Positions 1-64,000 of a stretch of 64,000 nt of DNA are shown one piece after another. The stretch spans positions 1,152,459 to 1,216,458 of the forward strand of contig NW_005202427.1 of NCBI RefSeq assembly GCF_000372725.1, given 5' to 3'. Source of the DNA: Emiliania huxleyi CCMP1516 (lineage: Eukaryota). A model generated the notes under the pieces. The model was not told where the DNA came from. It searched no databases and saw only the letters and a list, made by a program, of their open reading frames with translations. The position numbers and the translations under genes are program-made. How positions within the stretch are numbered: the first letter of the stretch is position 1; every line of letters begins with the position of its first letter.

Positions 1-353
1 GCGCCGCCTCCTTGGCCCCCCTGGGCGTATTTTCTACTCCCAGTGGGGGGCCTGGGCCCCCGGGCCCCCTCTTGTTTTCTGTTTTCTGTTTTTCAACACG
101 CCCGCCCGCCCGCCACCCCGAGGCGGCTCGGCCCCCCACTTACCGAGAGATCAAAAACGCTCGGCCCTGTGAATGTTTGCGTGCGTCCCGTTCACAGATC
201 ACACTATCTTAATCACTAATCGATCTTGACATGACGGCCTCTGCGCGCTCAGCGGCTGCCCGACTCCACGCAACTGTGACTTGACGCCTCTGCGCGCTAC
301 GAGCGGCTGCCCGACTCCACGCAGCAGGACCTCTGCCGCTCCTCTACCCCTTG

Positions 354-2537
354 ATGAGCGCTCCGCCCCTAGCGGCACCGAAGCCCAACACCCTTCACTG
401 CCCAACGGCGTACAGCGGGAGCGCGAATGCTCCCCAGCTCCTGGGGCCAAACCGCTCGGCGCGTGCAGCGTGGTTTGCTGAGCTGCACGCGTGCCGCAAG
501 TCGGAACTGAGCGGCTACGGTGGGGGAGTTTATGACCACCCACGCCTGCGGTGGTCGCAGCACGCGTTCGCAATCCCCATGGTTCAAGGGTACGAGCGCA
601 CGCTGTACAATGAAACCTTGGGTCGGTGGACCGTTGACAAATACCTGTCGGATGTAGGGGCACGCTACGGCGGTGTGGATGCGATCCTGCTTTGGCCCAC
701 CTACACTAACTTGGGGCTCGATGATAGAAATCAGCTGGACCTGTACCGTGCGCTTCCAGGTGGCATCTCGGCAGTGCGCAATGTGAGCGACCAACTTCGG
801 CAGCGCGGCGTGCATGTGCTCTGGTCTTACAACCCGTGGGACACAGGCACGCGGCGAGAGGTAGCAGCAAACGGCAGCACTCCTGACGATGCCACTGTAT
901 TCGCGTCCGTCCTCAAGGCTGGCGGCGCGGACGGGATAAATGGTGATACCATGAGCCACGTGCCGAAGGAGTGGTGGATCGACAGCCTAGCGGTCGGCAG
1001 CGAGGACACGTATCAACCCGAGGGCGGCGGGACGATCGCGTCGATGGACTGGGAGACGATGTCGGTCTGCCACTGCAAGTTCGACAAGGGAGCAGCGCAG
1101 GGGCCTACGGCGCAGACGGTCGATCATTACAAGTGGCTCGAGCCGCGGCGCATGACGAGCGTGCGCGACCGGTGGTCGCACTCGCACGTGGACGCGCTGC
1201 ACTTCTCCTTCTTCAACGGTGTTGGCTTCGAGACAACAGAGTCCAACTGGGGCTCGTGGAATGGCATCACGCCGCGCGACGGCGAGGCGATCCGCCGAAT
1301 CTTCACCATCCTGCGCTTCTTCGCGAAAGCGGGCCTCGTTGGTGCGAGCGGATGGGAGCCGCACGACCCTGGCGTGCTCGTCGATGGAGTCTTCGGCAGC
1401 CGCTTCCCGCTTCCGGCGCAGAATGAGACGCTGTACACGATGGTCAACCGCGCCGGCACCAGCCACAGCTCGAGGCCGCAGCTCGTCCTCCGCGCGGCAG
1501 AACGGGCCGCCCCGGCGTACGACTGCTGGCGCGGCGAGAGGCTCGCCGTCTCTCCCACGGACGGCTCAGTCAGCTTTGCGCTCGAGGCCTCAGGCTTCGG
1601 CTGCGTGCTCTCGTCGCACAACTCGACCGCTGGCGGCAGGCCACTCGCCGAGTTCCTCGCCACGATGCGCCGGCTGAGTGCCGCTGGCCCGCTCTCCGCG
1701 TTCAGCAGCGAGTGGACCTTTCTCAAGCAGACCATGGTGCCACACCCGCCCTCGCCGCCGACCGCGTCTGCTCCACCGGGCATGGTTCCCATCCCGGCAG
1801 CCAACTATTCATTCCACGTCGCCGGCGTCGAGGACCAGGGTGGACCGACGGGCCCCGACGTTCAATACCCCTGGGAGTCTCACCCTCAGCGCATTCACTC
1901 GGCCTTGCTGCAGGTCGCTGCATTTTTCATGGACAAGCATCCCGTGACCGCTGCTGAGTATGGAGCATATCTGAACGCCACCGGGTACGTGCCATGCGAT
2001 CCGCACAACTTTTTGAGTAGCTGGAACGGGTCGAGGCCAGAGCCCCCTCCCGCGTTGGCGCGGACGCCAGTCGTACACGTCTCGCTCCAGGAAGCTCGGC
2101 AGTACTGCGCGTGGGCTGGCAAGCGATTACCGCGTGAATGGGAGTGGCAGTACGCGGCGCAGGGCCTCGACAACCGCACCTTCCCTTGGGGTAACCACAG
2201 CTGCGGCCACTGCACACCCGAGCCGCACGTAGGACAGCGAGCGCCCGTCCCGCCGGCGGTGGGCTCGCGCTCGCCTGAGGGCGACTCGCCGTTCGGCGTC
2301 GCCGACCTGGTTTCAACGGTCTGGCAGTACACGAGCGAATTCATGGACGCGCACTCGCGCGGCGTCATACTGCGTGGGGGCTCCCTCTACCAGGCAGGCG
2401 TGGCCGGCGTGAAGGGTTCGCATTGGTACTTCCCAACTGTCATGGGGCTGTTCCAGCACAACAAGTACATGCTGATGAGCGCTTCCTACGAGCGCGCCGC
2501 GACCCTTGGCTTCAGATGCGTCAAGGACTCGGCCTGA
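354..2537 (+). CDS. FGE-sulfatase (SUMF1-like) domain protein with N-terminal glycoside-hydrolase-like region; apparently intronless
   Basis: 728-aa ORF. C-terminal motifs PVVHVS..EA..YC.WAGKRLP.E.EWQYAAQG...R.FPWG, SPFGV.DL, RGGS, GFRC. N-half has DGINGDT. Start uncertain. Confidence 0.85.
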   Translation: MSAPPLAAPKPNTLHCPTAYSGSANAPQLLGPNRSARAAWFAELHACRKSELSGYGGGVYDHPRLRWSQHAFAIPMVQGYERTLYNETLGRWTVDKYLSDVGARYGGVDAILLWPTYTNLGLDDRNQLDLYRALPGGISAVRNVSDQLRQRGVHVLWSYNPWDTGTRREVAANGSTPDDATVFASVLKAGGADGINGDTMSHVPKEWWIDSLAVGSEDTYQPEGGGTIASMDWETMSVCHCKFDKGAAQGPTAQTVDHYKWLEPRRMTSVRDRWSHSHVDALHFSFFNGVGFETTESNWGSWNGITPRDGEAIRRIFTILRFFAKAGLVGASGWEPHDPGVLVDGVFGSRFPLPAQNETLYTMVNRAGTSHSSRPQLVLRAAERAAPAYDCWRGERLAVSPTDGSVSFALEASGFGCVLSSHNSTAGGRPLAEFLATMRRLSAAGPLSAFSSEWTFLKQTMVPHPPSPPTASAPPGMVPIPAANYSFHVAGVEDQGGPTGPDVQYPWESHPQRIHSALLQVAAFFMDKHPVTAAEYGAYLNATGYVPCDPHNFLSSWNGSRPEPPPALARTPVVHVSLQEARQYCAWAGKRLPREWEWQYAAQGLDNRTFPWGNHSCGHCTPEPHVGQRAPVPPAVGSRSPEGDSPFGVADLVSTVWQYTSEFMDAHSRGVILRGGSLYQAGVAGVKGSHWYFPTVMGLFQHNKYMLMSASYERAATLGFRCVKDSA

Positions 2538-2732
2538 GAATCGGGATGTGAGCGTGCGCCGCGCGGTGAAACGCACATGGCAGTCGAAATAAATAATCAA
2601 AAAGTACCACACCAATCCTCGCTACCCAACGCGGCCAAAGGATATCCACCTCGAGAACCACAAAAAAGAAATTCGAACGCGCCGTCGAGTGCGGTGGCTG
2701 CCTGCAGCAGCAACGCCGCCACCGAGACGACA

Positions 2733-5700
2733 ATGCACGCCATCACGGTCACGGCCCTGTTACCGTGGACCTCTTTCGCCGCTCCACGCTCCGCGCCGCG
2801 CTGCCGGCAGCTGGCCACTCTGCGCACCACACGGCCACTCTGCGGCCTGCGAGAGGCTGGCGACGAGGCGCACTCGTCCAAGAAGAGGCACATGGCGCTA
2901 ATGTTTGGCTTCCGCGGCACGGGCTTCTATGGCCTCCAGTCTCAGAGCGCTGAGGGCACGCCCGGCCAGCCGACCGTCTCTGACGCGCTGCGGCGGGCAC
3001 TCCTCGACGCGGGCGCGGTCCTGCCGAGCAACTTCTCTCCACTGACGCGAACAAAGTGGACGCTGGCGAGCCGGACCGACAAGGGCGTGCACGCGGCTCG
3101 CGCGGCCGTGTCGCTCAAGATGGAGACGCTCGACTCACAGCTCGAGCCGCTCCTCTCGCCGCTCCTGGACACTTCCGGGACGCTTCCTGGACAGTTCGAG
3201 CCGCTCCTCTCGCCGCTCGAGCCGGCGGAGCGGGCGGCGGGGCCGCCGCCGCAGCCGAGGCTCGCCCTCACCGCCGCCGCCGTCGCCGAGATCAACAGCC
3301 ACCTCCCGCCTGAGGTGCGTCTCTCCCGCTGTCTCTCGGCTGTCTCTCGGCTGTCTCTCGGCTGTCTCTCGGCTGTCTCTCGGCTGTCTCTCGGCTGTCT
3401 CTCGGCTGTCTCTCGGCTGTCTCTCGGCTGTCTCTCGGCTGTCTCTCTCGGCTGTATCTCGGACCTCGCCTCCCGAAGGTGCGGCTCTTCGGCGGCTGCA
3501 CGGTCCGCAAGTCGTTCCACTGCCGCGAGTGCGCCTCGAGCCGCAGCTACGAGTACCTGCTGCCGGCCTCTGCGCTTGGCGGGATGGGCGTGGCGGAGTT
3601 CGACGCCGTCCTCTCGACATTCGAAGGGAGCCACAAGGCGCGCCGCTTCTTCTGCTCGAGCAGCTGAGGCAGTCGAGTGGTCCCGCTCCCTCACTGACCG
3701 CCACTGACCGCCATGCCACACAAGGTGCACAACTTCTGCTCCGGCCTGCGCGGCAAGGGCTGGGGCTGCTGGGAGCACGACGGCGAGAGCTGGCCGCTCG
3801 CCCTCGACCCATCGCGGCGGCAGGGCGAGCCCCCAGACCACCCGAGATCTCTCCTCAGACCACCCGAGATCTCTCCTCAGACCACCCGAGATCTCTCCTC
3901 AGACCACCCGAGATCTCTCCACCACACCTCTCTCCACCACACCTCTCTCCACCACACCTCTCTCCACCACACCTCTCTCCACCACACCTCTCTCCACCAC
4001 ACCTCTCTCACAGATCCAAGCCCACCTCGCCGGCCAGGCGCCGCGTTCGCGTACCGCTCGGTCCTCTTCTGCGGCGTGCACCGCTCCGTCGTGCTGCGAG
4101 GGCAGGAGCACCTCGTCCTCCGCATCGCCGGCGTCTCCTTCATGCTGCACCAGATCCGGCGAGATGCAGCCGAGATGTAGCGGAGAGAGATGCTGCACCC
4201 GATCCGGCGAGATGCAGCCGAGATGTAGCGGAGAGAGATGCTGCACCCGATCCGGCGAGATGCAGCCGAGATGTAGCGGAGAGAGATGCTGCACCCGATC
4301 CAGCGAGATGCAGCCGAGGTGAGGCAAGGCACGGCGCAGCCTCCTCTCCTCTCCAGGCACATGATTGGCACGGCGCTAGGAACCTTCTAGGAACCCTCTA
4401 GGAACCCTCTAGGAACCCTCTAGGCACATGATTGGCACGGCGCTCGCCATCGCGCACGGACTGGTCCCACGGGACACTCTCGCCCTCGCGCTCCGCTCGC
4501 CGCTGCAGGACTGCCCTCCGACTCCAGCACCCCTCCGACTCCAGCCGCCCTCCGACTCCAGCACCCCTCCGACTCCAGCTGCCCTCCGACTCCAGCACCC
4601 CTCCGACTCCAGCACCCCTCCGACTCCAGCTGCCCTCCGACTCCAGCACCCCTCCGACTCCAGCACCCCTCCGACTCCAGCACCCCTCCGACTCCAGCAC
4701 CCCTCCGACTCCAGCACCCCTCCGACTCCAGCACCCCTCCGACTCCAGCTGCCCTCCGACTCCAGCACCCCTCCGACTCCAGCACCCCTCCGACTCCAGC
4801 ACCCCTCCGACTCCAGCACCCCTCCGACTCCAGCACCCCTCCGACTCCAGCACCCCTCTGACTCCAGCACCCCTCCGACTCCAGCACCCCTCCGACTCCA
4901 GCACCCCTCCGACTCCAGCACCCCTCCGACTCCAGCACCCCTCCGACTCCAGCACCCCTCCGACTCCAGCACCCCTCCGACTCCAGCACCCCTCCGACTC
5001 CAGCACCCCTCCGACTCCAGCACCCCTCTGACTCCAGCACCCCTCCGACTCCAGCCGCCCTCTGACTCCAGCACCCCTCCGACTCCAGCACCCCTCCGAC
5101 TCCAGCACCCCTCCGACTCCAGCACCCCTCCGGCTCCAGCACCCCTCCGACTCCAGCACCCCTCCGACTCCAGCACCCCTCCGACTCCTGAACTCAGAAG
5201 ACCCCACAGCCCCTGACCCTAGGCCCCTTGCCCGCCGCAGGTCGACATCTCTCCTCTCGCACCCGGCGCCGGCCTCCTCCTCGACGAGATCCGCTGGTTC
5301 GATCTCGGCAAGCGCGCCGAGGACCTCGCCTTCCCCCCCTCGGCGCACGCGGCGGCCGAAGCCTTCAAGGAGGGCACGTAGCTAGTAGTGGTTAGTAGTG
5401 GTTAGTAGTAGCTAATGAACGAGCAGCAAGTAAGTGGCTAATTAGAGGCCTTCAAGGAGGACCCTCCTCAAGGAGGGCCCTCCCCCCCTCCAGCCGCACG
5501 ACAGTGCGCCGCGAGCAGGTCACCAGCAGCCGGCCCCCCATCTCACCGGCAGGCGGGTGTGTCTCGTCGTAGGAGGCGTCCCTCTACCCGCACATCGCAG
5601 AGCGGCTCGCCTCAGAGGAGTCGCTCGAGCGTTTCCTCGGCCGGATGCGAGACTCGTTCGGAGGGGCGAAGCACTACTCCGCCGCCGACTACGCGCGGCT

Positions 5701-6272
5701 CAGGCGCGTCAACGCCGGGCTGGCCGAGGCGACACTTCCTGGACACTTCCTGGACACTTCCCTGCAGGCGCGTCAACGCCGGGCTGGCCGAGGCGACGAG
5801 CCGGCGCGGCGCAGGGCGAGCCGGCGGGCCGGGCGGCGAGGGCGGCGGCGAGGGCGGCGGCGAGGGCGGCGGCGAGGGCGGCGGCGAGGGCGGCGGCGAG
5901 GGCAGCGGCGAGGGGGCGGCGGTGGCGGCCGCCGCGCCGGCGGAGAGCGGGTGCGGCCCTGCGCCGGTGAGGGACGGGCGGAGGGGCGGGGCGGTGGTGG
6001 AGCGGAGGAGGGTTGGGCTTCCAGGCGGGCTGAGCGTCCAGATCTGCGTCCACTATGGCTTTGCGCCCGGCCCTCGCAGCAGCCAGATGCTCGAGGGGCT
6101 GCGCGAGCGCCTCGAGCGCGGGGAGGTGCTCGCGCGGCAGCCGTACGAGTACTACCTCGGCAAGCTCGAGGAGGTGCACGGGAAGCCGCCGCCGCGGCCG
6201 GCGGAGGCGATGGAGGAGGAGGGCCGCGGTGTCGCCGCGGGGTCGGTGAGTGAGGTGCGGGTTTGGTGCTGA
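2733..6272 (+). CDS. tRNA pseudouridine synthase, TruA/Pus1 family, multi-exon
   Basis: Motifs FGFRGTGFYGLQ, ASRTDKGVHAA (catalytic Asp), SRSYEYLLP, HNFCSG and GVSFMLHQIR/HMIG occur in order across frames, separated by repeat-filled introns. Confidence 0.88.
3328..3462 (+). repeat. Intronic 11-bp tandem repeat (GGCTGTCTCTC)n
   Basis: Directly visible tandem array inside a GT-AG intron. Confidence 0.95.
3832..4008 (+). repeat. Intronic tandem repeats (CAGACCACCCGAGATCTCTCCT)n and (CTCTCTCCACCACAC)n
   Basis: Visible tandem arrays. Confidence 0.9.
4142..4318 (+). repeat. About 47-bp tandem repeat x3-4 that begins with a copy of the exon end (ATGCTGCACC.GATCCGG)
   Basis: Visible repeated units. 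Confidence 0.85.
4514..5188 (+). repeat. Intronic 17-bp minisatellite (CCGACTCCAGCACCCCT)n
   Basis: About 40 near-identical units. Confidence 0.97.
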
Positions 6273-6574
6273 TTTCGGTTGGGTAACGAATTCCTCACAG
6301 ACGCACTCCACACAAGCACAACTTCTCTCACAAACACAATGAACCTACCAAGGCGGAGGCGCGCGTGTGGGGGAGACGCAGACGGGGCACGGCCCGTTGT
6401 GTTTTGTGGGCGCGCGACTCCAGTGAGGGAGGGTGAGACGATCGAGGGGTCCCGTACACGCGGAATCGACCCTATCCGCTCAAGTAGAGTGGTTGAAGGG
6501 GACGGCCGCGAAAGAAGATGCATTTTTCATCACAAGCGAAGGAGAACACAGGCGGGAGAAGGCAAGTGCACACG

Positions 6575-7792
6575 ATGCAGGCCGAGGCAAACCTCCGAGC
6601 GTCGCTGGCGGCGGGCACTCAGCACAGCGTCTTCATCGACGGCGAGGGCCGGCTCTTCTCGTACGGCAACGGACTTTATTTGGAGACCGATGAGATCGAG
6701 GTCGGCGAAGATCTCGAGTCCGAGGAGGCCCTGGCTGTCAATGGGCTGCTCGGTCACGGCGAGGGCGTGACGCGGCTCAACACGCCGACCCGCCTCCCGT
6801 CGATGGGAGGCGAGCGCGCCGTGAGCGTGTCGGCTGGAGCGGTCCACAGCCTCGCCATCGCCGCCGACGGCACCGTTTGGAGCTGGGGCTGTGCTTGCCG
6901 GCTGGGCCACGGCGACGACGAGAACCAGCTGCAGCCGAAGAAGATCGAGGCCTTCACCGGGCAGCGCGTCGTCACTGTCTCGGCGGGGTCGAATCACAGC
7001 CTCGCCATCACCGTCGACGGCGCTGTGTGGACCTGGGGCTTGGGCGGCCTCCCGCTGGGCACGTCCAACAACCTGCTGCCCAAGAAGATCGAGTCCATGG
7101 CGGGGCGGCGCGTGGTCGCTGTGTCGGCGGACCTCATGCACAGCCTCGCCATCACTACCGACGGCGGGGTGTGGAGCTGGGGCGAGGGATGGTCCGGCGT
7201 GCTGGGCCACGGTGACCGCGAGGACCAGCTGCTGCCCAAGAAGATTGAGGCCTTCGAGGGGGAGCGCGTCACCGCCGTGTCGGCGCAAAACAACCGAAGC
7301 GTCGCCGTCACCGCCGACGGCGCCGTCTGGTCGTGGGGCCTTAACCACGGCCGCGGCGTGCTGGGCCACGGCGACGAGCAGCGCCAGCTGCTGCCCAAGA
7401 AGATCGAGGGCCTGGCGGGCCAGCACGTCGTCGCTGTGTCGGCTGGAGCATTTCACAACCTCGCCCTCACCGCCGACGGCGCCGTCTGGAGCTGGGGCTG
7501 GGGAGACCACGGGGAGCTGGGCCACGGCGACGACAAGGACCAGCCGCCCAAGAAGGTCCAAGCCTTGGCGGGCCAGCGCGTCGTCGCCGTGTCGGCGGGA
7601 GGCGACCACAGCCTCGCCCGCACCGCTGACGGAGCCGTCTGGAGCTGGGGCTATGGAGGACACGGCCTGCTAGGCCACGGCGACGAGCAGAACCAGCTGC
7701 TGCCGAAGAAGATCGAGGGGTGGGTGGTGCGGCCGACCCCCAAGAAGAGGACGCGGGCCTCGGCGGCGTCTCCCAAGACGGCCGGGGTCTGA
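6575..7792 (+). CDS. RCC1-repeat beta-propeller protein (UVR8/HERC-like), single exon
   Basis: Repeated VSAG..HSLA.TADGAVWSWG.G..G.LGHGD...QLLPKKIE units. Confidence 0.93.
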   Translation: MQAEANLRASLAAGTQHSVFIDGEGRLFSYGNGLYLETDEIEVGEDLESEEALAVNGLLGHGEGVTRLNTPTRLPSMGGERAVSVSAGAVHSLAIAADGTVWSWGCACRLGHGDDENQLQPKKIEAFTGQRVVTVSAGSNHSLAITVDGAVWTWGLGGLPLGTSNNLLPKKIESMAGRRVVAVSADLMHSLAITTDGGVWSWGEGWSGVLGHGDREDQLLPKKIEAFEGERVTAVSAQNNRSVAVTADGAVWSWGLNHGRGVLGHGDEQRQLLPKKIEGLAGQHVVAVSAGAFHNLALTADGAVWSWGWGDHGELGHGDDKDQPPKKVQALAGQRVVAVSAGGDHSLARTADGAVWSWGYGGHGLLGHGDEQNQLLPKKIEGWVVRPTPKKRTRASAASPKTAGV

Positions 7793-9993
7793 GGACGAGG
7801 GCACGAGGTCGAGCACGCTCGTGCCTCTCGGTGGGAGACTGCTGCTGTGGCTCTGTGGAGCAGGACCTGGACGAGGATGGACCGGAGACACGCGTATCTA
7901 GGCGATTGTCATCTCCATCTCTTGGGGGCCGCGGAGTCGCGGCTAGCGTTCGCATGGGCTCGCTCTCCCTGATCGGTGATCGCCCGCCTGACACCGCGAC
8001 TCGGCACTCGCGCGCCCTGACCGCTGTGGCCCTGTGCCGGCATGTTTCTGTGCGCGGCCTCACGCTCGGTGACGGGGACGTACACGCGCGAGTCCCGTTC
8101 TCTCTCTCTTGGTGAAATACGTTTCTATGGTATACGCGCAGCCAATTCTCGGTCAGCCGTTCCAGGATGCAGGAAAAAATAGTTTCGGTGGTCTGAGGCG
8201 GCCCAGCGGACCCCAGCGGACCCGTTGGCACGGCCAGCGCGCGTGGGGCACCGGGGCGACCCCCCCGTCTCACTAGTGTCCTTCCTTTGGGTGTGAAAAC
8301 GCGACCTCGCCGTCAGACGAGCAGCGCACCGTTAGACGGAGGCGCGCGAGCGCTCGGAGGCCGCCCGACACGACTCACACATGCCTGCGTTGGGCCCGCG
8401 CAGCCGGAGTATTTTTCCGGTCCGATTTTCGGGGTGCTCTGTTCACGGCACGGAAAAAACAAGCAGGTGAGAGGCTCGTCCTCCGACTCTCACGCCTGCA
8501 AGCCGACTGGGGCACCGGAAAATTATTCCGAGCCGGCGGTCCTCGCGTCCGACTGTGTGAGTGACTCGTGAGCCACCCCGACACCGCTCGGACCGCCTCT
8601 CCGCGTCGGCGTCCATGCCGCCGGAGCAGTCGAAACGTGGGCGTCTGAGCGTCGCCTGTGTCATCTGCCGAGCTTCCAGGCGGGCCTGCGACGGCAAGTT
8701 TGCCGACTGCGCCAAGTACGTGCCGCTACCCGCGACCGCCTCCGACGCTACCGGCCCGTCTCAGCCCGCCTCGCCACCTTCGAGCCGGCCTGTTCGCTCC
8801 AAGACGAGCCCGGGCGGCTCGCAGCACCGCGGAGCTCCGGTTTCCCTCGCCGCCGAGCCGGCTTACGCGCCCGTGGAGGAGATGCGCGACAGGACCGACC
8901 AACGCTACGACCTCAAGCGGCGGCGGACGTCGGAAGAGGCGGTGGGAGAGCAGCGGCCTCCGCGGACTGGGCGGCCGATGCGGTCATCGAGGCGGATGGC
9001 AGGACGAGGAGCGGGAAGCTCGGCTTCGAGCAGGCGGACGGCCGCCTGATGGAGCTGCTCGTCCTCGCCTCCGCCTCCGCGTCGCCGGACGCGCCGCTGT
9101 CGCTGCAGCTGGAGAGGTGGCTGGCAGTCTGGGCCAAGCCGCCGTTGCGTGTGCGCTAGGAGCGGCACTGAAGCCGTACTGACACACAGTTCTCCTGCGT
9201 TTGCTCGCGCAGGTGGTGGCGAAGTTGCTGCAGCGGCCGGAGCTACTCACCCCTCCTCACCCCGGCCAGGACGACAAGACGGCCGACGGCGAGATACGTG
9301 GTTCGTCACACGGCGCGCGGCCGGGAGGCGAAGAACCCACACTCGAGAAGTACGAAGAACGTGCGGCCCGTTGGCCGTTGACGCTCGGTGCCAGTCGAGT
9401 GGGTCAAAACTTGCACGAGCTCAACGGCGAGTTTGCCATCTTCAAGGCTTTGCCGAGCGAGCAAGACCGCGTCGCCGCGACGCGCCTGCCTCCCCGTGCC
9501 AGAGCTCAAGTGGGAGAAGGAGGAGGGTGGCAGCCTCTCTTCCACCTCGCGTGCGGGCAGGTTTGAGGACGTCTGCAAGTAGATAGCATAGGCTCAGGCG
9601 CGCACATTACGTAGCGGGTACACCGCGCGCGCGTGATGGTATGTGTGCCCTGTGTCTCTTGTTTGTCTGGTCTGTGCCTGTCTGAGTGAGGTGGTCTCTC
9701 AGTGGCCTTTACCTAGAACAAGAAACCTACACAAACTAGGCGGATTGCATCACGTGGATCGATATAAGATTCATTATTTGGACGCATCCCAGAAGTGACG
9801 CGAAGGCCCACACGAATGCAGGCCAGAGTCTTACCTCTCCTGCAAGAACGCAGCGGTCTTGGAGCTTCCCCGTCACGTTCCTGCCGCATCTTATCCGTGG
9901 CGACGCGCTGTGCCATCGAGCCGTACTCGGCCGCGACGCGCGTCGAGGCACGCTGGACCGACCAAGCAGCGACGCCAAAGCGTCGACCGATAG

Positions 9994-10272
<279 letters not shown>

Positions 10273-10425
10273 TAAGGTGATCCACTACACCTGACCGAGA
10301 ATTGGCTGCGCGGCTTTGCGACATCTTCGGGAGGGCACACACACTGCGCAAACGATAGCTCGAGACAGACAGACACACTCACACACACACACACACAGAC
10401 GACGCACAACCACAGACACGTGTCC

Positions 10426-11650
10426 TCAAACCCCCCATATGAGCATCCGCTCCTTCCTCCGCGCCTCCTCGCCCTCCACGTTTGTGCGCGCGAGCGCGTT
10501 CGACAACTCGTTCTGGTACGAACAGCACGCCACGCGCGCAGGTGCGCCTGCACGAGCTCCTTCACCACGTTTGCGGTGATCGGCAGGCTGGCGATCGAAC
10601 GGTCCGGCGCCGCAAAGTCGCGTCCGATGGCGGCGACGAGCGCGGCGCCGAGCTGCTTCACGTGCCGCTCCTGCAAGCCCGCGCTGAGCGGCTGCCGGTC
10701 CATCCCCGGGATTTGCTGCGAGAAGGCCATGCACAGTTCATCTTGGTGATGCAGTGGCTCACGTACGCCGTCAGGGCGACCGCCGGCGAGACGGGCAGCT
10801 TGTTGGAGGCGCCGCACTTTGCGCGCATCTCGAGCTCCTGCGTGGAGACGGCCGGTCCGTCCACGCCCGCTCGAGCCGCGTCATGAAGAGGCCCGCCGAC
10901 CGCTTCTCGTAGAGTTGCGGCTCGACGTCGCCGTCGATGAACGGGTCGAGGTACCGGCCGACCTGCAGCAGCGGGAGGGGGACGTGCCTGGGAAAGGTCT
11001 GGGAAGCGACTGGGAGGGGCCGAGCGGTGGTATGCGCAAGGAAGGAGGGCGTGTCTGGGAGTGGTCCGGAACGGTACGCGGTCGAGATGCGACGCAGGAC
11101 GAGGAATTGTGTCTAGGACACGTGAGCTGGGGGATGTGTCTCTCGGATGAGTCAGGAGACGGGTCGAGGTTGCACCTGCACGCAGAGCCAGTCGGAGACG
11201 GGGGCCGGCACGCCGGGCCCGGCACGAGCCCATCACGACCGCGGCGAGGAAGGAGAGGGGCGCCTGCTCCATGCTCGGCGGCTTGCCGCTGTCCATGTCG
11301 AGCGTCTTGAGGTCGGGCAGCTTCTTGAGGTCGGGCGGCGCCGCTCGCGCGCCCCCATCCGCTCGCGCAGCTCTGCTCGATATCGAGCAGCGCGTACTCC
11401 GCCTCCACCTCGAGCCGGTGCGCGTGCACGGCGGTCGCGCACAGGGTCGTTACGCGCGCCACCGCCCGTTTGCGGAAGGGCTCGGACAGCCCGGGGCGGG
11501 AGGCCTGCTCCATCCCCCCCACGAACTGCTGCTCCACGTCGTCGAGCACCGCCGCCAGGCAGCGCTGGATCGCCAGCGCCCTTGCGCGCGTCACCGAGCG
11601 GAGCGCGCCCGACGCCATCGAGCCGACGGCGGTGCCGACCTCCTCCTCGC
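10426..11650 (-). CDS. Putative multi-exon protein of unknown function
   Basis: Protein-like segments in alternating frames (EQQFVGGMEQ..., LKKLPDLKTLD, KQLGAALVAAIGRDF, SYQNELSNALAR...LIWGV*) separated by intron-like tracts. No family recognised; 5' end unclear. Confidence 0.4.
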
Positions 11651-12440
11651 GCGCACAACACCACAGGTCTCATCTCAGTCTAGCGACCTGCCTCCAGCTT
11701 CTCCACTGGCAGTCTCTCGCTACCACAGGCACACTGACAGGGGCGGCCGAGGCACACGCCGAGGGTGGCAGGGGCGGTGTGGCACCCTGAAGTTTTTTCT
11801 CTTCCGTTCCCGTTTGCGACAGGTTCCCCTCCGGGTTCCCCTCGGAGCTCGGTCAACCTCGCCGCCACGACTTGGTCAGTTGGTCTTAGCTACACACAAC
11901 ACCACAGGTTGTCCTCCAGCTTGTGCCCGCCCGCGGCGCGGCGAGCCTCTCTGCGCACCACTCCAGATACGGGCTCTCGCCCTGGCCGCGCGCCGCCCTT
12001 TTGCCTCGCGACACAGCGCACGTCAGCCGGAGCGCTCCGCCCGACGCCCGCGCTGACCTTGACCCTGTTCCCCCTGCCTCGCTCCGCAGGTGTGGGTCGA
12101 CGGCGCGGAGCAGCGGCCGCCCGCCCGCGTCCCCCGCCCCCGCCCGCCCGCCCCCGCCACGCCGCTGCATGCGCGCCGCCGCCCCGATGTCCCACACCCT
12201 CGCCGGCGACGCGCCGTCTCTGCGCGCCGCCGCCTCCTCCCCTCCACCCACACTGCGCCGCCTGCGCTTAGGCGCGTCGCTCGAGTGCCCTCACCGCCTG
12301 CCCCTCTCCGCTCGCAGGTGCGGCCACGGCCGGTCGAGCAGTCCCTCGCGCCGCGCCCCCATCCTGCCTCCGCCTCGCCACAACCACCCCGCTGCCCGAC
12401 CGCGCGCGCCCTCGCCCTCGTAGAGTCAACTCACGCGGTC

Positions 12441-13685
12441 ATGATGAAGCTCTACCTCGCGATCGTCGCGTCGCTCCTCACGCCCGTCCAGTCGGCCCCG
12501 ACCCGCCGCCAGTTGGGCATCTCAGGTGACACTTGCGATGTTACGGCGTGCGAGACGGCGTGCGCGGCGGTTGGCAATCCGTATGGCCCGTACGCTGGTC
12601 GCGGATCGATGGAGACTTGTGTCCATGGCGACTCCGCGTACGGGCCACAAGTCGGATGCAAGGGCTGTGCTTACGTCGATGATGGCCCCTCCACCCCGCC
12701 CGCCCCCTCCACCCCCCCGCCTTCGCCGCCCGCCCCCCCCTCCACCCCTTCGCCACCTTCGATGCCGCCCTCCCCGTCCCCTCCGCCTTCTCCGCCGCCG
12801 TCCCCCGGCGCCCCCATTGGTGGCGGCGGCGGCGGCGGTGGCGACGATCCCTGCTTCTCCCGCGGCACGTACGCGTGCCGCCTCCTCGACCCCAAGGCGC
12901 GCTCCCTAGGCGGCGAGTCGGACTAGCGAGGCGCCCATTCACACCCGTGCCCCCCCCCCCCCCGGCCCCAGGCCCCCGCCGCCGAGGCGTACGCCCAGTG
13001 CTTCCTCGGTGCCGCCGGCGACGCGGCGACGCGCGCCCCCATGTCCGAGCTCGCCGCGGGCGACACCGTGCTCTCCGACGCGGACACCGCCGCGCGCGTC
13101 GTCGTCAACCAGCACAAGGTCGAGGACGGCAAGGCCTCGCTCCTCATCACGCTCACGCACGCGCGCGGCTCGCTCGCGCTCACGCCCGACCACGTGCTCG
13201 AGCTCGACGGCAAGTTCATGCCTGCGCGCGAGGCGCACGTCGGCGCGGCCCTCTCCAACGGCGCGGTCATCGAGGCCATCTCGCACTCGCGCGGCGGCAT
13301 CATCAACCCCATCACCGTCACCGGCAAGATCCTCGCGGCGGCCGCCACCGGCGAGCCCGTGCTCGCGGCGACGGGCAACGAGTGGCTCGCCGACGTGATG
13401 CTCTCGGCCTACCCGAAGTACACCCTCTCGTACGCGCTCGCGGCCGCCTTCCCCGCCGCGGTGCAGGCCTACTACGACGGCGCGCTCGAGCCGCTCTTCA
13501 CCGCGGCCGTCCCGCACCTCACCAAGATCAAGGCCGCCGCGCCGGCGCCGCTCGTCGGCGTCATTCTCGTGGCGGGCGACGCGGCGCTCGCCACCGGCTT
13601 CGCCGCCTACTCGCTCGGCCTCAAGGGCGTCGCCACTCTCGCCGTGATCGCCGTGGCGGCCGCGCGCAAGGGCAAGAAGCCGTGA
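12441..13685 (+). CDS. Secreted/membrane protein with Hedgehog-type Hint autoprocessing domain; intron 12897-12971 (GC-AG)
   Basis: Signal peptide MMKLYLAIVASLL, Cys-rich module, Pro/Gly linker, then DDP|CFS, MSELAAGDTVLS, LTPDHVL, INPITVTGKILA and a hydrophobic C-tail. Confidence 0.82.
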
Positions 13686-13749
13686 GGCGCGCGCGGCCTG
13701 GCCGTCGGAGGTTTGTACAGCCGCTGGGCGGCGCAATAGTTGCCTCCAC

Positions 13750-13958
13750 GTATCGGAGAGAGGAGAAGGGAGGTGCAAGGGGCGTGCTCTCGTTCTGGTA
13801 GTCCGCCTGCCTCCAGCATGTCGTATCGGAGAGAGGAGAGGAGAGGTGCAAGGGGCGTGCGCTCGTTCTGGTAGTCCGCCTGCCTCCAGCATGTCGGATC
13901 GGTCGGAGAGGAGAGGGGTGCAAGGGGCGTGCTCGTTCTGGTAGTCCGCCTGCCTCTG
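13750..13958 (+). repeat. About 60-bp tandem repeat x3 in 3' region (second copy about 16475-16682)
   Basis: GGTGCAAGGGGCGTGCTCGTTCTGGTAGTCCGCCTGCCTC repeated. Confidence 0.9.
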
Positions 13959-14288
13959 AGCCTGACGGCGCGATCTGGTCGTTTTGTACATCGTATGTAA
14001 ATGGTGAGTGCCACCTGCCACTGAGCACACGTTGTATTGTGTAAAGAGATAGTTCAGAAACGAGATATAGAGTTCTGAGTTGTAGCAACAGCCGGCAGGG
14101 GCGGTCACTTGGAGCACTTGGAGAGTGCAGTCGGCAACCACCAACCTCACATCCAGGGCCGGGGAGCTTGAGGAGCGCACCCAGCGAGCCGGATGATCGG
14201 CATCGGGCTACGGGCAGGAAAGCCCTGACCCCTAGGGGGGGGTGCGCGTTCGCAGGGCAAGGGCCTTAAAGTAAACATGGGTCTCCGA

Positions 14289-14487
14289 AATAAATAAATA
14301 AATAAAATGGGCACGCCAAACGAGGGGTGGGAGAGGGACAGGGTCCCCACCTGCACGAGCAGGATCTTGGAAGGACGATCAGGGACACAGGGGAACGGGA
14401 GCGGGGAGCGCATCGCGACACGGAGGGGGGCTGGGCAGGGTTCACCCACACGACAGGGTCCCAGGGATTCCTCTCTCGTATAGGACA
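14289..14487 (-). mobile_element. Short retroposon-like insertion with (TTTA)n tail and 10-bp TSD GGGTCTCCGA
   Basis: TSD copies at 14279-14288 and 14488-14497. The paralogous site 16988-16997 is empty. Confidence 0.8.
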
Positions 14488-15168
14488 GGGTCTCCGAGGG
14501 TTGGCTCCGCGCGGGGCGTCACATTTTTCTTCAGGTTCCCGTTTGCGACATGTTCCCCTCGCTCGAGCTCGGTCAACTTCGCCGGGCATCGCCTACACCA
14601 CTTGGTCTCTACCACAACGCCACAGGTCCAGCTTGTGCCCGCCCCGCCCGCGGCGCGGCGAGCCTCTCTGCGCACCACTCCAGATACGGGCTCTCGCCCT
14701 GGCCGCGCGCCGCCCTTTTGCCTCGCGAGACAGCGCACGTCAGCCGGAGAGCGCTCCGCCCGACGCCCGCGCTGACCTTGACCCTGCTGCTCCTGCCTCT
14801 GCTCCGCAGGTGTGGGTCGACGGCGCGGAGCAGCGGCCGCCCGCCCGCGTCCCCCGCCCCCGCCCGCCCGCCCCCGCCACGCCGCTGCATGCGCGCCGCC
14901 GCCCCGATGTCCCACACCCTCGCCGGCGGCGCGCCATCTCTGCGCGCCGCCGCCTCCTCCCCTCCACCCACACTGCGCCGCCTGCGCTTGGGCGCGTCGC
15001 TCGAGTGCCCTCACCGCCTGCCCCCCTCCGCTCGCAGGTGCGGCCACGGCCGGTCGAGCAGTCCCTCGCGCCGCGCCCCCTCATCCTGCCTCGCCAGCCA
15101 CCACGCCGCCGTGCGACCACACCCTACCACCGCTTGCGCCCCCCGTTCGCAGGTCAGTGAACGCGGTC

Positions 15169-16355
15169 ATGATGATGCTTACCTCCGCGATCCTCGCGCT
15201 CGCCGCCTCTGCCGCCGGCCAGGAGAAGCCCGGCCACGAGCTCCTCTTTGCCGACATTCCGGCGGACGTGTGCTGGAGCCAGACCGACTGCGAGCCCGCG
15301 GTGAAGGTCTTCAAGGACGGCACCGTGATGTTGGGACTCTACCACTTCTTCTGGGGAGGTACGACCCATGCATTGATGGGCATGTACAACAAGGCTGTGG
15401 CCGGATCGACCCACACGGCGATGGGCATGTGGAACACGGTTATGGCCGGATCGACCCATACGGCGATGGGCATGTGGAACACGGTTATGGGCGGAATGGC
15501 CCATACGGTGATGGGCTGGAACAACACGATTATGGGCGGGACGGCCGCGACCGTGATGGGTTACAAAACGGTCGCCACTGGAGGTATGGCCCAGACCGCG
15601 ATGGGTTACGAGACGAATGCGATTGGCATGGCTTCTTTGTCGACGGGTTACAAGACGGCGGCGTTTGACATGGCGGTTTCGATGGGAAACGGCACGTTGG
15701 CAAAGGGCATTTCCTCGGTGCCCCCCCCCCCCCCCCCCCGCCCCAAACCTGGGGCCCCACACCTCACCCCCTGCCCGCCTTTTTGCCCGCTGCAGGTCTC
15801 GATGGGCCCCAAGACCCAAGCAGAAAGTTTTGCGGAGGTTCCCCCCCCCCCCCCCCCCCACCCCCCTTCAAGCAGCGTGGCCTGCACAGCTGCCCTAACC
15901 TCCCCTCCCCTCCCCTCTCAATGAAGGTAGTGATCGGTCAGTTCAACGAGCGCAATCCCATCGGCGAATGCGACCAGTTTGGACCCGGCAAACCCTACCC
16001 GGGCCCGGCGCCCGAGGGTTGCGCCTCGAGGGGCTGGCCCGAGCGCCTCGAGGGTTTCGAGATGGACATCAACGGCACGATGGTCACGGTGCCCGCGGCG
16101 TGGCAAGGCTACGATGCGGTCTTCCGCGTGGGTGTCGGCACCGGCGAATCCGACCGCAAGGACGCGATCACTGTGTACAAGAACGGCACCGTCGTCATCG
16201 GTGACCTCCGCACCCCCGGCCCTGGCCGCCGCCTCTCCGCCTCCGACGGCGCGCTCGAGAAGAAGCTCGAGGCGACGGAGAAGAAGCTCGAGGCGACGGA
16301 GAAGAAGCTCGCCGCGCTGGAGGCGGCAGTCATGGCGCTCACGCGCAACCCGTGA
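15169..16355 (+). CDS. Secreted protein with YadA-head/Hep-Hag-like repeats and C-terminal coiled coil; introns 15718-15795 and 15838-15926
   Basis: Signal peptide, 14-aa repeats (T.MG..NT..GG, AMGYETNAIG, SMGNGTLAKG), VIGQFN, VFRVGVGT.ESDRKDAITVYKNG, (LEATEKK)n. Confidence 0.75.
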
Positions 16356-17442
16356 GAGCGCTGGCCTGGACGTGATCGCCGTGGCGGCCGCGCGCAAGGG
16401 CAAGAAGCCGTGAGGCGCGCGCGGCCTGGCCGTCGGAGGTCTGTAGCCGCTGGCAATAGTTGCCATGTGTATGGGAGAGAGGAGAGGAGAGGTGCAAGGG
16501 GCGTGCTCTCGTTCTGGTAGTCCGCCTGCCTCCAGCATGTCGTATCGGAGAGAGGAGAGGAGAGGTCAGAGGTGCAAGGGGCGTGCGCTCGTTCTGGTAG
16601 TCCGCCTGCCTCCAGCATGTCGGATCGGTCGGAGAGGAGAGGGGTGCAAGGGGCGTGCTCGTTCTGGTAGTCCGCCTGCCTCTGAGCCTGACGGCGCGAT
16701 CTGGTCGTTTTGTACATCGTATGTAAATGGTGAGTGCCACTGAGCACAGCCTGTATTGTGTAAAGAGATAGTTCAGATACGAGATATAGAGTTCTGAGTT
16801 GTAGCAACAGCCGGCAGGGGCGGTCACTTGGAGCACTTGGAGTGCAGTCGGCAACCTCACATCCGGGGCCGGGGAGCTGAGGAGCGCACCCAGCGAGCCG
16901 GATGATCGGCATCGGGCTACGGGCAGGAAAGCCCTGACCCCTAGGGGGGGGTGCGCGTTCGCAGGGCAAGGGCCTTAAAGTAAACATGGGTCTCCGAGGG
17001 TTGGCTCCGCGCGGGGCGTCACATTTTTCTTCAGGTTCCCGTTTGCGACATGTTCCCCTCGCTCGAGCTCGGTCAACTTCGCCGGGCATCGCCTACACCA
17101 CTTGGTCTCTACCACAACGCCACAGGTCCAGCTTGTGCCCGAGATAGAGTTGTAGCAACACAAAAACATAGAGATAAGAGAACGCCAGCAACCCTATGAT
17201 TCATCATTCAACCCAAACAAGGGATGGGAAGGAGGACAGGGCCTCACAGAGGATTACGCCACAGTGTCGTTTGAGTCGACAGTAAATCTCCCACAGCCCA
17301 CGTAAATCCGTCTTTTTCAGACACCCGGAGCCCTCCGCGGCCGCTTCTACGCCGGCGAAGCACCATCAAGCTGCTGTACGGCCCCGGCATCGCCTCCCCT
17401 GGCTTAGCTCTCAGTCAAGATATTGTGCACATGGGTGGCCTC

Positions 17443-20086
17443 CGTCCGGCCGTGCCCCGCGGGGGCGCGGTCGGCACCAGAAGGGGGTTGATACGTTCTC
17501 TAGAGACGACGTAGTCGTGGACGGCCGCAATCACAATGGACGGACACGACGAGACGAGTGTGAAAGCACGGAGGCAACAAAACACACTAGGGTTCGGGAG
17601 AAGGCTAGGGTTAGGGAGAGAGTGCCTGACGGGCTTCGGCCCGACGTCCCCCCCCTCGACTTAGTCGAGTAACGACATAGTCGAGTAACCGTGCACTCTC
17701 GGATCACGATGCGTTAGGGAACGTGATGTTCATGACCGGAGATTTGATGTTCATGATCTTGTCACGAAGCTCGAAGAACCGTTTGGGCTTGAGCGGCTTC
17801 GTGAAGAAGTCGGCGAGGTTGGCGTCGCTACGCACGAAGGGGACGCAGAGGCGGTGCGCCTCGATGGCCTCGCGGATGTAGAAGTGGCGTCGCTCGACGT
17901 GCTTGAGCTTGCCATGGTGCTCCGGGTTGTAGGCGGAGGCGATGGCGGCCTGGTTGTCGACGTAAAGCTTCGTCGGCGGGCGCGGGGAGCCATCGGGGAG
18001 CGCGTCGACCTCCTCCTGCAGACGCCGGTACTGCTCGACGTCCTTGGTCGCCTCCGAGGCGGACATGATCTCGGCCTGGCAGGAAGAGAGGGAGACGGTG
18101 GGTTGCTGTTGAACCCTCCAGTCAAGCGTGGCGCCCCACAGGCGGACGAGCCAGCCAGACGTGGATCGACGGGCCGACCAGTCGGCGTCGCTGAAGGCGT
18201 GGAGCTCGTCGTCGGCGGCCGACTCGCCCCGACCGTTGTAGGTAAGACCAAGGTCAGGGTACTCGCGGAGGTAGCACAGGACGCAGTACACCTCCTCGAA
18301 CAGAGCGGGTGTGGGCTTCGCCATGGCCCGGCAGAGGAGGCCGACGGGGAGCGCGATGTCGGGGCGCGTGTTCGAGACGAGGTAGAGAAGAGCCCCGAGG
18401 CAGCTCTGGAAGAGGCGGACGACGCGCAGCTCCCTCTCGCTGGTGTCGTCGGTGGCCGCTTGAACTCGCTCTGCGATGCTGAGGGTGAACGGCGTGTTGT
18501 TGGAGTGACGGGCGCCGGGCTCGGCGGGGTTCGGGAGCTCGGCGATGATCTGGTCGAGGTACTCGTCGAGGAGCTTGCGCACGTACGGCCCCTGCCCGAC
18601 GTGAACACCGCCCTCGGCGAGTGGGGTGACCTGGACGTTGAGGATGTCGGAGAGCGGGCCCTCGTCCTCAGATTTCCACGAGGCGTCGATGTCGCGAACG
18701 AACTGCGCGTAGAGCGAGTCGGAGACAAGAGCCCCCTCGGCGTCGTACTCGGCGTCGCGCTTGTAGAAGATGATGAGATCGTCGACGTAGACTCCGATGA
18801 TGAGCTCGTCGTCCTCAGTGGTGATGCGGTAGATGCAGGGGTCCTCCTTGGACGGGATGAGGCCGGCGCCTCCTTCGTCGCGGGGACGCTCGAGCCAAGC
18901 AAAGAAAGCGCGCTGGAAGCGCCGCCCCGCCTGCTTCATGCCGTAGAGGGGCTTGAGGATGAGGCAGAGCTTGGGCTTGCCGTTCTCGTCGAGAGCGTTG
19001 GCGTGGCCGGCGGGCTGATGCATGAAGGCGATCTCGCCGTCCTCGAGAACTCCCTGGAGGAAGGCGGCGACAAGGTCGCGCCTACGAGCCTTGAGCCCGC
19101 GGCGGGCAGCAATGTTGAGAAGGAGGCGAAGGGAGGGCATGCGCAGGGTGGAGCAGAACGTCTGGTTGTAGTTCTCGCCGAACCTCTGGCTGGACCCGTC
19201 GAGACAGCAGCGGGCTTTGTGTTTGCCATTTCGCTTGGTCTTGTAGACCCAAGTGGCACGAGTGGTAGTGAACTCTTTGCCGTGCTGCAGGGCGATTCGT
19301 CGGGCCTCGGCGTAGGTGACGTAGCACCATGTGGAGCCGGCCTCGACGCACTCCTCCATGGTGCACTGGCCACGGATGAAGCGCTCGACAAAGCGGGGAT
19401 CGTCTGCTTTCCCGCTATGGTTGCCAAGCTCCTCGAGCTCGGCGGTGAACCAGGCTGCGTCGCCTCGTTGCGCGTCCTGTCGCATGGCTTGCCCGTGGCC
19501 GGATGGATCGCGCGGTCCGGCAGAGGTACGTGCAGCCAAGATGTGGAGCCCGGGTCGGGGGTGGCCAAATTTCACGATGGCACCAGAGGCAGGTGTGAGG
19601 CCTCTGTCGAGGGCGGCGTTGACAGGAAAGTCACTGTCGGAGCAATGTCTGAGCCTCCCGGGAGTACTCGAGGCATCGCCGACAGAGGGGTCGGGGGTGG
19701 AGCCGGCACGGCGTCCGACGACCCCGTGGTGCTCTGGCTTCTTCAGAAGCGGCTTTTGCGATGACTGCGACATCTTTGGCGGGGACCTCTCCGAGGCTCC
19801 CCGCCATCGATTCGCCGGCCATATCTGGGATAGCGTGAAGGGACTCCCCCAAAGTGCTGGTCGTGACCAGTTGACGCTGCCACGTCCGGCCGTGCCCCGC
19901 GGGGGCGCGGTCGGCACCAGAAGGGGGTTGATACGTTCTCTAGAGACGACGTAGTCGTGGACGGCCGCAATCACAATGGACGGACACGACGAGACGAGTG
20001 TGAAAGCACGGAGGCAACAAAACACACTAGGGTTCGGGAGAAGGCTAGGGTTAGGGAGAGAGTGCCTGACGGGCTTCGGCCCGACG
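17443..20086 (-). mobile_element. Ty1/copia LTR retrotransposon, internally deleted, 2644 bp
   Basis: Identical 204-bp LTRs (17443-17646, 19883-20086), 5-bp TSD GCCTC (17438-17442, 20087-20091), TGG-initiated PBS-like site after the 5' LTR, GAGGGGGGG PPT before the 3' LTR. Confidence 0.95.
17704..19773 (-). CDS. Copia reverse transcriptase-RNase H ORF
   Basis: KAR, DL..AFLQG, LYGMKQAGR, YVDDL, FSDADW, RRSTSG, SSCQAE, YVDNQAAI, KHVERRHFYIRE, NLADFFTKPL. Start approximate (MSQSSQ). Confidence 0.93.
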   Translation of the reverse strand: MSQSSQKPLLKKPEHHGVVGRRAGSTPDPSVGDASSTPGRLRHCSDSDFPVNAALDRGLTPASGAIVKFGHPRPGLHILAARTSAGPRDPSGHGQAMRQDAQRGDAAWFTAELEELGNHSGKADDPRFVERFIRGQCTMEECVEAGSTWCYVTYAEARRIALQHGKEFTTTRATWVYKTKRNGKHKARCCLDGSSQRFGENYNQTFCSTLRMPSLRLLLNIAARRGLKARRRDLVAAFLQGVLEDGEIAFMHQPAGHANALDENGKPKLCLILKPLYGMKQAGRRFQRAFFAWLERPRDEGGAGLIPSKEDPCIYRITTEDDELIIGVYVDDLIIFYKRDAEYDAEGALVSDSLYAQFVRDIDASWKSEDEGPLSDILNVQVTPLAEGGVHVGQGPYVRKLLDEYLDQIIAELPNPAEPGARHSNNTPFTLSIAERVQAATDDTSERELRVVRLFQSCLGALLYLVSNTRPDIALPVGLLCRAMAKPTPALFEEVYCVLCYLREYPDLGLTYNGRGESAADDELHAFSDADWSARRSTSGWLVRLWGATLDWRVQQQPTVSLSSCQAEIMSASEATKDVEQYRRLQEEVDALPDGSPRPPTKLYVDNQAAIASAYNPEHHGKLKHVERRHFYIREAIEAHRLCVPFVRSDANLADFFTKPLKPKRFFELRDKIMNIKSPVMNITFPNAS

Positions 20087-20091
20087 GCCTC

Positions 20092-20898
20092 TACAATATA
20101 CTCACTGACACTGAACCTCCCAGAGCTCGTCCCGGTCCGTCACGGCCATCCTCGTCCTCCGGCGGGCCCCCGGCCGCGGCGCGGTGCGGCGGCGTCACAA
20201 ATCCGACCACAGAGCACCGGGACGCGGTCGGGCGATCTGAGGCCCAAGTAGGCGAATGCATAGCCCATCCAGGGCTATCACCTGGACCTATCAACAGGCG
20301 CCTGCGGCGCCGTGCTCAGGAGTTGGTTTTCACTCGCTCGAATGTGTGCCACCATGTTTGTCAAGCGCCTCTTCATGCTCCGCCACGTCGCGCCGTACCT
20401 CGTCGGCACTGCTTAAATGATCGCCGACGTCTTCACCAAGACGCAGGCGACGCGAGCTATGTTCTTCACCTGTCGCGACTACATGCTCAACGCCAGCAAC
20501 GGCCCCGGCTTTGCTGTGACGCTCCAGGGGCAGGCTGCCCGGCTGTGGAGCAAGCTCGTCGCGACCGTCGGCAAGGCGTGAGTCATCACCCCTTCGCCGA
20601 AGACGCGCGAGTCGTCCGAGATAGTTGCCGATGCAACTAGGGGGGAGCGTTAGAGACGACTCTCTCTCTCCCAACTGTGAACAGTCGTTATCTGTATATG
20701 CGCAGCTATTCATAGCCGCGCCTGTTGTTTGTGTGTGTATCCGCGCTCTTGGCGCGATTACGAGACTGAGTAGTGTGTCGCACTAGTTGTACTTTTCGTA
20801 ATAGTATTCCGCATTCATTGCGAGGGCGGACCACTCCTAGCGTGCAGACCGCGGGAGCTGGTGCCGCGGCCAGTGTAGACCTGTCCTGCGCTGTGACG
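20092..20898 (+). mobile_element. Degenerate older copia remnant (RNase H end, PPT, probable LTR)
   Basis: ...VAPYLVGTA*MIADVFTK at about 20385-20440; AGGGGGGAG at 20639-20647 followed by CGTTA...TGACG. Confidence 0.6.
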
Positions 20899-20941
20899 CG
20901 GTCAGCTTGAACGGATTCTTTCTGCTGCTTTACGCCGTACG

Positions 20942-22291
20942 ATGCTGCGCGCGAACGACTTTTGGGACAAGGAGAAGGGCGCGCCGCTTCTGCGACGCAA
21001 CGCGGAGTTCCTCCCCAAGGGCGAGCCGCTCCCCGCCGAGCTGGCCGACCGCGTCGCCGCGTGGCCCGGCCTCTGCGGTGCTGACGCCGAGGCCCGCCCT
21101 CGCCTCCCGCGGGCCGAGCGGGCCAACGCCAGAGCGAAGCGTGCGCTGAGCGCGCGCGGCCCGTCGGCGGCAGGTGGACCCGCCGCTCGAGCCGAGCGCC
21201 CCGGACGAGGCGGCGGACCGCATCTTCCTCCGCGATGCCGAGCGGACCTTTGCCGACGAGGGCCACCGGCAGCGCATGATCGGGCTGCTCGGCCGCGTCT
21301 GGCCGTTGACCAAGGACTACCACCAGGGCCTCGGCTACATCGCCTCGCTGCTGCTGCTGCTCTTCGACGAAGAGACCGCCTTCCGCATGCTGCTCCGCAT
21401 CGGCCGCGACGACAAGTACTCCCCCGGCTACTGGCACGCGGCGCCCGACGCGTACGTGCGGGACGCGATGGTCTACGCGCGGCTGGCGGAGGAGCGGGAG
21501 CCGGAGGTCGCCGCGCTGCTGCAGCAGGCGTGCCTCGTCCCCGAGGCGTACGCCTCCAAGTGGCTCATCGGGCTCTGCGTGCACGTCCTCCCCTTCCGAG
21601 CGCTGTTCGACTACGTCGAGGCGTCCCTCGAGCTCGGGCGCGCCCTTCTCGAGCCTTCTCGGAGCCTGCTCCGAGCCTTCTCGGAGCCTCCCTTAGGCGT
21701 TCCTCGAGCACGGGCACGCCTTCTTTTTCCGCTTTTCCCTGGGGGTCTTCGGCCGCAACAAAGAGAAGCTCCTCGCCTTCAAGCCGACGGACGTCAACCT
21801 CATCCTGGAGGTGCCCTTTCAACCCCGGGGGCCCGGAGCCCCTAACCCTCAACCCCCCCCCCCCCCCGTGACAAACCCCCCTCCTCCCTCCCTGCCCCCT
21901 CCTCCCTCCCTGCCCCCTCCTCCCTCCCTGCCCCCTCCTCCCTCCCTGCCTCCTCCTCCCTCCCGCCCGGCGTCCGACCGCGGCCACCTCCCGGGCGTCC
22001 CTCCCCCTCCCCCCCTCCCCCCCCTCCCCCTACCTCCCCTCCGGCCGCCAGGTGCTGCGCCTCGACCAGTGCCAGTACGGCGACGAGCTCGAGGCGGAGA
22101 GCGGCTGGTTCTCGTCGCTGGTCGCGGAGGCGAAGGAGGTCGACCTCGAGGCGGAGCAGCTGCAGGCGCTGCGGGCGGAGGAGGCGGAGAGGCTCGCCGA
22201 GAAGCAGCGCCGCATCCGGGAGCGCGAGGCGCAGATGGCGGCGGAGGAGAGCGACGACGAGATCGTCTTTAGCGACGAGGAGGACGACTGA
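20942..22291 (+). CDS. TBC-domain Rab GTPase-activating protein, multi-exon
   Basis: IFLRDAERTF (Arg finger), YHQGLGYIASLLL (Gln finger), YASKWLIGL, acidic C-terminus. Confidence 0.88.
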
Positions 22292-22432
22292 GGCGGGCGC
22301 GCCCGCGGCACGTGCTCACGTGCGGCCTCGCTGCCGCTTCGCCGGGGGCGGCCCGGAGCACGCACGCGTCTAGCAATCGGGGGGAGGCGCGAGGGGCCGC
22401 CTCTCGCACCGACTTGCCTGGAGGCGGTGCAG

Positions 22433-22475
22433 GTAAGGTTAGGTAAGGTAAACGTCTCCACACACACACAAAGTC
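22433..22475 (-). mobile_element. 5'-truncated copy of (TTACC)n-tailed SINE/LINE-end family
   Basis: Minus strand reads GTGTGTGTGGAGACGTTTACCTTACC, matching 44341-44382. Confidence 0.75.
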
Positions 22476-22499
22476 GTGCAGACTAGTTGCAAAAAAAGT

Positions 22500-23267
22500 C
22501 TGTGGTGCACAACCTCGCCCTCACCGCCGACGGCAGCGTCTGGAGCGCTGGGGCCATATGGACACCGGGGCAAGCTGGGCCACGGCGACGAGCAGAACCA
22601 GCTGCTGCCGAAGAAGATCGAGGCCTTGGCGGGTCAGCGCGTCCTCGCTGTGTCAGCAGGGCAGGAGCACAGCATGGCAGTCACCGCCGACGGCGCCGTC
22701 TGGAGCTGGGGCTTTGGCGAGGATGGCAAGCTGGGCCACGGCGACCTGCAGGTCCAGCTGCTGCCCAAGAAGATCGAGGCCTTGGCGGGGCGGCGCGTCG
22801 TCGCTGCATCCGCTGGAGCGCACGACAGCTTCGCCATCACCGCCGAGGGCGGTGTCTGGAGCTGGGGCTGGGGCCACTCCGGCCTGGGCCACGGTGGCGT
22901 GCAGAACCAGCTCCTGCCCAAGAAGATCGACGCCTTTGCTGGCCAGCGCGTCGTCGCTGTGTCGGCTGGAGACATCCACAGCATCGCTCTCACCGCCGAC
23001 GGCAGCATCTGGAGCTGGGGTGAGGGATTCTTTGGCCCGTTGGGCCACGGCGACCAGCAGATCCAGCTACTGCCGAAGAAGATTGAGGCCTTGGCTGGGC
23101 GGCGCGTCGTCGCCGTGTCGGCTGGATCCACCCATAGCCTCGCCTTCACCGCCGATGGAAGCTTCTGGAGCTGGGGCCATGGAGCCTATGGTCGATTGGG
23201 ACAAGGAGAAGACCTGTCGAACCAGCTGCGGCCCAAAAAGATCGAGGCGTGGCGGCTGGGGCAGTGA
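22500..23267 (+). pseudogene. RCC1-repeat paralog, 5'-truncated, with a degenerate first repeat
   Basis: About 4.5 RCC1 repeats similar to 6575-7792; begins mid-repeat without ATG context, just after a retroposon tail. Confidence 0.7.
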
Positions 23268-23988
23268 GCGAAGGGGGAGCAGAGCAGGTTGTCAATGAGC
23301 CTGTCTGGGGGGGGGGCAATGCCTCGCCGTCCTCGCATGAATCTCGAAGGCGGCTCCAAAGGTGTGTCTGTCCATGCGCAATGGAAAGGGGGGGGGGGGG
23401 GGCACCTACGGCTTTAGAGCTGTGCCGTGTGCCGTGACGTGTGCGGTCTGTCTCTGTGTGACGTGACGCACGTCTCACGTGTATTTGCTCTCGTCGGAGA
23501 TGATCAATTTGATAAAAAATACACCCACGCGAGAGAGGGCGGCATTGCACTCGCGACTTGGGAAGCTTTGGGGGGTCTACAGTGCACAGAGGCAAGAGGC
23601 CAAACCGGCCAGGGGGCAGGCAGCCAGAGACACTGAGGGCTACCCGAGCCCATCGGAGCGGCCCCTTGCCACGCCCCGGGTGAGGCCACGCAGATGCACA
23701 TGCGGACCGAGCGCTTGGAGAAAGGTGGAGGACGAGCGAGCAGAGCAGCCGCGGCGCGCGTATGGTCTCGATCTGACAGAGCGGACGATGAGCGAGGATG
23801 CACCGTGCAGAATGGCTCTGGGTTGGACAAAACCCTAGGTATAAAAAGGAAATAATTTATGCACGGTGGGTGGGACGGTCGAGGTAAATTTCCTGTCTTT
23901 TTATTCGCACACACGTCATCAACAGTGTTTGTATCGCGGCGGGGGGCCGCTCCTTCGCCGCTCCTTCCTCACCGCTGCTCTCACGGAA

Positions 23989-24555
23989 ATGCGCCTTCTC
24001 CTCTCGCTCCTCGTCGGGCTCGCGGCGTGCGAGGACTGGGCGGACTCGCCGGCCCTCACAAAGATGTGGGAGACGACGAGCAGCAGCGACCTGGACGGGC
24101 TGATCCAGGTGCTCGCTCAGGGCGGCCGCGACATGGCGCACGCGCGCTCGGCCGATGGGCGCGGGCCGCTCTTCTGGGCGTACGAGTACAAGAACTCGGA
24201 CGTGCTCGCGCTGCTCACGCACCTGGAGGTCGACGAGACCGCCGAGGACGCCGACGGCAAGCGGCCGAGCGAGTTCTTCCCGGACGGCGAGGAGGAGCTC
24301 GCGGGTGTGTGGCGACAGATCCGCCGCTGCGGGCCCGAACGCGGCCCACCCCACGCACCCAGTCCCGCCCCTCGTCCGCCCGCCGCGCGCAGACTTTGGC
24401 GCCAAAGCCTCTGCGAGGAGCGAGGACATGGCGGAGCTGCTCAAGGACCGCGAGGACGAGATTGCAACCTACTACGAGTCGGCCGACGACGGGATGGACG
24501 AGCCGGAGATGGCGGAGGGGGGCGTCGACGAGATCGACTACGCCGACGACGAGGA

Positions 24556-24589
<34 letters not shown>

Positions 24590-24664
24590 GCGTCGGGCGC
24601 GACGGCCGCGCACAAGGCGAAGCTGGAGGAGCTGCGGGCGCGGGCCCGAAAGGACGAGATATAG
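23989..24664 (+). CDS. Small ER-lumenal ankyrin-like protein; intron 24305-24392
   Basis: Signal peptide MRLLLSLLVGLAAC, RSADGRGPLFWAYEY...DADGKRP, acidic tract, terminal KDEI*. Confidence 0.8.
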
Positions 24665-25076
24665 GCTGGGACGAGGGTGCGCGTCGATGGGCCGGGTCGC
24701 CGCGTTGGTCCGAGGCTCGCACGCAGGCGGCTCCATGCGCGGCGGTGGGGAGAGCGCGCCGCAGGGCGCAGCCACGCTGCCGGAGGGTGTGAGGCTGTGG
24801 ACGGACCCCGGATAGCCCAGAACATCTAGCTGAGCTTGCTGGGTAGAGTGCGTCGGAGTTCGCAAATGGCCACCGGAGCGCTTTGAGTACGAGGACCTCG
24901 GTGAACTCGGGCAGAAAACACATCATTGGAACGAGTCGGATCGACGTCTCGCCGCCTGCACCAGCGTGTGCGCCTCACAATTCTATACAGAATCGACACT
25001 TGGTACGTCTTCTGAATCGCTCGTGGTTCGTGGAGAGGAGCTACGCCTACGGCCATTCCTAAGTAACACGGTCCGA

Positions 25077-25083
25077 GAGAGAG

Positions 25084-25117
<34 letters not shown>
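25077..25117. repeat. (GA)n/(TC)n microsatellite with inverted junction
   Basis: Visible. Confidence 0.85.
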
Positions 25118-25118
<1 letters not shown>

Positions 25119-25331
25119 ACACGGTCCTCCTCCAGTAACCGCCCACGCTCGCGCACACCGATCTCGCTACTGTACGCGTCGGGGAGCGGCATGCTCTGCG
25201 CGCGGCGAGGTTGGACCGTCATAAATTGTATTTTTCGATTTTTCTTTTCTGTGAGACAGACTTGCATTCTTTAATTCTTTTCTGAAGGCAGCCCGCGACG
25301 CAGGTCTGCAGCACCTCCGCCGCCCCTTGCC

Positions 25332-27458
25332 ATGGCGTCCACGGACTTGACGGCTACCGTGGGCAAGTACCTCGACCGGCACATGCTCCTGCCCCTGCTC
25401 GACTTCCTGGGATCGAAGAAGATCTTCCCCGACTCGGAGCTCGACGCCGCGCGGCTGCAGGTGCTGGAGAAGACAAACATGGTCGACTTTGCGATGGAGA
25501 TCTACACAAAGCTGAACCAGGGAGAGGTGCCCGCCGAGATGCGGGCGAAGCGCGACGAGGTGATGACCGCCCTCACGGCGCTGCAGCTCGAGGTTGGCCC
25601 GCTGTACCAGATCGTCTCGGACGGGCCGCTCGTCGCAAACCTGCGCGCGGAGCGGTGCTTCACGCCGGCGTTCCTGCTGGAGCAGCACAGCGTGACCGCG
25701 GAGCACGTCGCGGCGCTGGGCAAGTACGCCAAGTTCACCTACGACTGCGGCAACTACGGCGCCGCTGCGAGCATGCTGAGCTGTTTCCGGCTGCTGACCA
25801 GCTCTGCCGACGAGGCCTTCTCGGCACAGTGGGGGAAGCTTGCGTGCGACATCCTGAACGGTGCGTGGGACGCGGCGCTGGAGNNNNNNNNNNNNNNNNN
25901 NNNNNNNNNNNNNNNNNNNNNNNNNNNNNNNNNNNNNNNNNNNNNNNNNNNNNNNNNNNNNNNNNNNNNNNNNNNNNNNNNNNNNNNNNNNNNNNNNNNN
26001 NNNNNNNNNNNNNNNNNNNNNNNNNNNNNNNNNNNNNNNNNNNNNNNNNNNNNNNNNNNNNNNNNNNNNNNNNNNNNNNNNNNNNNNNNNNNNNNNNNNN
26101 NNNNNNNNNNNNNNNNNNNNNNNNNNNNNNNNNNNNNNNNNNNNNNNNNNNNNNNNNNNNNNNNNNNNNNNNNNNNNNNNNNNNNNNNNNNNNNNNNNNN
26201 NNNNNNNNNNNNNNNNNNNNNNNNNNNNNNNNNNNNNNNNNNNNNNNNNNNNNNNNNNNNNNNNNNNNNNNNNNNNNNNNNNNNNNNNNNNNNNNNNNNN
26301 NNNNNNNNNNNNNNNNNNNNNNNNNNNNNNNNNNNNNNNNNNNNNNNNNNNNNNNNNNNNNNNNNNNNNNNNNNNNNNNNNNNNNNNNNNNNNNNNNNNN
26401 NNNNNNNNNNNNNNNNNNNNNNNNNNNNNNNNNNNNNNNNNNNNNNNNNNNNNNNNNNNNNNNNNNNNNNNNNNNNNNNNNNNNNNNNNNNNNNNNNNNN
26501 NNNNNNNNNNNNNNNNNNNNNNNNNNNNNNNNNNNNNNNNNNNNNNNNNNNNNNNNNNNNNNNNNNNNNNNNNNNNNNNNNNNNNNNNNNNNNNNNNNNN
26601 NNNNNNNNNNNNNTTCCCCACCCTTGCTCCGATAGTTGTTTGTAGGGGTCGTCCCCACCCCAGGGCAGAGAAGGGGCGGGGATAACTCCCCCCCCCCCCC
26701 CCTGCCTACACACACTCGCCGCCCACCCACCCAGCCGAGCCGCCGCAGGTCACGTCCTTTCTGAACACTTCCGAGACACTCCCGAGACACTTCCTCCACC
26801 CTACTCGGACCCGCAGGTCACGTCCTTTCTGGACGACCTCTACGGCAGCGCAAACTTTGAGAGCGCGCAGGAGCGGCTGGCGGCGTGCGCGGCGACGCTC
26901 GACTCCGACTTCTTCCTCTGCAACGCCGAGGGCGACTTTGTCAAGTACGCGCGCCTCCACCTCTTCGAGGGCTACTGCCGCATCCACGAGCGGATCGACC
27001 TCGGCTCCCTCGCGCAGAAGCTTGGCACACGCCGCCCTAGATCCGCACACACGCCCTCTCGTACTCCAGCCAGCGCTCGAGAGGACACGCACTCCGCCGT
27101 ACTCACTGCCTCTCGCAGCCCCTCGTACTCACGCGGTGCCCTGGAGACTGCCCACAGTGCCCTCTTCCCGCCCTCATGTCTGCGCACCCACCGCGCAGGC
27201 ATGGAGCGGATCGCCGCCGAAAAGTGGATCGTCAAGATGGTCTCGGACGCGCAGCTCAACGCAAAGATCGACTCAAAGTCTAGCCACGTCATCCTCGGCG
27301 CCCAGCCGCCCGACGTGTACCAGCAAGTCATCGAGAGGACAAAGGGCCTCTCCTTCCGCTCCTACGTCCTCGCACAGAACCTGCAGCAGCGCGAGCAGCA
27401 GGCAGCGCGCGCGGCCAAAGTCGAGCTGCAGGAGGCGGCGGCGGCCGCGGCGCAGTGA
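25332..27458 (+). CDS. EIF3E: Translation initiation factor 3 subunit E (Int6), interrupted by an assembly gap
   Basis: DLT..VGKYLDRHMLLPLLDFL, TNMVDFAM, YAKF.YDCGNY, WGKLACDIL, ARLHLFEGYCRIH, AEKWIV.MV.DAQLNAKIDS, VYQQVIERTK.LSFRS. Confidence 0.95.
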
Positions 27459-27876
27459 GGCAGCGAGCTCGGGTCGCGCCCGCGCGCGAGGCACACGGCC
27501 GGCAGAGATTCGGTTGTGGAAGAAGATGCCGGCGTTGTCGCGGTTGCCGCCGCCCCGCGGCCCGTGCTTGCAGCTTCGGCTTGGGCTTCCGCGCGCCTTT
27601 TGCCTGACACGCCCACACCGATCACCGTGGAGTCGTCGTGTCTTGCCCCGCATGTCGAGATGACAGATGTTAAAACAGACACGAGACAGTCAGAAATAAA
27701 ACCCACTTGATGCTGTGTCTGCCTATCGCTCGCCGGTCGGACTCTAGATCGACTATCTCACTGTGCGTCCCCGTTCCCGCGTTCGCCGTTCTCGAGCGAG
27801 CGTTTCAGGCTCTCGAGCGGGGCACGGGGTTCGCCGCCGGTTCGGGGTGTGGCGTGTGCCAGGGGCGAAAACAAGC

Positions 27877-30429
27877 TCAAAAGTAGAACGCGAGGTCGTC
27901 GTCGTCCGCCTGCTTGTCGCCGCCGAGGTTGTCGCCGTCCTCCTCCGACGCAGCTTGCTCGTTGAGGCGCCTCGCTCCCTCGAGCCAGTCGTTGACTATG
28001 GAGGCAACCATCTCGGGACCGCTGCCGCCCGCGCCTTGGCCGCCGCCGCCGCCGCCGCCCTCGCCGCCCGCGCCAAAGGAATGGCCCGCGCCGTCGACGA
28101 GCCTCAACCCGTGCCTCCCTCCGGCCAAGTGTTGCCTGTGGTACATGCGCGCCCGCAGCACCGCCACGTGTTCGTCTGCCTGCAGGACATGTCCCGGACA
28201 CGTCATGGGCGTGTCGTGGACACTGCCCGCAGCGCCGGCTGCTGCGCCTGCAGGAAGCGCATCACGATGTGTAGCTCCTCGGCACCCGCCTCGAGCGAGT
28301 CGCCGCCGAAGGCGCTGTAGCCGGCGTCTCCCGCGTCGTCCTCCCCTTCGCCGCTGCCTGCGGCGGCGGCGAGGCGGCGGACCGAAGCTGGCACGAACGC
28401 GAGCGAGAGGAAGTGCAGCCTCGCCTGCAGATCGTGTGCGAGGGCGCGCGAGCTCGCCGACGGGCCATGCAGCAGCACGAGCATCCCTGCCTTGCGGAAG
28501 GCCTCGTCGGCGAAGGTGTACGAACCGCACAGCCGGCCGACCGTCTCCATCTCGCCTCGAGGCCCGGACGGCAGCCTCATCTCCGAGACGGGCGCCTGTT
28601 CACAGCCGGAGGTGTGAAGAGGCGCCGTTCTCAGCCTCATCTCCGAGACGGGGGCGGCGCCTCGCTCTTGCGCGCGCGCCGTGGCGGCACGCGCCGCGCC
28701 GCGCCGCCCCGCATAGGCGCCCCACCCGCCCTCGGCTGCAGCAGCAGCGTCGCTCCGGCGGCGAGTCCGGCCGCCCGCAGCGTGGCTGCCTCGTCCTCGA
28801 GCTCGCGCGGCGGCAGCGAGGAGCGGTCCACGAGGGCGTACTTGCCGATGAGCTCGTCGACGTCGAGCTTGAGGACCGCCGCGAGCCAGCCGAGCACCTG
28901 TCCGCAGCCGGAGGTGTGACGAGGCGCCGTTCACAGCTTGAGGACCGCCGCGAGCCAGCCGAGCACCTGTCCGCAGCCGGAGGTGTGACGAGGCGCCGTT
29001 CACAGCTTGAGGACCGCCGCGAGCCAGCCGAGCACCTGTCCGCAGCCGGAGGTGTGACGAGGCGCCGTTCACAGCTTGAGGACCGCCGCGAGCCAAGCCG
29101 AGCACCGCCCAGACGGGCGGTCTCCCGCCCTGCCACGCCGCCTGCACGACGCCTCCCGCGGGCAGACGGACAGAGAAACGCTCCCGCCGGGCAGACGCGT
29201 CGCTGCTCGGGGGCAAGCTGTGCAGCGCCGACCAACCGCCAGCCGCATCGGCGCCGCCCTCGTCTGCCGCAACCTCGCTGCCGCCGCCGCCAAGCCCTCT
29301 AGCTGCACCGCCTCCCGGCGGCGGCACGGACGGAGCTGGCGCGGCCTTCTCGGGCGGTGCGGCCTCGGGCGGTGCAAACGGCCTGCGCGCCTGCCTGTGC
29401 GCGCGGTCTGCGCGAGCCTCGGCGAGCAGCAGCGCCTTCTCCGCCTCGCGCTGCCGCCGCTCGGTCGCGAGTGCGCGGGTGCGCTCGCTGCGGCCCGCCG
29501 CCGCCGCCGCCTCGTCCGCCTCTGGCGACGCGGTACTCTTCTTTGCCGCTGCACGCCTGCGGGGGGGACGGAACGGCGGTGGGGAGGCGAGAGGCGCGCC
29601 GCAAGCCTTGGGGGGGGGGGGGGGGGGCGAAGCCCCCCGGCCCGGCGTGGCCCGCTTTCCCCGCATGGGGTTTTGCCGCCGCCGCCGCCTTGGCCGCCGC
29701 CGCCTTGTTTCCAGGCGGCGGCGGCCNNNNNNNNNNNNNNNNNNNNNNNNNNNNNNNNNNNNNNNNNNNNNNNNNNNNNNNNNNNNNNNNNNNNNNNNNN
29801 NNNNNNNNNNNNNNNNNNNNNNNNNNGGCGGCCTCTGCCTCGGCCGCAGCCTCGCCGGCCCGCCGCGCCTCCTCGGCGCGCGCGGCTGCAGCCAGCCTGC
29901 GCCCCGCCTCGGCCGCCGCCGCGAGCCGACCCGGCGGCGGCTCGCGCAGGTCGGGCGGAGGCCCATCGGCGGCGGCCGCGGCGGAGGCTGCGTGGGAAGC
30001 CTCGGACTGCAGCTGCTCGAGCGCGCGCGCCGCAGCCTCTGCGGGCGGCAGGCCGCTGCTCAGGAGCTCCGCGAAGCGCGAGCGCAGCCGCTCCTCTGCG
30101 GTGGCGGCGGCGTCCGGCGCCAGCGGCGGAGGCTGCGGCGGTGCCGGCGCCGCAGCGGCCGGCTCCACGGGTGGTGGCGGGTCCAGTGTGATCGGAGAGG
30201 GAGGAGGATCAGGCGGCGATGGCGCTGCCGAATGTGGAGGCCGCGCCAGACCTTCCTGCAGTCGAAGTGCCTCCGCCGGCGTGAAGCCCAGCTCAGCGAG
30301 GGAGTCAACGAGGAGATCGGCTCGCATCGAGGCGAGGAGGCTGAAGGTGAGCTCCTCCTCCTCGAGAAGTGAGCGGTGGTGGTCGAGCTGCAGCTCCGAG
30401 AGGAGGCGGGCTAGTAAGCTGTCGCTCAT
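27877..30429 (-). CDS. Multi-exon protein with N-terminal SAM-like domain and UBX/ubiquitin-like domain
   Basis: LLSELQLDHHRSLLEEEELTFSLL...LAELGF...EALRL (SAM-like), coiled coil, RFSVRLPAGGVVQA and ATLRAAGLAAGATLLL (UBX-like). Spans an N-gap. Confidence 0.6.
28866..29095 (-). repeat. 69-bp tandem repeat x3+ (exon-start copy + filler + CAG)
   Basis: AGCTTGAGGACC units start at 28866, 28935, 29004 and 29073. Confidence 0.95.
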
Positions 30430-32103
30430 TTTCGGCCCGCACCTCCAGTATCGTAGTCTTTGTTAGTATCGAGGTCTCGCGAGTTTTGGGGGTTCTCGGC
30501 GCCGCGACAGCGCTGCGAGCCGCGCGATGCCACGGCGCTCGGCCTGCTGAGAGAAGAGCTTCCCGGACGGCAGTGACAAGTTACCCGACATCAATCGTCG
30601 ACGGCAACCTCGAGAACTGCGCCTCCAAAGTCGCCCAGATTCGCCTCTCGCGGCACGCTGAGTTAGTATCGCCGGTGCGCCAGCAGGCTCTGCTCCACAG
30701 CAGGGCATGCCCGACTGGCTCCTGCTAGCCGTGCGTCCTGGTGGCATCCATTGCCAGCTCAGGTAGCCTCAGGAGGTCGCCTCGCGCACGACGCGGCGTC
30801 GCACAGCACCGCTCAGCGTTACTACCGAGTTAGTATCGTCGACCCACAGAGACTGCTCTTCTGTAGGTGGAGCCGACAAACGCCGGCCGGGTCGGCGCCG
30901 CCGCCCCCATCGCCGCCGCCGGGGCGGCGGCGGCCTCGGCGGACCATCCGGCGCGCCGCGCGCCCGTCGGGGAGGTGTTCACCACCCCTGGCTCCTCACC
31001 CCGCCACGCCTTCGTGCGGACGCCGTGGCACCCACCTCAGGCGCCGCTCGGACTCGGTTGACGGCCACCCAAGTGCTTGGCTCATGCCAAGCCGACCGGC
31101 AGGCGATTCCCAGTCACTGCTAGGCTAATCTCGGGCTGTCCTGCGTCAGTGTGGTGCCGTGAGGGGCGCCGCCCCCAAAACTACGATCGTTAGTACCGTG
31201 CGGGGGCAGTGCATTTAATTCTGTCAAAAATCCAAATCTGCTCCGTGGCGCTTATTGGGCTAGGATCATACGTCCGGGAGGCCCCCCATGCGTGCCGTAA
31301 CGATCGACAGCGATCTGGCTACTCTGTTCACGTTCACACCTCGTAAACCCCCCATTACCCCGATACAGGAGGCAGTGTTGTTCGCGGGGCGAAAGAATTC
31401 CCGTCGTGGTAGTACAACTGTAGGCACCGGCGTTTCGGCGACAAACAGGACCGCGAAGAAGTGGCGGTGGACATGCTCCCACGGTGCCGGCTCGGCCGGA
31501 CAGCCGGAGTGGCCGGCGCTGCTCGCCGCGACCATGACGGCTACTCTGATGCTCCGGGCGACCCGTCCTACCCGACGGTGGCGCACTTACACGTCTCGCT
31601 CACGCTGAGAAAAAATCTGAAGCGGCGTGCAGCAGTGAGCAGAGTCACCAACGAGTCGCGTGCCTCCTCGTGCTCCGCACCGTTCTTACCCATCCATAAA
31701 ACTCACTTTGACCTCACTGAAGCGATGCTTCTTCAACCCCTGCCTGAATCCAAAGCGCAAAGGTTTTAGAGATTAGGACGCTGCGGATCCCCGACCTAAT
31801 TCTATGGGATGTCTCCCGGTGCCGACAGCTGGGGTTCACGCAGTGTGCGGACTCGCCGCTGGCTCGCTCGATCGTCGACGACGCTGGCTCCTGGCTTGCA
31901 CTCTGAGACGTGAGAACACATACGCTTGGGTTCCCCTATGTTTTCATGAATCATGAAAGACGAATCTAGAATCACCCCGGAGCCGGGTTCTTTTTTGCAT
32001 TTTGGAATTTTCAACATGTGAGATGTGTGTGCCTCCGCTTCACACTTTTTAGGCGTCCACAGACAAGACACAACGCCGGTCACACATATGTCTGAGGTGT
32101 TCT

Positions 32104-33715
32104 TTATTGCGGCGCTGCGTGTGTGCGGGCGCCTCGGGCGCGACAGAGCGGCGAGGTGTCGGCGCGGTCGGTGGGGCCCGAGGCGGCGCTCGTTGCGCTC
32201 CCCAGCGGCCACGGCGGCCGGAGGCACGGGTGCTGCGTGCGGAAGCGAATAAGGACCGGCGTGAGAGCGTCCCGCGTCGCCGCCTCGAAGCCGGGCAGGA
32301 GGGGTCGGCGGCTGGCGCGCTCGCGGACGCTCTTCGACTTGCGAGGGTGGAAGGTGAGGGAGCCGTCTGGTCCGGGGTAGCCGCTCGCGCGCCAGTCGTG
32401 GCGCTGCAGGCCCGCGTGCGCGAGGACCCGGTTGAGGAGGGAGGAGGGGCCGGAGGCGAACTCCTATAGCAATCGCTTCATTAATTAATCGCTCGTTGGA
32501 GGAGGGAGGAGGGGGCCGGAGCGCGGAGGAGGCGAGCTCCTCGGTGAAGCCGACGAGGAGGGCGTCGGGCGGGAAGGCGGCGAGCCAGGCGGAGATGACC
32601 GCGGAGTAGTCGAGAACGAGGGGGATGGAGCCTAAGGTAAGGTAAGGTAAGGTAAACTTCTCCACACACACGAGGGGGATGGAGCCTGTGCGGAGAGAGA
32701 CGCAACACGGGCCGAGGTGCGGGGGCGGGGGGGTGCAGGCGAGAGGTGGCGGGGCGTGAGAGAGGCGGAGTCAGTGCGGGGCCACAAGACTCAGTCTGCG
32801 AGTCAGAGAGCCTCCACATCCCAGCCACACCTATCTCAGGGCAGGGTGCGCGCGCGCGTGTTGCGCCTGGGGCCATCCTCAGGGCGTACAGCGCCTCGGC
32901 GTCCCTCGCCACCGCGACTGGCCGCAGCGGCGAGCCGCCCGCCGCACCGCCCGGCTCGAGCCGCAGCAAGCCGGCCCCCGCGGTCAGCATCGACTCGTAG
33001 TCGCGCTCGACGGCGCCGCCGCAGCTCGGCAGCGGCGGCCTGCGCTGGCGGCCGGCCTGGCGGAGGCAGTGCACGAAGCGCGATCGGACGAGGGCGACCG
33101 GATCGCGGAGCAGGAGGACGAGCCGCACCTATGGGGAATATGGGGAGATATGGATATGGGGGAGATGTGAGGCAGCCGGCGGTGCGTCATGATGGAGAGC
33201 ACGCTCGGCATCAGCCGGCGCATGAGGAAGGGCACGTGCCGCTCGATGCCGTTCGCGACGCGGCTCAGGTTGTGCTGTGGCCGCGCGTAGCCGGGCGACT
33301 TTTCAAAGGTGAGGACCCGGCCGATGTGCTCGCGCGGCACGGGGAAGCGGGCGGCGTACTCGCTCCACGACGTGCGCAAGGCGGCCTCGAGGAGCGAGCG
33401 GTGGTGGACCGGGCCGACGACCCCGCCCGGCATCGCGCGAAAGATGCCGTGGTTGAAGTACTGGACTTCGCGGTCGGTGGAGGAGGAGAGGTTGGGGTGC
33501 AGGCTCAGCCAGCCGCGCAGCTCGTCGGTGCCCGCCTTGGCCATCCCAACGCAGACCAGCGACGGCAGGCAGGAGACGGCGGGGACGGTGGCAGGAGACG
33601 GCGTGCTCCCGCCGCTCGGGAGCGTGATGCAGGTGCCCGAGTCAACGGCGCCGGCGTCGTACGCGCTGGTGGCGTCAGAGGGAGAGAGCAGAGGACCGTG
33701 CGTGAACTTGGCCAT
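32104..33715 (-). CDS. PAPS-dependent sulfotransferase (heparan-sulfate-sulfotransferase-like fold), multi-exon
   Basis: 5'-PSB VGMAKAGTDEL..WLSLHP, EVQYFN, FEKSPGY, 3'-PB LVLLLRDP, FTEEF..GP..LLNRVLAHAGL. Start uncertain. Confidence 0.8.
32634..32669 (-). mobile_element. Truncated (TTACC)n-tailed retroposon flanked by an 18-bp duplication
   Basis: ACGAGGGGGATGGAGCCT at 32616-32633 and 32670-32687. Confidence 0.85.
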
Positions 33716-33849
33716 CGCCGTTCACGTAAACGCACAACCCCGGGCCCCGAAATCGCACAGTGATGACATGCATCGCCGTTCAAAAAAACACACTTACGCC
33801 GTTCACGTAAACGCACAACCCCGGGCCCCGAAATCGCACAGTGATGACA
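33716..33849. repeat. About 52-bp direct repeat at the sulfotransferase 5' end
   Basis: CGCCGTTCACGTAAACGCACAACCCCGGGCCCCGAAATCGCACAGTGATGACA occurs twice. Confidence 0.9.
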
Positions 33850-36282
33850 GTGACATGCAACACGGGGTCCCAGCCGTTCACAGTCCTTGTTGAACAAGGG
33901 GGAAAAATACGGCGCCTTGCGCTGGTCTATGAGAGGTTGAGGTGCGAGCCCTGGAGGCCCTGGGGATGGGGGAGACTACCCGCGGGCCTAGAAGGCCCGC
34001 GCGCAGGGGGGTGGGACATTGAGATTGACAAAGGCGGAGGTGGAGGCGGGGAGGCTCGGCGAGCACGGCTGGGAGCGGCAGAGGATTCAGGATCGGTGCA
34101 AGCACTGATCTGAGAAGAGGGATGGCTTTGGTTGGTCACGATCGGGACGGATGACACGTCTGAAGCAGACATGCGGTCCCCCTCGATTCCTGTTTGCTGA
34201 ATGTTGAAGCCCTCTTCGATGCAGTCGCAGGAGTGATAACCCATCGAGGTGGGAGCCGCCTGCGGCATACTGAATCCTCCACCGGTGACACGAGCCGACT
34301 CGTCCCGCTCCCCTCGAGCGGCTCGTTCACCTTCCCAGCCACGCCCTGCACAGCAGCATGGCCATCCTCGTCCTCCTCCTCCTCACTGGACACTGGTAGT
34401 TGTCCCACCCGTCGTCGGAGTCGTCGCCACGGCGCTCGAAGCGGCAGTAGAGCTCCTCTTCCTCTGCTTCCTCTGCTATCTGCTGCGCCAGCTGGTGTCC
34501 CAGTCGTTTCGGAGATAGCCGCGCAGCGGCTATGTAGGTTATCCAACAACGTGAGGAGAGGGGAACAGCAAGCATATCACGTAAACGCCGAAAGCGCGTC
34601 GCCGTCGGCTCGCAGCTTTGGGCCGCTTGCTCAACCCCATCGTCCGAGTCGTGCGCAATCTCGCGTGATGACATCTCGCCCTGATCCCACGCCAGTGGGG
34701 CAGGTGCATCATATCGTCGGCGATGGGGCCTTTCGAGCCGACGTTCCGCCGCACCCAGACGTTCCGTCACAATGCCGCCGCATGCCGCCGCAATGTCGAT
34801 TGCAATGCAGGCAGCGCAGGAACCGTACTGGTGCGGCAAGGAAGAGGCCGGCCCACATGGGCAGACCTCCACTGGGGCTACGTGCAAGACAGTATGCAAC
34901 GTGACGCCCAGAGAGACAGCTCCCCAACCCGCCGCCGCCAAGGCATTGGGCCTGAGGTGGAGCTGTCCGAGGACGGATGACCGAGTCCTCCAGAGGCAAG
35001 CCAGAGGCATGCCAATAGCAAGCCAAAGGTAAGCTGCTGGCGTCCACAGTTGGCGACCTCAGTGTCGACCACAAGGGGCGAGATCACGACGTGGCGTCCC
35101 GACACAAGGGTGCCGACCGGGCGAGAACGCCAGGCGAGCCCCACAGTGGCGTCCATGGCGTGAGGCCAAGGCCGCGCCATGGCGTCCACACAGTCGGGCG
35201 TCCACAATGTGTGACGACCCCATCGTGGCGAACACAAAGAGGCGACCGCTGTGGCGACCAGCGGTACGCCAAAGGGTGCTAGAGGCGTGTCTGGGTAAGC
35301 CGAGGCTTGACAGCCACCTTCGAGGCCTCGTGGCCACCTGTGAGGCTTGTGAGCCATCTCGAGCGAACCTACATGGGCGGTGGGCGCGAGGAGGCAATGG
35401 ACCTCTGACGCATCACAGAGCTCGAGATGACAAGCGTGGCGGAGCTGAGCAGCGCAGCCTGTACAGGCGCTCGCACTGCCAGCCCGCCCTGCCCTCGCCC
35501 CGCCCCCCCGCCCGCCCGCCGGTGGCGGGCCCGTCCTGGCTGTTCCCTTGCAGGAATTGGCACTGGACGAGAGCTGGGGCGGCGTGAACGTGACATACCT
35601 GAGCTGGGGCGGCGTGAACCTAACAAGGTGCACCCAGTTACCGCTGAGCCGCGAGGCGAAGGCAACATGTTCTGGGGTGGGGGCAGGGTCGACCGGGCTC
35701 CCCACACCAGACATGGGTACCAAGGTGCACCGCATCCCCTGCTGCTCCTCTGATTTTCGAGGATTTGTCCCGGCCGGTTCCCCCAGTCTCTCGACCATGA
35801 GAGGAAAGACGTCCGGCGGGCCACATGCGATGGGATCGACGTCTACGACCTTGTCCACGTGTCGACCGTGATCGTGAGATGAGCCATCAGTTGTGTCGGT
35901 CTGCTCAAAAAGGAATAAAAGTAGGACTTGCCTGCTTTGAGTGTTGCTAGTCAGTCATGTTGCTCCGGTTGGCCCGTGGTCAGTCAGAGAGCTCAGACGA
36001 GAGGTCCCGTGCTCTGCGCTTTGTGCGCCGGTGGCGCTGCAGGGGCGACGCTGCTGCAGCGGCGACGCTGCTGCGGTGCTGCGCCTGCACAGTACCTTTG
36101 TGCACAGTGGCAATGACTCCCGGCACTTGATGTCCTCAAATGTCCACAGAGAGTATACTGGTTGTGCTCAGGTTGTGCTACATCAACAGGGTGCAACTGA
36201 GGCTGCAACTAAGGGATGAAACAGCTTTGCAACTGCTGCCCAAGTTTTGTTGATGGGCTGCAACTGCATCCTGCCACCTTGG

Positions 36283-36552
36283 ACACCTCGACACCTTAGA
36301 CGCAAAACCCCTTGACAACACTCGACACCTGCTCGACACCCTCGACACCCTCGACACCCTCGACACCCTCGACACCCCTCGACACCCCTCGACACGGTCA
36401 AGCATGGTTTCAGCCTCGACAGGCCTCAACAGGCCTCGACAGGCCTCGACAGGCCTCGACAGGCCTCGACAGGCCTCGACACCTCTATCCCTCGACAGCA
36501 GCTCGACAGCAGCTCGACACCCTCGACACCGGGCCTCGACACCTCGACACCA
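36283..36552. repeat. CTCGACAC / CTCGACAGGC 9-10-bp satellite
   Basis: Visible array. Confidence 0.9.
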
Positions 36553-36947
36553 GGGCTCAGGGCGCAGTTCAGAGCTGTCGATGGCGCGATGCCGCACTGG
36601 TCCCACATCGGTGACACGAGACCACCACGTTTGCCGGTCCAAGAGAGAGGCACCGGCGCTGTCCTGAGAAGGTGCATGGTCCCTCTTGACTGCCCATGCG
36701 CGCGAGGCTGTGTAGGCATAGCCTCGATAGTGCCAGCAGCCAATCCGAGGCAGTTTGTGACGCGCATTGCGTCAGAAGCGTGCACGCGCTGGAAGGACAC
36801 CTTCCTACTGGCCGTACGATCAGGTCGTCACTGAATGCCGAAGACTAAGGCCGCGAGCTATGCAGGCGGTCAGTTGAGCAGCATGGCACGGTCAGCAGCG
36901 CCGAAAGGATGTCGCAAGGCGTGATAGCATGGCCGCAAGAGTACGCC

Positions 36948-37060
36948 GAATTCCCATGAAACAAGTAAAAAATCGCGCGAAAAAGAAAAAATGTCAAAAA
37001 AATCGGCGCCTGCGGCGGGCTGGGGGACACCCCATCTCCCCCCCGCATGGGTACCCCCTA
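36948..37060 (+). mobile_element. Dispersed repeat, probable DNA-transposon/MITE end (copy 1)
   Basis: GAATTCCC.TGAAACAAGTAAAAAATCGCG...AATCGGCGCCTGCGGCGGGC...CCCCATCTCCCCCCCGCATGG shared with 44603-44712. Confidence 0.6.
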
Positions 37061-37497
37061 GGGCCCTCGCCTCCCCCCAGAGCGCAGAGGAGGGGAGGAC
37101 TGCTGACGCGTGACGGGGGTTGCATTTTGGGTTTTGCCCGTCAGAGATACACATACAGCATACACGATACAGACAGGAGGAGGAGCGCCGGCCTCAAGCT
37201 CAACGCGGGGTCTCGGCTCTGTCGAGCTCCATGCAGCATGCTAGCTCCAGCCGCAGCCGCCCCACCCGGCCGCCCGAGGGTGTGTTCCCGCAGGCAGAGA
37301 AGAGACTAATCCTGGGGGAAGCAACCTGCTGAAAAAAGTAATACCTGGGCGCTGCCACACAGATGCGCGCCCCACACCAGGACTGCGGGCTAAGCGCGGG
37401 CAAGGTTAATGCCAGGGGCGGATATATGCATTTCGCGGGGCTCTCCCCGTGCCGTCTAAGCGACTCGCGCGGTCCCCAACCTCGGCCCCGGCGCCTG

Positions 37498-39710
37498 CTA
37501 CTCGTCCGGCTCGTGTGGCCCCACAGCGCAGCCAGGGACCGCGAGGAAGTCGTCAAAGTCCCACCTGCGGCGCCGCCCCGAGAGAGGGTCCGAGCGCGGG
37601 CGCGGCGGCGGCCTGGCGGGCGGGGCGCGCGCTTTTTGACGCCGCAGCACTGCCACTGCTTGGACCCCTCGTGGAAGAGCGGCGGCTTGAGGTGGTACCT
37701 GTGGAGAGGGGGGGGGCGGGGGGCGCGCGAGATGGGGACGGGTTTAGCGCGTGCGCCGTAGCAGTCGTTGCGGGGCGGGGCGGGGGCGTGCCTGCAAGCC
37801 GTGCTGTGGTTCTCTGCCACGGAGTACTCTGCGTTGCACCCGGGGTGCCTGCGCGGCGCGGGGGCAGCCTCCCGGGTCAGGCGGGCGGCGCCTCCCGCCA
37901 AGGCAGAGGCGAAAAGGCACCGGCAGCGTGCGCGGCCCTCGGGCAGCGGCGGCCGCTTCCTGTGGGGGCGAGGCGTCGGCGGCGGTGAGGCCGTGGCGCC
38001 GCGGCGGGGGAGAGAGCGCCGCGCCGGCGCTGCCTCGGCGGCGGCGCGGCGGGCGGCGCGGCGGCGGCGCCGTGGTCTGGCGGGGGAGCGTTGCCGGCCG
38101 CGTCGGGCTTGGGGGCCTGGTAGAACTTCTTCGCGCCTGTGGAGGGGACAGAGGGTGGGGGGGCGTTGAAAGGAGGCCTCCGGAGCGCGGTCGGCGGCGG
38201 AGGATTGGCGCGGGTGCAGGTACCCTCGAGGTGGGCTGCGTGCACGCGCGCTGTAGCCTGGCGCGGGGAGGTGCGTGGCACGTGTCAGCTGGCTGCGGCT
38301 AGCGGGGGGGGGGGGGNNNNNNNNNNNNNNNNNNNNNNNNNNNNNNNNNNNNNNNNNNNNNNNNNNNNNNNNNNNNNNNNNNNNNNNNNNNNNNNNNNNN
38401 NNNNNNNNNNNNNNNNNNNNNNNNNNNNNNNNNNNNNNNNNNNNNNNNNNNNNNNNNNNNNNNNNNNNNNNNNNNNNNNNNNNNNNNNGAGGGGCGCCTT
38501 GATGTAGGGGCAGCAGGTCCACCACTAGCGCGTGTCGTGGAACATGGGAAGGAGGCGGTGGTGTCGGCAGGCGTCCTGGCGGTGGGGGGCGAGGATGGGG
38601 CGTCGGGACGGCGCTTTGAGAGGGAGGGAGAGGGGGAGGCAGAGGGAGGGAGAAGGAGAGGGAGGCAGAGGGAGGGAGAAGGAGAGGGAGGGAGAGAGAG
38701 AGGGAGAGAGGGAGAGGGAGAGGGAGAGAGAGCGAGCGAGCGAGAGAGAGAGCGAGAGAGCGAGCGAGCGAACGAGGGGGAAGAGGCTCCAGGTAGGCGC
38801 GGGGAGGCGTGTGCTGGGGAGGCGTGGTGCTGGGGAGGCGTCTGCACGGCTGGCTCCTCATGGTTGGTTCCAGGGTCGTACTCGACCTGGCAGCCGTACC
38901 TGCGGGGCCAGGCTTGGGTGGGTCAGGGCTCGGCCAGGCTGGGTGCCGCCGCCTCGCCGTCCGCCGCACCGCTCGGCCGCACGATCTCGGCTGATCTCAG
39001 CTGATCTCGGGCTGATCTCGGCTGATCTCGGACTGATCTCGGCTGCATCTCGGGCTGATCTCGGGCTGATCTCGGCTGCATCTCGGGCTGATCTCGGCTG
39101 CATCTCGGGCTGATCTCGGGCTGATCTCGCACCGCTTGCAGCGCGGCCTGGCCGAGGCGCTGGCCCCGGGCGCCGCCGCCGCGCTGTGCGGGACGAGCCG
39201 CACCTCGCACCGGTCGGAGAGGGCCTGCCGACAGTGGCCCGCCGGAGAGGGCGTGAGGCGACCGCTCTAACGCCGCGAGCCGGACGGGGCTGGGAGGCGT
39301 CTCGGAGGCGCCTTGGCAGGGACGTCGACCGTGCGCAGCGTGCGCACGTCCGAGTGCGTGAAGGGCGAGTCGTCCCGCACCTACGAGGGCGCGATCGACG
39401 CGTCTGGCGGCCGGACGGCGGCGGGATGCGCGCGTGCGGTCGGGGACTTGGAGCGCAAAGCTGTCTCCGTCGAGCGGTGCGTCGGCAAACTTTTTGTTGT
39501 ACGCAGCGACGAAGGCGGCCTTGACCTGCGTCGGCCGGCGCGGCGCAGGCTGAGTGCGGCCTGGCCGGAGGCTCGCCGCGAGTGGCGGCCGGGGCGAGAG
39601 GCCGCCTTGTCGACAGAGAGCTCGAGCCACTTTGCGGGCAGCGTGATGGCGAGCTTGTGGTGCGCCGAGGCGGGCGCGCTGGCGTGGTCGTAGATGACAA
39701 AGATCTTCAT
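37498..39710 (-). CDS. Protein with ubiquitin-like N-terminus and two CHORD zinc-binding domains, multi-exon
   Basis: RCKR/YGCQVEYD..TNH, ACRHH...PMFHD...WWTCC, HPGCNAEYSVAENHSTACRYH..PPLFHEGSKQWQCC...WDFDDFLAVPGCAVGPH. Spans an N-gap. Confidence 0.8.
38985..39129. repeat. Intronic (GCTGATCTCGG)n repeat
   Basis: Visible 11-12-bp units. Confidence 0.9.
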
Positions 39711-40023
39711 CGCACGGCGTTGAAAGGTGGACGGAGGCGAGGCGACAGGTGGGCGGAGAAAAGTGGGACGCGAGGTGGTGAGTGGAGCGGTCCACCAGTG
39801 AACGAGAAAAACCTCGACTCTTTGGGTGTCTGTTTTCTTTCTTTTGTGCCGGTGTCCCAGTCTGTGTGTGGTGTAACGAGAAAAACGAGAACGGCGTGAC
39901 GGTCAGCGCTGACTTCTAGCGTCCACCCGTACCGTTCCGTGTCCCTGTAAGGCGCAAAAGATTTGCTCGTAGCACAGGGTAAAATAAGGCGCAAAAGATT
40001 TGCTCGTAGCACAGGGTAAAATG

Positions 40024-40105
40024 TGTCGAGGACGGGGTTCGAACCCGCGCCCATTTCTGGAACGGCGCCTAAAGCCGCCGCCTTAGACCACTCGGCCACC
40101 TCGAC
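40024..40105 (-). tRNA. trnL-UAG: tRNA-Leu, anticodon UAG
   Basis: GTCGAGG acceptor stem pairs with CCTCGAC+A; D-loop TGGCCGAGTGGTCTAAGG; anticodon loop TT-TAG-GC; long variable arm; GGTTCGAACCC; T4 run downstream. Confidence 0.96.
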
Positions 40106-40217
40106 TTTCGGGTTCGAACCCGGGCCCAACCTCACCCCGAACGGGTGAGTGCTCATGCAGGGCTTGTTGCAAAACGTACGCGATCGGACCAATTGCTTAT
40201 AAAGCTCTGGAAAAACG

Positions 40218-40538
<321 letters not shown>

Positions 40539-40572
40539 AATAAAGAAAAAAACACTCCTGCAGCGGCGGTCC

Positions 40573-43500
40573 ATGGGGCCCCCCTTTCACGATGGTGGCG
40601 CAGACTCTGGCCACGTCACCAGCATCAAGGAAGGGTTTGGCTTCATCCGACCCCTCAACGACCGGCGGACGGGCGGCGGAGGTCTCTTCTTCCACTTCAG
40701 CGCTCTCGTCGGCCGTGACGTCCCAGTCGAGGGCGACGAGGTCTCCTTCTCGGTCGAGCTCGACCGCCGCTCAGGGCGCGAGGCAGCCAAGGCGGTGACC
40801 ATCTTGCCGCGCGGGACGCTGCCTGCGCCCGCGAGGGCCGTCACCGTCCGCGCCGTCGTGCAGAGAGAGTTGCGCGGCGCTCGTGGCGGTGACGGCTACG
40901 GCGGCCGTCTCGCCGTCCTCAAGGGCGACGGGCCTCCCGCCGAGGGTGACGCCGCTGCTGGGGATGGCGGCCAGGACGATGACGAGCAGACAGAGGTGGT
41001 GTCCTTTGACGCCCGCGGCTGCGAGAGGCCCAGCGCTCTCCACGTCGGCGATCTGGTCGAGTGCCGCTTGATGAGCGTGGCGGGCTCGCGCCAGCGCGCG
41101 GCGTCGCGCGTGAAGCTCATCGAGGCAGGCGGCGGGCTGCCGCGCCAGAGCGGGCGGGTGGCCTCGCTCAAGGACAAGTTCGGCTTCCTCCGCACGGCCG
41201 GCAAGGCTGCCGACCTCTTCTTCCACCTGTCCGAGGCGCCGCGCGACACTTCTCTAGACACTTCCTAGACACTTCCTAGACACTTCTTCCACCTGTCCGA
41301 GGCGCCGCGCGAGGGCGGCCCGCGCCGCGTGGGGGGCGACACTTCCTAGACACTTCGCGGACACTTCCCTGTAGGCGCCGCGCGAGGGCGGCCCGCTCCG
41401 CGTGGGGGACGACGTGTCCTTCTGCGTCGTGCTCGACCCGCGCTCGCGCAAGGACGCGGCGACGAAGCTGCGCCGGCTGCCCGCCGGCTCCGTCGCGCTC
41501 GAGCAGCTCGGAGAGGCTCGGCTGCGCGGCGTGGTGACGCGCTGCCTCGCCGGCAGCGCGAGCCTGCACCGGCTGCTCTCGCGCGCGGAGAAGGGGGCGC
41601 ACGGGGGGATGATCCGGCTCGAGGGCGGGGCGGCCGGGCGCGGGGAGGGCGCGGCCGAGGAGGCTGCGGCCGAGGATGCTGCGGCCGAGGAGGGCGCCGC
41701 CGAGGGAGGGGCGGGGAAGCTCAGCTTTGGGCTGGACGACGTCTGCGGCGAGTCGCGCGCGGCGGGCCTGTACGAGGGTGACGAGGTGAGCTTCAGAGAG
41801 GCGACCGACGCCGCCACGGGCGCGGTGGGCGCTGCCGACGTGCGGCTCGAGGCGCAGAAGGTGAACCGCGGCTTCGTGCTCTCGCTGCGCGACGGGCACG
41901 GCCTGCTGCGCGGCGAGGCGGGCGGCGCCCCGCTGAGCTTCGCCGCGTCGTCGCTGCCTGGGGTGAGGCCGCGCGACGAGGTGTGGAGCACTAGTACCGG
42001 CGGTAGGAGGCACCCTGAATTAATTGAGTACTTATTCATGAATGACTGCGCGACGAGGTGGAGTACCGGCGGGCGAGCGACGCAAAGACGGGCAGGCCGG
42101 CGGCCGCACAGCTCCGGAGGCTGCCTGCAGGCTCCCTCCTCCCAGCCAATGAATTAATTACTACCCGCACAGCTCAGCTCCGGCGGCTGCCTGCAGGCTC
42201 CCTCGTCCTCGAGTGGGTCTCTCCGCGCTGGTGGGAGGCCGTCGTCCGGCTCGCGCCCGCGGCGCCGCGCGGGCGCGGAGGCGGCGCCAGAGACGGCGCG
42301 GCGCAGAGCTGCGGCGCCGGCTCGGTCGAGCTCCTCGGGCCGCTGCCGCTTGCCGCTAGCGCTGCCGCCGCACCGCTTGCGCGTGCCGCCGGCGGGTCGC
42401 ACGAGCCCGCGCAGCGGTCCGAGTCGGACAAGCCCATCAACAATTAACTAATTGATTGATTAATTTAGGTCCGACTCGGACAAGCCCATCCCCCTCGAGC
42501 TCGGCCAGGCGCTCGCCCCGCCGCTCTCGCCACGCGCCGGCGAGGAAGTCGGCGCGGGCCTGGCGACCCCTTCGGCCGAGGCGCGCGCGGCGCTCGAGCG
42601 AGTCGATAGCGTGGCTGGCATGGCGGGCACCGTCCTGCCGCTGCCTCAAGCCGACGCAAAGTCGCGCGAGCAGCTGGTGCCGGGCGACATCGTCTCGCTG
42701 CTGCTGGCGGTCAGCGCGCGCGACGGCTCCGTGCGGCCCACGCGGGCGACGTACGAGCGGTGCGCGGACGGCGCGGTGGAGCGCGGCGTCGTCGTCAACG
42801 TGAAGGAGCAGTTTGGCTTCCTCAAGGCGGAGGCGCGCGCCTCGCCCGTCTTCTTCCACTTCTCGCAGCTGCCCGACGGGGTGCACCGGCTGGCAGCTGG
42901 TGCAGAGTTCGAGTTCGTCGTGACCGCCGAGGACGCGGCCGGCCGGAGGAAGGGCCGCAGCGTGGCCATCCGGCTGCGTTCGCTCGCTCCGGGCACCGTC
43001 GCCTTTGAGGATTGTCTCCTCGAGGAGGCGAAGGGGACTGTCGTCGCGGGGGCCGAGGCGGGGGGCGAGGCGGGGGGCGAGGCGGGGGCCGGGGCGGGGG
43101 GCGAGGCGGGGGCCGAGGCGGGGGCCGAGGCGGGGGCCGAGGCGGGGGGCGAGGCGGGGGGCGAGGCCGACTGCAGCCGCGAGACGATCGGCGACGACGC
43201 AGACGGAGAGGACGCCGCGAAGATCTCGGTGCTGCTGCTCGATAAGTTCGAGGGCGAGCGACTCAGGCTTCCGATCGACCGTCGGCGGCAGGAGCAGGCG
43301 CTGCGTGGCGCCGTGCCCGCTCTCGGCACGACCGTCACGTCGCGGCTCTGCCGCCGCCGGCGTGACGGCGCGCTCGTCCTGGTCGACTCGACACCGGTGC
43401 CGATCCGCGGCGTGGTCAAGGCCGTCTCAGGGGGCCAGGGCAGCATCCGCGCTACGGACGCGCTGCCCCAAGCTGCCGTCGATGCTGCCGCCGCCGCACG

Positions 43501-44050
43501 GACTGCGAACGCGGACAGCGAGGCGCCGTTGGGAAGCGACGGAGGAGGGCTGCAGTCGCTGCTTGGCAAGGGCGCGACGTGGGGGCGAGGCGCTGGGGAC
43601 GAGGCGTCGACAGCCGAGCCCGAGACGGACGCGCCAGAAGACATTGCAGCCGCTGCGGTGAGCGCAATCTACATCTCTGCAGGGCAGTCTCCGTTCGCCA
43701 ACGCGGCTCCCACCGTCAAAGGCACGACGTCGGCGCTGGCCGAGCTCGCGGCCAAGCATAGCGGCACGCCACAGCAGGTTTCTTTCTCCCTCTCGGACGT
43801 GCTCGTCGACCCCGATCGCAAGTCGGCCTCTGTGCGCGTCTCTGTCGGGGACGAGGTGTCGTTCTGCCTCTGTGCCGAGCCACAGTCGCAGCAGCTCGTC
43901 GCTCGCCGCATCTGCCAGACCAAAGCGGCCGAAGAGACGCCTCGGGAGAAGCAGCGGCAGGTCGACCCGGCCAAGATGACGCGGTTCGCGAAGGGGCCCG
44001 ATGGGACGCGCGGCTTTGCGGCCGGGCGAGGGCGCGGCAAGGTGGTTTGA
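40573..44050 (+). CDS. CSDE1: Multi-cold-shock-domain RNA-binding protein, UNR/CSDE1-like
   Basis: Repeated G.V...K..FGF(I/L)...(L/V)FFH.S and GD.VSF modules; C-terminal SUZ-C-like RFAKGPDGTRGF. Introns 41236-41374, 41981-42057, 42417-42468 and others. Confidence 0.85.
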
Positions 44051-44247
44051 GCTGGCCTCTGAGCGTATGAGCGTAATCCTACCACCTGTCACCAAGCGCG
44101 AGGGTCGCGCATGGGTTAGACAGGGCTATTTTGTTGCGAATCCTCAGCAAAACTCTTTTCTGCCGGCGGGTATGCCGGGGGTCCAGGGTGGGGAGGGTGT
44201 CGGTCCGCCCTGCGTCCCGCTGGCGCAACCACACACACACACACACC

Positions 44248-44382
44248 GCTCACCCACGCGCACTGGGCCTTGCACTTTGAATGCCGTGGGGCTCCTGTCG
44301 TCAGACGTGGAGACGCGAGGGTTGCCCCCCCTTGCCCCACCACCTCGTGTGTGTGGAGAAGTTTACCTTACCTTACCTTACC
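44248..44382 (+). mobile_element. (TTACC)n-tailed SINE-like element
   Basis: GCACTTTGAATGCCGTGGGGCTCCTG...CTTGCCCCACCAC..GTGTGTGTGGAGAAGTTTACCTTACCTTACC, homologous to 47117-47267 (-) and 48318-48471 (+). Confidence 0.8.
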
Positions 44383-44602
44383 TCCCGCGGCGGCCGCCCC
44401 GCCGGCCGCCGTTATTACGGCTCTAGCGTTACCCGGGGAACGCTCATGCCCGTCGCCGAGGTCTGGCAAGACCGAGAAATTCGATTCGACGCGCCCATCT
44501 CGCAGCTCGCGCTTCGCGCCGGAGAGGCAGCGGCGGACTCGAAAGTCGCTCGCACAAAACGCGGATAGTCAATCGGTCGCAACGTGGCAACAGGTGCCGA
44601 TC

Positions 44603-44712
44603 GAATTCCCGTGAAAACAAGTAAAAAATCGCGAAAAAAAAGAAAAAAACTCCGAAAAATCGGCGCCTGCGGCGGGCCATGGGACCCCATCTCCCCCCCG
44701 CATGGACACCCT
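44603..44712 (+). mobile_element. Dispersed repeat, probable DNA-transposon/MITE end (copy 2)
   Basis: Homologous to 36948-37060. Confidence 0.6.
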
Positions 44713-45098
44713 CTGGGGCCCCCGCGCCGGCCCAGAGGATATTGTAGAGACCGACCATATGCACAATATCTTGACTGAGAGCTAAGCCCAGTTCGACGAT
44801 CGGCAGCCTCACCGCGGGTCGCGCCGCTGTGCAGCGAGAGCCAGGCTCGCCCGGCGAAGGTGACCAGAGACTGCTCAACAAATACCAGAAAAAATCAGGG
44901 AGCCTCAGAGAGTGCCGCCACTGCCATCACCCAGGCCGCGGGAGCCGATCGGCTGCGCCGAGGACAGCTCCCTCAGTGTGCTCCGCGGCTCACCAGTGTG
45001 CGCCGCGGCGCCGTCCAGCCACTTTGGCGGCCAGCCAACGGTCGAGTTCTTCGACTCTGGAGGACAGAAAGGTACCGTCTGAGATTCACACCGGAAGC

Positions 45099-46429
45099 AT
45101 GAGAGCAAACCAGCAGCAAGCTGCTGCTGCTGCAGAGCCCACAGTCTCGACGAACACCGATCCAGCTGGCGGCAGCGGCCGCGACGACAGTGACAGCACT
45201 GTGGACCCCGCCGACAAGGCCGACTCCTTGGCGGAGAACGCAAGGGAAACGGCTGTCGAGGCCACAGTCTCAACGAACGCGTCTGATCCAGCTGGCAGCT
45301 GCGGCGGCGACGACAGTGACAGCACTGTGGGCCCCGCCGACGAGGGAGGTTGCGACAGCGAGCCGGCCTCTGCCCCGGCGCTGTGCGAGTTTGCCGACGT
45401 CGAGACCCTTGAGCTGCTCAGCGCGCGGCTGCTCAACACTATGGCGACACGGGTCGTGCAAGGTGGCCTGCAGCCCAGCGACGCAATGGCCGAGGTTCGT
45501 GGGCTGCTCTCGGAGAAGCTCTCCTCGGCCAAGAAGGGCCCGCGCGGCCTCGCGGTGCTCCACGCCCGCCTGGAGAAGCTCGAGGCGCGGCGCTCGTTCG
45601 GAGGGCGCTTCGTCTCGAACGCGGCGGACAAGGTCGCGGGCAAGGCGCGCGAACTCGAGGTACGAGGCGAGTACCGGCACGGAGGCCGCCAGCGCCTCGC
45701 GCTGCAGCTGGTGCAGCGGTACGACACGACTCGGGAGTGGCACTGCGGCTGTGACATGGAGCAGCTCGGCTCGACGGAGCGCGAGGTGCGGCGGCGGGAG
45801 AGAGCCGCGTGCGAGAGACGCGGCGGCCCCTCTGACCGCGTCGCCTCTGCCCTCCGTCGCAGCGCCACCTGACGAGCTGCGTCTTCCGGCCGGTCGGCTG
45901 CTCGCACGCTGGCTGCACTGCCCTCTTCAGCGCGCGGTACGAGGCGGCGCACGACGGCAGCTGCGAGTTCAAGGTGGTGCGGTGTGCGCTCGGCTGCAAG
46001 GAGAGCCTGCCGCGGCGCGACATGGAGGCGCACGTCGCAGGCCCCTGTGCGATGCGGCCCGCCGAGTGCCCTTTCCGAGCGCTCGGCTGCCTCGCGCCGG
46101 GGCTGGTGCAGGGCGAGGTCGCCTCGCATCTAGAGGAGGCGAGGGACGCGCACCTGCAGCTCGCCATGGCGAGGCTGCTGCAGCAGGACCAAGAGCTGAG
46201 CGAGCTGCGGCAGGCCATGACCGAGATGAGGGCGGCGGCCGAGACGACCGCCGCAACGTCGGCCAGTGCGGCGGCGAGCACCATCGCCGGGCTGCAGAAG
46301 AAGATCGCGGCGCTGGAGGCGGGCCAGGCGGCGGCCCAGGCGGCGGCCAAAAAGTCGGCGGCGCAGGCCAAGGACACGACCGCGGCGCTGGCAACCCGTT
46401 TGGCCAAGTTGGAGCGAGAGCGAGGCTGA
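45099..46429 (+). CDS. TRAF-type zinc-finger protein with C-terminal coiled coil; intron 45786-45862
   Basis: RHLTSCVFRPVGCSHAGC...HDGSCEFKVVRCALGC...RRDMEAHVAGPCAMRPAECPFRALGC...HL. The GT-AG intron restores frame. Confidence 0.85.
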
Positions 46430-47116
46430 TCATAACTACTTCACCGCATGATCAGTAACCTGGGTTTTGGGTTTAGAGACTAGAACGTGCCGCGTCCGAG
46501 CGTCGTGTCCGTTCAAGGATCTGAATATTTTGATATGTACGGAGAAACACTGGCACGGGATTTTTCAATGTTGCGATTACCTCCCGAAGGTGGATGATTT
46601 TTTCCTCGAGGGGGGGGATTTTTCCTCCCTCTAAGTATAGAGAATTTTAGAGAAAAGTGTAATCTGTAAACACTAAAAACTATTCGGCGCTCCGCCAGGT
46701 TCACAGAACGAGCGTGTGAAGGCCGTGGAATCCATGGCGCGCGTAGCTATGAAAGGGACCGCGGCCGCGGAACCGGCGGCGGACGGGGCTGGTGCGCAAG
46801 CGCCGGTCACCGGTCGCGATCTCATCCGCCGCCGCGAGCTGCACCTGCAGGCAGGCAGCGCGACTGACACATGGCTGGGCCTGCAGCGACAGCCACGACC
46901 GCGTGCGCGCGTCGACCAGCTCCCCTCTCGTCCTCGTGCTGCCGCTTGGAGAGCTTGTTCGTTGCTGCGCCCCTTGCTTGTGCTTGCTGTGAAGAAGGTA
47001 TATTTCTTCTCAATATCAAGGTCTGAGTGTGAAACCTTCCCTGGGTCTGTCCCTCACCCTCACTCACTGTCGTCCAATGGGAGGTTGCTCCTTGAGCAAG
47101 TGCTATCCTGTGAACC

Positions 47117-47267
47117 TAAGGTAAGGTAAGGTAAGGTGAACGTCTCCACACACACAAAGTGGTGGGGCAAGGGGGGCGACCCTCGCATCTCCACACCCGG
47201 ACACGGGCAGGAGCCCCACGGCATTCAAAGTGCAAGAGCACCGGCCCGGTGCCGTGCGTGGGTGAGC
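47117..47267 (-). mobile_element. (TTACC)n-tailed SINE-like element
   Basis: Reverse-complement homology to 44248-44382. Confidence 0.8.
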
Positions 47268-48238
47268 AACCTACCTGCATGCACCCACTCCCTCCCTCCC
47301 AGACACAGGACCCGCACACAACCCCCATAGCGTCGGAGGACGCCACCGTCGCCTAGACTCCCCTGCGTGCTCCCCGTCTTGTAGCCTGGCGTCGTCCCAG
47401 CGTTTCATAAAAAAAAGCATTGCGTGCGCACGTCCAGTCTTACCCCTCTCTGGGCGACATTGCAATACGTCTGCACTGCGTGCCGCGCGCAACTTATGAT
47501 CGCTGCCGATGCGCCAGCACCTCGGCTTTGCCATCATGCGTCATTGCTTGTTACTGTTTCCAGCCTTACGCTGCTGCTCTGGGTCGCAATCTCTGGCGAC
47601 AGCACCACCGCGCCTCAAAACTTGAGACCAGCGACTGCGCCGCCGACAAAGCTCTGGCTGTTCACCGACGACGCGCCAGAAGAGGCCCCAGAGGGAGACG
47701 TACAGTTTGGCATCAATTTTGACACCGCGGCGTTCAAGCAGAATCTGCTCGACACGCTTGGCCTTGGCGCGCAACATGCTTAGATAGACACCCCCACGCA
47801 CGATGCTTTCACTCTCCCGCCTCCCTGTCCGCCAGGCTGGCTCGGCGGGGGGGGCAGCGGCCACGAAACCAGCGAGGTGAACACAGACAACCCGATTTGG
47901 AGCGGAGGCTTCGACTTGGGCTGACTCTCCACAAACTTTGAACCAGTGGGCGGGCCCGGCAATGCCCTCTCGCTCGTGATGCTTTGCTGCAGGACTTGCT
48001 GCAGGTCTGCCTACTGTGGCAGCCGCAGTGGCTGCAGAGGCGCGAACTCCTGCGCGTGCGCGCATGCTACAGCTCGAGCGGTCAGAGCGGAGGATCGTCA
48101 CTCATGAGTTGAAGGGTAATCTAGTCCGTCTCTCTCTTGGTACCCCCCCTGCACACGAATAGAAAGGGGCTCTCCGCGTTGGTCTTGCAATCCTGGTACC
48201 CTTGTTTGTACCCTTGGACAGCGGTAAAGTTGTCGCAG

Positions 48239-48274
<36 letters not shown>

Positions 48275-48317
48275 CACACACACAACACACACACCCACAC
48301 ACACACCTCACTCTCAC

Positions 48318-48471
48318 ACACGCGCACTGTCTCTGGGCCTTGCACTTTTCAATGCCGTTGGGCTCCTGTCGTCTAGACGTGGAGTTGCGACAGAGTTGCG
48401 AGGGACGGTCGCCCCTCCTTTGCCCCAACAACCTTGTGGAGAAGACAAGTCTTTACCCCTTACCTTACCTT
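48318..48471 (+). mobile_element. Diverged (TTACC)n-tailed SINE-like element, preceded by (CA)n
   Basis: Homology to 44255-44382. Confidence 0.7.
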
Positions 48472-48799
48472 GTCCTTGAGGACGCAGGTCGGGAGAGGGA
48501 GATCCGGAGAACAGGCTGTGGGTGTGAGAGCAGGTACAGGTACAGGTGCACCGCGCCTGGCTTCGCGCCTGAATCGGATGCTGACGAACGAGTGTCAGGC
48601 GAGAACTAACTTTATGGCACCGGTATTGCTGTGGCTGTGAAGCTTATAACTCAAGAATATAGTTTCAGGGCTCACGCGGTCACGTATTTTCTTTATTCCT
48701 CTCGGGAGGAGGAGGGGGGGTACGGGGGGGCGGCATGGAGGGGGAGAGGAAGAGCAAGGGCGAGAGAGGGCAAGGGACCGGGCGCTGGCATACCAGGGG

Positions 48800-49110
48800 G
48801 GGCAGGGTGGTGGGCGGCGACCGCCGCATACCGTCCTACAGGTCAGCGGGGACTATCGCTACGCCAGGGCCCAGGGAAGACAAGGACGTTGACGTGCAGC
48901 TGCTGCTGTTCGAATCGTTCGGCGGGTTCGGGAGGGGGGTCCGTGAGATCCTCCGGAAGGCGGCGGACGTGCTACAGAACAAGCTGACGCGGGCCCAATA
49001 CCTCGATGAGGTGACTTGGACCACCAAGAATTGGCTGGGGCTGCAGAAGCAGCGTATCTCGGTCGTTCTTCATACACACGGCAATCGCAGAGCAGATTGT
49101 GAATGAGCTT
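48800..49110 (+). mobile_element. Fragment of an RLE-type (CRE/R2-like) non-LTR retrotransposon endonuclease region
   Basis: LLLFESFGGFG...EIL...QKQRISVVLH resembles the 'P.vfEtfG...QRlSv.l' motif of RLE-clade elements; frameshifted. Confidence 0.55.
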
Positions 49111-49405
49111 GCCTGCGGCGAGGGCGGTCGAGTGCACGGAGCTAAGTGCCTCGCCGTCCTCGCAGGAGTCGCCAGGCGGCTCCCGTTGTGTACCTGTGTT
49201 AGTGCCTGCGCCAGAGCATGCTCCCAGTTTGGATGGAACCCAGCCAGTCCCGTGCCCAGTGTCGTTCGTGCGAGGGAGCTAAACAGACAAACCAAACGAG
49301 GGATGGACGCCCACGTAGGTGAAATTCTTTATTCCGCCGCGGGGCGCCGCGAATGAACTCTCCTCTTTCTCCTTGGACGCAAACGGTTTTCTTCTTCCTG
49401 GCGGC

Positions 49406-51049
49406 ATGAGCGGCGCCATCCTCCCAACCCGCCTCGCCGACCTGGCTCGGGGCGACCTGGCCTCGCTGCGCGCCTTCCTCTCCGGGCGGCGGACGCGCGG
49501 CACGTCGCTCGCGGCCCAGCTCGACGCGCGGCTCGACACCGAGAGGCAGGACACGCTGCTCACCTGGGCCGCTCGGCACGGGCAGGCCGAGGGGGCGCGG
49601 CTGCTGCTCGAGGGCGGCGCGAGCGTCGGGGCGACGACTGGCGGCGGCGCTTCCGCGCTGTATATCACGTGCCAAGAGGGGCAGATTGAGTGCGCCCGGC
49701 TGCTCGTCGAGGCTGGCGCGGCGACCGACCAAGCAGACGCTGGAGGCCGCACGCCGCTGTTCATCGCGAGCGAGAAGGGCCACGTCGAGATCGCCCGGCT
49801 GCTGCGCGACGCTGGCGCTGGCATCAACCAAGCCAAGCAGTGCGGCGCCACGCCGCTGCTCATGGCGAGCCAGCAGGGCCACCTCGAGTGCGCCCGGCTG
49901 CTCCTCGAGGCTGGCGCGGCGGTCAACCAAGCCAAGCAGAACGGCGCCACGCCGCTGAACATCGCGTGCCAGAAGGGCCACCTCGAGATCGCCCGGCTGC
50001 TCCTCAAGGCTGGCGCGGCGGTCAGCCAAGCCGCGGCGAACGGCGCCACGCCGCTGTTCATGGCGAGCCAGAACAACCACCTCGAGATCGCCCGGCTGCT
50101 GCTCGAGGCTGGCGCAGCGGTCAACCAAGCGATGAACGGCGGCGTCACGCCGCTGTCCATCGCGTGCCAGCAGGGCCACCTCGAGACCGCCTGGCTGCTC
50201 CTCGAGGCTGGCGCGGCGGTCAACCAAGCCATGGGTGACGGCGCCACGCCGCTGTACATCGCGTGCCAGCAGGGCCACCTCGGGTGCGTTCGGCTGCTCC
50301 TCGAGGCTGGCGCGGCGATCGACCAAGCCCATGAGAACGGCGTCACGCCGCTGTACGTCGCGTGCCAGAACAACCACCCCGAGACCGCCCGGCTGCTCCT
50401 CGAGGCTGGCGCGGCGATCGACCAAGCCCGCAACAACGGCGCCACGCCGCTGTTCATGGCGTGCCAGCAGGGCCAGCTCGAGTGCGTTCGGTTGCTTCTC
50501 GAGGCTGGCGCGGCGATCGACCAAGCCAGGCAGGACGGCGCCACGCCGCTGATCATGGCATGCTTCAACGGCCACCTCGAGGTCGCCAAGCTCCTATCCT
50601 CCTACGGCGCCTCCCGCGCCGCTACGCCCTTCGGCACGCCCGAGGAGGCCGCAAACCGTGAAGGCCACGCCGACCTCGCCGCCTGGCTGGTCGCCAGCCG
50701 CGGCTGGACGCCGCTCGCGCACCTTGAGACCCTCACCGCCGCCCGCGCCACCGCCCTCCTGCGCAGCGGTGCAAGCCTGCACGAGGGCGAGCCGACGCCG
50801 CTGCGGCGCGCCGCGGGCGGCGAGGGCGAGGCGGCGGCGCTGATCCGGCGGGCGGCGGCGCCGTGGTCGCCGGCAAGCCACTCGCTCTTCCCCGCGGCGG
50901 CCCGCGCGCGGGCGGCGCTCCTCGTCCTCTCGCTCTACGAGATCCACGAGCGGTACCACCTCGACTCGGCCGGAGCCACGAACGGCATCGCGGCGCTCGA
51001 CTTTGGCCACTGCGTCTTGGGCTTCGCCATCGCGCGCGAGACGGAGTAG
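49406..51049 (+). CDS. Ankyrin-repeat protein (about 11 repeats), single exon
   Basis: 33-aa units G.TPL..A.Q.GH.E.ARLLLEAGAA.NQA. Confidence 0.95.
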   Translation: MSGAILPTRLADLARGDLASLRAFLSGRRTRGTSLAAQLDARLDTERQDTLLTWAARHGQAEGARLLLEGGASVGATTGGGASALYITCQEGQIECARLLVEAGAATDQADAGGRTPLFIASEKGHVEIARLLRDAGAGINQAKQCGATPLLMASQQGHLECARLLLEAGAAVNQAKQNGATPLNIACQKGHLEIARLLLKAGAAVSQAAANGATPLFMASQNNHLEIARLLLEAGAAVNQAMNGGVTPLSIACQQGHLETAWLLLEAGAAVNQAMGDGATPLYIACQQGHLGCVRLLLEAGAAIDQAHENGVTPLYVACQNNHPETARLLLEAGAAIDQARNNGATPLFMACQQGQLECVRLLLEAGAAIDQARQDGATPLIMACFNGHLEVAKLLSSYGASRAATPFGTPEEAANREGHADLAAWLVASRGWTPLAHLETLTAARATALLRSGASLHEGEPTPLRRAAGGEGEAAALIRRAAAPWSPASHSLFPAAARARAALLVLSLYEIHERYHLDSAGATNGIAALDFGHCVLGFAIARETE

Positions 51050-51355
51050 GCCGGAGTCTCGGTGAGAGTCTTTGCCTCGGCTCCGACCATGGTCGTGGCT
51101 CGTGAGCTGCTTGCTGTCTTGTGAATCGTGTCGTGCGACCGCGTTTTGTTCGAAGTGTGCGAGAAATTTCTTTATTCCTCTTTCTCAGCCTCCGCGTACT
51201 CAACCCAGGGTACAGCGAGCTCCAGCCATTGCAGCCGCTACCACAGGTGTGTGAACCGAACCCCAAGGCAGCGAGCAGCCCTCCGCAAGACCGAGCCCCC
51301 GCGAGGTTGACAGCGGAGTAGGCTGGGGCTATACCAGACAGCGGCGAGCTCGGGC

Positions 51356-54300
51356 ATGTTCGCTTGTTTATCTCTCTCTCTCTCGGCTCATGCATTTTCT
51401 GGAGGCCCCCGCCAGCTGCAAAGCTGGCTGTTCGGCTGGCCAGAGAGCGACAGCAGCAGCAACGCGACCAGCAGCAACGCGTGGGATGGGTCACTCATAG
51501 ACGTCGACACACCGCTGGAAGAGCTCGAGACGGTCGGCCTTGGCGATGGCGAGAGCTACCGGCTGGTCATGTCGGACGAGTTTGAGACCGAGGGCCGCCG
51601 CTTCAGCGAGGTCTCGAGCGTCTGAGCGCCCTCGCTTCCACCAGCTCGTCCCGTCAGCTGTCTCGCTCGCCGTCTCAGGTGGACCGCGACCCGATCTGGA
51701 CGGCCGTCGCAAGGCACGACCCGACGAACGGCAACCTGGCATACATGACGCCGCAGATGGTGAGCACTCACGCGGGCGCGCTCGAGATCTACACCACAAA
51801 CACGGGCTTCCGCGCCTCGCGGTACGCCTCCGGCTCCGTGCAGTCGTGGGAGAAGGCTTGCTTGCAGGGCGGCATCGTCGACGTCTCCTTCTCCCTGCCC
51901 GGCGAGCCGGGCGCGCCTGGCGTCTGGCGCGCACCCCTCCGCCGCCCTCCACCGCCTGGCACTCTGCTCCTGCCGCCAGCTCACCGGAGGCGCTGCCACG
52001 CCACGCACCGCCATCTCGATGCTCACTCACTCTGCTTCTGTCTACGCCACGCCAGGCCCGCCATCTTGTCACAGGCCCGCCATCTGGATGCTCGGCAACC
52101 TCGGGCGGGCCACCTACCCGCTCTCGAACGATGGCCTCTGGCCCTTCTCCTTCGGCGCGTGCGACCGGTCTCTCGGAGGCCAGGCGGCACGCTAGGGCTC
52201 GGCGCCATAGCCTCGGCGCCCTCCTGGAACCTTCCTGGAACCTTCCCATCAGCTCGGCACCCTCCACCACAACAGACACACGAGCCGACTCGCCACAGCA
52301 CACACCGCTACCCCGTGCCCGCCACTGCCCGCCACTGCTCGCCTCTGCCCCCCCGCGGGACTCTCCTCCCCCGCGGGACGGTGCTGTCGGCCTGCTCGGA
52401 CCGTAACACAGGAGCCTTCTAGGAGCCTTCTAGGAACGTTCTAGGTGCTGTCGGCCTGCTCGGACCAGCCAGCGCGCGGCTCGGGGCTGCGGCCGTACCA
52501 GGGGCGAGGCGTGCCGGAGGTGGAGCTGCTCGAGGACATGTCGCAGGACATGTCCGCGATATGTCCGAGACATGTCACATAGGCGTGCCGGAGGTGGACT
52601 TGCTCGAGGCGCGCCCGTGCGCCGACATCGCCGCCGCCAGCGACAGGCCCGCGCTCGCGGTGGCGCACAACAACCTCACGTGCGGCATCACAACCTTCCA
52701 GGCGCAGCCTCGGGCATCGCAGCCAGAGCCCCGCAGCAGCAGCCAGAAGAGCCCCGCGCCACGCCGCCGCCCAGGCGCCGCCGCCCCCCCGGGTCTCACG
52801 CCCAACCTCTGTGGCGACAGGTTGCGCCACGCCTGCCGGGCCGGCTCCGTCCGAACCACGGCTCCTTCCCGTCGGCGCGCCGGCCTTGGTACCCCAACCT
52901 GACTTTCGGCCGCCGCTCCGAGATCGACGCCCTCTGGTACGGAGGGGACCACTTCGACTCGCTCGGCGCCTACTTCCCGCTCTCTCCCTCCTACCACACC
53001 CCGCCCCGCGCACCGCACTCCGGCGCCGGAGCCTACTCCGGCGCGGCCGCGGCGGCGGAGGCGGCCGGAAGCTACGGCGGCTTCGGCAGCTCGCTCTTCG
53101 ACGCGAGCGCCGCTCTCTCCCCCCGCCGCCTCGGCGTCTCTCGAGACGTCACCCGGCGTGCCGGCGGGCGTAGGCGGGCTTCTTCGGCGCGCCGCCCGCC
53201 GACGCCCTCCCGAGGACCGACCGCGGCCTTTCGCACTTTCGGTTCGAGTACGAGCCGGGCGCGGACGGCTTCATGCGATGGTTCCTCGACGGCGCGCGCA
53301 GCCCAGCACGAGCCCGCCCACGCCCACGCGTCCTAGAAGTTTCCCAGAAGGTTCCCAGAAGGTTCCCAGAAGGTTCCTAGACGGTTCCTGGACGGTTCCT
53401 GGACGGTTCCTGGACGGTTCCTAGAAGGTTAGAAGGCACGAGCCCGGCCACGCAGTCCCGCACTCCCCAGCCACGCACACTCCCGACCCGGCCCCGCCCG
53501 CCGCCGCCCTCGTCGCACGCGCGCCCTCGCCGCCCCGTGCCGCCGCCCAAGCCGCCCTCTCCCCTGCCCGCAGGATCGCTCGTCTTCGAGGCGACCGGCG
53601 AGTCGCTCCGCCCGCGCCGCGTCCCCGGCGGCGGGCACGTCGGCCAGCGGCTCGTGCCGGAGGAGCCGATGCCCCCCATCGTCTCTCATCGTCTCTCATC
53701 GTCTCTCATCGTCTCTCATCGCCTCTCCGCTGTACCCCGTCACAGGAGCCTATGTACCTCATCATCTCGGCCGCCGTCTCGCGCGTCTTCTCGGGCAGGA
53801 TCGACCAGGCCATCTTCCCGACAGTCTTCCGCATCGGCCACGTCCGCTTCTACCAGCGCGCCAGCGGGCGGCAGCGCACCTCGTGCTCGCCCCCCGACCA
53901 CCCGACGGCGGGCTGGATCGCGCAGCACTGGTGGGCAAACGGCAAGCAGGCGCCCCCCTCGGTCGACAACCTGCTCCGCGCCTCCGTCCTTCTCTCGGGC
54001 TGCGTCGCCGCACTCGGCGCCCTCGCGCTGCTGCTGAGTGAGGAGCACGTCCGCCTCGCGCTCGCACTGCTGTTCGGCGCCTTCTTCTGCGCCGCGCTCG
54101 CCTCCGCCGGCCTCGCCCGCTACCTCGGCGTCTCTCCCGACGACGCGTGGCTCGGGCCGCAAACCGCGGGCGGCGACAGCGCCACCAGCTCGCTCACGCT
54201 GTCGGCCGGCGTGCCGCTGCGCAGCCACGTCTGGAGCTTGTCTGGAACCATCTAGGACCCTTCTTGGAGCTTTCTAGGCGTGTCGCTGCGCAGCCACGTC

Positions 54301-57300
54301 TGGAACTTGTCGGCGGAGCGGGCTCGGGCGGCGTCGCTCGCGCGGTGCGGCTCGCCGAGAGGGAGCCGAGACATGCCCGACGCGTAGCCGAGAGGGGTCC
54401 GAGAGGGGTCCGAGAGGGGTCCGAGAGGGGTCCGAGAGGGGTCCGAGAGGGGTCCGAGAGGGGTCCGAGAGGGGTCCGAGAGGGGTCCGAGAGGGGTCCG
54501 AGAGGGGTCCGAGAGGGGTCCGAGAGGGGTCCGAGAGGGGTCCGAGAGGGGTCCGAGAGGGGTCCGAGAGGGGTCCGAGAGGGGTCCGAGAGGGGTCCGA
54601 GAGGGGTCCGAGAGGGGTCCGAGAGGGGTCCGAGAGGGGTCCGAGAGGGGTCCGAGAGGGGTCCGAGAGGGGTCCGAGAGGGGTCCGAGAGGGGTCCGAG
54701 AGGGGTCCGAGAGGGGTCCGAGAGGGGTCCGAGAGGGGTCCGAGAGGGGTCCGAGAGGGGTCTTGTCGCGCGACTCTCCGATCGGGTGGGGCGGCGACGG
54801 TTCCGCGGCGCGAGGCAGGAGGTGCCTAGAAGGTGCCTAGAAGGTGCATAGAAGGTTCCGCGGCGCGAGGCAGGAGGTGCCTAGAAGGTGCCTAGAAGGT
54901 GCCTAGAAGGTGCCTAGAAGGTTCCACGGCGCGAGGCAGCCTGGCCGTGGCCGCAGGCTCTTTGCCGATCGCCTCGTCTACCTCGCTTGCGTCGTCGAGG
55001 CGGCGGTGGTGGGCGGCTTGCTGCTGACCATCCTCTCGGAGCTCACTCTCTGCCTGGCGACCGCCTTCTCCGTCTCGCTCCTCGCGCTGCAGGCGAGCCG
55101 CACGCACCGCACCGCCTCGCACCGCACCGCACCGGACCGCACCGCCTCGCACCACCTCGCACCACCTCGCACCGCACTGCCTCGCACCGCACTGCCTCGC
55201 ACCGCCTCGCACCGCACCGCCTTGACTCTGGCCGCCTTGACTCTGGCTCCGTCGGGCAGCAGGCGAGAGCGCTGCCCCGCCTGCTCTAGGAACCTTCTAG
55301 GAACCTTCTAGGAACCTTCTAGGCGAGAGCGCTGCCCCGCCTGCTCGTGGCTCTCTTGGGCGCGCTTGCCGCCAGGGAGGGCGGGCAGGACGAGGGCGGC
55401 GGTCGGGTCGGCTCTCTGTCCGCCGCCGTTCCGCTGCCGCCGGTCGGGCCGCCGCTTCCGCATCCGCGCGGCTGGTCGGCGGGCGAAGAGCTCTCCCTGC
55501 TCCTCTTCCCCCTCTTCCTCTTTGTCGCGCTCGTCTCGGGCTTGGCTGCCATTCACGTCCGCAAGGCGTTCCTCGAGGCCGCGACGGCGTTGTGCGGCGC
55601 GCAGCTGCTTTGGCTCGGCGCCGCAAGCTTGGCGGGCGGCGAGGCGATGCTGGACGTGCGGCACTAGGAACCTTCTAGGAACCTTCTAGGAACCTTCCGA
55701 GAGGGGTCTAGGCGATGCTCGACGTGCGGCACGCCGTCGAAGGGCTCGCGGGGTCCGGCGTGCAGGGCGACCTCGGCAGGAGCTCCTCGCCGTGGGCTGC
55801 GCCGGTGGTGGTCGCCCTTACCAGCGTCGCCTTGCTGCGCCACGCCCGCTGCCTGCGCCGGGGCAGCTGGACCCGCTCCCCTTCTAAGTCAACTGTTAAT
55901 TAACTGTTAATTAATGTTGAATTACTACTAGGCAGCTGGACCCGCTCTGCCGCGGCCTCGGTGTGCGTGTGCTGCAGGCCAAGGTCCGAGGCGGGGCTGT
56001 GGTCTCTGGTGTGGCGGGCGAGCGGTCAGCTCTGGCAGGAGCTGGCGGATGACGTCGACGACGAGGAGGACCCCGCCGCCAGCCCGTCTGCAGCGGAGGC
56101 GCGTCGCGGTCGACGTCTGCCAGGCGCAGCCGTCGGTCGAGCGCTGGTGGCTAGCCACCGCCCGCCGGCACGGGCAGAGGCGGCCACGAAGGGCAGCCTG
56201 TCCGGTGGCGGCCACCTCCTCGCGCCGGCTCCTCGCAGCCAGCCGCCAGCGGGGGAGGCGCGCCGCTCCCCGCTCGTCTCCGCCGCAAGCTCGGCTGGCC
56301 TCCGCCGGGTCGTCTCCGCCGAAGCCTTCACCGCCCGGCCGGCCCCTTGGTGGGGGGACCCTACGGCCCCTTGGTGGGGGGACCCTACGGCCCCTTGGTG
56401 GGGGGACGGCTCGCCGCCGGAGGAGAGGCGGTGGCTGCCGCCGCTGCAGCAGTGCACCGCGGTGGATGCGAGCGGGGCGCTCGGCAGTCCCGTGGTGAAG
56501 CAGCTCTGCGCCGTCGCCGCCGCGTTTGAGGCCGACTTCGGCTTCCAGCGCCCGGTGGTGTGCAACCAGCTCGAGCACTTGCTCCGGCTGCTCGCCGCGA
56601 GAGCGGCGCGCTTACCCTTCTCCGCCCCCGAGCGTGCGGCGCGCGCCGCCGACTCGCTCCATGCGCACCTCTTTGCGTCGTACTTCACCTGGTGCGAGCA
56701 CGTGCGCGCCGAGCCGCGCTGCTCTCCCGCAGCAGCGCGGGCGAGGCACGGGCCGGGCGCTGCGGGCGGGGCGGCCGAGGCGGGCGGCGAGGAGGCGGGC
56801 GAGGGCGGGCTCGCCGAGGCGGAGGCTCGCCGGGCAGAGTGCCTGCTCTACTTGCTCGTTTGGGCCGAGGCGGCAAACTTGCGCCACGCATCAGAGGCCG
56901 TCTGGTGGCTCTTCCACCAGCTCTCCGACTTGGCGAAACCGCTGCCGCGCCCCTTCGCGCTGGCGAGCGTGGCGCCGCTCTACGCGTCGCTCGTCCACCT
57001 CTTCTGCGAGCGAGCGCACCCACTCAACTACGACGACGTCAACGAGGCCTTCTGGCGACCCGACTGCCTCGGGTGGAGCCTCGAGGGGAGCGGCGCCGGC
57101 AGTGCCGCCGCGCAGCTCCGCGGGCTGGCAAAGGAGTACCGCGAGCGCCGCTCCTGGCTTCACATGCTCGGTGCGTTCGAGCACGTCTACTTTGCGCACT
57201 GGATCATGCTGCGGCTGATGCTCGGCGCGACGCTCGGCCTCAACACCTGCATCGCCGCCGAGTTCGGCGTGCCCTGCGAGGCGGGCGAGGAGTCGGACGC

Positions 57301-60300
57301 CGTGCTGGCACCAGGAACCTTCTAGGAACCTTCTTGGAACCTTCTAGGCGGGCGAGGAGTCGGACGCCGCGCTGCGCGTGTTGCAGTTCGAGGCGACCCT
57401 CGTGGTGGACGTGCAGGCGTACCGCGTCCTCTCGGGCTTGCTGCAGCTGTGGGCGCGCTTCCCCACCTGCGACCCGCCTGCCAAGCTCGACGCGGTGCTG
57501 CGCGTCGCGCTCGACCTGCTCCTCTCTCTCGCGCTCAACGTGGCGCTCTGGTTCTCGCTCCGCGACCAGCACCTGCACCACTGGGCGATGGCGCTGCTGC
57601 TCTCGATCGCCGTCTTCGTGCGGCCGACCCTGTCCAGCCTGCGCTTCCTCGTGGTGCGGCCGGGCGGCGGCGGCGGCGGCGGCGGAAGCAGTGGTCAGCC
57701 CAGTCTGGGGCGCGAGCGGCTGCTCTCGCTGTTTGGCATCGAGGTGAATGCACTGCGATTGCACTGCTCTCGCTGTTTGACATCGTTAATTCCCTGCGAA
57801 TTGCCTGCGAATTGCCTGCTAACTCTAACTGCTCGCTGTTTGGCATCGAGGTTGCCAACGGGCCGCTCCCCGCGAGGCACGTCCGGCCGACGAGCTGGTG
57901 AAGCACTCAATCAATGGACTGATGAGTGGCTGCTACTAACCATAGGCACGTCCGGCCGACGAGCTGGAGCGCGCTCGCTTTCTGGCTGACGCTGTTCAGC
58001 GTGCACTGCCTGCTGGTGCAGCACTACATCGCGGACGCGCTCGTCGTCGACACGCTCGGCCTGCTCTACTCCTACTTTGGGCGAGCACCTAGAAGGTTCC
58101 AAGAAGGTTCCTAGAAGGTTCCTAGGCCTGCTCTACTCGTACTTTGGGCGCTCGCTCACCGGCAGCTCCGGCATCGGCCTCGGCCAGCTGTTTGTGCTGC
58201 TCCTCTGCATCTGGGTGCCGGTCATCCTCTTCTTCCACCGGGAGGAACCTTCTAGGAACCTTCTTGGAACCTTCTAGGTGCCGGTCATCCTCTTCTTCCT
58301 CGTGAGCTTCTCGCTCACCTTCACACTCTGGGTGCTCGTCGTCGGGCTCTGTCGCGGGCTCGGCTCCCTCCGCATCGCACCCGAGCTCGGCCTGCCGCAG
58401 CTGCTCGCCGCCGACCGTGGACAGAACCTTCTAGGACCCTTCTTGGAACCTGCTAGGCCTGCCGCAGCTGCTCGCCGCCCACTTTGACCCGGCGGCCGAC
58501 CGCTTCGAGCAACGCTGGCTCGCCAGCCGTCCGGCCCGGCTGCCCCCCAGCCCGGTCCCTGCCCAGCGAGGGTTGCGGGCGAGCCCGTCCTTTGCACCGA
58601 CTGCGCGCGGGGAGGGTGGCCGTGGCTCGCCAAATGTGATTGCCGAGGAGGCTGACGAGGCGGAGGAGACGATGATGGCGGCGGCGGCGGAGGAGGAGGC
58701 GGAGAAAGAGCTTGCGGAGGAGGAGGCGGAGGAAGAGGCTGCGGAGGAGCAGTTGCTGGGCGAGCTCGCCAAGGGGGGGGCGTGGGCCGTGTCGGCGGGG
58801 GGGCGCTCGGTCTCGCTCCCAGCAGTCGCCAATGGGTCGCGAGACGGCGCCCTTCCGCCAGACGAGGACGCGCCCGCGGACTTGTCGGGGCTACGGCCGG
58901 CCGCCCAGTCCGGGCGCCCCTCCCGTGGTGGGACATCTCCTCACGGCCCGGCTCCTGTGAGGCGTAGGCTGCTCGGTCGGCTGCCTGCGCGGGGCGGCTG
59001 GGGCTTTGCGCAGTGTTGGAACACGATGCTCCACGAGATGCGGCGGCAGGATTTGGTCGACAACTCCGAGGAGACCCGGCTGCAGTTTGCGATCGTGCCG
59101 CGCGCCGTCCACCCGCCGCCGCCCGCTGCGGTCAGCGCCGCCGCCAGGGCGTGGCAAGAGCGGCCGCCGGTGCCGGGCAGTCTGCCGCCCCTGCCGCGCG
59201 CCGAGGCTGCGCCCGACGGCACGGCATTGCCGCTGCTTCTCCCGCCGCCGCTCGGGTCTCTCAAGCGCGCGCTCAGTGCGCTCCTCGCGGGCTGCCCCGT
59301 CGAGTCGCTCCCGACGCTCTGCCGCCTCTCGCTGGCGGGTGCGGCCGACATCGCGATGGCAGTTGTCTGGCCGCTGCTCGGCGCCGCGCACCAGCCCGAC
59401 GTGGCGCTCGCCCTCCGAGCCCTCGCCGCTGTCGTGCCCCCGATCGCGCCAGCCACCGATGCGTCTGCCGCCGGCTCGGCCGGCCAGTCCCGCCCTTGCG
59501 GCGCGCTGCCGCCCGGCCTCCGCTCGGAGCGGGTGCTCTACGGGCTGCGCAAGGCGCTACAGCGGTGCGAGGCCTCCTCCCTCCACGAGCCGCCTCGGAG
59601 CCTCTCGGGACCTGTCTGTAGGCGCTCGTCGAGCGAATTCGTTCCTGCGAATGAGCACTGATAGACCACTCATAGAACTGTCTCAGGCGCTCGTCGAGCT
59701 GTGCGAGGCCATCTTCGCCATGATCGTCGCCTTTGATGGCCGCGCCGCCCGAGGCGTCGCTAACCCTAACCCTAACCCTAACCCTAACCCTAACCCTAAC
59801 CCTAACCCTAACCCTAACCCTGACCCTAACCCTAACCCTGACCCATACCCTAACCCTAACCCTAACCCTAACGCCGCCCGAGGCGTCGCGGCGCCTAACG
59901 GCTGATTAACTGTACTCAACTACTACTAACCACTCAGTAACTGTCTCGAGGCGACGCGGCGCCTAACGGCCGTCTCGCCAAGCGGTCGGCGAGCGTAGCG
60001 TGCCTGGCGTCGGCCGCATCGCACCCGCACGACAACGGGCTCGCCGCTAGACCGGCGGGCGGCGCCGGCGGGCTAGAGGGCAGCAACGCCGCGCAGGCGC
60101 CAACGGACGGCCCGCTCGAGTCGGGACAGAACGGTGGGGGTGGACTGCGAACGACGGAGCGGCCGCAGATGGGCGACGGCGGCGGCGGCGGCGGCGCCTC
60201 GGCCGGCTCGGGCGTCGGCTTGCGGCACGCGCTGCGCTCGCGCTCCTTTGGCGATTCGCTCTCGAGCTTGTCGCGCGTCGTCTCGCTCAAGGGGCTCTCG

Positions 60301-63300
60301 CGCGACCTCTCGCGGCTCGACCTCACCGCCAGCCTCAACGACCTCACCGCAGCCCTCTCGCTCGCGCGCCGCCGCAGAGGCGTGACGCGCGTGCGCATCG
60401 CAGACATCGCCTCGGCCGAGGGCGCCGCCGTGCGCTCTGCGGCGCTGCCAGCGATCCAGCAGGCGCTCGCCTCTAAAAGACTACTAATAAGCTAATAATC
60501 AGCTACTAACAAAGTACGATCCAGCAGGCGCTCGCCTCGCTGCTGGCGTGCCTCCAGCACGCCTGCCTCGCAGCGGCGGCCGCGCGCCCCAGCCGTTCCG
60601 CCGCGCAGGACGAGGTGCGCGGCGCGCTCGGCGCCGCCGCCAACGCGCTGCAGGCCACCCTCGCCCACCCGACCCTTGGCTTTTGGGCGGACAGCAGCTA
60701 CGCGAGTGCGTCGCTCGCCAGCCTGCTCCGGCACGAGCCCAACCTTGAGGCGATCGCGGTCCGGCTGCGGCGCATGCTTTCGCTGTCGCCGACGCCGAGG
60801 CCGCTCCGCTCCAACGAGGCGATGCGCCGGCTGCGCCACTGGCTGCGCTCGCTCAAGATGGATGCACCGGAGGCGCCTCCGGTGGCGGAGATGCAGTCGT
60901 GGTCCATCCTGACGCCCGTCTACAAGGAGACAGTCCTCTACTCGATGGCGGATTTGGAGGAGGAGTCGAACGACGGCCGCTCCTTCATCGAGGTGTGCTG
61001 CGCGGAGTCACTTACTAGCCCATTCCTAGCTAGCATGCAGGCTCATTCGTAGCTCACTGGCCGCTCCCTCCTCGAGGTGCTGCGCGGCCTTCACCGCGAC
61101 GAGTGGGCAAACTTCGCGCAGCGGCTCGGCGAGTCGCCCTCCGCGCTCAGCGTCGCGCGCTGCGCCTCGGAGCCGAGGCTGGCCCTCCAGCTGCGGCTGT
61201 GGGGCCTCTAGGAACCTTCTCGGAACCTTCTTGGAACCTTCCTTAGGCTGGCCCTTCAGCTGCGGCTGTGGGCCTCGATGCGAGGCCAGACTCTCGCGCG
61301 CACCGTCTACGGCATGATGCACTACGAGTCGGCCTTGGCCTTCCTCGAACCTTCTCGGAACCTGCTCGGAGCCTTCCTTAGGCATGATGTACTACGAGTC
61401 GGCCTTGGCCTTCCTCGTGGCCGTGGAGGCGGGTTCAGCGGGAGGCGGCCCCGCCCCCCCTCTGCCCGCCGCCTCGCAGACCGCCGCCGCCAGTGCCTTG
61501 GCGCAGCGCAAGGTGGGCTACGTGTGCGCGTGCCAGGTCTATGGCGACTACAAGCGGGCGGGCGACCCGCGAGCGGTCGATATCGAGGCGCTTATGCACG
61601 CCTTCCCTTCGCTGCGGGTCGCCTACGTCGAGCGCAGGGGCGGCGGCGGCGAGGGAGGGGGGGAGGAGGAGGAGGAGGCGTGGGCGGCGATGCTGGTGTG
61701 CTCCGATGGGGAGGGGGGCGTGAGGTGCGAGAGCCGCGTCGGCCTCCCCGGCAACCCGATCCTCGGCGAGGGCAAGCCCGAGAACCAGAACGTGGCGCTG
61801 CCGTTTTGCCACGGCGAGAGGGTGCAGATGGTGGACATGAACCAAGAGGGGTACTGGGAGGAGGCGCTCAAGATGCGGCCGCTGCTGCAGGAGTTCGAGT
61901 CGTCCGCCAAAGCCGGGCCGGTGACCGTCATCGGCTTCCCGGAGCACATCTTCACGCAGTCGTCCGGCTTCGTCACCGCCATCTTCATCGGGCTGCAGGA
62001 GCGCTACTTCGGCTCCTTCGTGCAGCGTGTGCTCGACGAGCCGCTGGACGTTCGGCTGCACTACGGCCACCCCGCCCTGCTCGACAAGCTGCACTTCTTC
62101 TGGGAACCGTCTTGGAACCTTCTTGGCACATTCTAGGCCACCCCGACCTGCTCGACAAGCTGCACTTCGCCACGCGCGGCGGGGTGAGCAAGGCGTCCAA
62201 GGAGATCAACTTGAGCGAGGACATCTTTAGCGGGTACAAGACGGTGCTCGCCGGCGGCTGCGTCGTCTTTCGCGAGTACCACCTCGTGGGCAAGGGGCGG
62301 CCCACAAACCTGATGGAGATCACCGGCTTCTTCGCGAAGCTCTCCTCCGGCTCCGCCGCGTCGCTCACGACGCGCGACGTGGCGCGCTTCGCCGCCAGCG
62401 CGCCGCTCGTGAAGCTCTTCTCGTACTACTACTCGGCCATCGCCTTTTACGTGCACGACGTGATCGTGATGCACGTGACGGTGCCTCGCCCCGCGCCTGT
62501 CCCTCGCCCCGTGCCCGCGCGCGCGAGGGATGGATGGCGAGCACCGCACTCCTCATTGCGGATGGCCGAGCAGGTCCTCATCCCCTACCTGCTCGCGATG
62601 CTCGCGCTCGTCGGCCTCGATCACCGCTTCAACAACTACGAGGCGCAGCCCCTCTCGCTCTTCGCCCTGCTCCCGCTGCTGCTCTCGCTCATGACGGCCC
62701 TCCCGCTCTTGCGTGTCTGTAACGACTGCCCATCCTCTTCATCACGTGCTTCCCCGTCGTAGGCCGTGCCCGCGCTCTGCATGGTGCTGGTTGAGAGAGG
62801 GCCTCGCCGGGCCCTCTCCTTCTTGCTTGGGATGGCCATCACCGCCTCGCCCGTCTACTTCATCTTTGTCGCGCAGACAAAGTCCTTCCACTTTGCGCGC
62901 ACCGTCACGGCGGGCGGCAGTTCATTAGCAGCTAATTCGTAGCTTATTTAGTAGCTGATTCGTAGCTTCGTAGTAGCTTATTAGTAGCTTATCAATCACC
63001 ACAGGCGGGCGGCGCGTCCTACTTCGCCGCGCGGCGGAACGCCTCAGTGCTTCACACGCCCTACCACGAGCTGCACGCGCGCTTTGCGCACTCGCACCTC
63101 TACGTCGCCGCCGACGTGTACGTCTTTCTCTGCATGGCGCACGTCTGGTCCGTCTCGGACCGGCTCTTCCTCACGACGTGGCCCACTTGGGCGGTGGCTT
63201 CGTGCTTCGTCCTCGCGCCGCTGCTGTACAACCCGCAGCAGCTCGAGGCGTGGCAGGTCAAGGCGGACGTGCGCGGCTTCTGCGGCTGGGTGACGGGCGG

Positions 63301-64000
63301 AGGCTGGGAGGAGTGGTACGCGCGGCTGCACGGGCCGCCCGCGCGCGGGGGCATGGCCGCCGAGGACGCGGCGTGGAACGAGCAGTTCGGACGCGTCTCT
63401 GTCGCGGCGTTTTACTCGTTCATCGCCTACCTCATCCCGCTCCAGACCAATGTCGACAACTTCGCCGCCACGCGGGGGTGGGTGTGCGAGCCGCGCCTCG
63501 TCTGCACGGGCGCAACCTACCTCGCCTCGCTCGTCGCCCTCGCCGCCGCCGACTTGCGCCCCCACCGCTCGGCGCGCGCGCCGTCGAGCCGCCGCCGCCG
63601 CGCCTGCTACGTCGCGGCCGCCACCCTCTGTGCGGCCGCCACCCTGCAGCTCGCGGCGGCGTGCGCCGTTTTGGGGCCGGCGAGCAGCGCCGCTGGAAAG
63701 GCCCTCTGCGCGCCCGACTGCCGTTTGCGGAGGCGCCTCGCTGGCCTGTAGGCCGGCCTCGCTCGCACCGCCTCGCTGCGCAAGCGGCTGTGCGTCGCCG
63801 CCCTGTGCGTCTACGCTTGCGCAGGCGCTGTCGGGTCGGTGCTGGAGACGTCCGCCAATGCGCCCTCTCTGTCTGAACCTCTTTTGAACCCTTCTCCGAG
63901 CCTTGGATAGGTGCTCGAGCTCGCTGCCAACATGCGGGCGACGGCGGACGTCGCCGCGCCGCTGCTGAGGCTCGCCCACAAGGCGCGCGAGAGCGTGGAG
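51356..64000 (+). CDS. Fused KRE6/SKN1-like GH16 transglycosylase + GT48 1,3-beta-glucan (FKS/callose) synthase; many introns; probably runs off the window
   Basis: GH16: LIDVDTP, LVMSDEF, YASGSVQSW, PAIWMLGNLGRATY, GRGVPEVDLLEA, PEEPMYL. GT48: FGFQ..V.NQLEHL, LYLLVWAEAANLR, NYDDVNEAFW, LTPVYKETVLYS, WASMRGQTLARTV.GMMYY, LPGNPILGEGKPENQN, DMNQ..Y.EEALKMR, RLHYGHPD, TRGGVSKASK.INLSEDIF.GY, VGKGR. Confidence 0.9.
54388..54762 (+). repeat. Perfect intronic 11-bp repeat (CCGAGAGGGGT)n
   Basis: About 34 identical units. Confidence 0.97.
59760..59872 (+). repeat. Interstitial telomere-type repeat (CCCTAA)n inside an intron
   Basis: About 18 units with a few CCCTGA/CCCATA variants. Confidence 0.95.

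What the first reader, a model, noticed from the sequence alone, without database searches (positions are those of the whole stretch)
11920..16997. Cassette swap: near-identical gene frames carry two unrelated secreted cargos
Seen: two tandem units share upstream sequence, start context (ACGCGGTCATGATGA), similar signal-peptide DNA (CTCTACCTCGCGATCGTCGCG vs CTTACCTCCGCGATCCTCGCG) and 3' region. Unit 1 encodes a Hint protein and unit 2 a YadA-like protein. Unit 2 keeps the last codons of gene 1 (VIAVAAARKGKKP*, 16372-16413) as non-coding sequence after its own stop. Inference: the coding body was replaced inside a duplicated expression/secretion frame, which could be a surface-protein shuffling system or a way to domesticate a foreign gene.
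Basis: partly seen in the sequence, partly recalled or inferred. Interest (0 to 1): 0.75.

Follow-up and report, generated by a model that had tools for sequence, protein, structure and literature searches.

The report
Algal gene frame swaps secreted cargos
In a bloom-forming alga, nearly identical gene shells (upstream DNA, export signal, hedgehog-type tail predicted to cut itself) carry very different secreted protein heads, and one shell holds an unrelated adhesin-like gene; this likely comes from recombination between copies and would let the alga vary its surface proteins quickly.

Summary
The window is haptophyte DNA (Emiliania huxleyi by a named identical protein). Gene 1 is a secreted Hog (hedgehog-type Hint) protein; gene 2 is an unrelated, spliced, transcribed YadA-head-like beta-roll protein. 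It sits in a copy of gene 1's frame: 98% identical upstream core, homologous start and signal codons, probably the same stop context, then 70 of 70 identical bases of gene 1's tail. The frame-cargo junction is present in contigs of 4 of 4 DNA runs. The pair belongs to a larger family: four Hog genes share one 15-residue signal peptide and (three complete ones) a 98-99.6% identical Hog module, yet carry cysteine-rich heads of two unrelated types, only about 35% alike within a type. A methyltransferase gene also starts from the frame. The frames are patchworks, pointing to ectopic recombination or gene conversion. No dedicated recombinase was found. Gene 2 is not a freshly acquired foreign gene, the far 3' flank is a high-copy repeat, and the tandem adjacency was not bridged. 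Variable N-termini on protist Hog domains are known; the homogenised frame and whole-ORF replacement were not found in my searches. New variant; interest 0.6.

The parts
11656..11925 (+). Nest of repeat ends upstream of unit 1 (CAGG-started motifs; transposon origin inferred)
   Evidence: high depth in bin 11600-11796; 91% match upstream of L002 and a partial inverted copy behind the gene in L003
11926..12440 (+). 5' frame of unit 1 (likely promoter / 5' UTR with splice-acceptor-like sites)
   Evidence: 98% to unit 2 core, 86% to L002 over 719 columns; no Pfam or Rfam match
12441..12896 (+). Gene 1 exon 1: signal peptide, 6-Cys cargo, Pro/Ser-Gly linker, first Hint residues (Cys1 codon at 12852)
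   Evidence: translation; cargo present unchanged in DNA contig 12457-12810 of run X1
12897..12971 (+). Gene 1 intron, 75 nt, GC-AG
   Evidence: 75-nt skip in RNA contigs of 4 of 4 runs; these may come from any Hog paralogue
12972..13685 (+). Gene 1 exon 2: rest of Hint, helical C-terminal region, hydrophobic segment, basic tail
   Evidence: hedgehog Hint best hit by profile (E 1.3e-7) and fold (E 5e-6); hydrophobic windows 340-383
13686..14095 (+). 3' frame of unit 1 with three ~73-nt repeats
   Evidence: 97% to unit 2; internal repeats
14096..14489 (.). High-copy repeat; 14289-14497 is flanked by a 10-nt direct repeat and is missing from the second copy
   Evidence: summed depth 3,600-379,000 against tens to hundreds in the genes; alignment
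14524..15168 (+). 5' frame of unit 2
15169..15717 (+). Gene 2 exon 1: signal peptide whose first ~11 codons derive from the Hog frame, then beta-roll repeats
   Evidence: contigs 15051/15063-15427/15431 in 4 of 4 DNA runs; 100% to P0033
15796..15837 (+). Gene 2 exon 2 (42 nt)
   Evidence: RNA contigs of X10, X11, X12 join 15711 to 15925 with 46 letters between, as both splices predict
15927..16355 (+). Gene 2 exon 3: connector, RRL motif, coiled coil, Pro-stop
16346..16372 (+). Gene 2 stop context, likely an older diverged copy of the Hog stop context
   Evidence: 24 of 29 columns match in register with gene 1's stop; 2 of 9,625 background tiles score as high
16371..16440 (+). Copy of the last 13 Hog codons, stop and UTR start, now non-coding
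   Evidence: 70 of 70 identical; covered by RNA contigs
16441..16997 (+). 3' frame of unit 2 and high-copy repeat
16988..17141 (+). Third, truncated copy of the start of the unit 2 frame
   Evidence: 154 of 154 identical to 14488-14641

Best explanation
This is a small family of near-identical gene frames for secreted hedgehog-type (Hog) proteins in which the cargo is likely exchanged and diversified by ectopic recombination and gene conversion between copies, and unit 2 is a copy whose whole coding body is now an unrelated beta-roll gene. Shown: shared upstream DNA, signal peptide, Hog module and 3' end; at least four different Cys-rich cargos of two unrelated types; a beta-roll ORF between Hog-derived start codons and the Hog tail; splicing and presence in RNA libraries. 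Inferred: crossovers fall at the end of the signal or pro-peptide and in the Pro/Gly linker; the beta-roll capture happened once, reusing the Hog start and probably the Hog stop, then duplicated, and later conversion refreshed the flanks (98% and 100% layers outside an older, more diverged layer), with a slip that duplicated the tail. Predicted function: the membrane-anchored Hog cleaves at Pro-Cys and releases the variable head, possibly joined to a sterol or other alcohol, as a surface or secreted recognition or defence protein; gene 2 would be co-regulated and secreted as a fibrous trimer.
For: Identical 15-residue signal peptide in gene 1, P0036, P0054 and L002 (14 residues in P0054, which lacks one leading Met); Hog 250-254 of 255 residues identical among the three complete ones. 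Cargo pairs: gene 1/P0036 35% over 52 columns and P0054/L002 37% over 137 columns including a shared pro-peptide (0 of 1,000 shuffles each); the four cross-type pairs are not significant (78, 659, 309, 765 of 1,000). L002 DNA matches the frame to the end of the signal peptide, loses similarity, and resumes at 99% in the Gly linker and on into the intron. Non-coding flanks are as conserved as the Hog, which protein-level selection does not explain. Three-way alignment of unit 1, unit 2 and L002 switches partners along the frame. Four NCBI-sourced Hog proteins on four contigs of different length. GC3: signal 1.0, Hog exon 0.98, cargos 0.70 and 0.79. A DNA contig in X8 follows unit 1 from 12331 to 12490 and then runs 116 letters into other sequence. 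L001 and L003 follow the frame exactly for 71 and 52 nt, to their contig ends, then enter a FkbM methyltransferase gene. In a second clade of Hogs, near-identical modules carry unrelated heads: P0065/P0067 100%, P0015/P0016 98.5%. Catalytic Cys1 and TxxH kept; His aligned to hedgehog's general base position 46, a swap reported to keep activity (PMC9163320, passages).
Against: No whole genome was available, so copy number, a cargo reservoir and allele-versus-paralogue status are untested; P0036, P0054 and L002 come from other samples and could be alleles or sister species. Only 3 metagenome loci were found, and two of them share just 52-72 nt with the frame. Exact-copy RNA contigs reach only 25-30 letters past the 3' junction (X10, X11, X15), short of the tool's 31-letter rule; the one contig that bridges it fully (X12, 16321-16435) is a variant with 9 gap letters. 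No listed contig joins unit 1 to unit 2. The second-clade proteins are gene calls on metagenome contigs and could be truncated by introns or be assembly chimeras. No synonymous-rate test was possible for proteins without DNA. Autoprocessing, lipid attachment, secretion and trimer formation are untested; the residue before Cys1 is Pro, not hedgehog's Gly.
Confidence: 0.62

Rival explanations
1. One-off accident: a tandem duplicate of a Hog gene was once interrupted by a beta-roll gene, and the other cargos reflect ordinary duplication and fast point mutation with no recurrent exchange.
For: All close beta-roll relatives share one signal peptide and one C-terminus, so one capture suffices. Cargos within a type are homologous. 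Fast-evolving Cys-rich N-termini on haptophyte Hogs are already described (PMC2362128, passages).
Against: Two unrelated cargo types and a methyltransferase use the same frame. About 65% protein divergence beside 98-99% identical non-coding flank and intron start, and a patchwork frame, need exchange or conversion.
Confidence: 0.18
2. The frame is the arm of a gene-carrying DNA transposon (Pack-MULE-like, perhaps hAT-type) that captures ORFs and supplies their promoter.
For: A nest of repeat ends precedes the frame in the window and in L002, and a partial inverted copy lies behind the methyltransferase in L003 (69% over 122 columns). A third frame start follows unit 2.
Against: No inverted copy of the tested end motif (TTTGCGACA) occurs in the window; no transposase was seen; upstream repeat junctions differ among unit 1, unit 2 and L002; frame depth is like Hog depth, hundreds of times below the neighbouring repeat. 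The hAT label is recalled, not tested.
Confidence: 0.12
3. A way to domesticate a newly acquired bacterial or viral adhesin gene.
For: The repeats resemble bacterial YadA-head / S74 tail-fibre-type proteins; GC3 of the repeats is 0.76.
Against: Two spliced introns; paralogues at 81%; relatives with another signal peptide and the same RRL-coiled-coil end (P0150, P0245); nearest Atlas cluster 91% eukaryotic, commonest Haptophyta. The family entered algae before it entered this frame.
Confidence: 0.05
4. Assembly artefact joining haplotypes or repeats.
For: A very high-copy repeat separates the units and no listed contig spans it; 16988-17141 is a perfect copy of 14488-14641.
Against: The signal-cargo junction of unit 2 is bridged in 4 of 4 DNA runs (3 of 3 if the best holder X1 is left out as a possible source) and in RNA contigs; a variant RNA contig carries the tail independently. 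An artefact could affect only the tandem order.
Confidence: 0.03

Closest known systems
Protist Hog proteins (Buerglin 2008, PMC2362128; passages and section 16 read, figures not seen)
   Same: Signal peptide, Cys-rich variable N-terminus, Hog domain; the paper reports three Pleurochrysis Hogs whose upstream region is less conserved than the Hog domain.
   Different: Here the Hog, signal peptide, intron start and non-coding flanks are 97-100% identical while cargos are about 35% alike or unrelated, a long hydrophobic C-terminus is present, and one frame has lost the Hog to an unrelated ORF. The passages searched contain no mention of Emiliania or gene conversion.
Conotoxin-type precursors (PMC3862624, abstract; mussel MgCRP-I, start of abstract in listing)
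   Same: Conserved signal and pro-region with a hypervariable Cys-rich mature part.
   Different: Conotoxin diversity is ascribed mainly to point mutation and indels in a separate mature-peptide exon; here signal and cargo share one exon, the conserved part also lies behind the cargo, and release would be by a built-in Hint.
Bacterial polymorphic toxins with pretoxin Hint domains (recalled, not tested)
   Same: Variable tip swapped next to a conserved self-cleaving Hint.
   Different: There the variable domain is C-terminal to the Hint and toxic; here it is N-terminal, eukaryotic, with no toxin domain or immunity gene seen.
Trimeric autotransporter adhesin heads (YadA, BpaC, UspA1) and S74 tail-fibre-type proteins
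   Same: Beta-roll repeats with 14-15 residue spacing, then a coiled coil.
   Different: No outer-membrane barrel and no S74 chaperone; eukaryotic signal peptide and introns.
Chimeric genes by promoter capture; Pack-MULEs (recalled)
   Same: A new ORF gains promoter, UTRs and signal peptide from a duplicated gene.
   Different: Both ends appear reused in frame, introns are kept, and no enclosing transposon ends were shown.

Membership tests
Hog (hedgehog-type Hint) proteins | Hint fold closest to hedgehog | tested here: met
   Profile: three hedgehog chains best, E 1.3e-7 to 1.7e-5, inteins 0.23-0.3. Model of P0036: hedgehog Hint ranks 1 and 2, E 5e-6, though inteins follow closely at 1e-5.
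Hog (hedgehog-type Hint) proteins | Cys1 and TxxH catalytic residues | tested here: met
   Cys in at least 90%, T and H invariant in 16 aligned proteins; gene 1 C138, T223-H226.
Hog (hedgehog-type Hint) proteins | General base at hedgehog position 46 | tested here: inconclusive
   His, invariant in 16 of 16, aligns with H46 of the D46H structure and D46 of wild type; D46H is reported active. The placement is by sequence profile only.
Hog (hedgehog-type Hint) proteins | Secreted N-terminal domain before the Hint | tested here: inconclusive
   Short hydrophobic N-terminus read by eye; no signal-peptide predictor was run, and a 19-residue hydropathy window stayed under threshold there.
Hog (hedgehog-type Hint) proteins | Motifs J, K, L / sterol recognition region | tested here: inconclusive
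   A helical C-terminal region follows the Hint; no SCY motif in the alignment; the paper notes Cys replacement in protist motif J.
Hog (hedgehog-type Hint) proteins | Autoproteolysis with sterol transfer | not testable with these tools
   Needs biochemistry.
Trimeric autotransporter adhesins | YadA-type beta-roll head | tested here: inconclusive
   Family profile hits such heads (best E 1e-46) and 22 of 30 aligned relatives match YadA_head, but gene 2 and P0034 themselves do not, and the monomer model gave only weak fold hits (best E 0.02).
Trimeric autotransporter adhesins | C-terminal beta-barrel anchor | tested here: not met
   The protein ends in a 40-residue helix; no anchor family hit.
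Trimeric autotransporter adhesins | Homotrimer | not tested
Gene-carrying DNA transposon (Pack-MULE-like) | Paired terminal inverted repeats and target-site duplication around the unit | tested here: inconclusive
   Not seen around units 1-2 with the motifs tried; a partial inverted end lies behind the gene in L003, whose contig lacks the far left end.
Programmed cassette systems (antigenic-variation type) | Silent cargo reservoir and one expression site | not testable with these tools
Several frames appear in RNA libraries, which argues against a single expression site.

The most novel reading that the evidence does not exclude
Haptophytes run a eukaryotic polymorphic display system: a conversion-homogenised promoter-signal-Hog-anchor frame into which domains (Cys-rich peptides, plastocyanin-like, MACPF, GDSL) and even whole genes are recurrently swapped, then released with a lipid tag by a natural broad-substrate (His46-type) hedgehog autoprocessor; strains would differ in repertoire, shaping virus, grazer or mate recognition in blooms.
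Probability: 0.3. Interest if true: 0.85.

Novelty: new variant of a known kind. Interest (0 to 1): 0.6.

Why it matters
It catches, within one algal species group, the process by which Hog domains gain new N-termini, a question raised for the origin of hedgehog itself (PMC2362128). It points to a hypervariable secreted family in a globally important bloom alga that the automatic gene models seen here miss: the named E. huxleyi Hog models lack the signal peptide and cargo. One pair of frame primers makes the repertoire directly measurable across strains and blooms. The natural His at the general-base position may give new self-cleaving, lipid-ligating modules.

Tried and rejected
No whole genome held. 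Frame or tail patterns found nothing in viral contigs or prokaryote genomes; P0034 and P0036 found no viral loci. No Rfam match in 11500-17700; no Pfam match for ORFs across the 5' frame, so the longer start of model P0033 is treated as a likely annotation artefact. Atlas gave no usable hit for the P0054 cargo. Earlier findings of the scan: nothing. Absence of cover, not used as evidence: gene 1's own cargo has little or no cover in the four RNA runs and low depth in DNA runs X5 and X9; this may mean strain-specific cargo but contigs cannot show absence. Depth ratios (Hog about 214 against cargo 34 in X1) are only a rough hint of several copies. RNA contigs of gene 2 start near 15150 in four runs; start site and splice acceptor could not be told apart. 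In one search P0014 was split at a wrong Cys-Phe, so its row is ignored; seven of 22 close pairs had N-termini too short to test. GC3 reference: 3 of 9 window ORFs gave 0.88-0.91; the other six (0.40-0.81) include a retroelement and ORFs that may cross introns or be out of frame. Paper searches with no relevant hit. No supplements were read; the alignment figures of PMC2362128 could not be seen and may already show part of the haptophyte pattern.
Full report
What is there. The window is GC-rich eukaryotic DNA. Exon 1 of gene 2 is 100% identical to P0033, which its sources name as an Emiliania huxleyi CCMP1516 protein. Two direct repeats frame the finding: 11796-12474 against 14524-15203 (87%) and 13643-14288 against 16371-16997 (93%); a third piece, 16988-17141, is identical to 14488-14641. 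The similarity is layered: 426 matches to 8 mismatches in the upstream core, a much more diverged 80 nt before the start, 39 matches in 44 columns over the start context and first signal codons, then nothing until 70 of 70 identical bases covering gene 1's last 13 codons, stop and UTR start.

Gene 1 (12441-12896, 12972-13685; 389 aa) reads as signal peptide, 6-Cys head, Pro/Ser and Gly linker, Hint, helical region, hydrophobic segment, basic tail. Pfam Hint is below its cut-off, but a 39-sequence profile hits hedgehog Hint chains best (E 1.3e-7), and a model of the near-identical P0036 is confident over the module and matches hedgehog first (E 5e-6). Cys1 and TxxH are kept; an invariant His aligns with hedgehog's general base, where the Asp-to-His swap is reported to keep activity and widen sterol range (PMC9163320 and PMC8529194, passages). 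Self-cleavage is therefore predicted, not shown.

Gene 2 (15169-15717, 15796-15837, 15927-16355; 339 aa) has 14-15 residue repeats, a connector, an RRL motif and a coiled coil. Its family profile hits trimeric autotransporter heads and 22 of 30 aligned relatives match YadA_head, 7 of 30 Peptidase_S74; it has no barrel anchor, so it is YadA-head-like, not an autotransporter. The two gene products are unrelated.

Is it real? Contigs of 4 of 4 DNA runs from four studies cover about 15055-15430 with one differing letter each, bridging the signal-cargo junction near 15203; they reach only 17-29 letters into the 98% core. X1 may be the source sample; the other three remain. In RNA libraries the 75-nt Hog intron is skipped in 4 of 4 runs and gene 2 is spliced as predicted in listed contigs of 3 of 4. 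At the 3' junction three exact contigs reach 25-30 letters past it, short of the 31-letter rule, and one variant contig in X12 bridges it fully with 9 gap letters. No listed piece links unit 1 to unit 2: the repeat between them has summed depths of 3,600-379,000 against tens to hundreds in the genes. So the chimeric gene is well supported, the tandem order only by the assembly.

The family. Four NCBI-sourced Hog proteins lie on four contigs of different length, three named as E. huxleyi; some may be alleles. Two full-length proteins, P0036 and P0054, and metagenome locus L002 (1 of 3 loci found) share gene 1's signal peptide; the Hog module is 250-254 of 255 residues identical. Their heads form two types, gene 1/P0036 (6-8 Cys, 35% over 52 columns) and P0054/L002 (12 Cys, 37% over 137 columns including a shared pro-peptide); the four cross-type comparisons are not significant (78-765 of 1,000 shuffles). 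In L002 DNA similarity stops just after the signal codons and returns at 99% in the Gly linker, continuing into the intron. A contig in X8 likewise leaves unit 1 at 12490. The other two loci, L001 and L003, match the frame exactly for 71 and 52 nt up to their contig ends and then enter a FkbM methyltransferase gene; this is a short overlap, seen twice. A second Hog clade, one member named as Phaeocystis antarctica, shows the same pattern: heads include plastocyanin-like and MACPF domains, a more distant Hog carries GDSL, and P0065/P0067 and P0015/P0016 pair unrelated heads with 100% and 98.5% identical modules. These are metagenome gene calls and may be truncated or chimeric.

Mechanism. Non-coding flanks and an intron start as conserved as the Hog, beside heads two-thirds diverged, cannot come from protein selection alone. 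The three frames that could be aligned swap nearest partner along their length, and third-position GC is 0.98-1.0 in the frame against 0.70-0.79 in two cargos, which fits biased conversion but also codon selection. For gene 2 the order of events is inferred. Its first 11 codons differ from the Hog signal by a compensating one-base loss and gain plus two substitutions (2 of 11,349 background tiles as good), and its stop context matches the Hog stop context in register at 24 of 29 columns (2 of 9,625). Close relatives share this start (P0034, P0214 and its cluster) or this end (P0034, P0085, P0088, P0234), and letters that fit P0034's insert occur in DNA run X5 and RNA run X12. A transposon-borne frame remains possible but paired ends were not seen in the window.

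Against the foreign-gene reading: introns, an 81% paralogue (264 of 324), relatives with another signal peptide and a nearest Atlas cluster that is 91% eukaryotic, mostly haptophyte among the few with a record. Distant relatives are bacterial-type repeat proteins, so an ancient transfer is plausible but precedes the capture.

Known and new. Buerglin 2008 (PMC2362128; passages and section 16) describes secreted protist Hogs with varied Cys-rich N-termini, including three from a haptophyte, and their ability to evolve new N-termini. Conserved signal with hypervariable mature peptide is known from conotoxins (PMC3862624, abstract). My searches found no paper on E. huxleyi Hog genes, their homogenised frame or whole-ORF replacement; the library lacks most subscription journals. 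Verdict: a real new variant of a known kind, recurrent cargo exchange likely, dedicated machinery unproven; interest 0.6.

Noticed in passing
window 17443-20089 (-): LTR retrotransposon piece with an RVT_2 ORF (17704-20025) and a 207-nt direct repeat at 99.5% identity, so a recent insertion right behind unit 2.
   Followed up: partly
window 14096-14489 and 16815-17012: Very high-copy repeat; DNA contigs join truncated copies to its start in many places, suggesting tandem arrays; a 209-nt piece between 10-nt direct repeats is missing from the second copy.
   Followed up: partly
L003 134-1081; L001: FkbM methyltransferase gene with a hydrophobic N-terminus and a Gly run, starting from the Hog frame; an intron present in L001 is absent from L003, and a partial inverted repeat end lies behind the gene in L003.
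   Followed up: partly
proteins P0080, P0065, P0081, P0083, P0015: Hog modules fused to MACPF, plastocyanin-like, GDSL and (weak hit) ephrin-receptor-like heads.
   Followed up: partly
proteins P0096, P0214, P0240, P0086, P0089: Beta-roll relatives in which the repeat-connector module is duplicated or rearranged, i.e. module shuffling inside the gene 2 family too.
   Followed up: no
window 17147-17160: 14-nt match to the 3' flank just before the high-copy repeat, right after the third frame copy ends; a possible scar of the duplication.
   Followed up: no
window 6518-7792 and about 22500-23300: Two related RCC1-repeat genes about 15 kb apart.
   Followed up: no
window 49319-51049: Ankyrin-repeat gene with 99-nt repeats.
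   Followed up: no
window 59748-59873: Internal telomere-like CCCTAA array.
   Followed up: no
window from 4378 and from 54267: Long 17-nt (41 overlapping hits) and 11-nt (37) minisatellite arrays, and many short 11-nt repeat runs on both strands.
   Followed up: no

Follow-up and report, generated by a model that had tools for sequence, protein, structure and literature searches.

The window analysed here, a 64,000-nucleotide stretch of Emiliania huxleyi CCMP1516 DNA (contig NW_005202427.1), carries on its minus strand a Ty1/copia retrotransposon with CG...CG long terminal repeats (LTRs) that spans positions 17443-20086. Read along that strand, it runs from a 204-bp 5' LTR (19883..20086, CG...CG) through the PBS-like site TGGCAGC (19876..19882), which adjoins this LTR, a 5' leader with the first gag codons (19736..19875) and an open frame for a pol linker, copia reverse transcriptase (RT) and RNase H (17704..19734) to the polypurine tract (PPT) GAGGGGGGGGA (17647..17657), which adjoins the matching 204-bp 3' LTR, 5'-CGTCGGGCCG...CGGCCGGACG-3' (17443..17646). 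Copies of the 5-bp target-site duplication (TSD) GCCTC flank the whole at 17438..17442, a copy also supported by the empty-site joint, and at 20087..20091. The frame contains an RVT_2 match at about 18571-19266 (E=1.2e-25) together with YVDD and RNase H motifs, and no stop or frameshift was seen between 17704 and 19734. Of the features that define a Ty1/copia element, direct LTRs with PBS, PPT and a TSD of 4-6 bp, and a copia-type RT with RNase H, are present.

These coordinates, the GCCTC duplication and the CG...CG termini, inverted at 9/10 positions between CGTCGGGCCG and CGGCCGGACG, had been proposed in a sequence-only reading and were borne out, with PPT and PBS adjoining the LTRs. The two LTRs, which that reading took to be identical by eye, agree at 204/204 bases, and the first outside base differs on either side. 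Its call of a young copia element holds on the identical LTRs, the RVT_2 match and an empty site in other runs, the joint 17436->20086 being present in 3/4 runs with six letters common. RNA runs X10-X15 contain 0.21-0.69 of the query words, counted as word matches only, and in run X1 contig depth reaches about 10,000 in the surrounding host repeat versus 30-45 inside the element, depth here not being copy number.

The CG...CG ends are real

Within the window the target site is ambiguous: because the G that ends the LTR is the same base as precedes the left TSD, the sequence also permits a 6-bp TSD (GGCCTC) with an LTR that starts G.... The ends were settled by comparing contigs from four runs with the LTR alone. 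Among the loose contig ends listed (19 of 26), four distinct outside flanks, with first bases G, C, T and T, depart after 17646 with the G kept, one unitig stops exactly at 17646, and unitigs of two runs start exactly at 17443. Four different flanks all leaving the LTR after 17646 rule out the 6-bp reading. Relatives were taken from an RT-RNase H alignment search of metagenomes as the best 80 of 391 confirmed matches (loci L001-L080), and past the ...ACG at the other LTR end four distinct flanks follow, in the window, L001, L009/L010 and L013.

That the CG ends reflect a boundary error, or post-insertion mutation of a TG...CA element, has next to no likelihood, and for the window family this reading is refuted by the flanks of other copies. 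The 6-bp alternative within the window, and a CA just inside the called end in some relatives, would speak for such an error, but the window element's two LTRs are identical, neither CA nor TG lies near either of its LTR ends, eight distinct flanks of its family break at the same CG, and the trait is common to 17 families among the best 80 of 391 matches. Canonical 5'-TG...CA-3' ends, or boundaries falling elsewhere, would have spoken against the sequence-only reading; all copies of the window family that we saw have the same terminal bases, CG...CG, at the same boundaries.

A deleted copy and its autonomous partner

Element nucleotides 1-351 correspond to LTR and leader sequence in L002, L004, L011, L012 and L013, and nucleotides 353-2644, which include the open frame, match L001:7833-10125 at 98.6% identity. 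These split matches, and contigs that diverge at the same point, place an internal-deletion junction at 19735..19735, where no microhomology was seen. In L011 and L004 the leader runs on into a gag-like frame. Missing from the window copy are most of gag, protease, integrase, SH3 and a domain with a predicted methyltransferase fold, and with them the complete gag and pol of an autonomous element. The window copy is a young, non-autonomous member of a marine Ty1/copia family, shortened by internal deletion. The absence of the integrase is an addition to the earlier description, and the deletion may predate or postdate the insertion.

The autonomous partner that had been postulated was found in L001, which carries, beside a long gag-like frame, a pol frame (4146-9863) with a protease-like motif, DDE integrase, SH3, the extra domain, RT and RNase H. 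Its integrase lies upstream of RT, as in Ty1/copia elements, a part deleted from the window copy; the D-D-E triad is intact, the HHCC residues are absent, and an aspartate occupies the position equivalent to PFV Gln215. L004, a 92% relative, overlaps the start of L001, and by this overlap the autonomous element measures about 11.0 kb, so that about 8.4 kb is absent from the window copy.

The extra domain, about 255 residues long, occurs throughout the clade, lies between SH3 and RT and has a predicted cytosine-methyltransferase fold. In L001 it has the residues of C5 DNA methyltransferase motifs I, IV (Cys) and VI (Glu). Its model (pLDDT 82.7) places C5 cytosine methyltransferases top in both fold searches, with a Foldseek E=1e-4 against C5 DNA methyltransferases and a VIA fold match of Z 10.3 (rmsd 3.9, 194 aligned), at TM-scores of only about 0.3-0.4. 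Searches of Pfam and of PDB sequences did not detect a methyltransferase domain.

End types and the integrase residue across the clade

The samples with matches are marine, no relatives were found among viral contigs, and the one in-clade protein with a named source, P0225, comes from Chrysochromulina tobinii, which makes a haptophyte host likely. An LTR start was called only where TG or CG came after a G-run PPT, with L048 assigned by hand. Among the best 80 of 391 matches, a G-run stands at the PPT position in 72/80 loci and the start is callable in 72/80, being CG in 38 and TG in 34; the eight uncalled loci comprise four that end too early, three with no clear PPT in range and L050, which reads ATTGAG. 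Clustering of 77 loci at 80% RT identity, L011-L013 being too short, gave 34 families (best 80 of 391), 17 with CG starts, 15 with TG starts, 2 uncalled and none mixed. A lineage rather than a single copy had been suspected, and this is what emerges: 17/32 callable families start CG and diverge down to 37% RT identity (best 80 of 391), which supports CG ends as a lineage-wide trait and not the peculiarity of one odd copy.

TG...CA and TG...CG families fall within the same clade as CG...CG. By manual reading of the listed 3' ends (best 80 of 391), 13/17 CG-start families end CG, with L051 ambiguous and three others without a call, and the 15 TG-start families divide into 7 ending CA, 3 ending CG and 5 ambiguous. 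Flank comparison fixed the CG 3' end for the window family, L006, L061/L078, the L014 family, L025/L028 and L043, and the CG start for L065; for the remaining relatives the 3' end was placed by its adjacency to the PBS in collapsed contigs. L052/L057/L070/L080 have a CA 2 nt upstream of the called end, which makes a "CA plus spacer" reading possible there, and neither CA nor CG stands beside the PBS in L026, L029, L039, L050 and L051. Among strict PBS-motif matches in the 80 loci (best 80 of 391), ACG precedes 19 and the next commonest triplet 5. The first PBS base tracks the LTR end, mostly as CA before CGG versus CG before TGG, with L046 and L049 as exceptions. The LTR of L002 has the same ends around an unrelated interior, suggestive of selection acting on the ends.

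Both an integrase residue and an LTR start were available for 31 loci, with four more lacking a start call (best 80 of 391). Six residues before the catalytic Glu of the integrase, the CG-start loci have D or N (16/16) and the TG-start loci Q, E, A or S (15/15); by full end type, the residue is Q or E in 9/9 TG...CA loci and S or A in 3/3 TG...CG loci (all among the best 80 of 391). Where the motif is readable, D or N occurs at this position in 0/46 outgroup copia proteins versus 26/61 in-clade. The C. tobinii protein P0225 has D, and its LTRs are accordingly predicted to begin with CG. The integrase profile "phdhdLNgvAE" aligns without gaps with PFV "PYHPQSSGKVE", so that the trait residue corresponds to PFV Gln215. 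Compared with the PDB as a single sequence, the integrase had no significant match; the profile search did match, its best solved structure being 7z0h_W (E=1e-20), which we take to be Ty1 integrase.

On the RT tree, end type and residue each undergo three changes, which fall on shared branches; with the trait columns removed, the integrase tree has two changes. On the latter, L051/L055 (CG, D) are nested within TG families (support 99/97), and the AU test rejects one common clade of CG loci (p=2.5e-5). The starred branches hold only 2 independent pairs, too few for the sign test to reach significance (p=0.5). Nor is the trait column unique: CG and TG starts are also separated by 4/305 integrase columns, by 2/469 RT-RNase H columns and by 7/240 methyltransferase-domain columns. 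HHCC loss was rejected as a determinant of end type, the TG-start loci L044/L046 likewise having no CxxC. The altered integrase specificity suggested earlier is supported, at the level of sequence, by this covarying residue at a DNA-end position; since it changed independently only two to three times, we treat it as a putative cause of end type.

An integrase merely tolerant of the terminal base would be another explanation, with CG kept by RNase H primer cleavage, PBS RNA structure or host CpG biology, and D/N hitch-hiking or compensating. It would fit the TG...CG families, which have to integrate one CA and one CG end, the covariation of the first PBS base with the LTR end, the several families without clear 3' ends, and the 2/469 RT-RNase H columns that separate CG from TG starts. 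We nevertheless consider it unlikely: CG persists across families to 37% RT identity although LTR interiors turn over, and the cleanest integrase column is a known DNA-end position, with a convergent change in L051/L055.

TpG and methyl-CpG are known to mimic each other, and the element's own methyltransferase-fold domain might methylate the terminal CpG, whose 5-methyl-C would then mimic the T of a canonical end. The partner L001 has this domain between SH3 and RT with its Cys and Glu motifs, the domain model matches C5 DNA methyltransferases first, and 7/240 methyltransferase-domain columns separate CG from TG starts, in an alignment of 20 rows with fewer contrasts. TG...CA families, however, carry the same domain intact with its PPC motif, and the catalytic Cys and Glu are gone from the TG...CG family L014/L022/L023, which is still CG-ended. 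The domain therefore does not explain the ends and is unlikely to be their determinant, and methyl mimicry appears quite improbable.

A proposed integration route and known elements

The reading we favour, with a probability of roughly 0.6, is that the window element is a recent internally deleted copy, likely integrated by the integrase of its partner, an enzyme predicted to accept ends in CG. Because PBS and PPT adjoin the LTRs, reverse transcription primed at these sites would yield a blunt cDNA with CG-3'OH at both ends, just as Ty1 cDNA is blunt with CA ends (PMC2939329). A partner integrase of the L001 type would then join the CG ends with a 5-bp stagger, and these ends are predicted to be acceptable to it because aspartate takes the place of glutamine at the DNA-end position. 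Compared with CA, the penultimate C:G pair would be retained and the terminal A:T pair alone would turn into G:C. In PFV, Pro214-Gly218 parts the DNA strands at the viral DNA end (PMC6784120, PMC3395085); in this end-opening loop, Asp or Asn would hold or melt the terminal G:C pair, and small residues (Ser, Ala) would admit both CA and CG ends. Ty1 integrase depends on the terminal dinucleotide, a change of CA to AC abolishing integration (PMC2939329). One contact is in tension with this scheme: RSV Gln151, the equivalent of PFV Gln215 and HIV Gln146, stacks in an inhibitor-bound structure on the G that faces the CA end's penultimate C (PMC7955051), and this penultimate pair stays the same in CG ends.

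More tentatively, and at somewhat less than even odds, the single residue equivalent to PFV Gln215/HIV Gln146 may set the terminal dinucleotide, Gln/Glu giving CA, Asp/Asn CG and Ser/Ala both, so that a large active marine algal copia clade would have switched states more than once, departed from the "invariant CA" rule at either end and escaped motif-filtered annotation. From retroviruses to Ty1, a terminal CA counts as near-invariant, and why it is conserved is poorly understood according to the LTR_retriever authors (10.1101/137141). The clade offers a natural series of TG...CA, TG...CG and CG...CG ends with matching loop residues, in which a single substitution can test the CA rule, and so a specific, testable and putatively causal integrase correlate of end type. 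The expectation that TG..CA-filtered finders would miss the lineage follows from the stated procedure of LTR_retriever, which tries TGCA first and then seven motifs, all T-first (10.1101/137141). About half of the sampled families (best 80 of 391) would fail TGCA or T-first filters, and marine algal LTR content is therefore likely under-annotated; the clade also bears a predicted methyltransferase-fold domain invisible to Pfam.

The CG...CG end type in a large marine copia clade is apparently undescribed. We found no description of a CG-ended LTR family, or of an algal copia with a DNMT domain, in the open literature, a scope that leaves Repbase, Dfam, closed journals and the motif table of 10.1101/137141 outside, and the accessible portions of PMC9998398, PMC5963040 and PMC13148404 hold nothing on LTR ends. 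The element shares with Ty1/copia (Pseudoviridae) its RVT_2 RT, PBS, PPT and 5-bp TSD, and the PR-INT-RT-RH order in the partner; unlike them, it ends CG...CG and not TG...CA, and the partner's integrase carries D where PFV has Gln215 and is without the HHCC residues, in an element of about 11 kb with the extra domain of predicted methyltransferase fold. Non-TGCA copia elements are known from plants (Tos17 TG..GA, AtRE1 TA..TA, TARE1 TA..CA, lotus TGCT and others; 10.1101/137141, PMC9804982), the first T alone being invariable among seven non-TGCA types (10.1101/137141) and the last base being A or T (PMC9804982). Common to them and the present clade are short LTRs (204 bp here versus means of 272 and 316 bp) and several end types inside one clade (10.1101/137141, PMC9804982). 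Unlike these T-first, A/T-last plant elements, the window element begins with C and ends with G, and the ends of its clade stay inverted repeats with a matching integrase residue. Gypsy elements with AG starts exist. TGTT and AACA subfamilies are named in PMC5659011, the latter making a non-T first base not without precedent.

A cytosine-methyltransferase-type domain within a retroelement frame, here predicted, is likewise found in SymbioLINE-Dnmt, SymbioDIRS-Dnmt3 and KnitGypsy-Dnmt3, which are LINE, DIRS and Gypsy elements found via Pfam PF00145 (PMC5890265). According to that paper, Symbiodinium copia are without a DNMT domain, and copia with DNMT3 is mentioned in one sentence of PMC12344493, citing PMC5890265. 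Unlike those elements, the present clade is copia, with its domain between SH3 and RT and without a Pfam match, and the window copy has lost it. As for retroviral intasomes (PFV, RSV, HIV-1), they align ungapped with the clade's integrase in the DDE core and in the loop ahead of the catalytic Glu; unlike the clade, they have Gln at the trait position, and the ends that they join are invariantly CA.

Insertion site and surroundings of the element

The young copia copy (17443-20086, minus strand) lies within a host repeat of very high depth, seen on both sides of it (17250-17442 and 20087-20300), and the inverted motifs TCAGT..ATATTGT and ACAATAT..ACTGA bracket its insertion point. We compared the flanks of the main LTR type, that of the window element, in the window itself (17430-17442 and 20087-20100), at the autonomous partner (L001:10126-10139), at two further metagenome loci (L009:1975-1988 and L013) and at loose contig ends. 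AC stands at positions 7-8, counted outward, in six of the eight flanks, forming a GT-N7-AC palindrome; from this small sample of sequences, a target preference of the family is possible. Elsewhere in the window, which contains 1002 Ns, several local duplications occupy 11796-17141: 11796-12474 with 14524-15203 (87%), 13643-14288 with 16371-16997 (93%), and 14488-14641 with 16988-17141 (100%). Host genes at 55904-62762, 49319-51049, 285-2537, 40087-44050 and 37200-38996 are listed as 1,3-beta-glucan synthase pieces, ankyrin repeats, an FGE-sulfatase domain, cold-shock domains and CHORD.

LTR ends and priming site

The first base of the PBS tracks the LTR end type (the PBS-LTR junction of the window element lies within 19876-19886), as seen when loci L024, L030, L032-L037, L042, L044, L047, L048, L058 and L064 are set against CG-ended loci. 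The junction is mostly CA|CGG (or CGA) in CA-ended families and CG|TGG in CG-ended ones, with L046 and L049 as exceptions; at a CGG site, a tRNA primer would be mismatched at its terminal A. One TG...CG element carries TTTTTTACAAG after its 5' LTR instead of a TGG PBS (L022:200-240). Inside the window LTR lies a telomere-like TAGGGTT/TAGGGTTAGGG stretch (17587-17617), which attracted many short unrelated contigs in sequencing run X2.

Integrase and methyltransferase-fold domain

The HHCC zinc-binding residues of the integrase N-terminus are missing in the element's family and in sister clades (L001:5484-5720 region, L005, L015). A second kind of derivative, represented by L002:1250-6670 and L003, has no integrase: its 1567-aa frame, preceded by an LTR with a different interior, has an N-terminal portion of unrelated sequence, retains a methyltransferase-domain remnant and includes an RT with 94% identity to that of the window element. 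The predicted methyltransferase fold, located between integrase SH3 and RT in the autonomous partner (L001:6630-7421), occurs throughout the copia clade, where Pfam did not detect it, and lacks the catalytic Cys and Glu in the L014/L022/L023 family. The same methyltransferase-like domain is found in proteins of ~900-1900 aa (P0254-P0276), for which Pfam matches are mostly absent. One of these, P0273 from Prorocentrum cordatum, has a weak tyrosine-recombinase match, which suggests that the domain occurs in other mobile elements as well.

Follow-up and report, generated by a model that had tools for sequence, protein, structure and literature searches.

The window, a 64-kb stretch of Emiliania huxleyi CCMP1516 DNA, contains on its minus strand a four-exon sulfotransferase-like gene encoding 408 aa, whose intron-2 acceptor is the site of an insertion (Table 1). 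The spliced protein belongs to a cluster which includes E. huxleyi CCMP1516 EOD34376.1, named sulfotransferase domain-containing. The whole protein matched Pfam Sulfotransfer_3 with an E value of 1.3e-4, which is below the curated cut-off, and exon 1 alone gave a heparan sulfate 3-O-sulfotransferase match with an E value of 0.015. Single exons searched against Pfam resulted in no match. The family assignment, made from sequence similarity, is weak but consistent. The 5' half of intron 3 was found to be a decayed copy of the exon 4 start, i.e. intron 3 is an old echo intron, where echo refers to a filler bracketed by two copies of the same word.

Table 1. Positions of the host gene, the insertion and the element copies in the window.
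Feature	Position	Strand	Comment
Exon 1	33203..33715	-	sulfotransferase-like gene
Intron 1, 74 nt, GT-AG	33129..33202	-	10-mer repeat at its 3' end
Exon 2	32867..33128	-	
Intron 2 as spliced, 235 nt, GC-AG	32632..32866	-	RNA contigs X11, X12, X13
Intron 2 of the empty allele, 181 nt	32686-32866	-	ends at the first AG
Copy 1 of the duplication	32670..32687	-	original acceptor AG 32687-32686 and 16 nt of exon start
Filler, 36 nt	32634..32669	-	3' end of the dispersed element with (TTACC)n tail
Copy 2 of the duplication	32616..32633	-	new acceptor AG 32633-32632 and start of exon 3
Exon 3	32540..32631	-	
Intron 3, 76 nt, GA-AG	32464..32539	-	76-nt RNA joint, spliced in 4 runs
Exon 4 to stop codon	32104..32463	-	
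Longer element copy	44230..44383	+	subfamily matching the filler
Copy of the second subfamily	47119..47341	-	
Diverged element copy	48290..48471	+	
Short 5'-truncated element copy	22431..22467	-	

At the intron-2 acceptor, an 18-nt word starting with AG at 32687 is repeated exactly at 32633. The two copies are separated by 36 nt and the distance from AG to AG is 54 nt. The final 6 nt of copy 1 overlap the element sequence, and the filler together with these 6 nt matched 44340-44383 with 97.7% identity over 44 nt. The original prediction described the site as an 18-nt duplication around the 3' end of a (TTACC)n element with CCTCGT microhomology, and the exactness of both copies and the element match confirm this description. 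The 5' overlap of 6 nt compares with 0-4 nt in the 8 other scorable copies among 16 duplicated ones. In the presence of a common allele, 32615 A>C (X1, X2, X4, X5, X13 and part of X6), the duplication is 19 nt and the overlap 7 nt long.

Several other origins of the structure were considered and rejected. In shifted-position controls, a repeat of at least 9 nt was detected in 1/242 and one of at least 12 nt in 0/242 cases, which rules out a chance repeat. An assembly artefact was ruled out by the contigs of X1 and X2, which contain both junctions. The insert is not a tandem genomic duplication at AGGT, as 36 of the 54 nt derive from the dispersed element and not from local sequence. A DNA transposon was rejected since inverted ends were not seen and the duplication length is variable.

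The (TTACC)n-tailed element

The element was detected at at least 120 loci in one metagenome scan, 80 of those being listed with long flanks, and its tail motif had at least 126 matches, including 4 in the window. The window itself contains five element copies. Two subfamilies were distinguished, the longer of which was traced about 330 nt upstream with no clear 5' end reached. The tail motif had 0 matches in each of viral_contigs and genome_contigs, and no locus of host exon 2 was found in viral_contigs.

Enough flank and a distinct 3' side made 57 of the 126 matches scorable. Their matched lengths ranged from 16 to about 305 nt, which corresponds to a variable 5' truncation, and junction-anchored duplications of at least 8 nt were detected in 18 of the 57 vs 4 of 242 shifted controls. 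Locus L034 was dropped as a tandem-copy artefact, resulting in 17 duplicated copies. The median duplication of the element was 10 nt and 15 of the 17 were 8-14 nt long. The outliers were the present site with 18 nt and locus L005 with 24 nt; they are the two shortest inserts (36 nt each) and both lie in genes at AG|G. The first duplicated base was T or A in 13/17 copies, and a tail-target overlap of 1-5 nt was determined in 12/17.

The common 3' end with a tandem-repeat tail, the dispersal in high copy number, the target-site duplications of variable length and the existence of an empty site are characteristic of non-LTR retroposons. The element behaves like one, in line with the retroposon origin claimed in the original prediction. 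The pattern of the duplications fits target-primed reverse transcription by an enzyme of the RTE/CR1/L2 type, judged by analogy with the microsatellite-tailed RTE-type retroposons, for which the available part of PMC6007223 gives the T/A pattern of the first duplicated base. Target-primed reverse transcription is treated in PMC2912911, in the available part of which L1 duplications of about 15 nt are ordinary and were studied up to 30 nt. Against the proposed insertion and its splicing, no partner LINE was found on the short contigs: after removal of 4 duplicates or host-exon ORFs from the 106 listed upstream of the element, 0 of the remaining 102 matched a reverse transcriptase or endonuclease Pfam family. 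The transcript ORF P0004, which joins the tail to exon 3, also counts against it. The Rfam search of 4 element loci gave nothing at the gathering score and sub-threshold matches only. The folding of the longest element copy resulted in z = -1.83, which is uninformative.

For the element in general, the predicted preference for AG|G was not supported. Of the 17 duplications, this site included, 5 contain AG|GY on one strand or the other vs 2.5 expected (P = 0.09), a tail A followed by GG was observed in 6 of 121 distinct 3' junctions, which is not significant, and a coding-sense AG|G position in 2/17 duplicated copies.

Some further observations were made on the element copies. In L034, L095, L098 and L010 the element is tandem or nested, with one copy inserted directly behind the tail of another. 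A 281-aa ORF without Pfam match (L026 3-848) ends just upstream of the longest element copy; it is probably a host gene, since other loci lack it. The short tail copy of the window adjoins the second of two RCC1-repeat arrays (6737-7733 and 22504-23255), which are about 75% alike and have a relative in L056 (Pfam RCC1).

Splicing and allelic states at the acceptor

The 54 nt are in frame and stop-free, a point missing from the original prediction, so that the predicted absorption of the insertion into the intron is not readable from DNA alone. In RNA, a 235-nt skip joining 32866 to 32632, i.e. to the second AG, was determined in 3/3 runs from 2 studies, as expected from the prediction. The 181-nt joint to the first AG was found in none of the 8 runs examined. 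The empty allele would yield the same mRNA as the spliced insert, and RNA cannot separate the two. The insert is probably spliced out as intronic; this reading gains weight because 0/5 DNA-bearing runs showed the empty site and because both 32615 alleles occur in spliced RNA and are tail-linked. One exon start was observed in the five junction-spanning spliced cluster members (P0005, P0006, P0011, P0013 and P0014) and likewise in P0002 and P0016. The 18 residues were missing in 4/4 aligned distant homologues. At 32622, X5 has a substitution in copy 2 which replaces Pro with His; the spliced protein P0016 has His and could phase which copy is exonic.

Relative to the second AG, the filler carries four branch-point-like pentamers of the yTnAy type at -22, -17, -12 and -7. 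Pyrimidines make up 76% of the tail. Two more AGs are located inside the filler, so the use of the second acceptor requires a branch point downstream of both. In the original intron, the nearest yTnAy motif is at -72 from the first AG. The branch-point consensus yTnAy may not be that of E. huxleyi. Read antisense (32634-32655, plus strand), the tail is a tandem array of donor-like sites of the donor consensus AG|GTAAG.

The first AG might have stayed the main acceptor in the tail alleles, which would give a protein longer by 18 residues. The open frame of the 54 nt would permit this, the 75-nt period of the X5/X6 allele described below is also a multiple of three, and the first AG retains its original pyrimidine tract (72%). 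Such exonisation is highly improbable in view of the missing 181-nt joint and of the single exon start in all junction-spanning spliced proteins. RNA-type data in its favour are P0004, in which the body and tail of the element run directly into exon 3 and intron 3 has been spliced out, and X6 record 28, in which the tail is also joined to exon 3. P0004 could stem from a chimeric assembly or from a longer allele, or alternatively some RNA retains the tail. According to the available part of PMC4028052, GC donors are the majority in E. huxleyi and intron retention is pervasive, the latter arguing against exonisation as well.

At least four structural states were determined at this acceptor; they form an unrooted allele chain. 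X1 and X2 carry both junctions and are of the window type. In X4, the tail 3' junction is present and 34 letters past copy 1 misfit the window, which indicates that the X4 insert is longer or different. The contigs of X5 and X6, from two studies, are unbroken through the site and have 21 extra letters. Mismatches in the region of the filler number approximately 10-11, and three substitutions immediately precede the second AG. As read from the alignment record table and not from sequence letters, this allele has a 57-nt filler and a 75-nt period without an intact tail. In a simulation with 5 scoring schemes, the X5/X6 records fitted either an unrelated filler of 57 nt or the retention of no more than about 12-18 tail letters, and under no scheme were they compatible with the retention of at least 22. 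X6 additionally holds the window-type 3' junction; the tail 3' junction was present in 4/5 DNA-bearing runs (X1, X2, X4 and X6).

The fourth state is empty. P0001, an ORF on unspliced sequence leading from intron 2 through exon 3 to intron 3, has a gap of exactly 18 residues at the position of the insert. The empty allele that a target-site duplication predicts was thus looked for and found, being represented by one contig and one predicted protein; it could also be a later collapse between the repeats. The 54-nt skip of an empty-site joint was detected in none of the 5 DNA-bearing runs, which is no proof of absence since contigs drop rare variants. Protein searches found neither longer proteins with exon 1 nor shorter ones with P0001 residues 1-48, hence the fillers of X4 and X5/X6 are not readable through ORFs.

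The unrooted chain also permits an order in which the duplication predates the tail. A 75-nt echo of the X5/X6 type would have arisen first, a retroposon end would have swapped its filler via the 6-7-nt overlap, and the empty state would be a collapse. The 75-nt period is within the echo range and the X5/X6 filler fits an unrelated 57-mer, as simulated. This order is very unlikely, since it requires two or three events instead of one, and the marker beside the first AG is common to the empty allele and the tail allele X1, where it is in the CpG state, presumably the more often ancestral one. The X5/X6 filler is moreover deduced from a mismatch pattern, its letters being unseen.

Probable mechanism of the insertion and possible relation to echo introns

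It is fairly probable that the filler is a 5'-truncated repeat end which was reverse-transcribed into a staggered break at the acceptor, that the echo is its target-site duplication and that the insertion was kept because it is spliceable. The duplication, the identity of the element, the allele that lacks both insert and duplication and the mRNA with a single exon start were observed; the nicking, priming and truncation steps may have proceeded as follows. A nick of the antisense strand at the acceptor AG would prime copying from the (TTACC)n tail with a 1-nt overlap, and a second nick 18-19 nt downstream would lead to the duplication. The 6-7-nt 5' overlap might have ended the copying early or might later have deleted most of a longer insert. 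Due to the pyrimidine-rich tail and the branch-point-like pentamers near the duplicated AG, the spliceosome would use the second AG; intron 2 would grow from 181 to 235 nt and the allele would survive. The use of the first AG would still keep the frame open, and an identical mRNA would result from recursive splicing at this AG, where AG|GC is regenerated. Against this reading, the duplication of 18 nt is outside the usual range of the element, and a single insertion leaves the X5/X6 filler at the same site and the other 5' junction of X4 unexplained.

Survival of spliceable insertions, rather than targeting, accounts best for the location at a splice site. The exons of the host gene contain 8 AG|GY words in 1234 nt and the three introns add six existing junctions, so a large part of the tolerated exon-duplicating insertions should fall on existing junctions. 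As for the predicted link between retrotransposition and the creation or extension of introns, an insertion with a target-site duplication was supported, and its absorption into the intron indirectly, whereas the site preference and the equality of duplication and echo lengths were not.

In total, 34 echo structures were catalogued, 23 in the window (about one per 3 kb) and 11 in loci. Their duplications measure 13-40 nt with a median of 26 nt, and their periods 50-87 nt with a median of 67 nt. The scan resulted in 65 rows vs about 2 matches per shuffled-control replicate. The predicted agreement of target-site duplications with echo copies in length was not observed: the echo copies are longer than the usual duplications of the element, with medians of 26 and 10 nt, the Mann-Whitney p of 1e-7 being biased since the scan is blind to echoes shorter than 13 nt. 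Due to this blindness a filler-anchored scan was run instead, in which 32 of 115 10-11-mer arrays were bracketed by an exact repeat of at least 16 nt vs 0/108 controls; the 32 include a few longer tandem repeats. An AG|GY junction was present in the first 0-4 nt of 15/38 unanchored duplications vs 9.6% by chance (p ~1e-6); this count is more trustworthy than the 28/34 obtained for the catalogue, which is biased by the smallest-offset rule. The RNA check covered one echo intron, the decayed intron 3 of the host gene.

Other fillers were found in the same arrangement. At 59743-59889, an 18-nt duplication encloses about 110 nt of telomere repeats, the G-rich strand of which is on the side where extension would take place. 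This duplication overlaps the donor or start of the next, AT-rich echo intron (59743-59970). At 41216-41395, two consecutive 11-mer-filled echoes share the same AG|GC junction.

The second long-duplication copy of the element is located at L005 754-837, where the tail lies antisense in a coding exon of a TLC-domain gene and has a 24-nt duplication containing AG|GT. Unspliced, L005 has an in-frame stop, and the excision of 60 nt between two AG|GT restores the frame. By its reading frame, L005 is a candidate for a brand-new 60-nt intron. At L005 987-1043, an 11-mer-filled echo on an apparent existing acceptor has the same arrangement as 32616-32687 with another filler.

These structures could share one route with the present insertion. 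Complementary 3' overhangs of approximately 15-35 nt would form in a junction-locked manner at G|GY or AG|G independently of the element's endonuclease, and any available reverse transcriptase or polymerase, such as a LINE enzyme with the RNA of this element, telomerase or one with an unknown 10-11-mer template, would extend the antisense 3' end before repair. The geometry of the insertion is that of the 34 echoes, the junction excess in the unanchored duplications and the 18-nt duplication around the telomere filler point in the same direction, both long-duplication element copies match echo lengths, and repeated events per junction are seen at 41216-41395, 59743-59970 and 32616-32687. We nevertheless regard such a shared route as unlikely. 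All the structures come from genic DNA that has survived, in which insertions persist only if they can be spliced, and with an AG-ending filler the donor necessarily falls at the start of the duplication. The element overall lacks an AG|G preference, and the present site was the one picked for its echo look, which leaves L005 as the sole independent long outlier (1/16). Retroposon duplications of about 15 nt are in addition ordinary for L1, as stated in the available part of PMC2912911.

A wider version would derive tens of thousands of E. huxleyi introns, newly made or extended, from one route, namely long-staggered breaks at G|GY or AG|G filled by any reverse transcriptase. The (TTACC)n tail would serve as a two-way splice cassette, one strand of which offers branch points together with pyrimidines and the opposite strand AG|GTAAG donors in tandem. 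If it were true, 32616-32687 and L005 would reveal the mechanism of the whole class through an identifiable source of filler; it is for the present a tentative proposal, still on the unlikely side. Several reverse transcriptases filling long staggered breaks are a plausible explanation of L005, the telomere filler, the shared junctions and the junction excess in the unanchored duplications, and selection on AG-ending fillers would explain them as well.

A dense run of echoes was observed at 52380-62170, with 16 of the 34 catalogued structures, 15 of them on the plus strand, and periods of 60-74 nt. The filler is in each case either an array of 11-mers or an AT-rich sequence containing words similar to TACTAAC. 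Local segmental duplications 650-700 nt in length with 87-93% identity were also observed (11796-12474 / 14524-15203 and 13643-14288 / 16371-16997).

Comparison with known routes of intron gain

The structure at the intron-2 acceptor is a real, polymorphic retroposon insertion which extends an intron and is a variant of known routes. Intron gain via duplicated AG|GT, staggered breaks or introners co-opting target-site duplications is known from the available parts of PMC3443670, PMC4202315 and bioRxiv 2022.06.06.494994, with further accounts of these kinds in those of PMC12130899, PMC11282704 and PMC11782384. By itself, the insertion is a common kind of retroposon scar which is incidentally spliced out. 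It is of more interest as an entry point to echo introns. How introns originate is a long-standing question, and the fillers of most new introns cannot be traced to a source. In the present case the filler can be traced, the population still contains the empty and other alleles, and the structure recurs with other fillers, so a direct test of targeting against survival is possible in one species.

The element resembles the RTE/CR1/L2 LINEs and the SINEs with microsatellite tails, as presented in the available part of PMC6007223, in its tandem-repeat tail and 5' truncation, the duplications of about 10 nt, the tail-target overlap of one to a few nt and the tail-related first duplicated base. 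In contrast to these systems, neither a partner LINE nor a tRNA/5S head nor the 5' end was detected here, and the duplication of the present copy is 18-19 nt long and rebuilds a splice acceptor.

In the staggered-break intron gain of Daphnia pulex (available part of PMC4202315), direct repeats of exon ends also flank the insert, the alleles are polymorphic and parallel or secondary insertions occur at one site, comparable with the four or more states of the present acceptor. The Daphnia repeats are, however, 4-12 bp long, compared with 18-19 nt here and the echo median of 26 nt. The present filler is moreover an identifiable retroposon and the intron was extended, not created.

As in introners (available parts of bioRxiv 2022.06.06.494994 and PMC12130899), the splice sites derive partly from the duplication and partly from the element: the second AG, the one used in the 3/3 RNA runs, is part of the duplication, the empty allele giving the same mRNA. 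About 5% of the classified introner families are non-LTR according to the same parts of these sources. Introners give rise to many precisely spliced new introns. Among the 17 copies with a duplication, the present one extends an intron and L005 is a candidate for a new intron; since it mostly inserts without making introns, the element is at most an occasional introner. In the part of the PMC12130899 supplement available, three E. huxleyi CCMP1516 introner families with 6, 5 and 45 members are given, one E. huxleyi family having 10-bp terminal direct repeats and the entry "co-opt 5' carry 3'". None of these families is classed there as non-LTR, the comparison being made by table entry and not by sequence. 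They may already include some of the echo introns.

The telomere filler at 59743-59889 is similar to interstitial telomeric sequences, in which repeats are reverse-transcribed at a break, sometimes with a target duplication; telomerase insertion at breaks is known from the available passages of PMC2246262. In these passages, which are not on splice sites, the duplications are a minority, with 6/130 rodent and 4/25 primate loci.

No description of the (TTACC)n element or of 20-30-nt exon-start duplications in E. huxleyi was found in a literature search which left out most subscription journals and the 2013 genome paper. New here are the at least four states at one acceptor, the candidate intron of L005, the reading of the tail on two strands, and the telomere and 10-11-mer fillers in identical structures.

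Follow-up and report, generated by a model that had tools for sequence, protein, structure and literature searches.

Introns that open with a copy of the next exon in a glucan synthase gene of Emiliania huxleyi, and their probable birth by repair of staggered breaks

In a 64,000-nt stretch of the genome of Emiliania huxleyi CCMP1516 (GCF_000372725.1 NW_005202427.1:1152459-1216458; hereafter the window), introns recur that open with a copy of the start of the following exon, continue with a filler and end in AG. These echo units are real and functional, and they probably arose through the repair of staggered breaks within exons, in the course of which a short piece of repeat DNA was inserted. 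The copy of the next exon, the simple-repeat end, the splicing and the absence from related algae together make such a birth likely. The analysis rests on a single window and, in detail, on a single gene. The gene encodes a 1,3-beta-glucan synthase and continues past the window end at 64000; its top match, EMIHUDRAFT_449354 of the same strain, also has an SKN1/KRE6 domain at the N-terminus of the public gene model. E. huxleyi is a bloom-forming alga.

A preliminary description had listed 21 echo units, and all 21 intervals consist of G/GC or G/GT (the slash marking the junction), a copy of the next exon start, filler and AG at the coordinates of Table 1. This observation is confirmed, far above chance in Markov simulations, with some refinements: 41236-41374 comprises two units, 60463 is split 11+11, and 28596 carries an indel. 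Aperiodic direct repeats spaced 45-95 nt apart number 41 in the window, and 27 of these have AG/GY close to their left end on one of the strands, as compared to 0-3 repeats in 20 order-5 Markov simulations, which gave one splice-configured repeat in total. A stricter scan returned 24 matches in the 64 kb window; homologous loci of low GC content gave 2 in 495 kb, and the contigs L001 (8.3 kb) and L060 (13.2 kb) none. Further units had been overlooked at 5361, 21621, 32632 (minus strand), 42136 (minus strand), 59622, 59883 and 62910, as had the mirror-image units 57744-57850 and 60993-61076, in which the 3' end copies the upstream exon; in run X7 the latter occurs with an allele in which the copy of the upstream exon end is perfect again.

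Curation, which favoured units with filler, yielded 31 units, all with a filler of 29-86 nt. The duplication is variable and measures 10-41 nt in 30 of the 31; 28596 scores 7 nt only, because of the indel inside its echo. The left overlap is at most 4 nt in 26/31 units, and the right end ranges from 2 to 39. Units of up to 80 nt (27 in number) have a mean length of 66.5 nt (SD 5), with duplication and filler lengths inversely related (rho -0.64, p 4e-4). In 10/31 units the upstream exon offers only G and no AG, and the acceptor A is therefore supplied by the filler. The two copies of a duplication are set apart by fixed mismatches; with 20 mismatches in 755 nt, the echoes are young.

The expectation that transcripts drop the first copy was borne out. 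The RNA comparison covered 12 of the 21 listed units, in two stretches of the glucan synthase gene, and among the joints listed RNA contigs support at least 10 of these 12, six of the ten in two studies; the second copy is retained in the mRNA in all six informative cases. Altogether, RNA joints were found at 19 introns of the gene, each placeable as GT/GC...AG, and 13 of the 19 have a clear echo. Units with RNA joints are spliceosomal introns that are removed from RNA. For 60463, a site that fell between contigs, there is no joint among those listed. Once 21 introns are removed, 55323-64000 encodes 2314 aa without stops, and the unspliced frame contains 13-22. At the telomeric array 59754-59882, a candidate intron on sequence grounds, the frame is open both with and without the array. 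The branch-site motif YTRAY occurs in 5/19 introns and is absent from the common 11-mer filler.

The donor of every one of the 19 RNA-supported introns is identical to the first two bases of the next exon, 14 being GC and 5 GT, in line with the exonic GGC:GGT ratio of 347:86 (binomial p 0.56). The earlier proposal that the excess of GC donors follows exon bases thus holds in this gene, and a duplication origin of donors would explain the unusual GC splice signals of E. huxleyi. Exon composition alone predicts 80% GC donors, of which the published genome-wide 56-65% falls short (PMC4028052). The same source gives 4% GA donors in a curated set, reports intron retention and ascribes the GC-AG excess to genome GC content; its accessible text does not tie the excess to duplication or intron origin.

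Table 1. Host gene, echo units and other introns in the window, with the evidence for each.
Position	Strand	Feature	Evidence
4357..4423	+	Echo unit of another gene; filler of the 11-mer family also present in the glucan synthase gene	Sequence
5704..5767	+	Echo unit, second filler family	Sequence
21621..21696	+	Echo unit, previously overlooked	Sequence
26749..26816	+	Echo unit, GT donor	Sequence
28596..28660	-	Echo unit, short indel in echo, non-tandem filler (33/37 nt shared with 69-mer array 28866-29106)	Sequence
28866..29106	-	Echo+filler unit in tandem, 3.5 copies (69-mer array)	Sequence
32632..32685	-	Echo unit, previously overlooked	Sequence
41236..41374	+	Two stacked echo units, 66+73 nt	Sequence
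42417..42468	+	Echo unit, GT donor, AT-rich filler	Sequence
51253..64000	+	1,3-beta-glucan synthase (FKS1_dom1 + Glucan_synthase)	Top match EMIHUDRAFT_449354; Pfam
52381..52444	+	Echo unit, GT donor, 23-nt duplication, 11-mer filler	Sequence
52509..52582	+	Echo unit, GC donor, 29-nt duplication	Sequence
54209..54277	+	Echo unit, GC donor, 35-nt duplication	Sequence
55263..55322	+	Echo unit, GC donor, 26-nt duplication	Sequence; no joint among those listed, edge of RNA-compared stretch
55644..55711	+	Echo intron, GC-AG, 68 nt	RNA joint, 2 studies; second copy retained
55863..55931	+	Echo intron, GC-AG, AT-rich filler	RNA joint, 1 study
57281..57347	+	Echo intron, GC-AG	RNA joint, 2 studies; second copy retained; L001 empty
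57744..57850	+	GT-AG mirror-image intron; 19 nt of upstream exon copied at 3' end	RNA joint, 2 studies; L001 empty
57877..57945	+	Echo intron, GC-AG	RNA joint, 1 study; L001 empty
58059..58125	+	Echo intron, filler is reverse complement of 57281/58215 filler	RNA joint; second copy retained; L001 empty
58215..58277	+	Echo intron, GT-AG	RNA joint, 2 studies; L001 empty
58390..58456	+	Echo intron, GC-AG	RNA joint, 2 studies; L001 empty
58896..58967	+	GC-AG intron, match reduced to G/GC, no significant echo	RNA joint, 2 studies; L001 empty
59554..59686	+	Stacked double, 68+65 nt, single 133-nt skip; inner unit 59622-59686	RNA joint, 2 studies
59754..59882	+	Telomeric (CCCTAA)n array, 17-nt duplication on flanks, stacked on 59883 unit	Sequence
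59883..59950	+	Echo unit, GC-AG	Sequence; open frame requires removal
60463..60527	+	Two-sided unit, 22-nt duplication split 11+11 across junction	Sequence; empty in L001, P0002
60993..61076	+	Mostly mirror-image intron, GT-AG	RNA joint, 2 studies + X7 variants; L001 empty
61178..61246	+	Echo intron, GC-AG	RNA joint; second copy retained; empty in L001, P0002, P0003
61312..61381	+	Echo intron, GC-AG, 37-nt duplication	RNA joint, 2 studies; second copy retained
62066..62136	+	Echo intron, GC-AG, within conserved YGHPD motif	RNA joint, 2 studies; second copy retained
62481..62573	+	GT-AG intron, no significant echo (p 0.24)	RNA joint; absent in L001
62697..62762	+	GC-AG intron, decayed echo (p 0.015)	RNA joint
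62910..63004	+	GC-AG intron, 9-nt echo, AT-rich filler	RNA joint
63680..63751	+	GC-AG intron, match reduced to G/GC	RNA joint
63839..63910	+	GT-AG intron, decayed echo (p 0.015)	RNA joint

DNA from other samples holds the same structures. One contig from a marine DNA run covers 60874-64000 with the units in place, and the metagenome contigs L021 and L022 carry the duplications with variants of their own; in L021 one unit is present twice, its two alleles lying in tandem. Among the joints listed for E. huxleyi-like DNA (four DNA or probable-DNA runs, L021 and L022), where contigs drop rare variants, there was no allele that lacked the introns, and intron birth was therefore not caught in the population.

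In related algae the sites are largely empty. The sister-lineage genomic contig L001 is empty at 18/18 alignable sites (20 examined), P0002 of the Isochrysis galbana cluster at 5/6 covered sites, P0003 at 7/8 and P0004 at 7/7. The tree places the window as sister to these comparators with a support of 0.998, and the outgroups are empty as well; the echo introns are therefore gains, and the view of them as ancient and shared fails. Emptiness in the window comparisons was judged at the level of proteins and spliced alignments, and P0002, P0121 and P0004 may be transcript-derived, in which case their empty sites are uninformative. No intron occurs at the codon and phase of 61312-61381 in 30/30 covering loci, and the site of 62066-62136 is empty in 32/32. 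The position of 62481-62573 is common to proteins of the Isochrysis cluster (read-through at the same codon in P0002 and P0003), which suggests an older intron; since L001 lacks it, this contig has lost at least one intron, or the site was gained twice.

Only the 30-50 nt filler is common between introns, and the 5' parts, about 40% of each intron, are locus-specific. Apart from the telomeric array 59754-59882, the fillers are 5-11-mer repeats or non-tandem, and they group into families found at several loci, with at least four unrelated families within one gene. The filler of 58059 is the exact inversion of that of 57281/58215 (match score 35). Similar fillers tend to lie close together (Mantel rho -0.53, p 0.007), although this small test on 13 fillers is probably driven by the most distant ones. 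Out-of-register 3' ends are common to 61178, 61312 and 21621, and likewise to 5704 and 41302; a non-tandem filler is common to 28596 and 28898 (33/37 nt). On inspection, the fillers showed no evident terminal inverted repeats. TTAGGG is the reported telomere repeat of haptophytes (PMC3622300; 10.1101/2024.05.26.595999), and within the window the filler matches it at 59754-59882 alone. Since the E. huxleyi 10-11-mers differ from this repeat, telomerase is not their direct source.

Telomeric filler also occurs in a second, haptophyte-like lineage, whose named relatives are Chrysochromulina and Prymnesium (72-77%). Here, eight echo introns with such filler lie in five contigs, and filled and empty homologs at 88-90% DNA identity differ by the whole unit, the empty site having one copy. 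Nine calls at seven sites with a 5' echo contain CCCTAA alone; three calls at two sites without it contain TTAGGG followed by CCCTAA, head-to-head, which is the pattern expected of two broken ends that were healed by telomere addition and fused. Two sites are filled in two homologs with unlike 5' parts, which fits parallel gain or rewriting.

In the scheme that we favour, two offset nicks 11-41 nt apart would leave overhangs, and a broken 3' end would gain 30-60 nt of simple repeat. In E. huxleyi this repeat was presumably copied from introns or arrays close by; where the filler is telomeric, telomerase is its likely maker. Fill-in and joining would then double the stretch between the nicks and leave the filler between the copies. 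As observed in RNA, the spliceosome cuts at the G/GC or G/GT that opens the first copy and at the final AG of the filler, and message and protein thus remain unchanged. Survivors would be only those inserts that chance to provide G/GY...AG at a length near 65 nt; such a filter would fix the left duplication end at the junction and make donors track exon composition. Echoes would later erode by point mutation, and units would stack or amplify via unequal crossing-over, for which decayed, stacked and tandem units offer partial evidence. No break, enzyme or template was observed, and the break step is one that we infer. The out-of-register 3' ends and the 28596/28898 filler are fitted equally well by copying of an RNA or element end.

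Such copying is at the heart of a different, rather unlikely explanation, a retro-type Introner, whose non-LTR or Penelope-like endonuclease/reverse transcriptase would nick at G/G and copy the 3' end of an excised intron or short repeat RNA, yielding filler truncated at the 5' end, an AG end that stays fixed and a target-site duplication that is both long and variable. Target-primed reverse transcription gives a fixed left end and a variable right end. The units have this geometry, with a variable duplication, a fixed end and a 5'-truncated insert; staggered-break repair predicts the same geometry, which is therefore not discriminating. Filler 3' ends shared across genes and the one shared non-tandem filler speak for RNA copying, and about 5% of classified introners indeed stem from non-LTR elements (PMC12130899). 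It is harder to reconcile with a filler that exactly inverts that of its neighbours, with the number of unrelated families in one gene, and with head-to-head telomeric arrays, which point to healed, fused ends instead of a single RNA template. An echo could otherwise be the scar on an older intron instead of a birth mark, left when a break in an existing intron was repaired on spliced RNA or cDNA and its 5' end rewritten. This improbable course of events is opposed by the empty sites in sister and outgroup homologs, by filled/empty pairs that differ by an entire unit, by mirror-image and two-sided units with filler between the copies, and by the lack of a significant echo at the sole shared position (62481); it would account for copies that begin exactly at the junction, for young echoes despite a distant sister lineage, and for the unlike 5' parts at the two doubly filled telomeric sites.

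The Rogers model, in which about 65 nt of exon are duplicated in tandem at AG/GY, here with later replacement of the intron 3' half by repeats, is likewise improbable. None of the 31 curated units is filler-less, a count that is no blind test given that curation favoured filler; moreover, 10/31 lack an upstream AG, near-perfect echoes adjoin fully replaced 3' halves, and the introns are not wholly made of duplicated exon around AG/GT. In its favour, total length stays near constant while the echo varies, 60463, 60993 and 57744 also mirror the upstream exon, and stacked and amplified units show tandem duplication at work here. The doubled unit of L021 shows that assemblers can mis-join such units, but the chance that the units are assembly artefacts or chance repeats is negligible: RNA removal is precise, independent DNA contigs contain the units along with variants of their own, fixed mismatches separate the two copies, and hardly any units arise in simulations. 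For RNA-supported units this explanation is refuted.

Staggered-break repair with an insert has its nearest precedent in Daphnia pulex, where intron gain at staggered double-strand breaks involved repeats of 4-12 bp, 33 among 90 neointrons, and an insert source that was mostly unknown (PMC4202315). As in that case, a direct repeat of the exon end lies beyond the insert and the empty site has a single copy, the DNA-level empty sites coming from the telomeric lineage; in contrast, duplications here measure 11-41 nt and supply the donor, fillers belong to shared repeat families, and most introns of the gene have a clear echo. The interpretation in the preliminary description is supported in that a duplication plus an AG-ending filler stands, with Daphnia-type repair instead of pure proto-splice-site duplication as its closest parallel. 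Its contrast with Introners is justified for duplication length and filler type and overstated for the host origin of the donor, because Introners also draw donors from duplications of 3-9 nt. As in Introners generally, one splice site derives from the insert (AG) and the other from duplicated host bases, leaving the mRNA unchanged, and an excess of GC or GA donors mirrored at the next exon start is reported for dinoflagellates; however, Introners have 3-9 bp duplications, a length fixed per family, often terminal inverted repeats and full-length similarity (PMC9860276; 10.1101/2020.10.14.339549; PMC12130899), whereas duplications here vary in length, about 40% of the sequence of an intron is particular to its locus, and simple or telomeric repeats form the filler. 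Neither the fixed short duplication nor an intron family similar from end to end, as a DNA-transposon-type Introner would leave, was found: 30/31 units have variable duplications of 10-41 nt, and the filler alone is shared. Chrysochromulina Introners have 4-bp duplications (PMC9860276), and neither huxleyi nor Emiliania is named in the searched text of the two Introner surveys, of which PMC9860276 is one.

For interstitial telomeric sequences that were inserted at double-strand breaks, the accessible text of PMC7215372 has no case within an exon and none forming an intron; the arrays described here lie within coding sequence as apparent introns. Telomerase-made sequence of this kind was rejected as the general filler, the other fillers of the window being 5-11-mers or non-tandem. 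Calcidiscus leptoporus is reported to be intron-rich with pervasive interstitial telomeric tracts, two features that the available text of PMC13518057 does not link. On a more far-reaching reading, haptophytes may run a transposon-free, genome-scale intron factory, in which telomere repeats heal the staggered breaks that arise in exons, their place being taken in Emiliania by 10-11-mers copied from other introns; if true, break repair and telomerase would be the main source of haptophyte introns, which would explain both why GC donors are in the majority and why interstitial telomeric tracts occur. A literature search that did not reach all key papers found no earlier description of such introns. 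Isolated exon-derived intron gains likewise take their donor from the host exon, and the potato case, in which an exon piece adjoins a copied 3' part of an intron, ends in the same anatomy and agrees with the stacked units; those gains depend on an exonic AG/GT or on a parent intron next to them, whereas in most units here the filler is foreign and no parent lies alongside. In relation to these known systems, the novelty lies in how long the duplications are, in a filler of repeat or telomere sequence and in how densely the introns occur.

Within the 1,3-beta-glucan synthase gene (best match E. huxleyi CCMP1516 EMIHUDRAFT_449354; Pfam domains Glucan_synthase and FKS1_dom1), we observe introns that join a duplication of exon sequence to a filler, are precisely spliced and are absent from relatives. 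This class of introns is real, has RNA support, is specific to its lineage and carries long duplications as birth marks. All 21 intervals of the preliminary description, each reading G|GC or G|GT, then a copy of the next exon's start (the echo), a filler and AG, are present in the sequence as described, and the hand-curated set of 31 units includes several that had been overlooked. A repeat scan returned 41 aperiodic direct repeats at 45-95 nt spacing, and in 27 of these AG|GY stands close to the left end. Each of 20 Markov simulations produced 0-3 repeats, and across all of them a single repeat was splice-configured. A stricter scan returned 24 hits for the 64 kb window, against 2 for homologous loci of low GC that total 495 kb. 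No alignment between the paralogs compared within the window crosses any echo site.

Splicing was assessed with 8 of 20 listed sequencing runs, all used as contigs, over 55230-59740 and 59880-64000; in runs X17-X20 the search words were nearly absent, and these were left out of the mapping. Among the joints listed, RNA contigs skip at least 19 segments, each of which allows a GT or GC...AG placement. Joints fall at no fewer than 10 of the 12 previously listed units within the mapped stretches, and for 6 of these the joint appears in two studies. This bears out their reading as introns; units 55263, at the edge of a stretch, and 60463 have no joint among those listed. In all six cases in which the two copies differ (55644, 57281, 58059, 61178, 61312 and 62066) the RNA matches the second copy from the first mismatch onwards, so the cut lies where the first copy begins, and a donor at that copy's end is ruled out. 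With the introns removed, the frame stays free of stops for 2314 aa, from 55323 up to where the window ends, and the first part, left unspliced, has 13-22 stops per frame. Intron-skipping joints were absent from the contigs of all DNA or probable-DNA runs examined. Nor are the duplications an assembly artefact: one marine DNA contig spans 60874-64000 intact, and two metagenome contigs, L021 and L022, carry the units while differing from the window by about 1% in introns and 0.3% in exons. Variants in runs X2 and X7 bring a copy and its exon back to identity, as expected if the copies started identical. The doubled unit in L021 (see table) reflects either unequal crossing-over or an assembler join. 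The public gene model P0001 contains a duplicated peptide at 55644 that lacks RNA support; the RNA backs the GC donor there.

Positions of features in the window and in second-lineage contigs
Sequence	Position	Feature
Window	6800-7720, 22500-23255, 49693-50587	Tandem repeats in coding sequence (153-156 nt and 99 nt), presumably RCC1-type and ankyrin-type
Window	11796-14288 vs 14524-17141	Local segmental duplication, 87-93% identity
Window	40035-40130	Two motifs 75 nt apart, which we take to be tRNA-T-loop-like
Window	51253-52170	SKN1/KRE6 domain fused ahead of glucan synthase in the public model
Window	52520, 54240, 55656	GT sites inside echoes to which P0001 aligned
Window	53306-53435, 54796-54939	Longer compound units with flanking duplications; 11-mer filler reverse-oriented
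Window	54388-54762	34-copy 11-mer array; same unit at end of the 55644-55711 filler
Window	57744-57850, 60993-61076	Mirror-image units
Window	59754-59882	The window's one telomeric array, 129 nt, 17-nt flanking duplication, inside the main gene
Window	61312-61381	Site of a tandemly doubled unit in L021; copies correspond to two alleles
L045 / L050	2341-2406 / 1938-2066	Same position, different 5' parts, each echoing its own exon
L050 / L052	256-391 / 485-550	Same position filled, different 5' parts
L043 / L054	1213-1348 / 1249-1374	Same echo intron and same mismatch; homologs only 80% identical overall

In all 19 RNA-supported introns, G is the last base of the upstream exon, and the next exon begins with the same two bases as the donor (14 GC, 5 GT). 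A strong echo, defined by an anchored score of >=14 at the 5' end or >=11 at the 3' end (10+2 introns), is found in about 11-13 of them, including two mirror cases in which the intron's 3' end copies the upstream exon; two others score 6.5-7 (59554 and 62910, intermediate), two are decayed (p 0.015) and three show only G|GY. The preliminary description had proposed that the excess of GC donors comes from whichever exon bases follow the G, and the GC:GT ratio indeed fits the exonic GGC:GGT count (347:86, p 0.56). Exonic GGA is as frequent as GGT, yet GA donors are absent among the 19, so that selection on donors is needed as well. To the left of the junction the duplication reaches at most 4 nt in 26 of the 31 curated units, and to the right 2-39 nt. 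The 27 units of up to 80 nt measure 66.5 nt (SD 5), and the longer their duplication, the shorter the filler tends to be (rho -0.64, p 4e-4). Of 755 nt compared between copies, 20 are mismatched; how the copies were extended biases this figure downwards.

A metagenome scan returned 79 homologous loci, of which 36 were aligned; the spliced aligner recovers the 10 C-terminal introns of the window exactly and gives false introns in divergent regions, and only calls with conserved flanks were counted. L001 (69% GC, 65-74% amino-acid identity), probably genomic DNA to judge by its 1.2 kb of 3' flank and a 5' end that looks like intron, is without an intron at all 18 alignable sites of 20 examined. 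Database proteins that contain read-through introns agree: P0002, which clusters with Isochrysis galbana, is continuous at 60463, 60993, 61178, 61312 and 62066, P0003, from a 17-kb contig, is so at seven sites, and P0004 at every one of the seven that it covers. The sole shared intron is the echo-less 62481, present in P0002 and P0003 and not in L001. An intron at the same codon and phase occurs in none of 30 loci covering site 61312, two of which have one within 5 codons, and in none of 32 covering 62066. In a tree of 565 columns the window is sister to (L001,(P0003,P0002)) with support 0.998, and P0004, L070/71, L061 and a Pavlovales protein lie outside that clade. The echo positions compared are thus empty in L001, in P0002-P0004 and, for 61312 and 62066, in the metagenome loci that cover them, though some of these comparators may be transcripts; ancient introns shared with distant taxa, which would have spoken against recent gain, are not what we find, and by sequence comparison the echo introns are lineage-specific gains. 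Another GC-rich lineage (L070, L071) has introns of 150-180 nt with donors equal to the exon start over 2-8 nt, one of them GA.

The fillers group into families. That of 58059 is the reverse complement of the 57281/58215 filler, and neighbouring units near 28.6-28.9 kb have a non-tandem filler in common (33/37 nt); in the largest family similarity declines with distance (Mantel rho -0.53, p 0.007, n=13). Filler patterns had no match in viral contigs; in genome contigs they gave first none, then 25 single prokaryotic matches at chance level. The 11-mer common to an array and the 55644 filler possibly reflects a template switch. The 2013 E. huxleyi genome paper of Read et al. reportedly describes 10-11 bp tandem repeats in introns. 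The telomeric array, being 129 nt long, leaves the frame open whether spliced or unspliced; a boundary at 59752 breaks the frame, and 59754 was adopted.

Telomeric filler recurs in a second lineage. A paralogous glucan synthase is encoded on six contigs (L043, L045, L050, L052, L054 and L072); its named relatives, at 72-77%, are Chrysochromulina and Prymnesium, and five second-lineage contigs hold 8 candidate introns with telomeric filler and a 9-21 nt echo. Pairs at 88-90% DNA identity contrast filled with empty sites, the empty site holding one copy of the duplicated stretch; at each of nine well-flanked sites, 1-2 loci are filled and 4-9 are empty. Calls with a 5' echo (9 calls, 7 sites) have CCCTAA-only filler; those without (3 calls, 2 sites) have TTAGGG and then CCCTAA, with the donor from the insert side, and one call shows neither pattern. 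A staggered break with telomere repeats added to one 3' end, or to both, before joining would give such layouts. Where a position is filled differently in two loci, either parallel gain or rewriting is conceivable, and the echo intron common to L043 and L054 suggests gene conversion or a chimeric contig.

Taken as a whole, we infer that the units probably originate from break repair: offset nicks in the DNA would leave a broken end that could be extended with repeat DNA, fill-in and joining would follow, and a filter would keep units of about 65 nt with G|GY...AG. The same geometry would result from a retro-type element that copies intron ends; such an element would account for the shared 3' ends, but it fits the inverted filler and the head-to-head arrays less well, and we consider it unlikely. 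The empty sites speak against a rewriting of old introns, which is thereby very improbable, and the lack of filler-less units in the curated set speaks against tandem duplication of the whole unit with later replacement, to which we give slightly less credence still.

How new introns arise is an old question, and transposons are so far the main source to which mass gains have been traced. In the present case every intron bears a readable, datable birth mark (an 11-41 nt copy). The alga is cultured and its genomes and RNA data are public, which makes rate, age, site preference and template measurable together across the whole genome. Break repair would also give the GC donors that form the majority in E. 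huxleyi a mechanistic cause, and in the second lineage gene architecture becomes tied to healing of the telomere type. Annotation is affected too: the main gene's public model picks GT sites within echoes and thereby gains a duplicated peptide, and Introner pipelines that require end-to-end similarity are likely to overlook such introns.

No description of exon echoes in haptophyte introns was found in the literature searched, which consisted of main texts with few subscription papers among them; the supplements that go with the genome and Introner papers could be relevant to novelty. In the accessible portions of the sources, the GC-donor excess of E. huxleyi is attributed to GC content (PMC4028052), the review PMC3488318 offers background, and PMC2784329 and PMC13685798 contain nothing relevant. 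Judged from the same portions, the nearest system in mechanism is that of the Daphnia neointrons, in which staggered breaks left exon-end repeats of 4-12 bp (PMC4202315), and a potato tandem-duplication case (PMC4974935) fits the window's stacked units. In mammals, telomere inserts are described at breaks and not as introns in the text available (PMC7215372). Nearest in logic are those Introners whose donor derives from a 3-9 bp duplication and whose dinoflagellate representatives already tie duplications to GC and GA donors, as far as the accessible text goes (PMC9860276, 10.1101/2020.10.14.339549, PMC12130899); echo units differ from them in lacking fixed length and end-to-end similarity. 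Altogether, we place the class with staggered-break or duplication-co-opting intron gain, as a variant that stands out by its density and its telomeric counterpart.

Follow-up and report, generated by a model that had tools for sequence, protein, structure and literature searches.

The making of beta-1,6-glucan has long been an unanswered question. The closest described systems bring together, or keep apart, a GT48 glucan synthase and a GH16 domain of the KRE6/SKN1 type. A GT48-GH16 fusion was called restricted to oomycetes in the available portion of a 2026 paper (PMC13612389). The oomycete fusions (P0269 and its Phytophthora, Pythium and Saprolegnia orthologs) consist of a hydrophobic N-terminus, an SKN1/KRE6 GH16 domain, a multi-helix linker, FKS1_dom1 and GT48. 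In Schizosaccharomyces pombe, the synthase Bgs3 is coupled across the membrane to the Kre6-related GH16 protein Ghs2, and the ExDxxE motif is required there. Unlike the gene reported here, Bgs3 and Ghs2 are two polypeptides joined via one helix, with a cell-wall role and with GH16 located C-terminal to its anchor (PMC13612389, same portion). The third system comprises the stand-alone TGS/Kre6 homologs of haptophytes and diatoms (PhTGS and PtTGS1/2), which carry the same SKN1-type domain with a signal peptide and a C-terminal helix and are implicated in storage glucan. These proteins differ from the present gene in having one helix and a short tail after GH16 and, as does the diatom BGS, in being encoded separately. 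For haptophytes, the available part of PMC10543733 gives a beta-1,3 to beta-1,6 ratio of about 2:3 in the glucan, reports that knockdown of a stand-alone Kre6 homolog lowers glucan, and names no synthase for this beta-1,6-rich storage product.

The window, a 64,000-nt stretch of contig NW_005202427.1 from Emiliania huxleyi CCMP1516, was found to carry a fusion of this kind in a haptophyte which, unlike oomycetes, has no known glucan wall. The first-pass annotation had proposed a single-polypeptide GH16 (KRE6/SKN1)-GT48 protein from position 51356 on the forward strand, and this gene was confirmed to be real, transcribed and conserved in divergent relatives. Spliced contigs support this reading, as do the homologous frames of P0144 and L001, which lack introns. 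Pfam analysis of 19 ORFs gave the forward-strand order SKN1/KRE6 (pieces in 51311-54252), FKS1_dom1 (in ORF 55904-57322) and Glucan_synthase (60510-63748), and this arrangement, read in a single frame with a membrane linker between GH16 and FKS1_dom1, is that of the oomycete fusions. When spliced, 51356-63751 yields 31 exons and 2,928 aa with 0 internal stops, versus 30 and 13 stops in the other two frames; this model comprises 21 RNA-supported introns and 9 modelled introns. Identity to P0269 was 33% for GH16 and 40% for GT48, and the P0144 GH16 domain was likewise 33% identical. The oomycete fusions are shorter than the window protein, which exceeds them by about 400-500 aa and has low-complexity inserts; the clade of the window protein, unlike the oomycete fusions, alters the GT48 stretches GKGRD and TGRG.

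The best match of the GT48 exon was E. huxleyi EMIHUDRAFT_449354 (P0001, 1,976 aa; XP_005786809; UniRef A0A0D3KF45), which aligned along the window as a series of colinear blocks whose identity reached 97-100%. Judged from this colinearity, the two are the same gene. The database model of 1,976 aa is mis-spliced and lacks much of GH16 and many exons, and the only names it bears publicly are "hypothetical protein" and "1,3-beta-glucan synthase". The fusion was nevertheless already latent in public annotation, as the entry lists both PF03935 and PF02364.

Transcript evidence was obtained from a search of sequencing runs, in which 19 runs matched, and 14 of these, from 5 studies, contain 58-62% of the words of 51300-61200; the exonic share of this interval in the gene model is 68%. 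Contigs from four runs, one per study, were mapped over 51050-54420 and 54700-59765. Only run X9 is recorded as RNA, and the others are presumed to be RNA, with joints at GC/GT/GA-AG sites. Twenty intron joints were seen directly in contigs, most of them in all four runs. The 21st, belonging to a tandem-repeat intron, was deduced from contig coordinates: in X4, X6 and X9 alike, the flanking exons are exactly 67 nt apart. This gap equals the length of exon 54278-54344, which accounts for the 67 nt and thereby sets the large intron at 54345-54956 (612 nt, GT..AG), which is filled with an 11-nt tandem repeat not amenable to contig mapping at 54388-54762. Of the five linker introns listed in the first-pass annotation, four (54209-54277, 55093-55322, 55644-55711 and 55863-55931) were exact by contig joints and splice sites, while the bounds of about 54346-54920 given for the fifth were wrong. 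Those bounds were ruled out since they leave an in-frame stop; with the corrected bounds, the claimed open frame from the GH16 end into the FKS1 domain holds, with no stop in the spliced linker.

Much of this path was covered by an X4 contig of 4,233 nt (depth 30.5), recognised by the same length and depth in both mapped intervals, which maps to 51204-57650 and takes in the 5' UTR, GH16, the linker and sequence beyond FKS1_dom1. Over this span the model predicts 4,226 nt and the contig has 4,190, the shortfall corresponding exactly to two in-frame 18-nt deletions in a loop. The passage from the GH16 end to the linker was also bridged by X6 and X9 contigs, and contigs from X1, X6 and X9 extend from the FKS1 exon as far as 59551 and have 310 to 1,506 further letters beyond the mapped part. 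All of these contigs are assembled paths rather than single molecules, and a shorter GH16-only isoform may exist beside the fusion transcript. In the four runs the contigs begin at 51204-51213, which defines a 5' UTR at 51204..51355 (+) with no ATG before 51356. The first ATG of the transcript thus opens a short hydrophobic N-terminus (51356..51397, +), a probable signal peptide.

Downstream of 59700, the model's 9 introns were placed from splice sites together with a local habit whereby the intron start copies the next exon. Across the 30 introns of the model, the donors are 23 GC, 6 GT and 1 GA. The feature described in the first-pass annotation closes at 63751, where the TAG (63749-63751) probably serves as a splice acceptor rather than a stop. 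Probable further coding exons at 63752..64000 (+) have an open translation that by eye resembles the C-termini of P0003 and P0001, and reading past 63751 via a modelled intron at 63839-63910 gave a by-eye match to the C-terminal part of P0003. The EMIHUDRAFT_449354 model has about 60 residues more. The end of the gene likely lies outside the window, some 60 codons further on, and the full protein is likely to be of about 3,000 residues.

The N-terminal catalytic domain (PF03935; 51482..53931, +; aa about 43-490) is spread over 9 exons with joints seen in contigs, and was placed in GH16 of the KRE6/SKN1 type from this domain together with an intact ExDxxE motif. The motif, EVDLLE, which the first-pass annotation had described as intact, lies at 52591..52608 (+; aa 229-234). 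In the synthase part, both PF14288 and PF02364 were found, in the order of FKS proteins. FKS1 domain 1 (56834..57082, +; Pfam E=1e-9), part of the cytosolic accessory domain, is followed by a first membrane bundle at 57152..58370 (+; hydropathy and joints), which is likely equivalent to FKS1 TM1-6, by long low-complexity inserts, and by the GT48 domain itself (60822..63334, +), where the introns are modelled. The catalytic residues of Fks1 are named, and its accessory and GT domains placed in the cytosol, in the available part of PMC12715860. Counterparts of Fks1 Y849/E851, K1082, N1085, D1102/N1104 and E1221/D1222 are present in the window protein: the motifs PVYKE (60915), GKPENQN (61771), DMNQ (61834) and NLSED (62208), all on the forward strand, align to yeast and fungal Fks1 and supply the UDP-glucose-binding Y/E, the K and N, the DxN and the ED, respectively, and a K1261 equivalent lies at 62331 (+). 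The catalytic motifs of both GT48 and GH16 are intact. In the haptophyte GT48 clade, two otherwise conserved stretches are altered, GKGRD to GKGRP/M (62289-62303) and TGRG to an ARRN-like stretch (63026-63040), and one residue is inserted after EHIFT; a link of these changes to product or regulation is possible.

The linker (53980..55837, +; aa 507-799) contains seven hydrophobic segments by hydropathy and some low-complexity stretches. The number of hydrophobic segments was also odd in L001 (seven) and in a third fusion type described below (one strong segment in 5 of 5), while at the hydropathy thresholds used 5 clear segments were counted in P0144 and 8 in P0269. An odd count of linker helices and a hydrophobic N-terminus, both read from hydropathy, would fit a GH16 domain on the lumenal side of the membrane. 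The window linker is weakly TM7S3/TMEM198-like; PF13886 was its best match (E=0.021, below the curated cut-off), as it was for P0178 (0.017) and L001 (0.026), all of them weak. The same family was not found in the linker pieces of P0144 or P0269, but was found in the oomycete proteins P0357 (3.4e-7) and P0364 (3.8e-5). An HMM of the oomycete linker matched no haptophyte linker, and hhalign comparison of the two linkers gave a P of 0.0045 in one alignment and 0.26 in another. Nothing significant came from the linker profile comparison, although of the 22 oomycete segments compared, the linker-overlapping ones took the top two places. In the ESM Atlas there was no usable match to the E. huxleyi linker, and the best matches of the oomycete linker were TM7S3/TMEM198 clusters (0.85-0.86), taken as a lead only. 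Foldseek returned 0 matches at E<=0.001 for a low-confidence AlphaFold2 model of the L001 linker (pLDDT 57.8, pTM 0.33), which was given no weight. The homology of haptophyte and oomycete linkers is only suggestive on these comparisons.

The domain order of the fusion, for which the first-pass annotation had proposed a search, proved common in oomycetes and was also present in P0144. Searching with the GH16 part of P0001 against long proteins gave 3 matches among 1,581 candidates, including P0144, a 2,609-aa single ORF with SKN1 at 47-480, FKS1_dom1 at 932-1041 and GT48 at 1666-2353. A metagenome scan gave 2 loci, including L001, whose 1,056-aa stop-free frame starts in the end of GH16, takes in seven hydrophobic segments and reaches FKS1_dom1. 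Among the best 150 of 501 matches in a search of 50% clusters, P0269 from Aphanomyces stellatus had the same domain order. A profile of P0269, P0144 and P0001 retrieved 58 proteins among 6,881 candidates, and 44 of the 58 carry PF03935 and PF02364 (25 oomycete proteins, 12 at 53-58% identity to P0269 and 7 divergent); PF13886 was listed in 14 of the 58. As this profile missed P0001 and P0144 themselves, it is uninformative on absence in other lineages. A third fusion type, with GH16, a cysteine-rich EGF-like stretch, one strong helix, FKS1_dom1 and GT48, was seen in 5 of the 7 divergent proteins. Two members of this divergent set (P0383-P0386, P0391, P0389 and P0390) are 3,784 and 4,377 aa long.

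The origin of the fusion was addressed with trees whose sampling was query-driven and took in no named haptophyte TGS (PhTGS included) and no cercozoan or other oomycete GT48. For GT48, the tree and topology test used 22 rows chosen from 48. The window grouped with Isochrysis galbana, Pavlovales and P0144 at 100/100, and the oomycete fusions grouped with unfused ochrophyte synthases (89/93); a single clade of haptophyte and oomycete fusions was rejected (p-AU 0.012). For GH16, the haptophyte-type and oomycete fused domains were sisters, with a support of 93 in FastTree (118 rows) and a weak 82/68 in IQ-TREE (51 of the 118 rows), with 4 of the 6 haptophyte-type rows being fragments assumed to be fused. 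The alternative that unites the fused and free oomycete domains was not rejected (p-AU 0.26), but a GH16 clade uniting the three fusion types was (p-AU 0.004). The closest grouping of the EGF-type GH16 domain is with a free protein of Polarella, and on this tree evidence the domain is of separate origin; the GT48 of this type is long-branched. The trees would fit an ancient fusion with loss in ochrophytes as well as fusion on several occasions, and as they stand neither show nor exclude an origin shared with the oomycete fusion.

We consider it probable that this single spliced gene, with its KRE6/SKN1 GH16 domain, seven-helix linker and complete FKS/GT48 part, encodes an enzyme that first polymerises a beta-glucan chain and, on the far side of the membrane, introduces beta-1,6 links into it. 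With the probable signal peptide and the seven helices, GH16 would face the lumen, probably of the vacuole, and the GT domain would lie on the cytosolic side. The synthase would draw on cytosolic UDP-glucose and extrude beta-1,3-glucan, from which the tethered GH16 would cut glucosyl units and re-attach them to O6, as proposed for fission-yeast Bgs3-Ghs2. The product would be the beta-1,6-rich storage glucan of haptophytes, in keeping with the storage role of Kre6 homologs in a haptophyte (PMC10543733). A simple branching step would not explain why beta-1,6 links are in the majority, and the stand-alone Kre6 homolog PhTGS may supply haptophyte branching. According to the available part of PMC7965971, a branching activity of GH16_2 still lacks full demonstration.

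The fusion could instead act at the plasma membrane and make a cell-surface or secreted glucan, like the fungal and presumably the oomycete enzymes, rather than a vacuolar storage glucan. This would agree with the retention of the same layout in walled oomycetes and with a haptophyte GT48 clade that did not group with the diatom vacuolar synthases. We regard it as unlikely, however, since no beta-glucan wall is described in haptophytes in the available part of PMC10543733, and haptophyte GT48 is placed near storage-type enzymes in that of PMC7965971. A hydrolytic GH16 is similarly doubtful; it would trim or release the growing chain so that the storage glucan stays short and soluble, and the beta-1,6 links would be left to stand-alone TGS enzymes. 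These two readings are the chief alternatives. The ExDxxE motif also serves hydrolysis in GH16 enzymes, the solved-structure matches of the domain were laminarinases only (E 2.5e-6 and weaker), and PhTGS exists as a separate enzyme; against this, the domain belongs to the SKN1/KRE6 family, whose tested members link to beta-1,6 branching. Two neighbouring genes, or one transcript with a cleaved product, such that no stable fused protein acts, would be compatible with assembled contigs and with low-complexity stretches in the linker that could be cut, but this is very improbable given 0 stops between the domains after RNA-supported splicing, the intron-free fused frames of P0144 and L001, and the pairing of PF03935 with PF02364 in most of the profile matches.

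The concept of the fusion is not new; it is known in kind from oomycetes and apparently undescribed in haptophytes. No description in haptophytes or other algae was found in the literature covered, from which subscription papers were mostly absent and to which figures did not belong. The available parts of PMC7965971, PMC2173943, PMC3901260 and PMC6260743 describe no haptophyte fusion, and the words "fusion" and "fused" are absent from that of PMC7965971. The E. huxleyi protein may be a leaf in the PhTGS tree figure or in the supplements of PMC7965971 and PMC13612389. Morris 2009 (PMC2705460), which is cited for the oomycete fusion, does not contain "glucan" in its main text or two supplements. 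The window gene is a testable candidate for storage-glucan synthesis in haptophytes. Its host is a major marine carbon fixer. Moreover, coupling of the Bgs3-Ghs2 type becomes directly testable here, as both domains reside on one polypeptide, which can be expressed and in which each domain can be mutated separately.

Several minor features of the window were also recorded. In 12 of the 30 introns (52509-62136), the first 20 nt of the next exon are copied at the intron start with 17-20 of 20 positions matching; a short GAACCTTCT-type repeat often comes next, and one such copy contains a decoy of the GH16 catalytic motif. This pattern looks like intron gain by local duplication. At 59762-59872, an intron contains about 18 copies of the telomere-like repeat CCCTAA. 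An ankyrin-repeat ORF of single-exon appearance (49319-51049) stops roughly 150 nt short of the transcript start, and the fusion contigs, which begin at 51204, showed no join to it. The window contains 1,002 N in total, and an assembly gap of N around 25900-26620 interrupts a gene whose start we take to read like eIF3 subunit E. Finally, a lower-GC stretch at 17707-20139 holds an 811-codon stop-free frame on the minus strand and a 691-codon frame on the opposite strand, and is possibly a mobile element.
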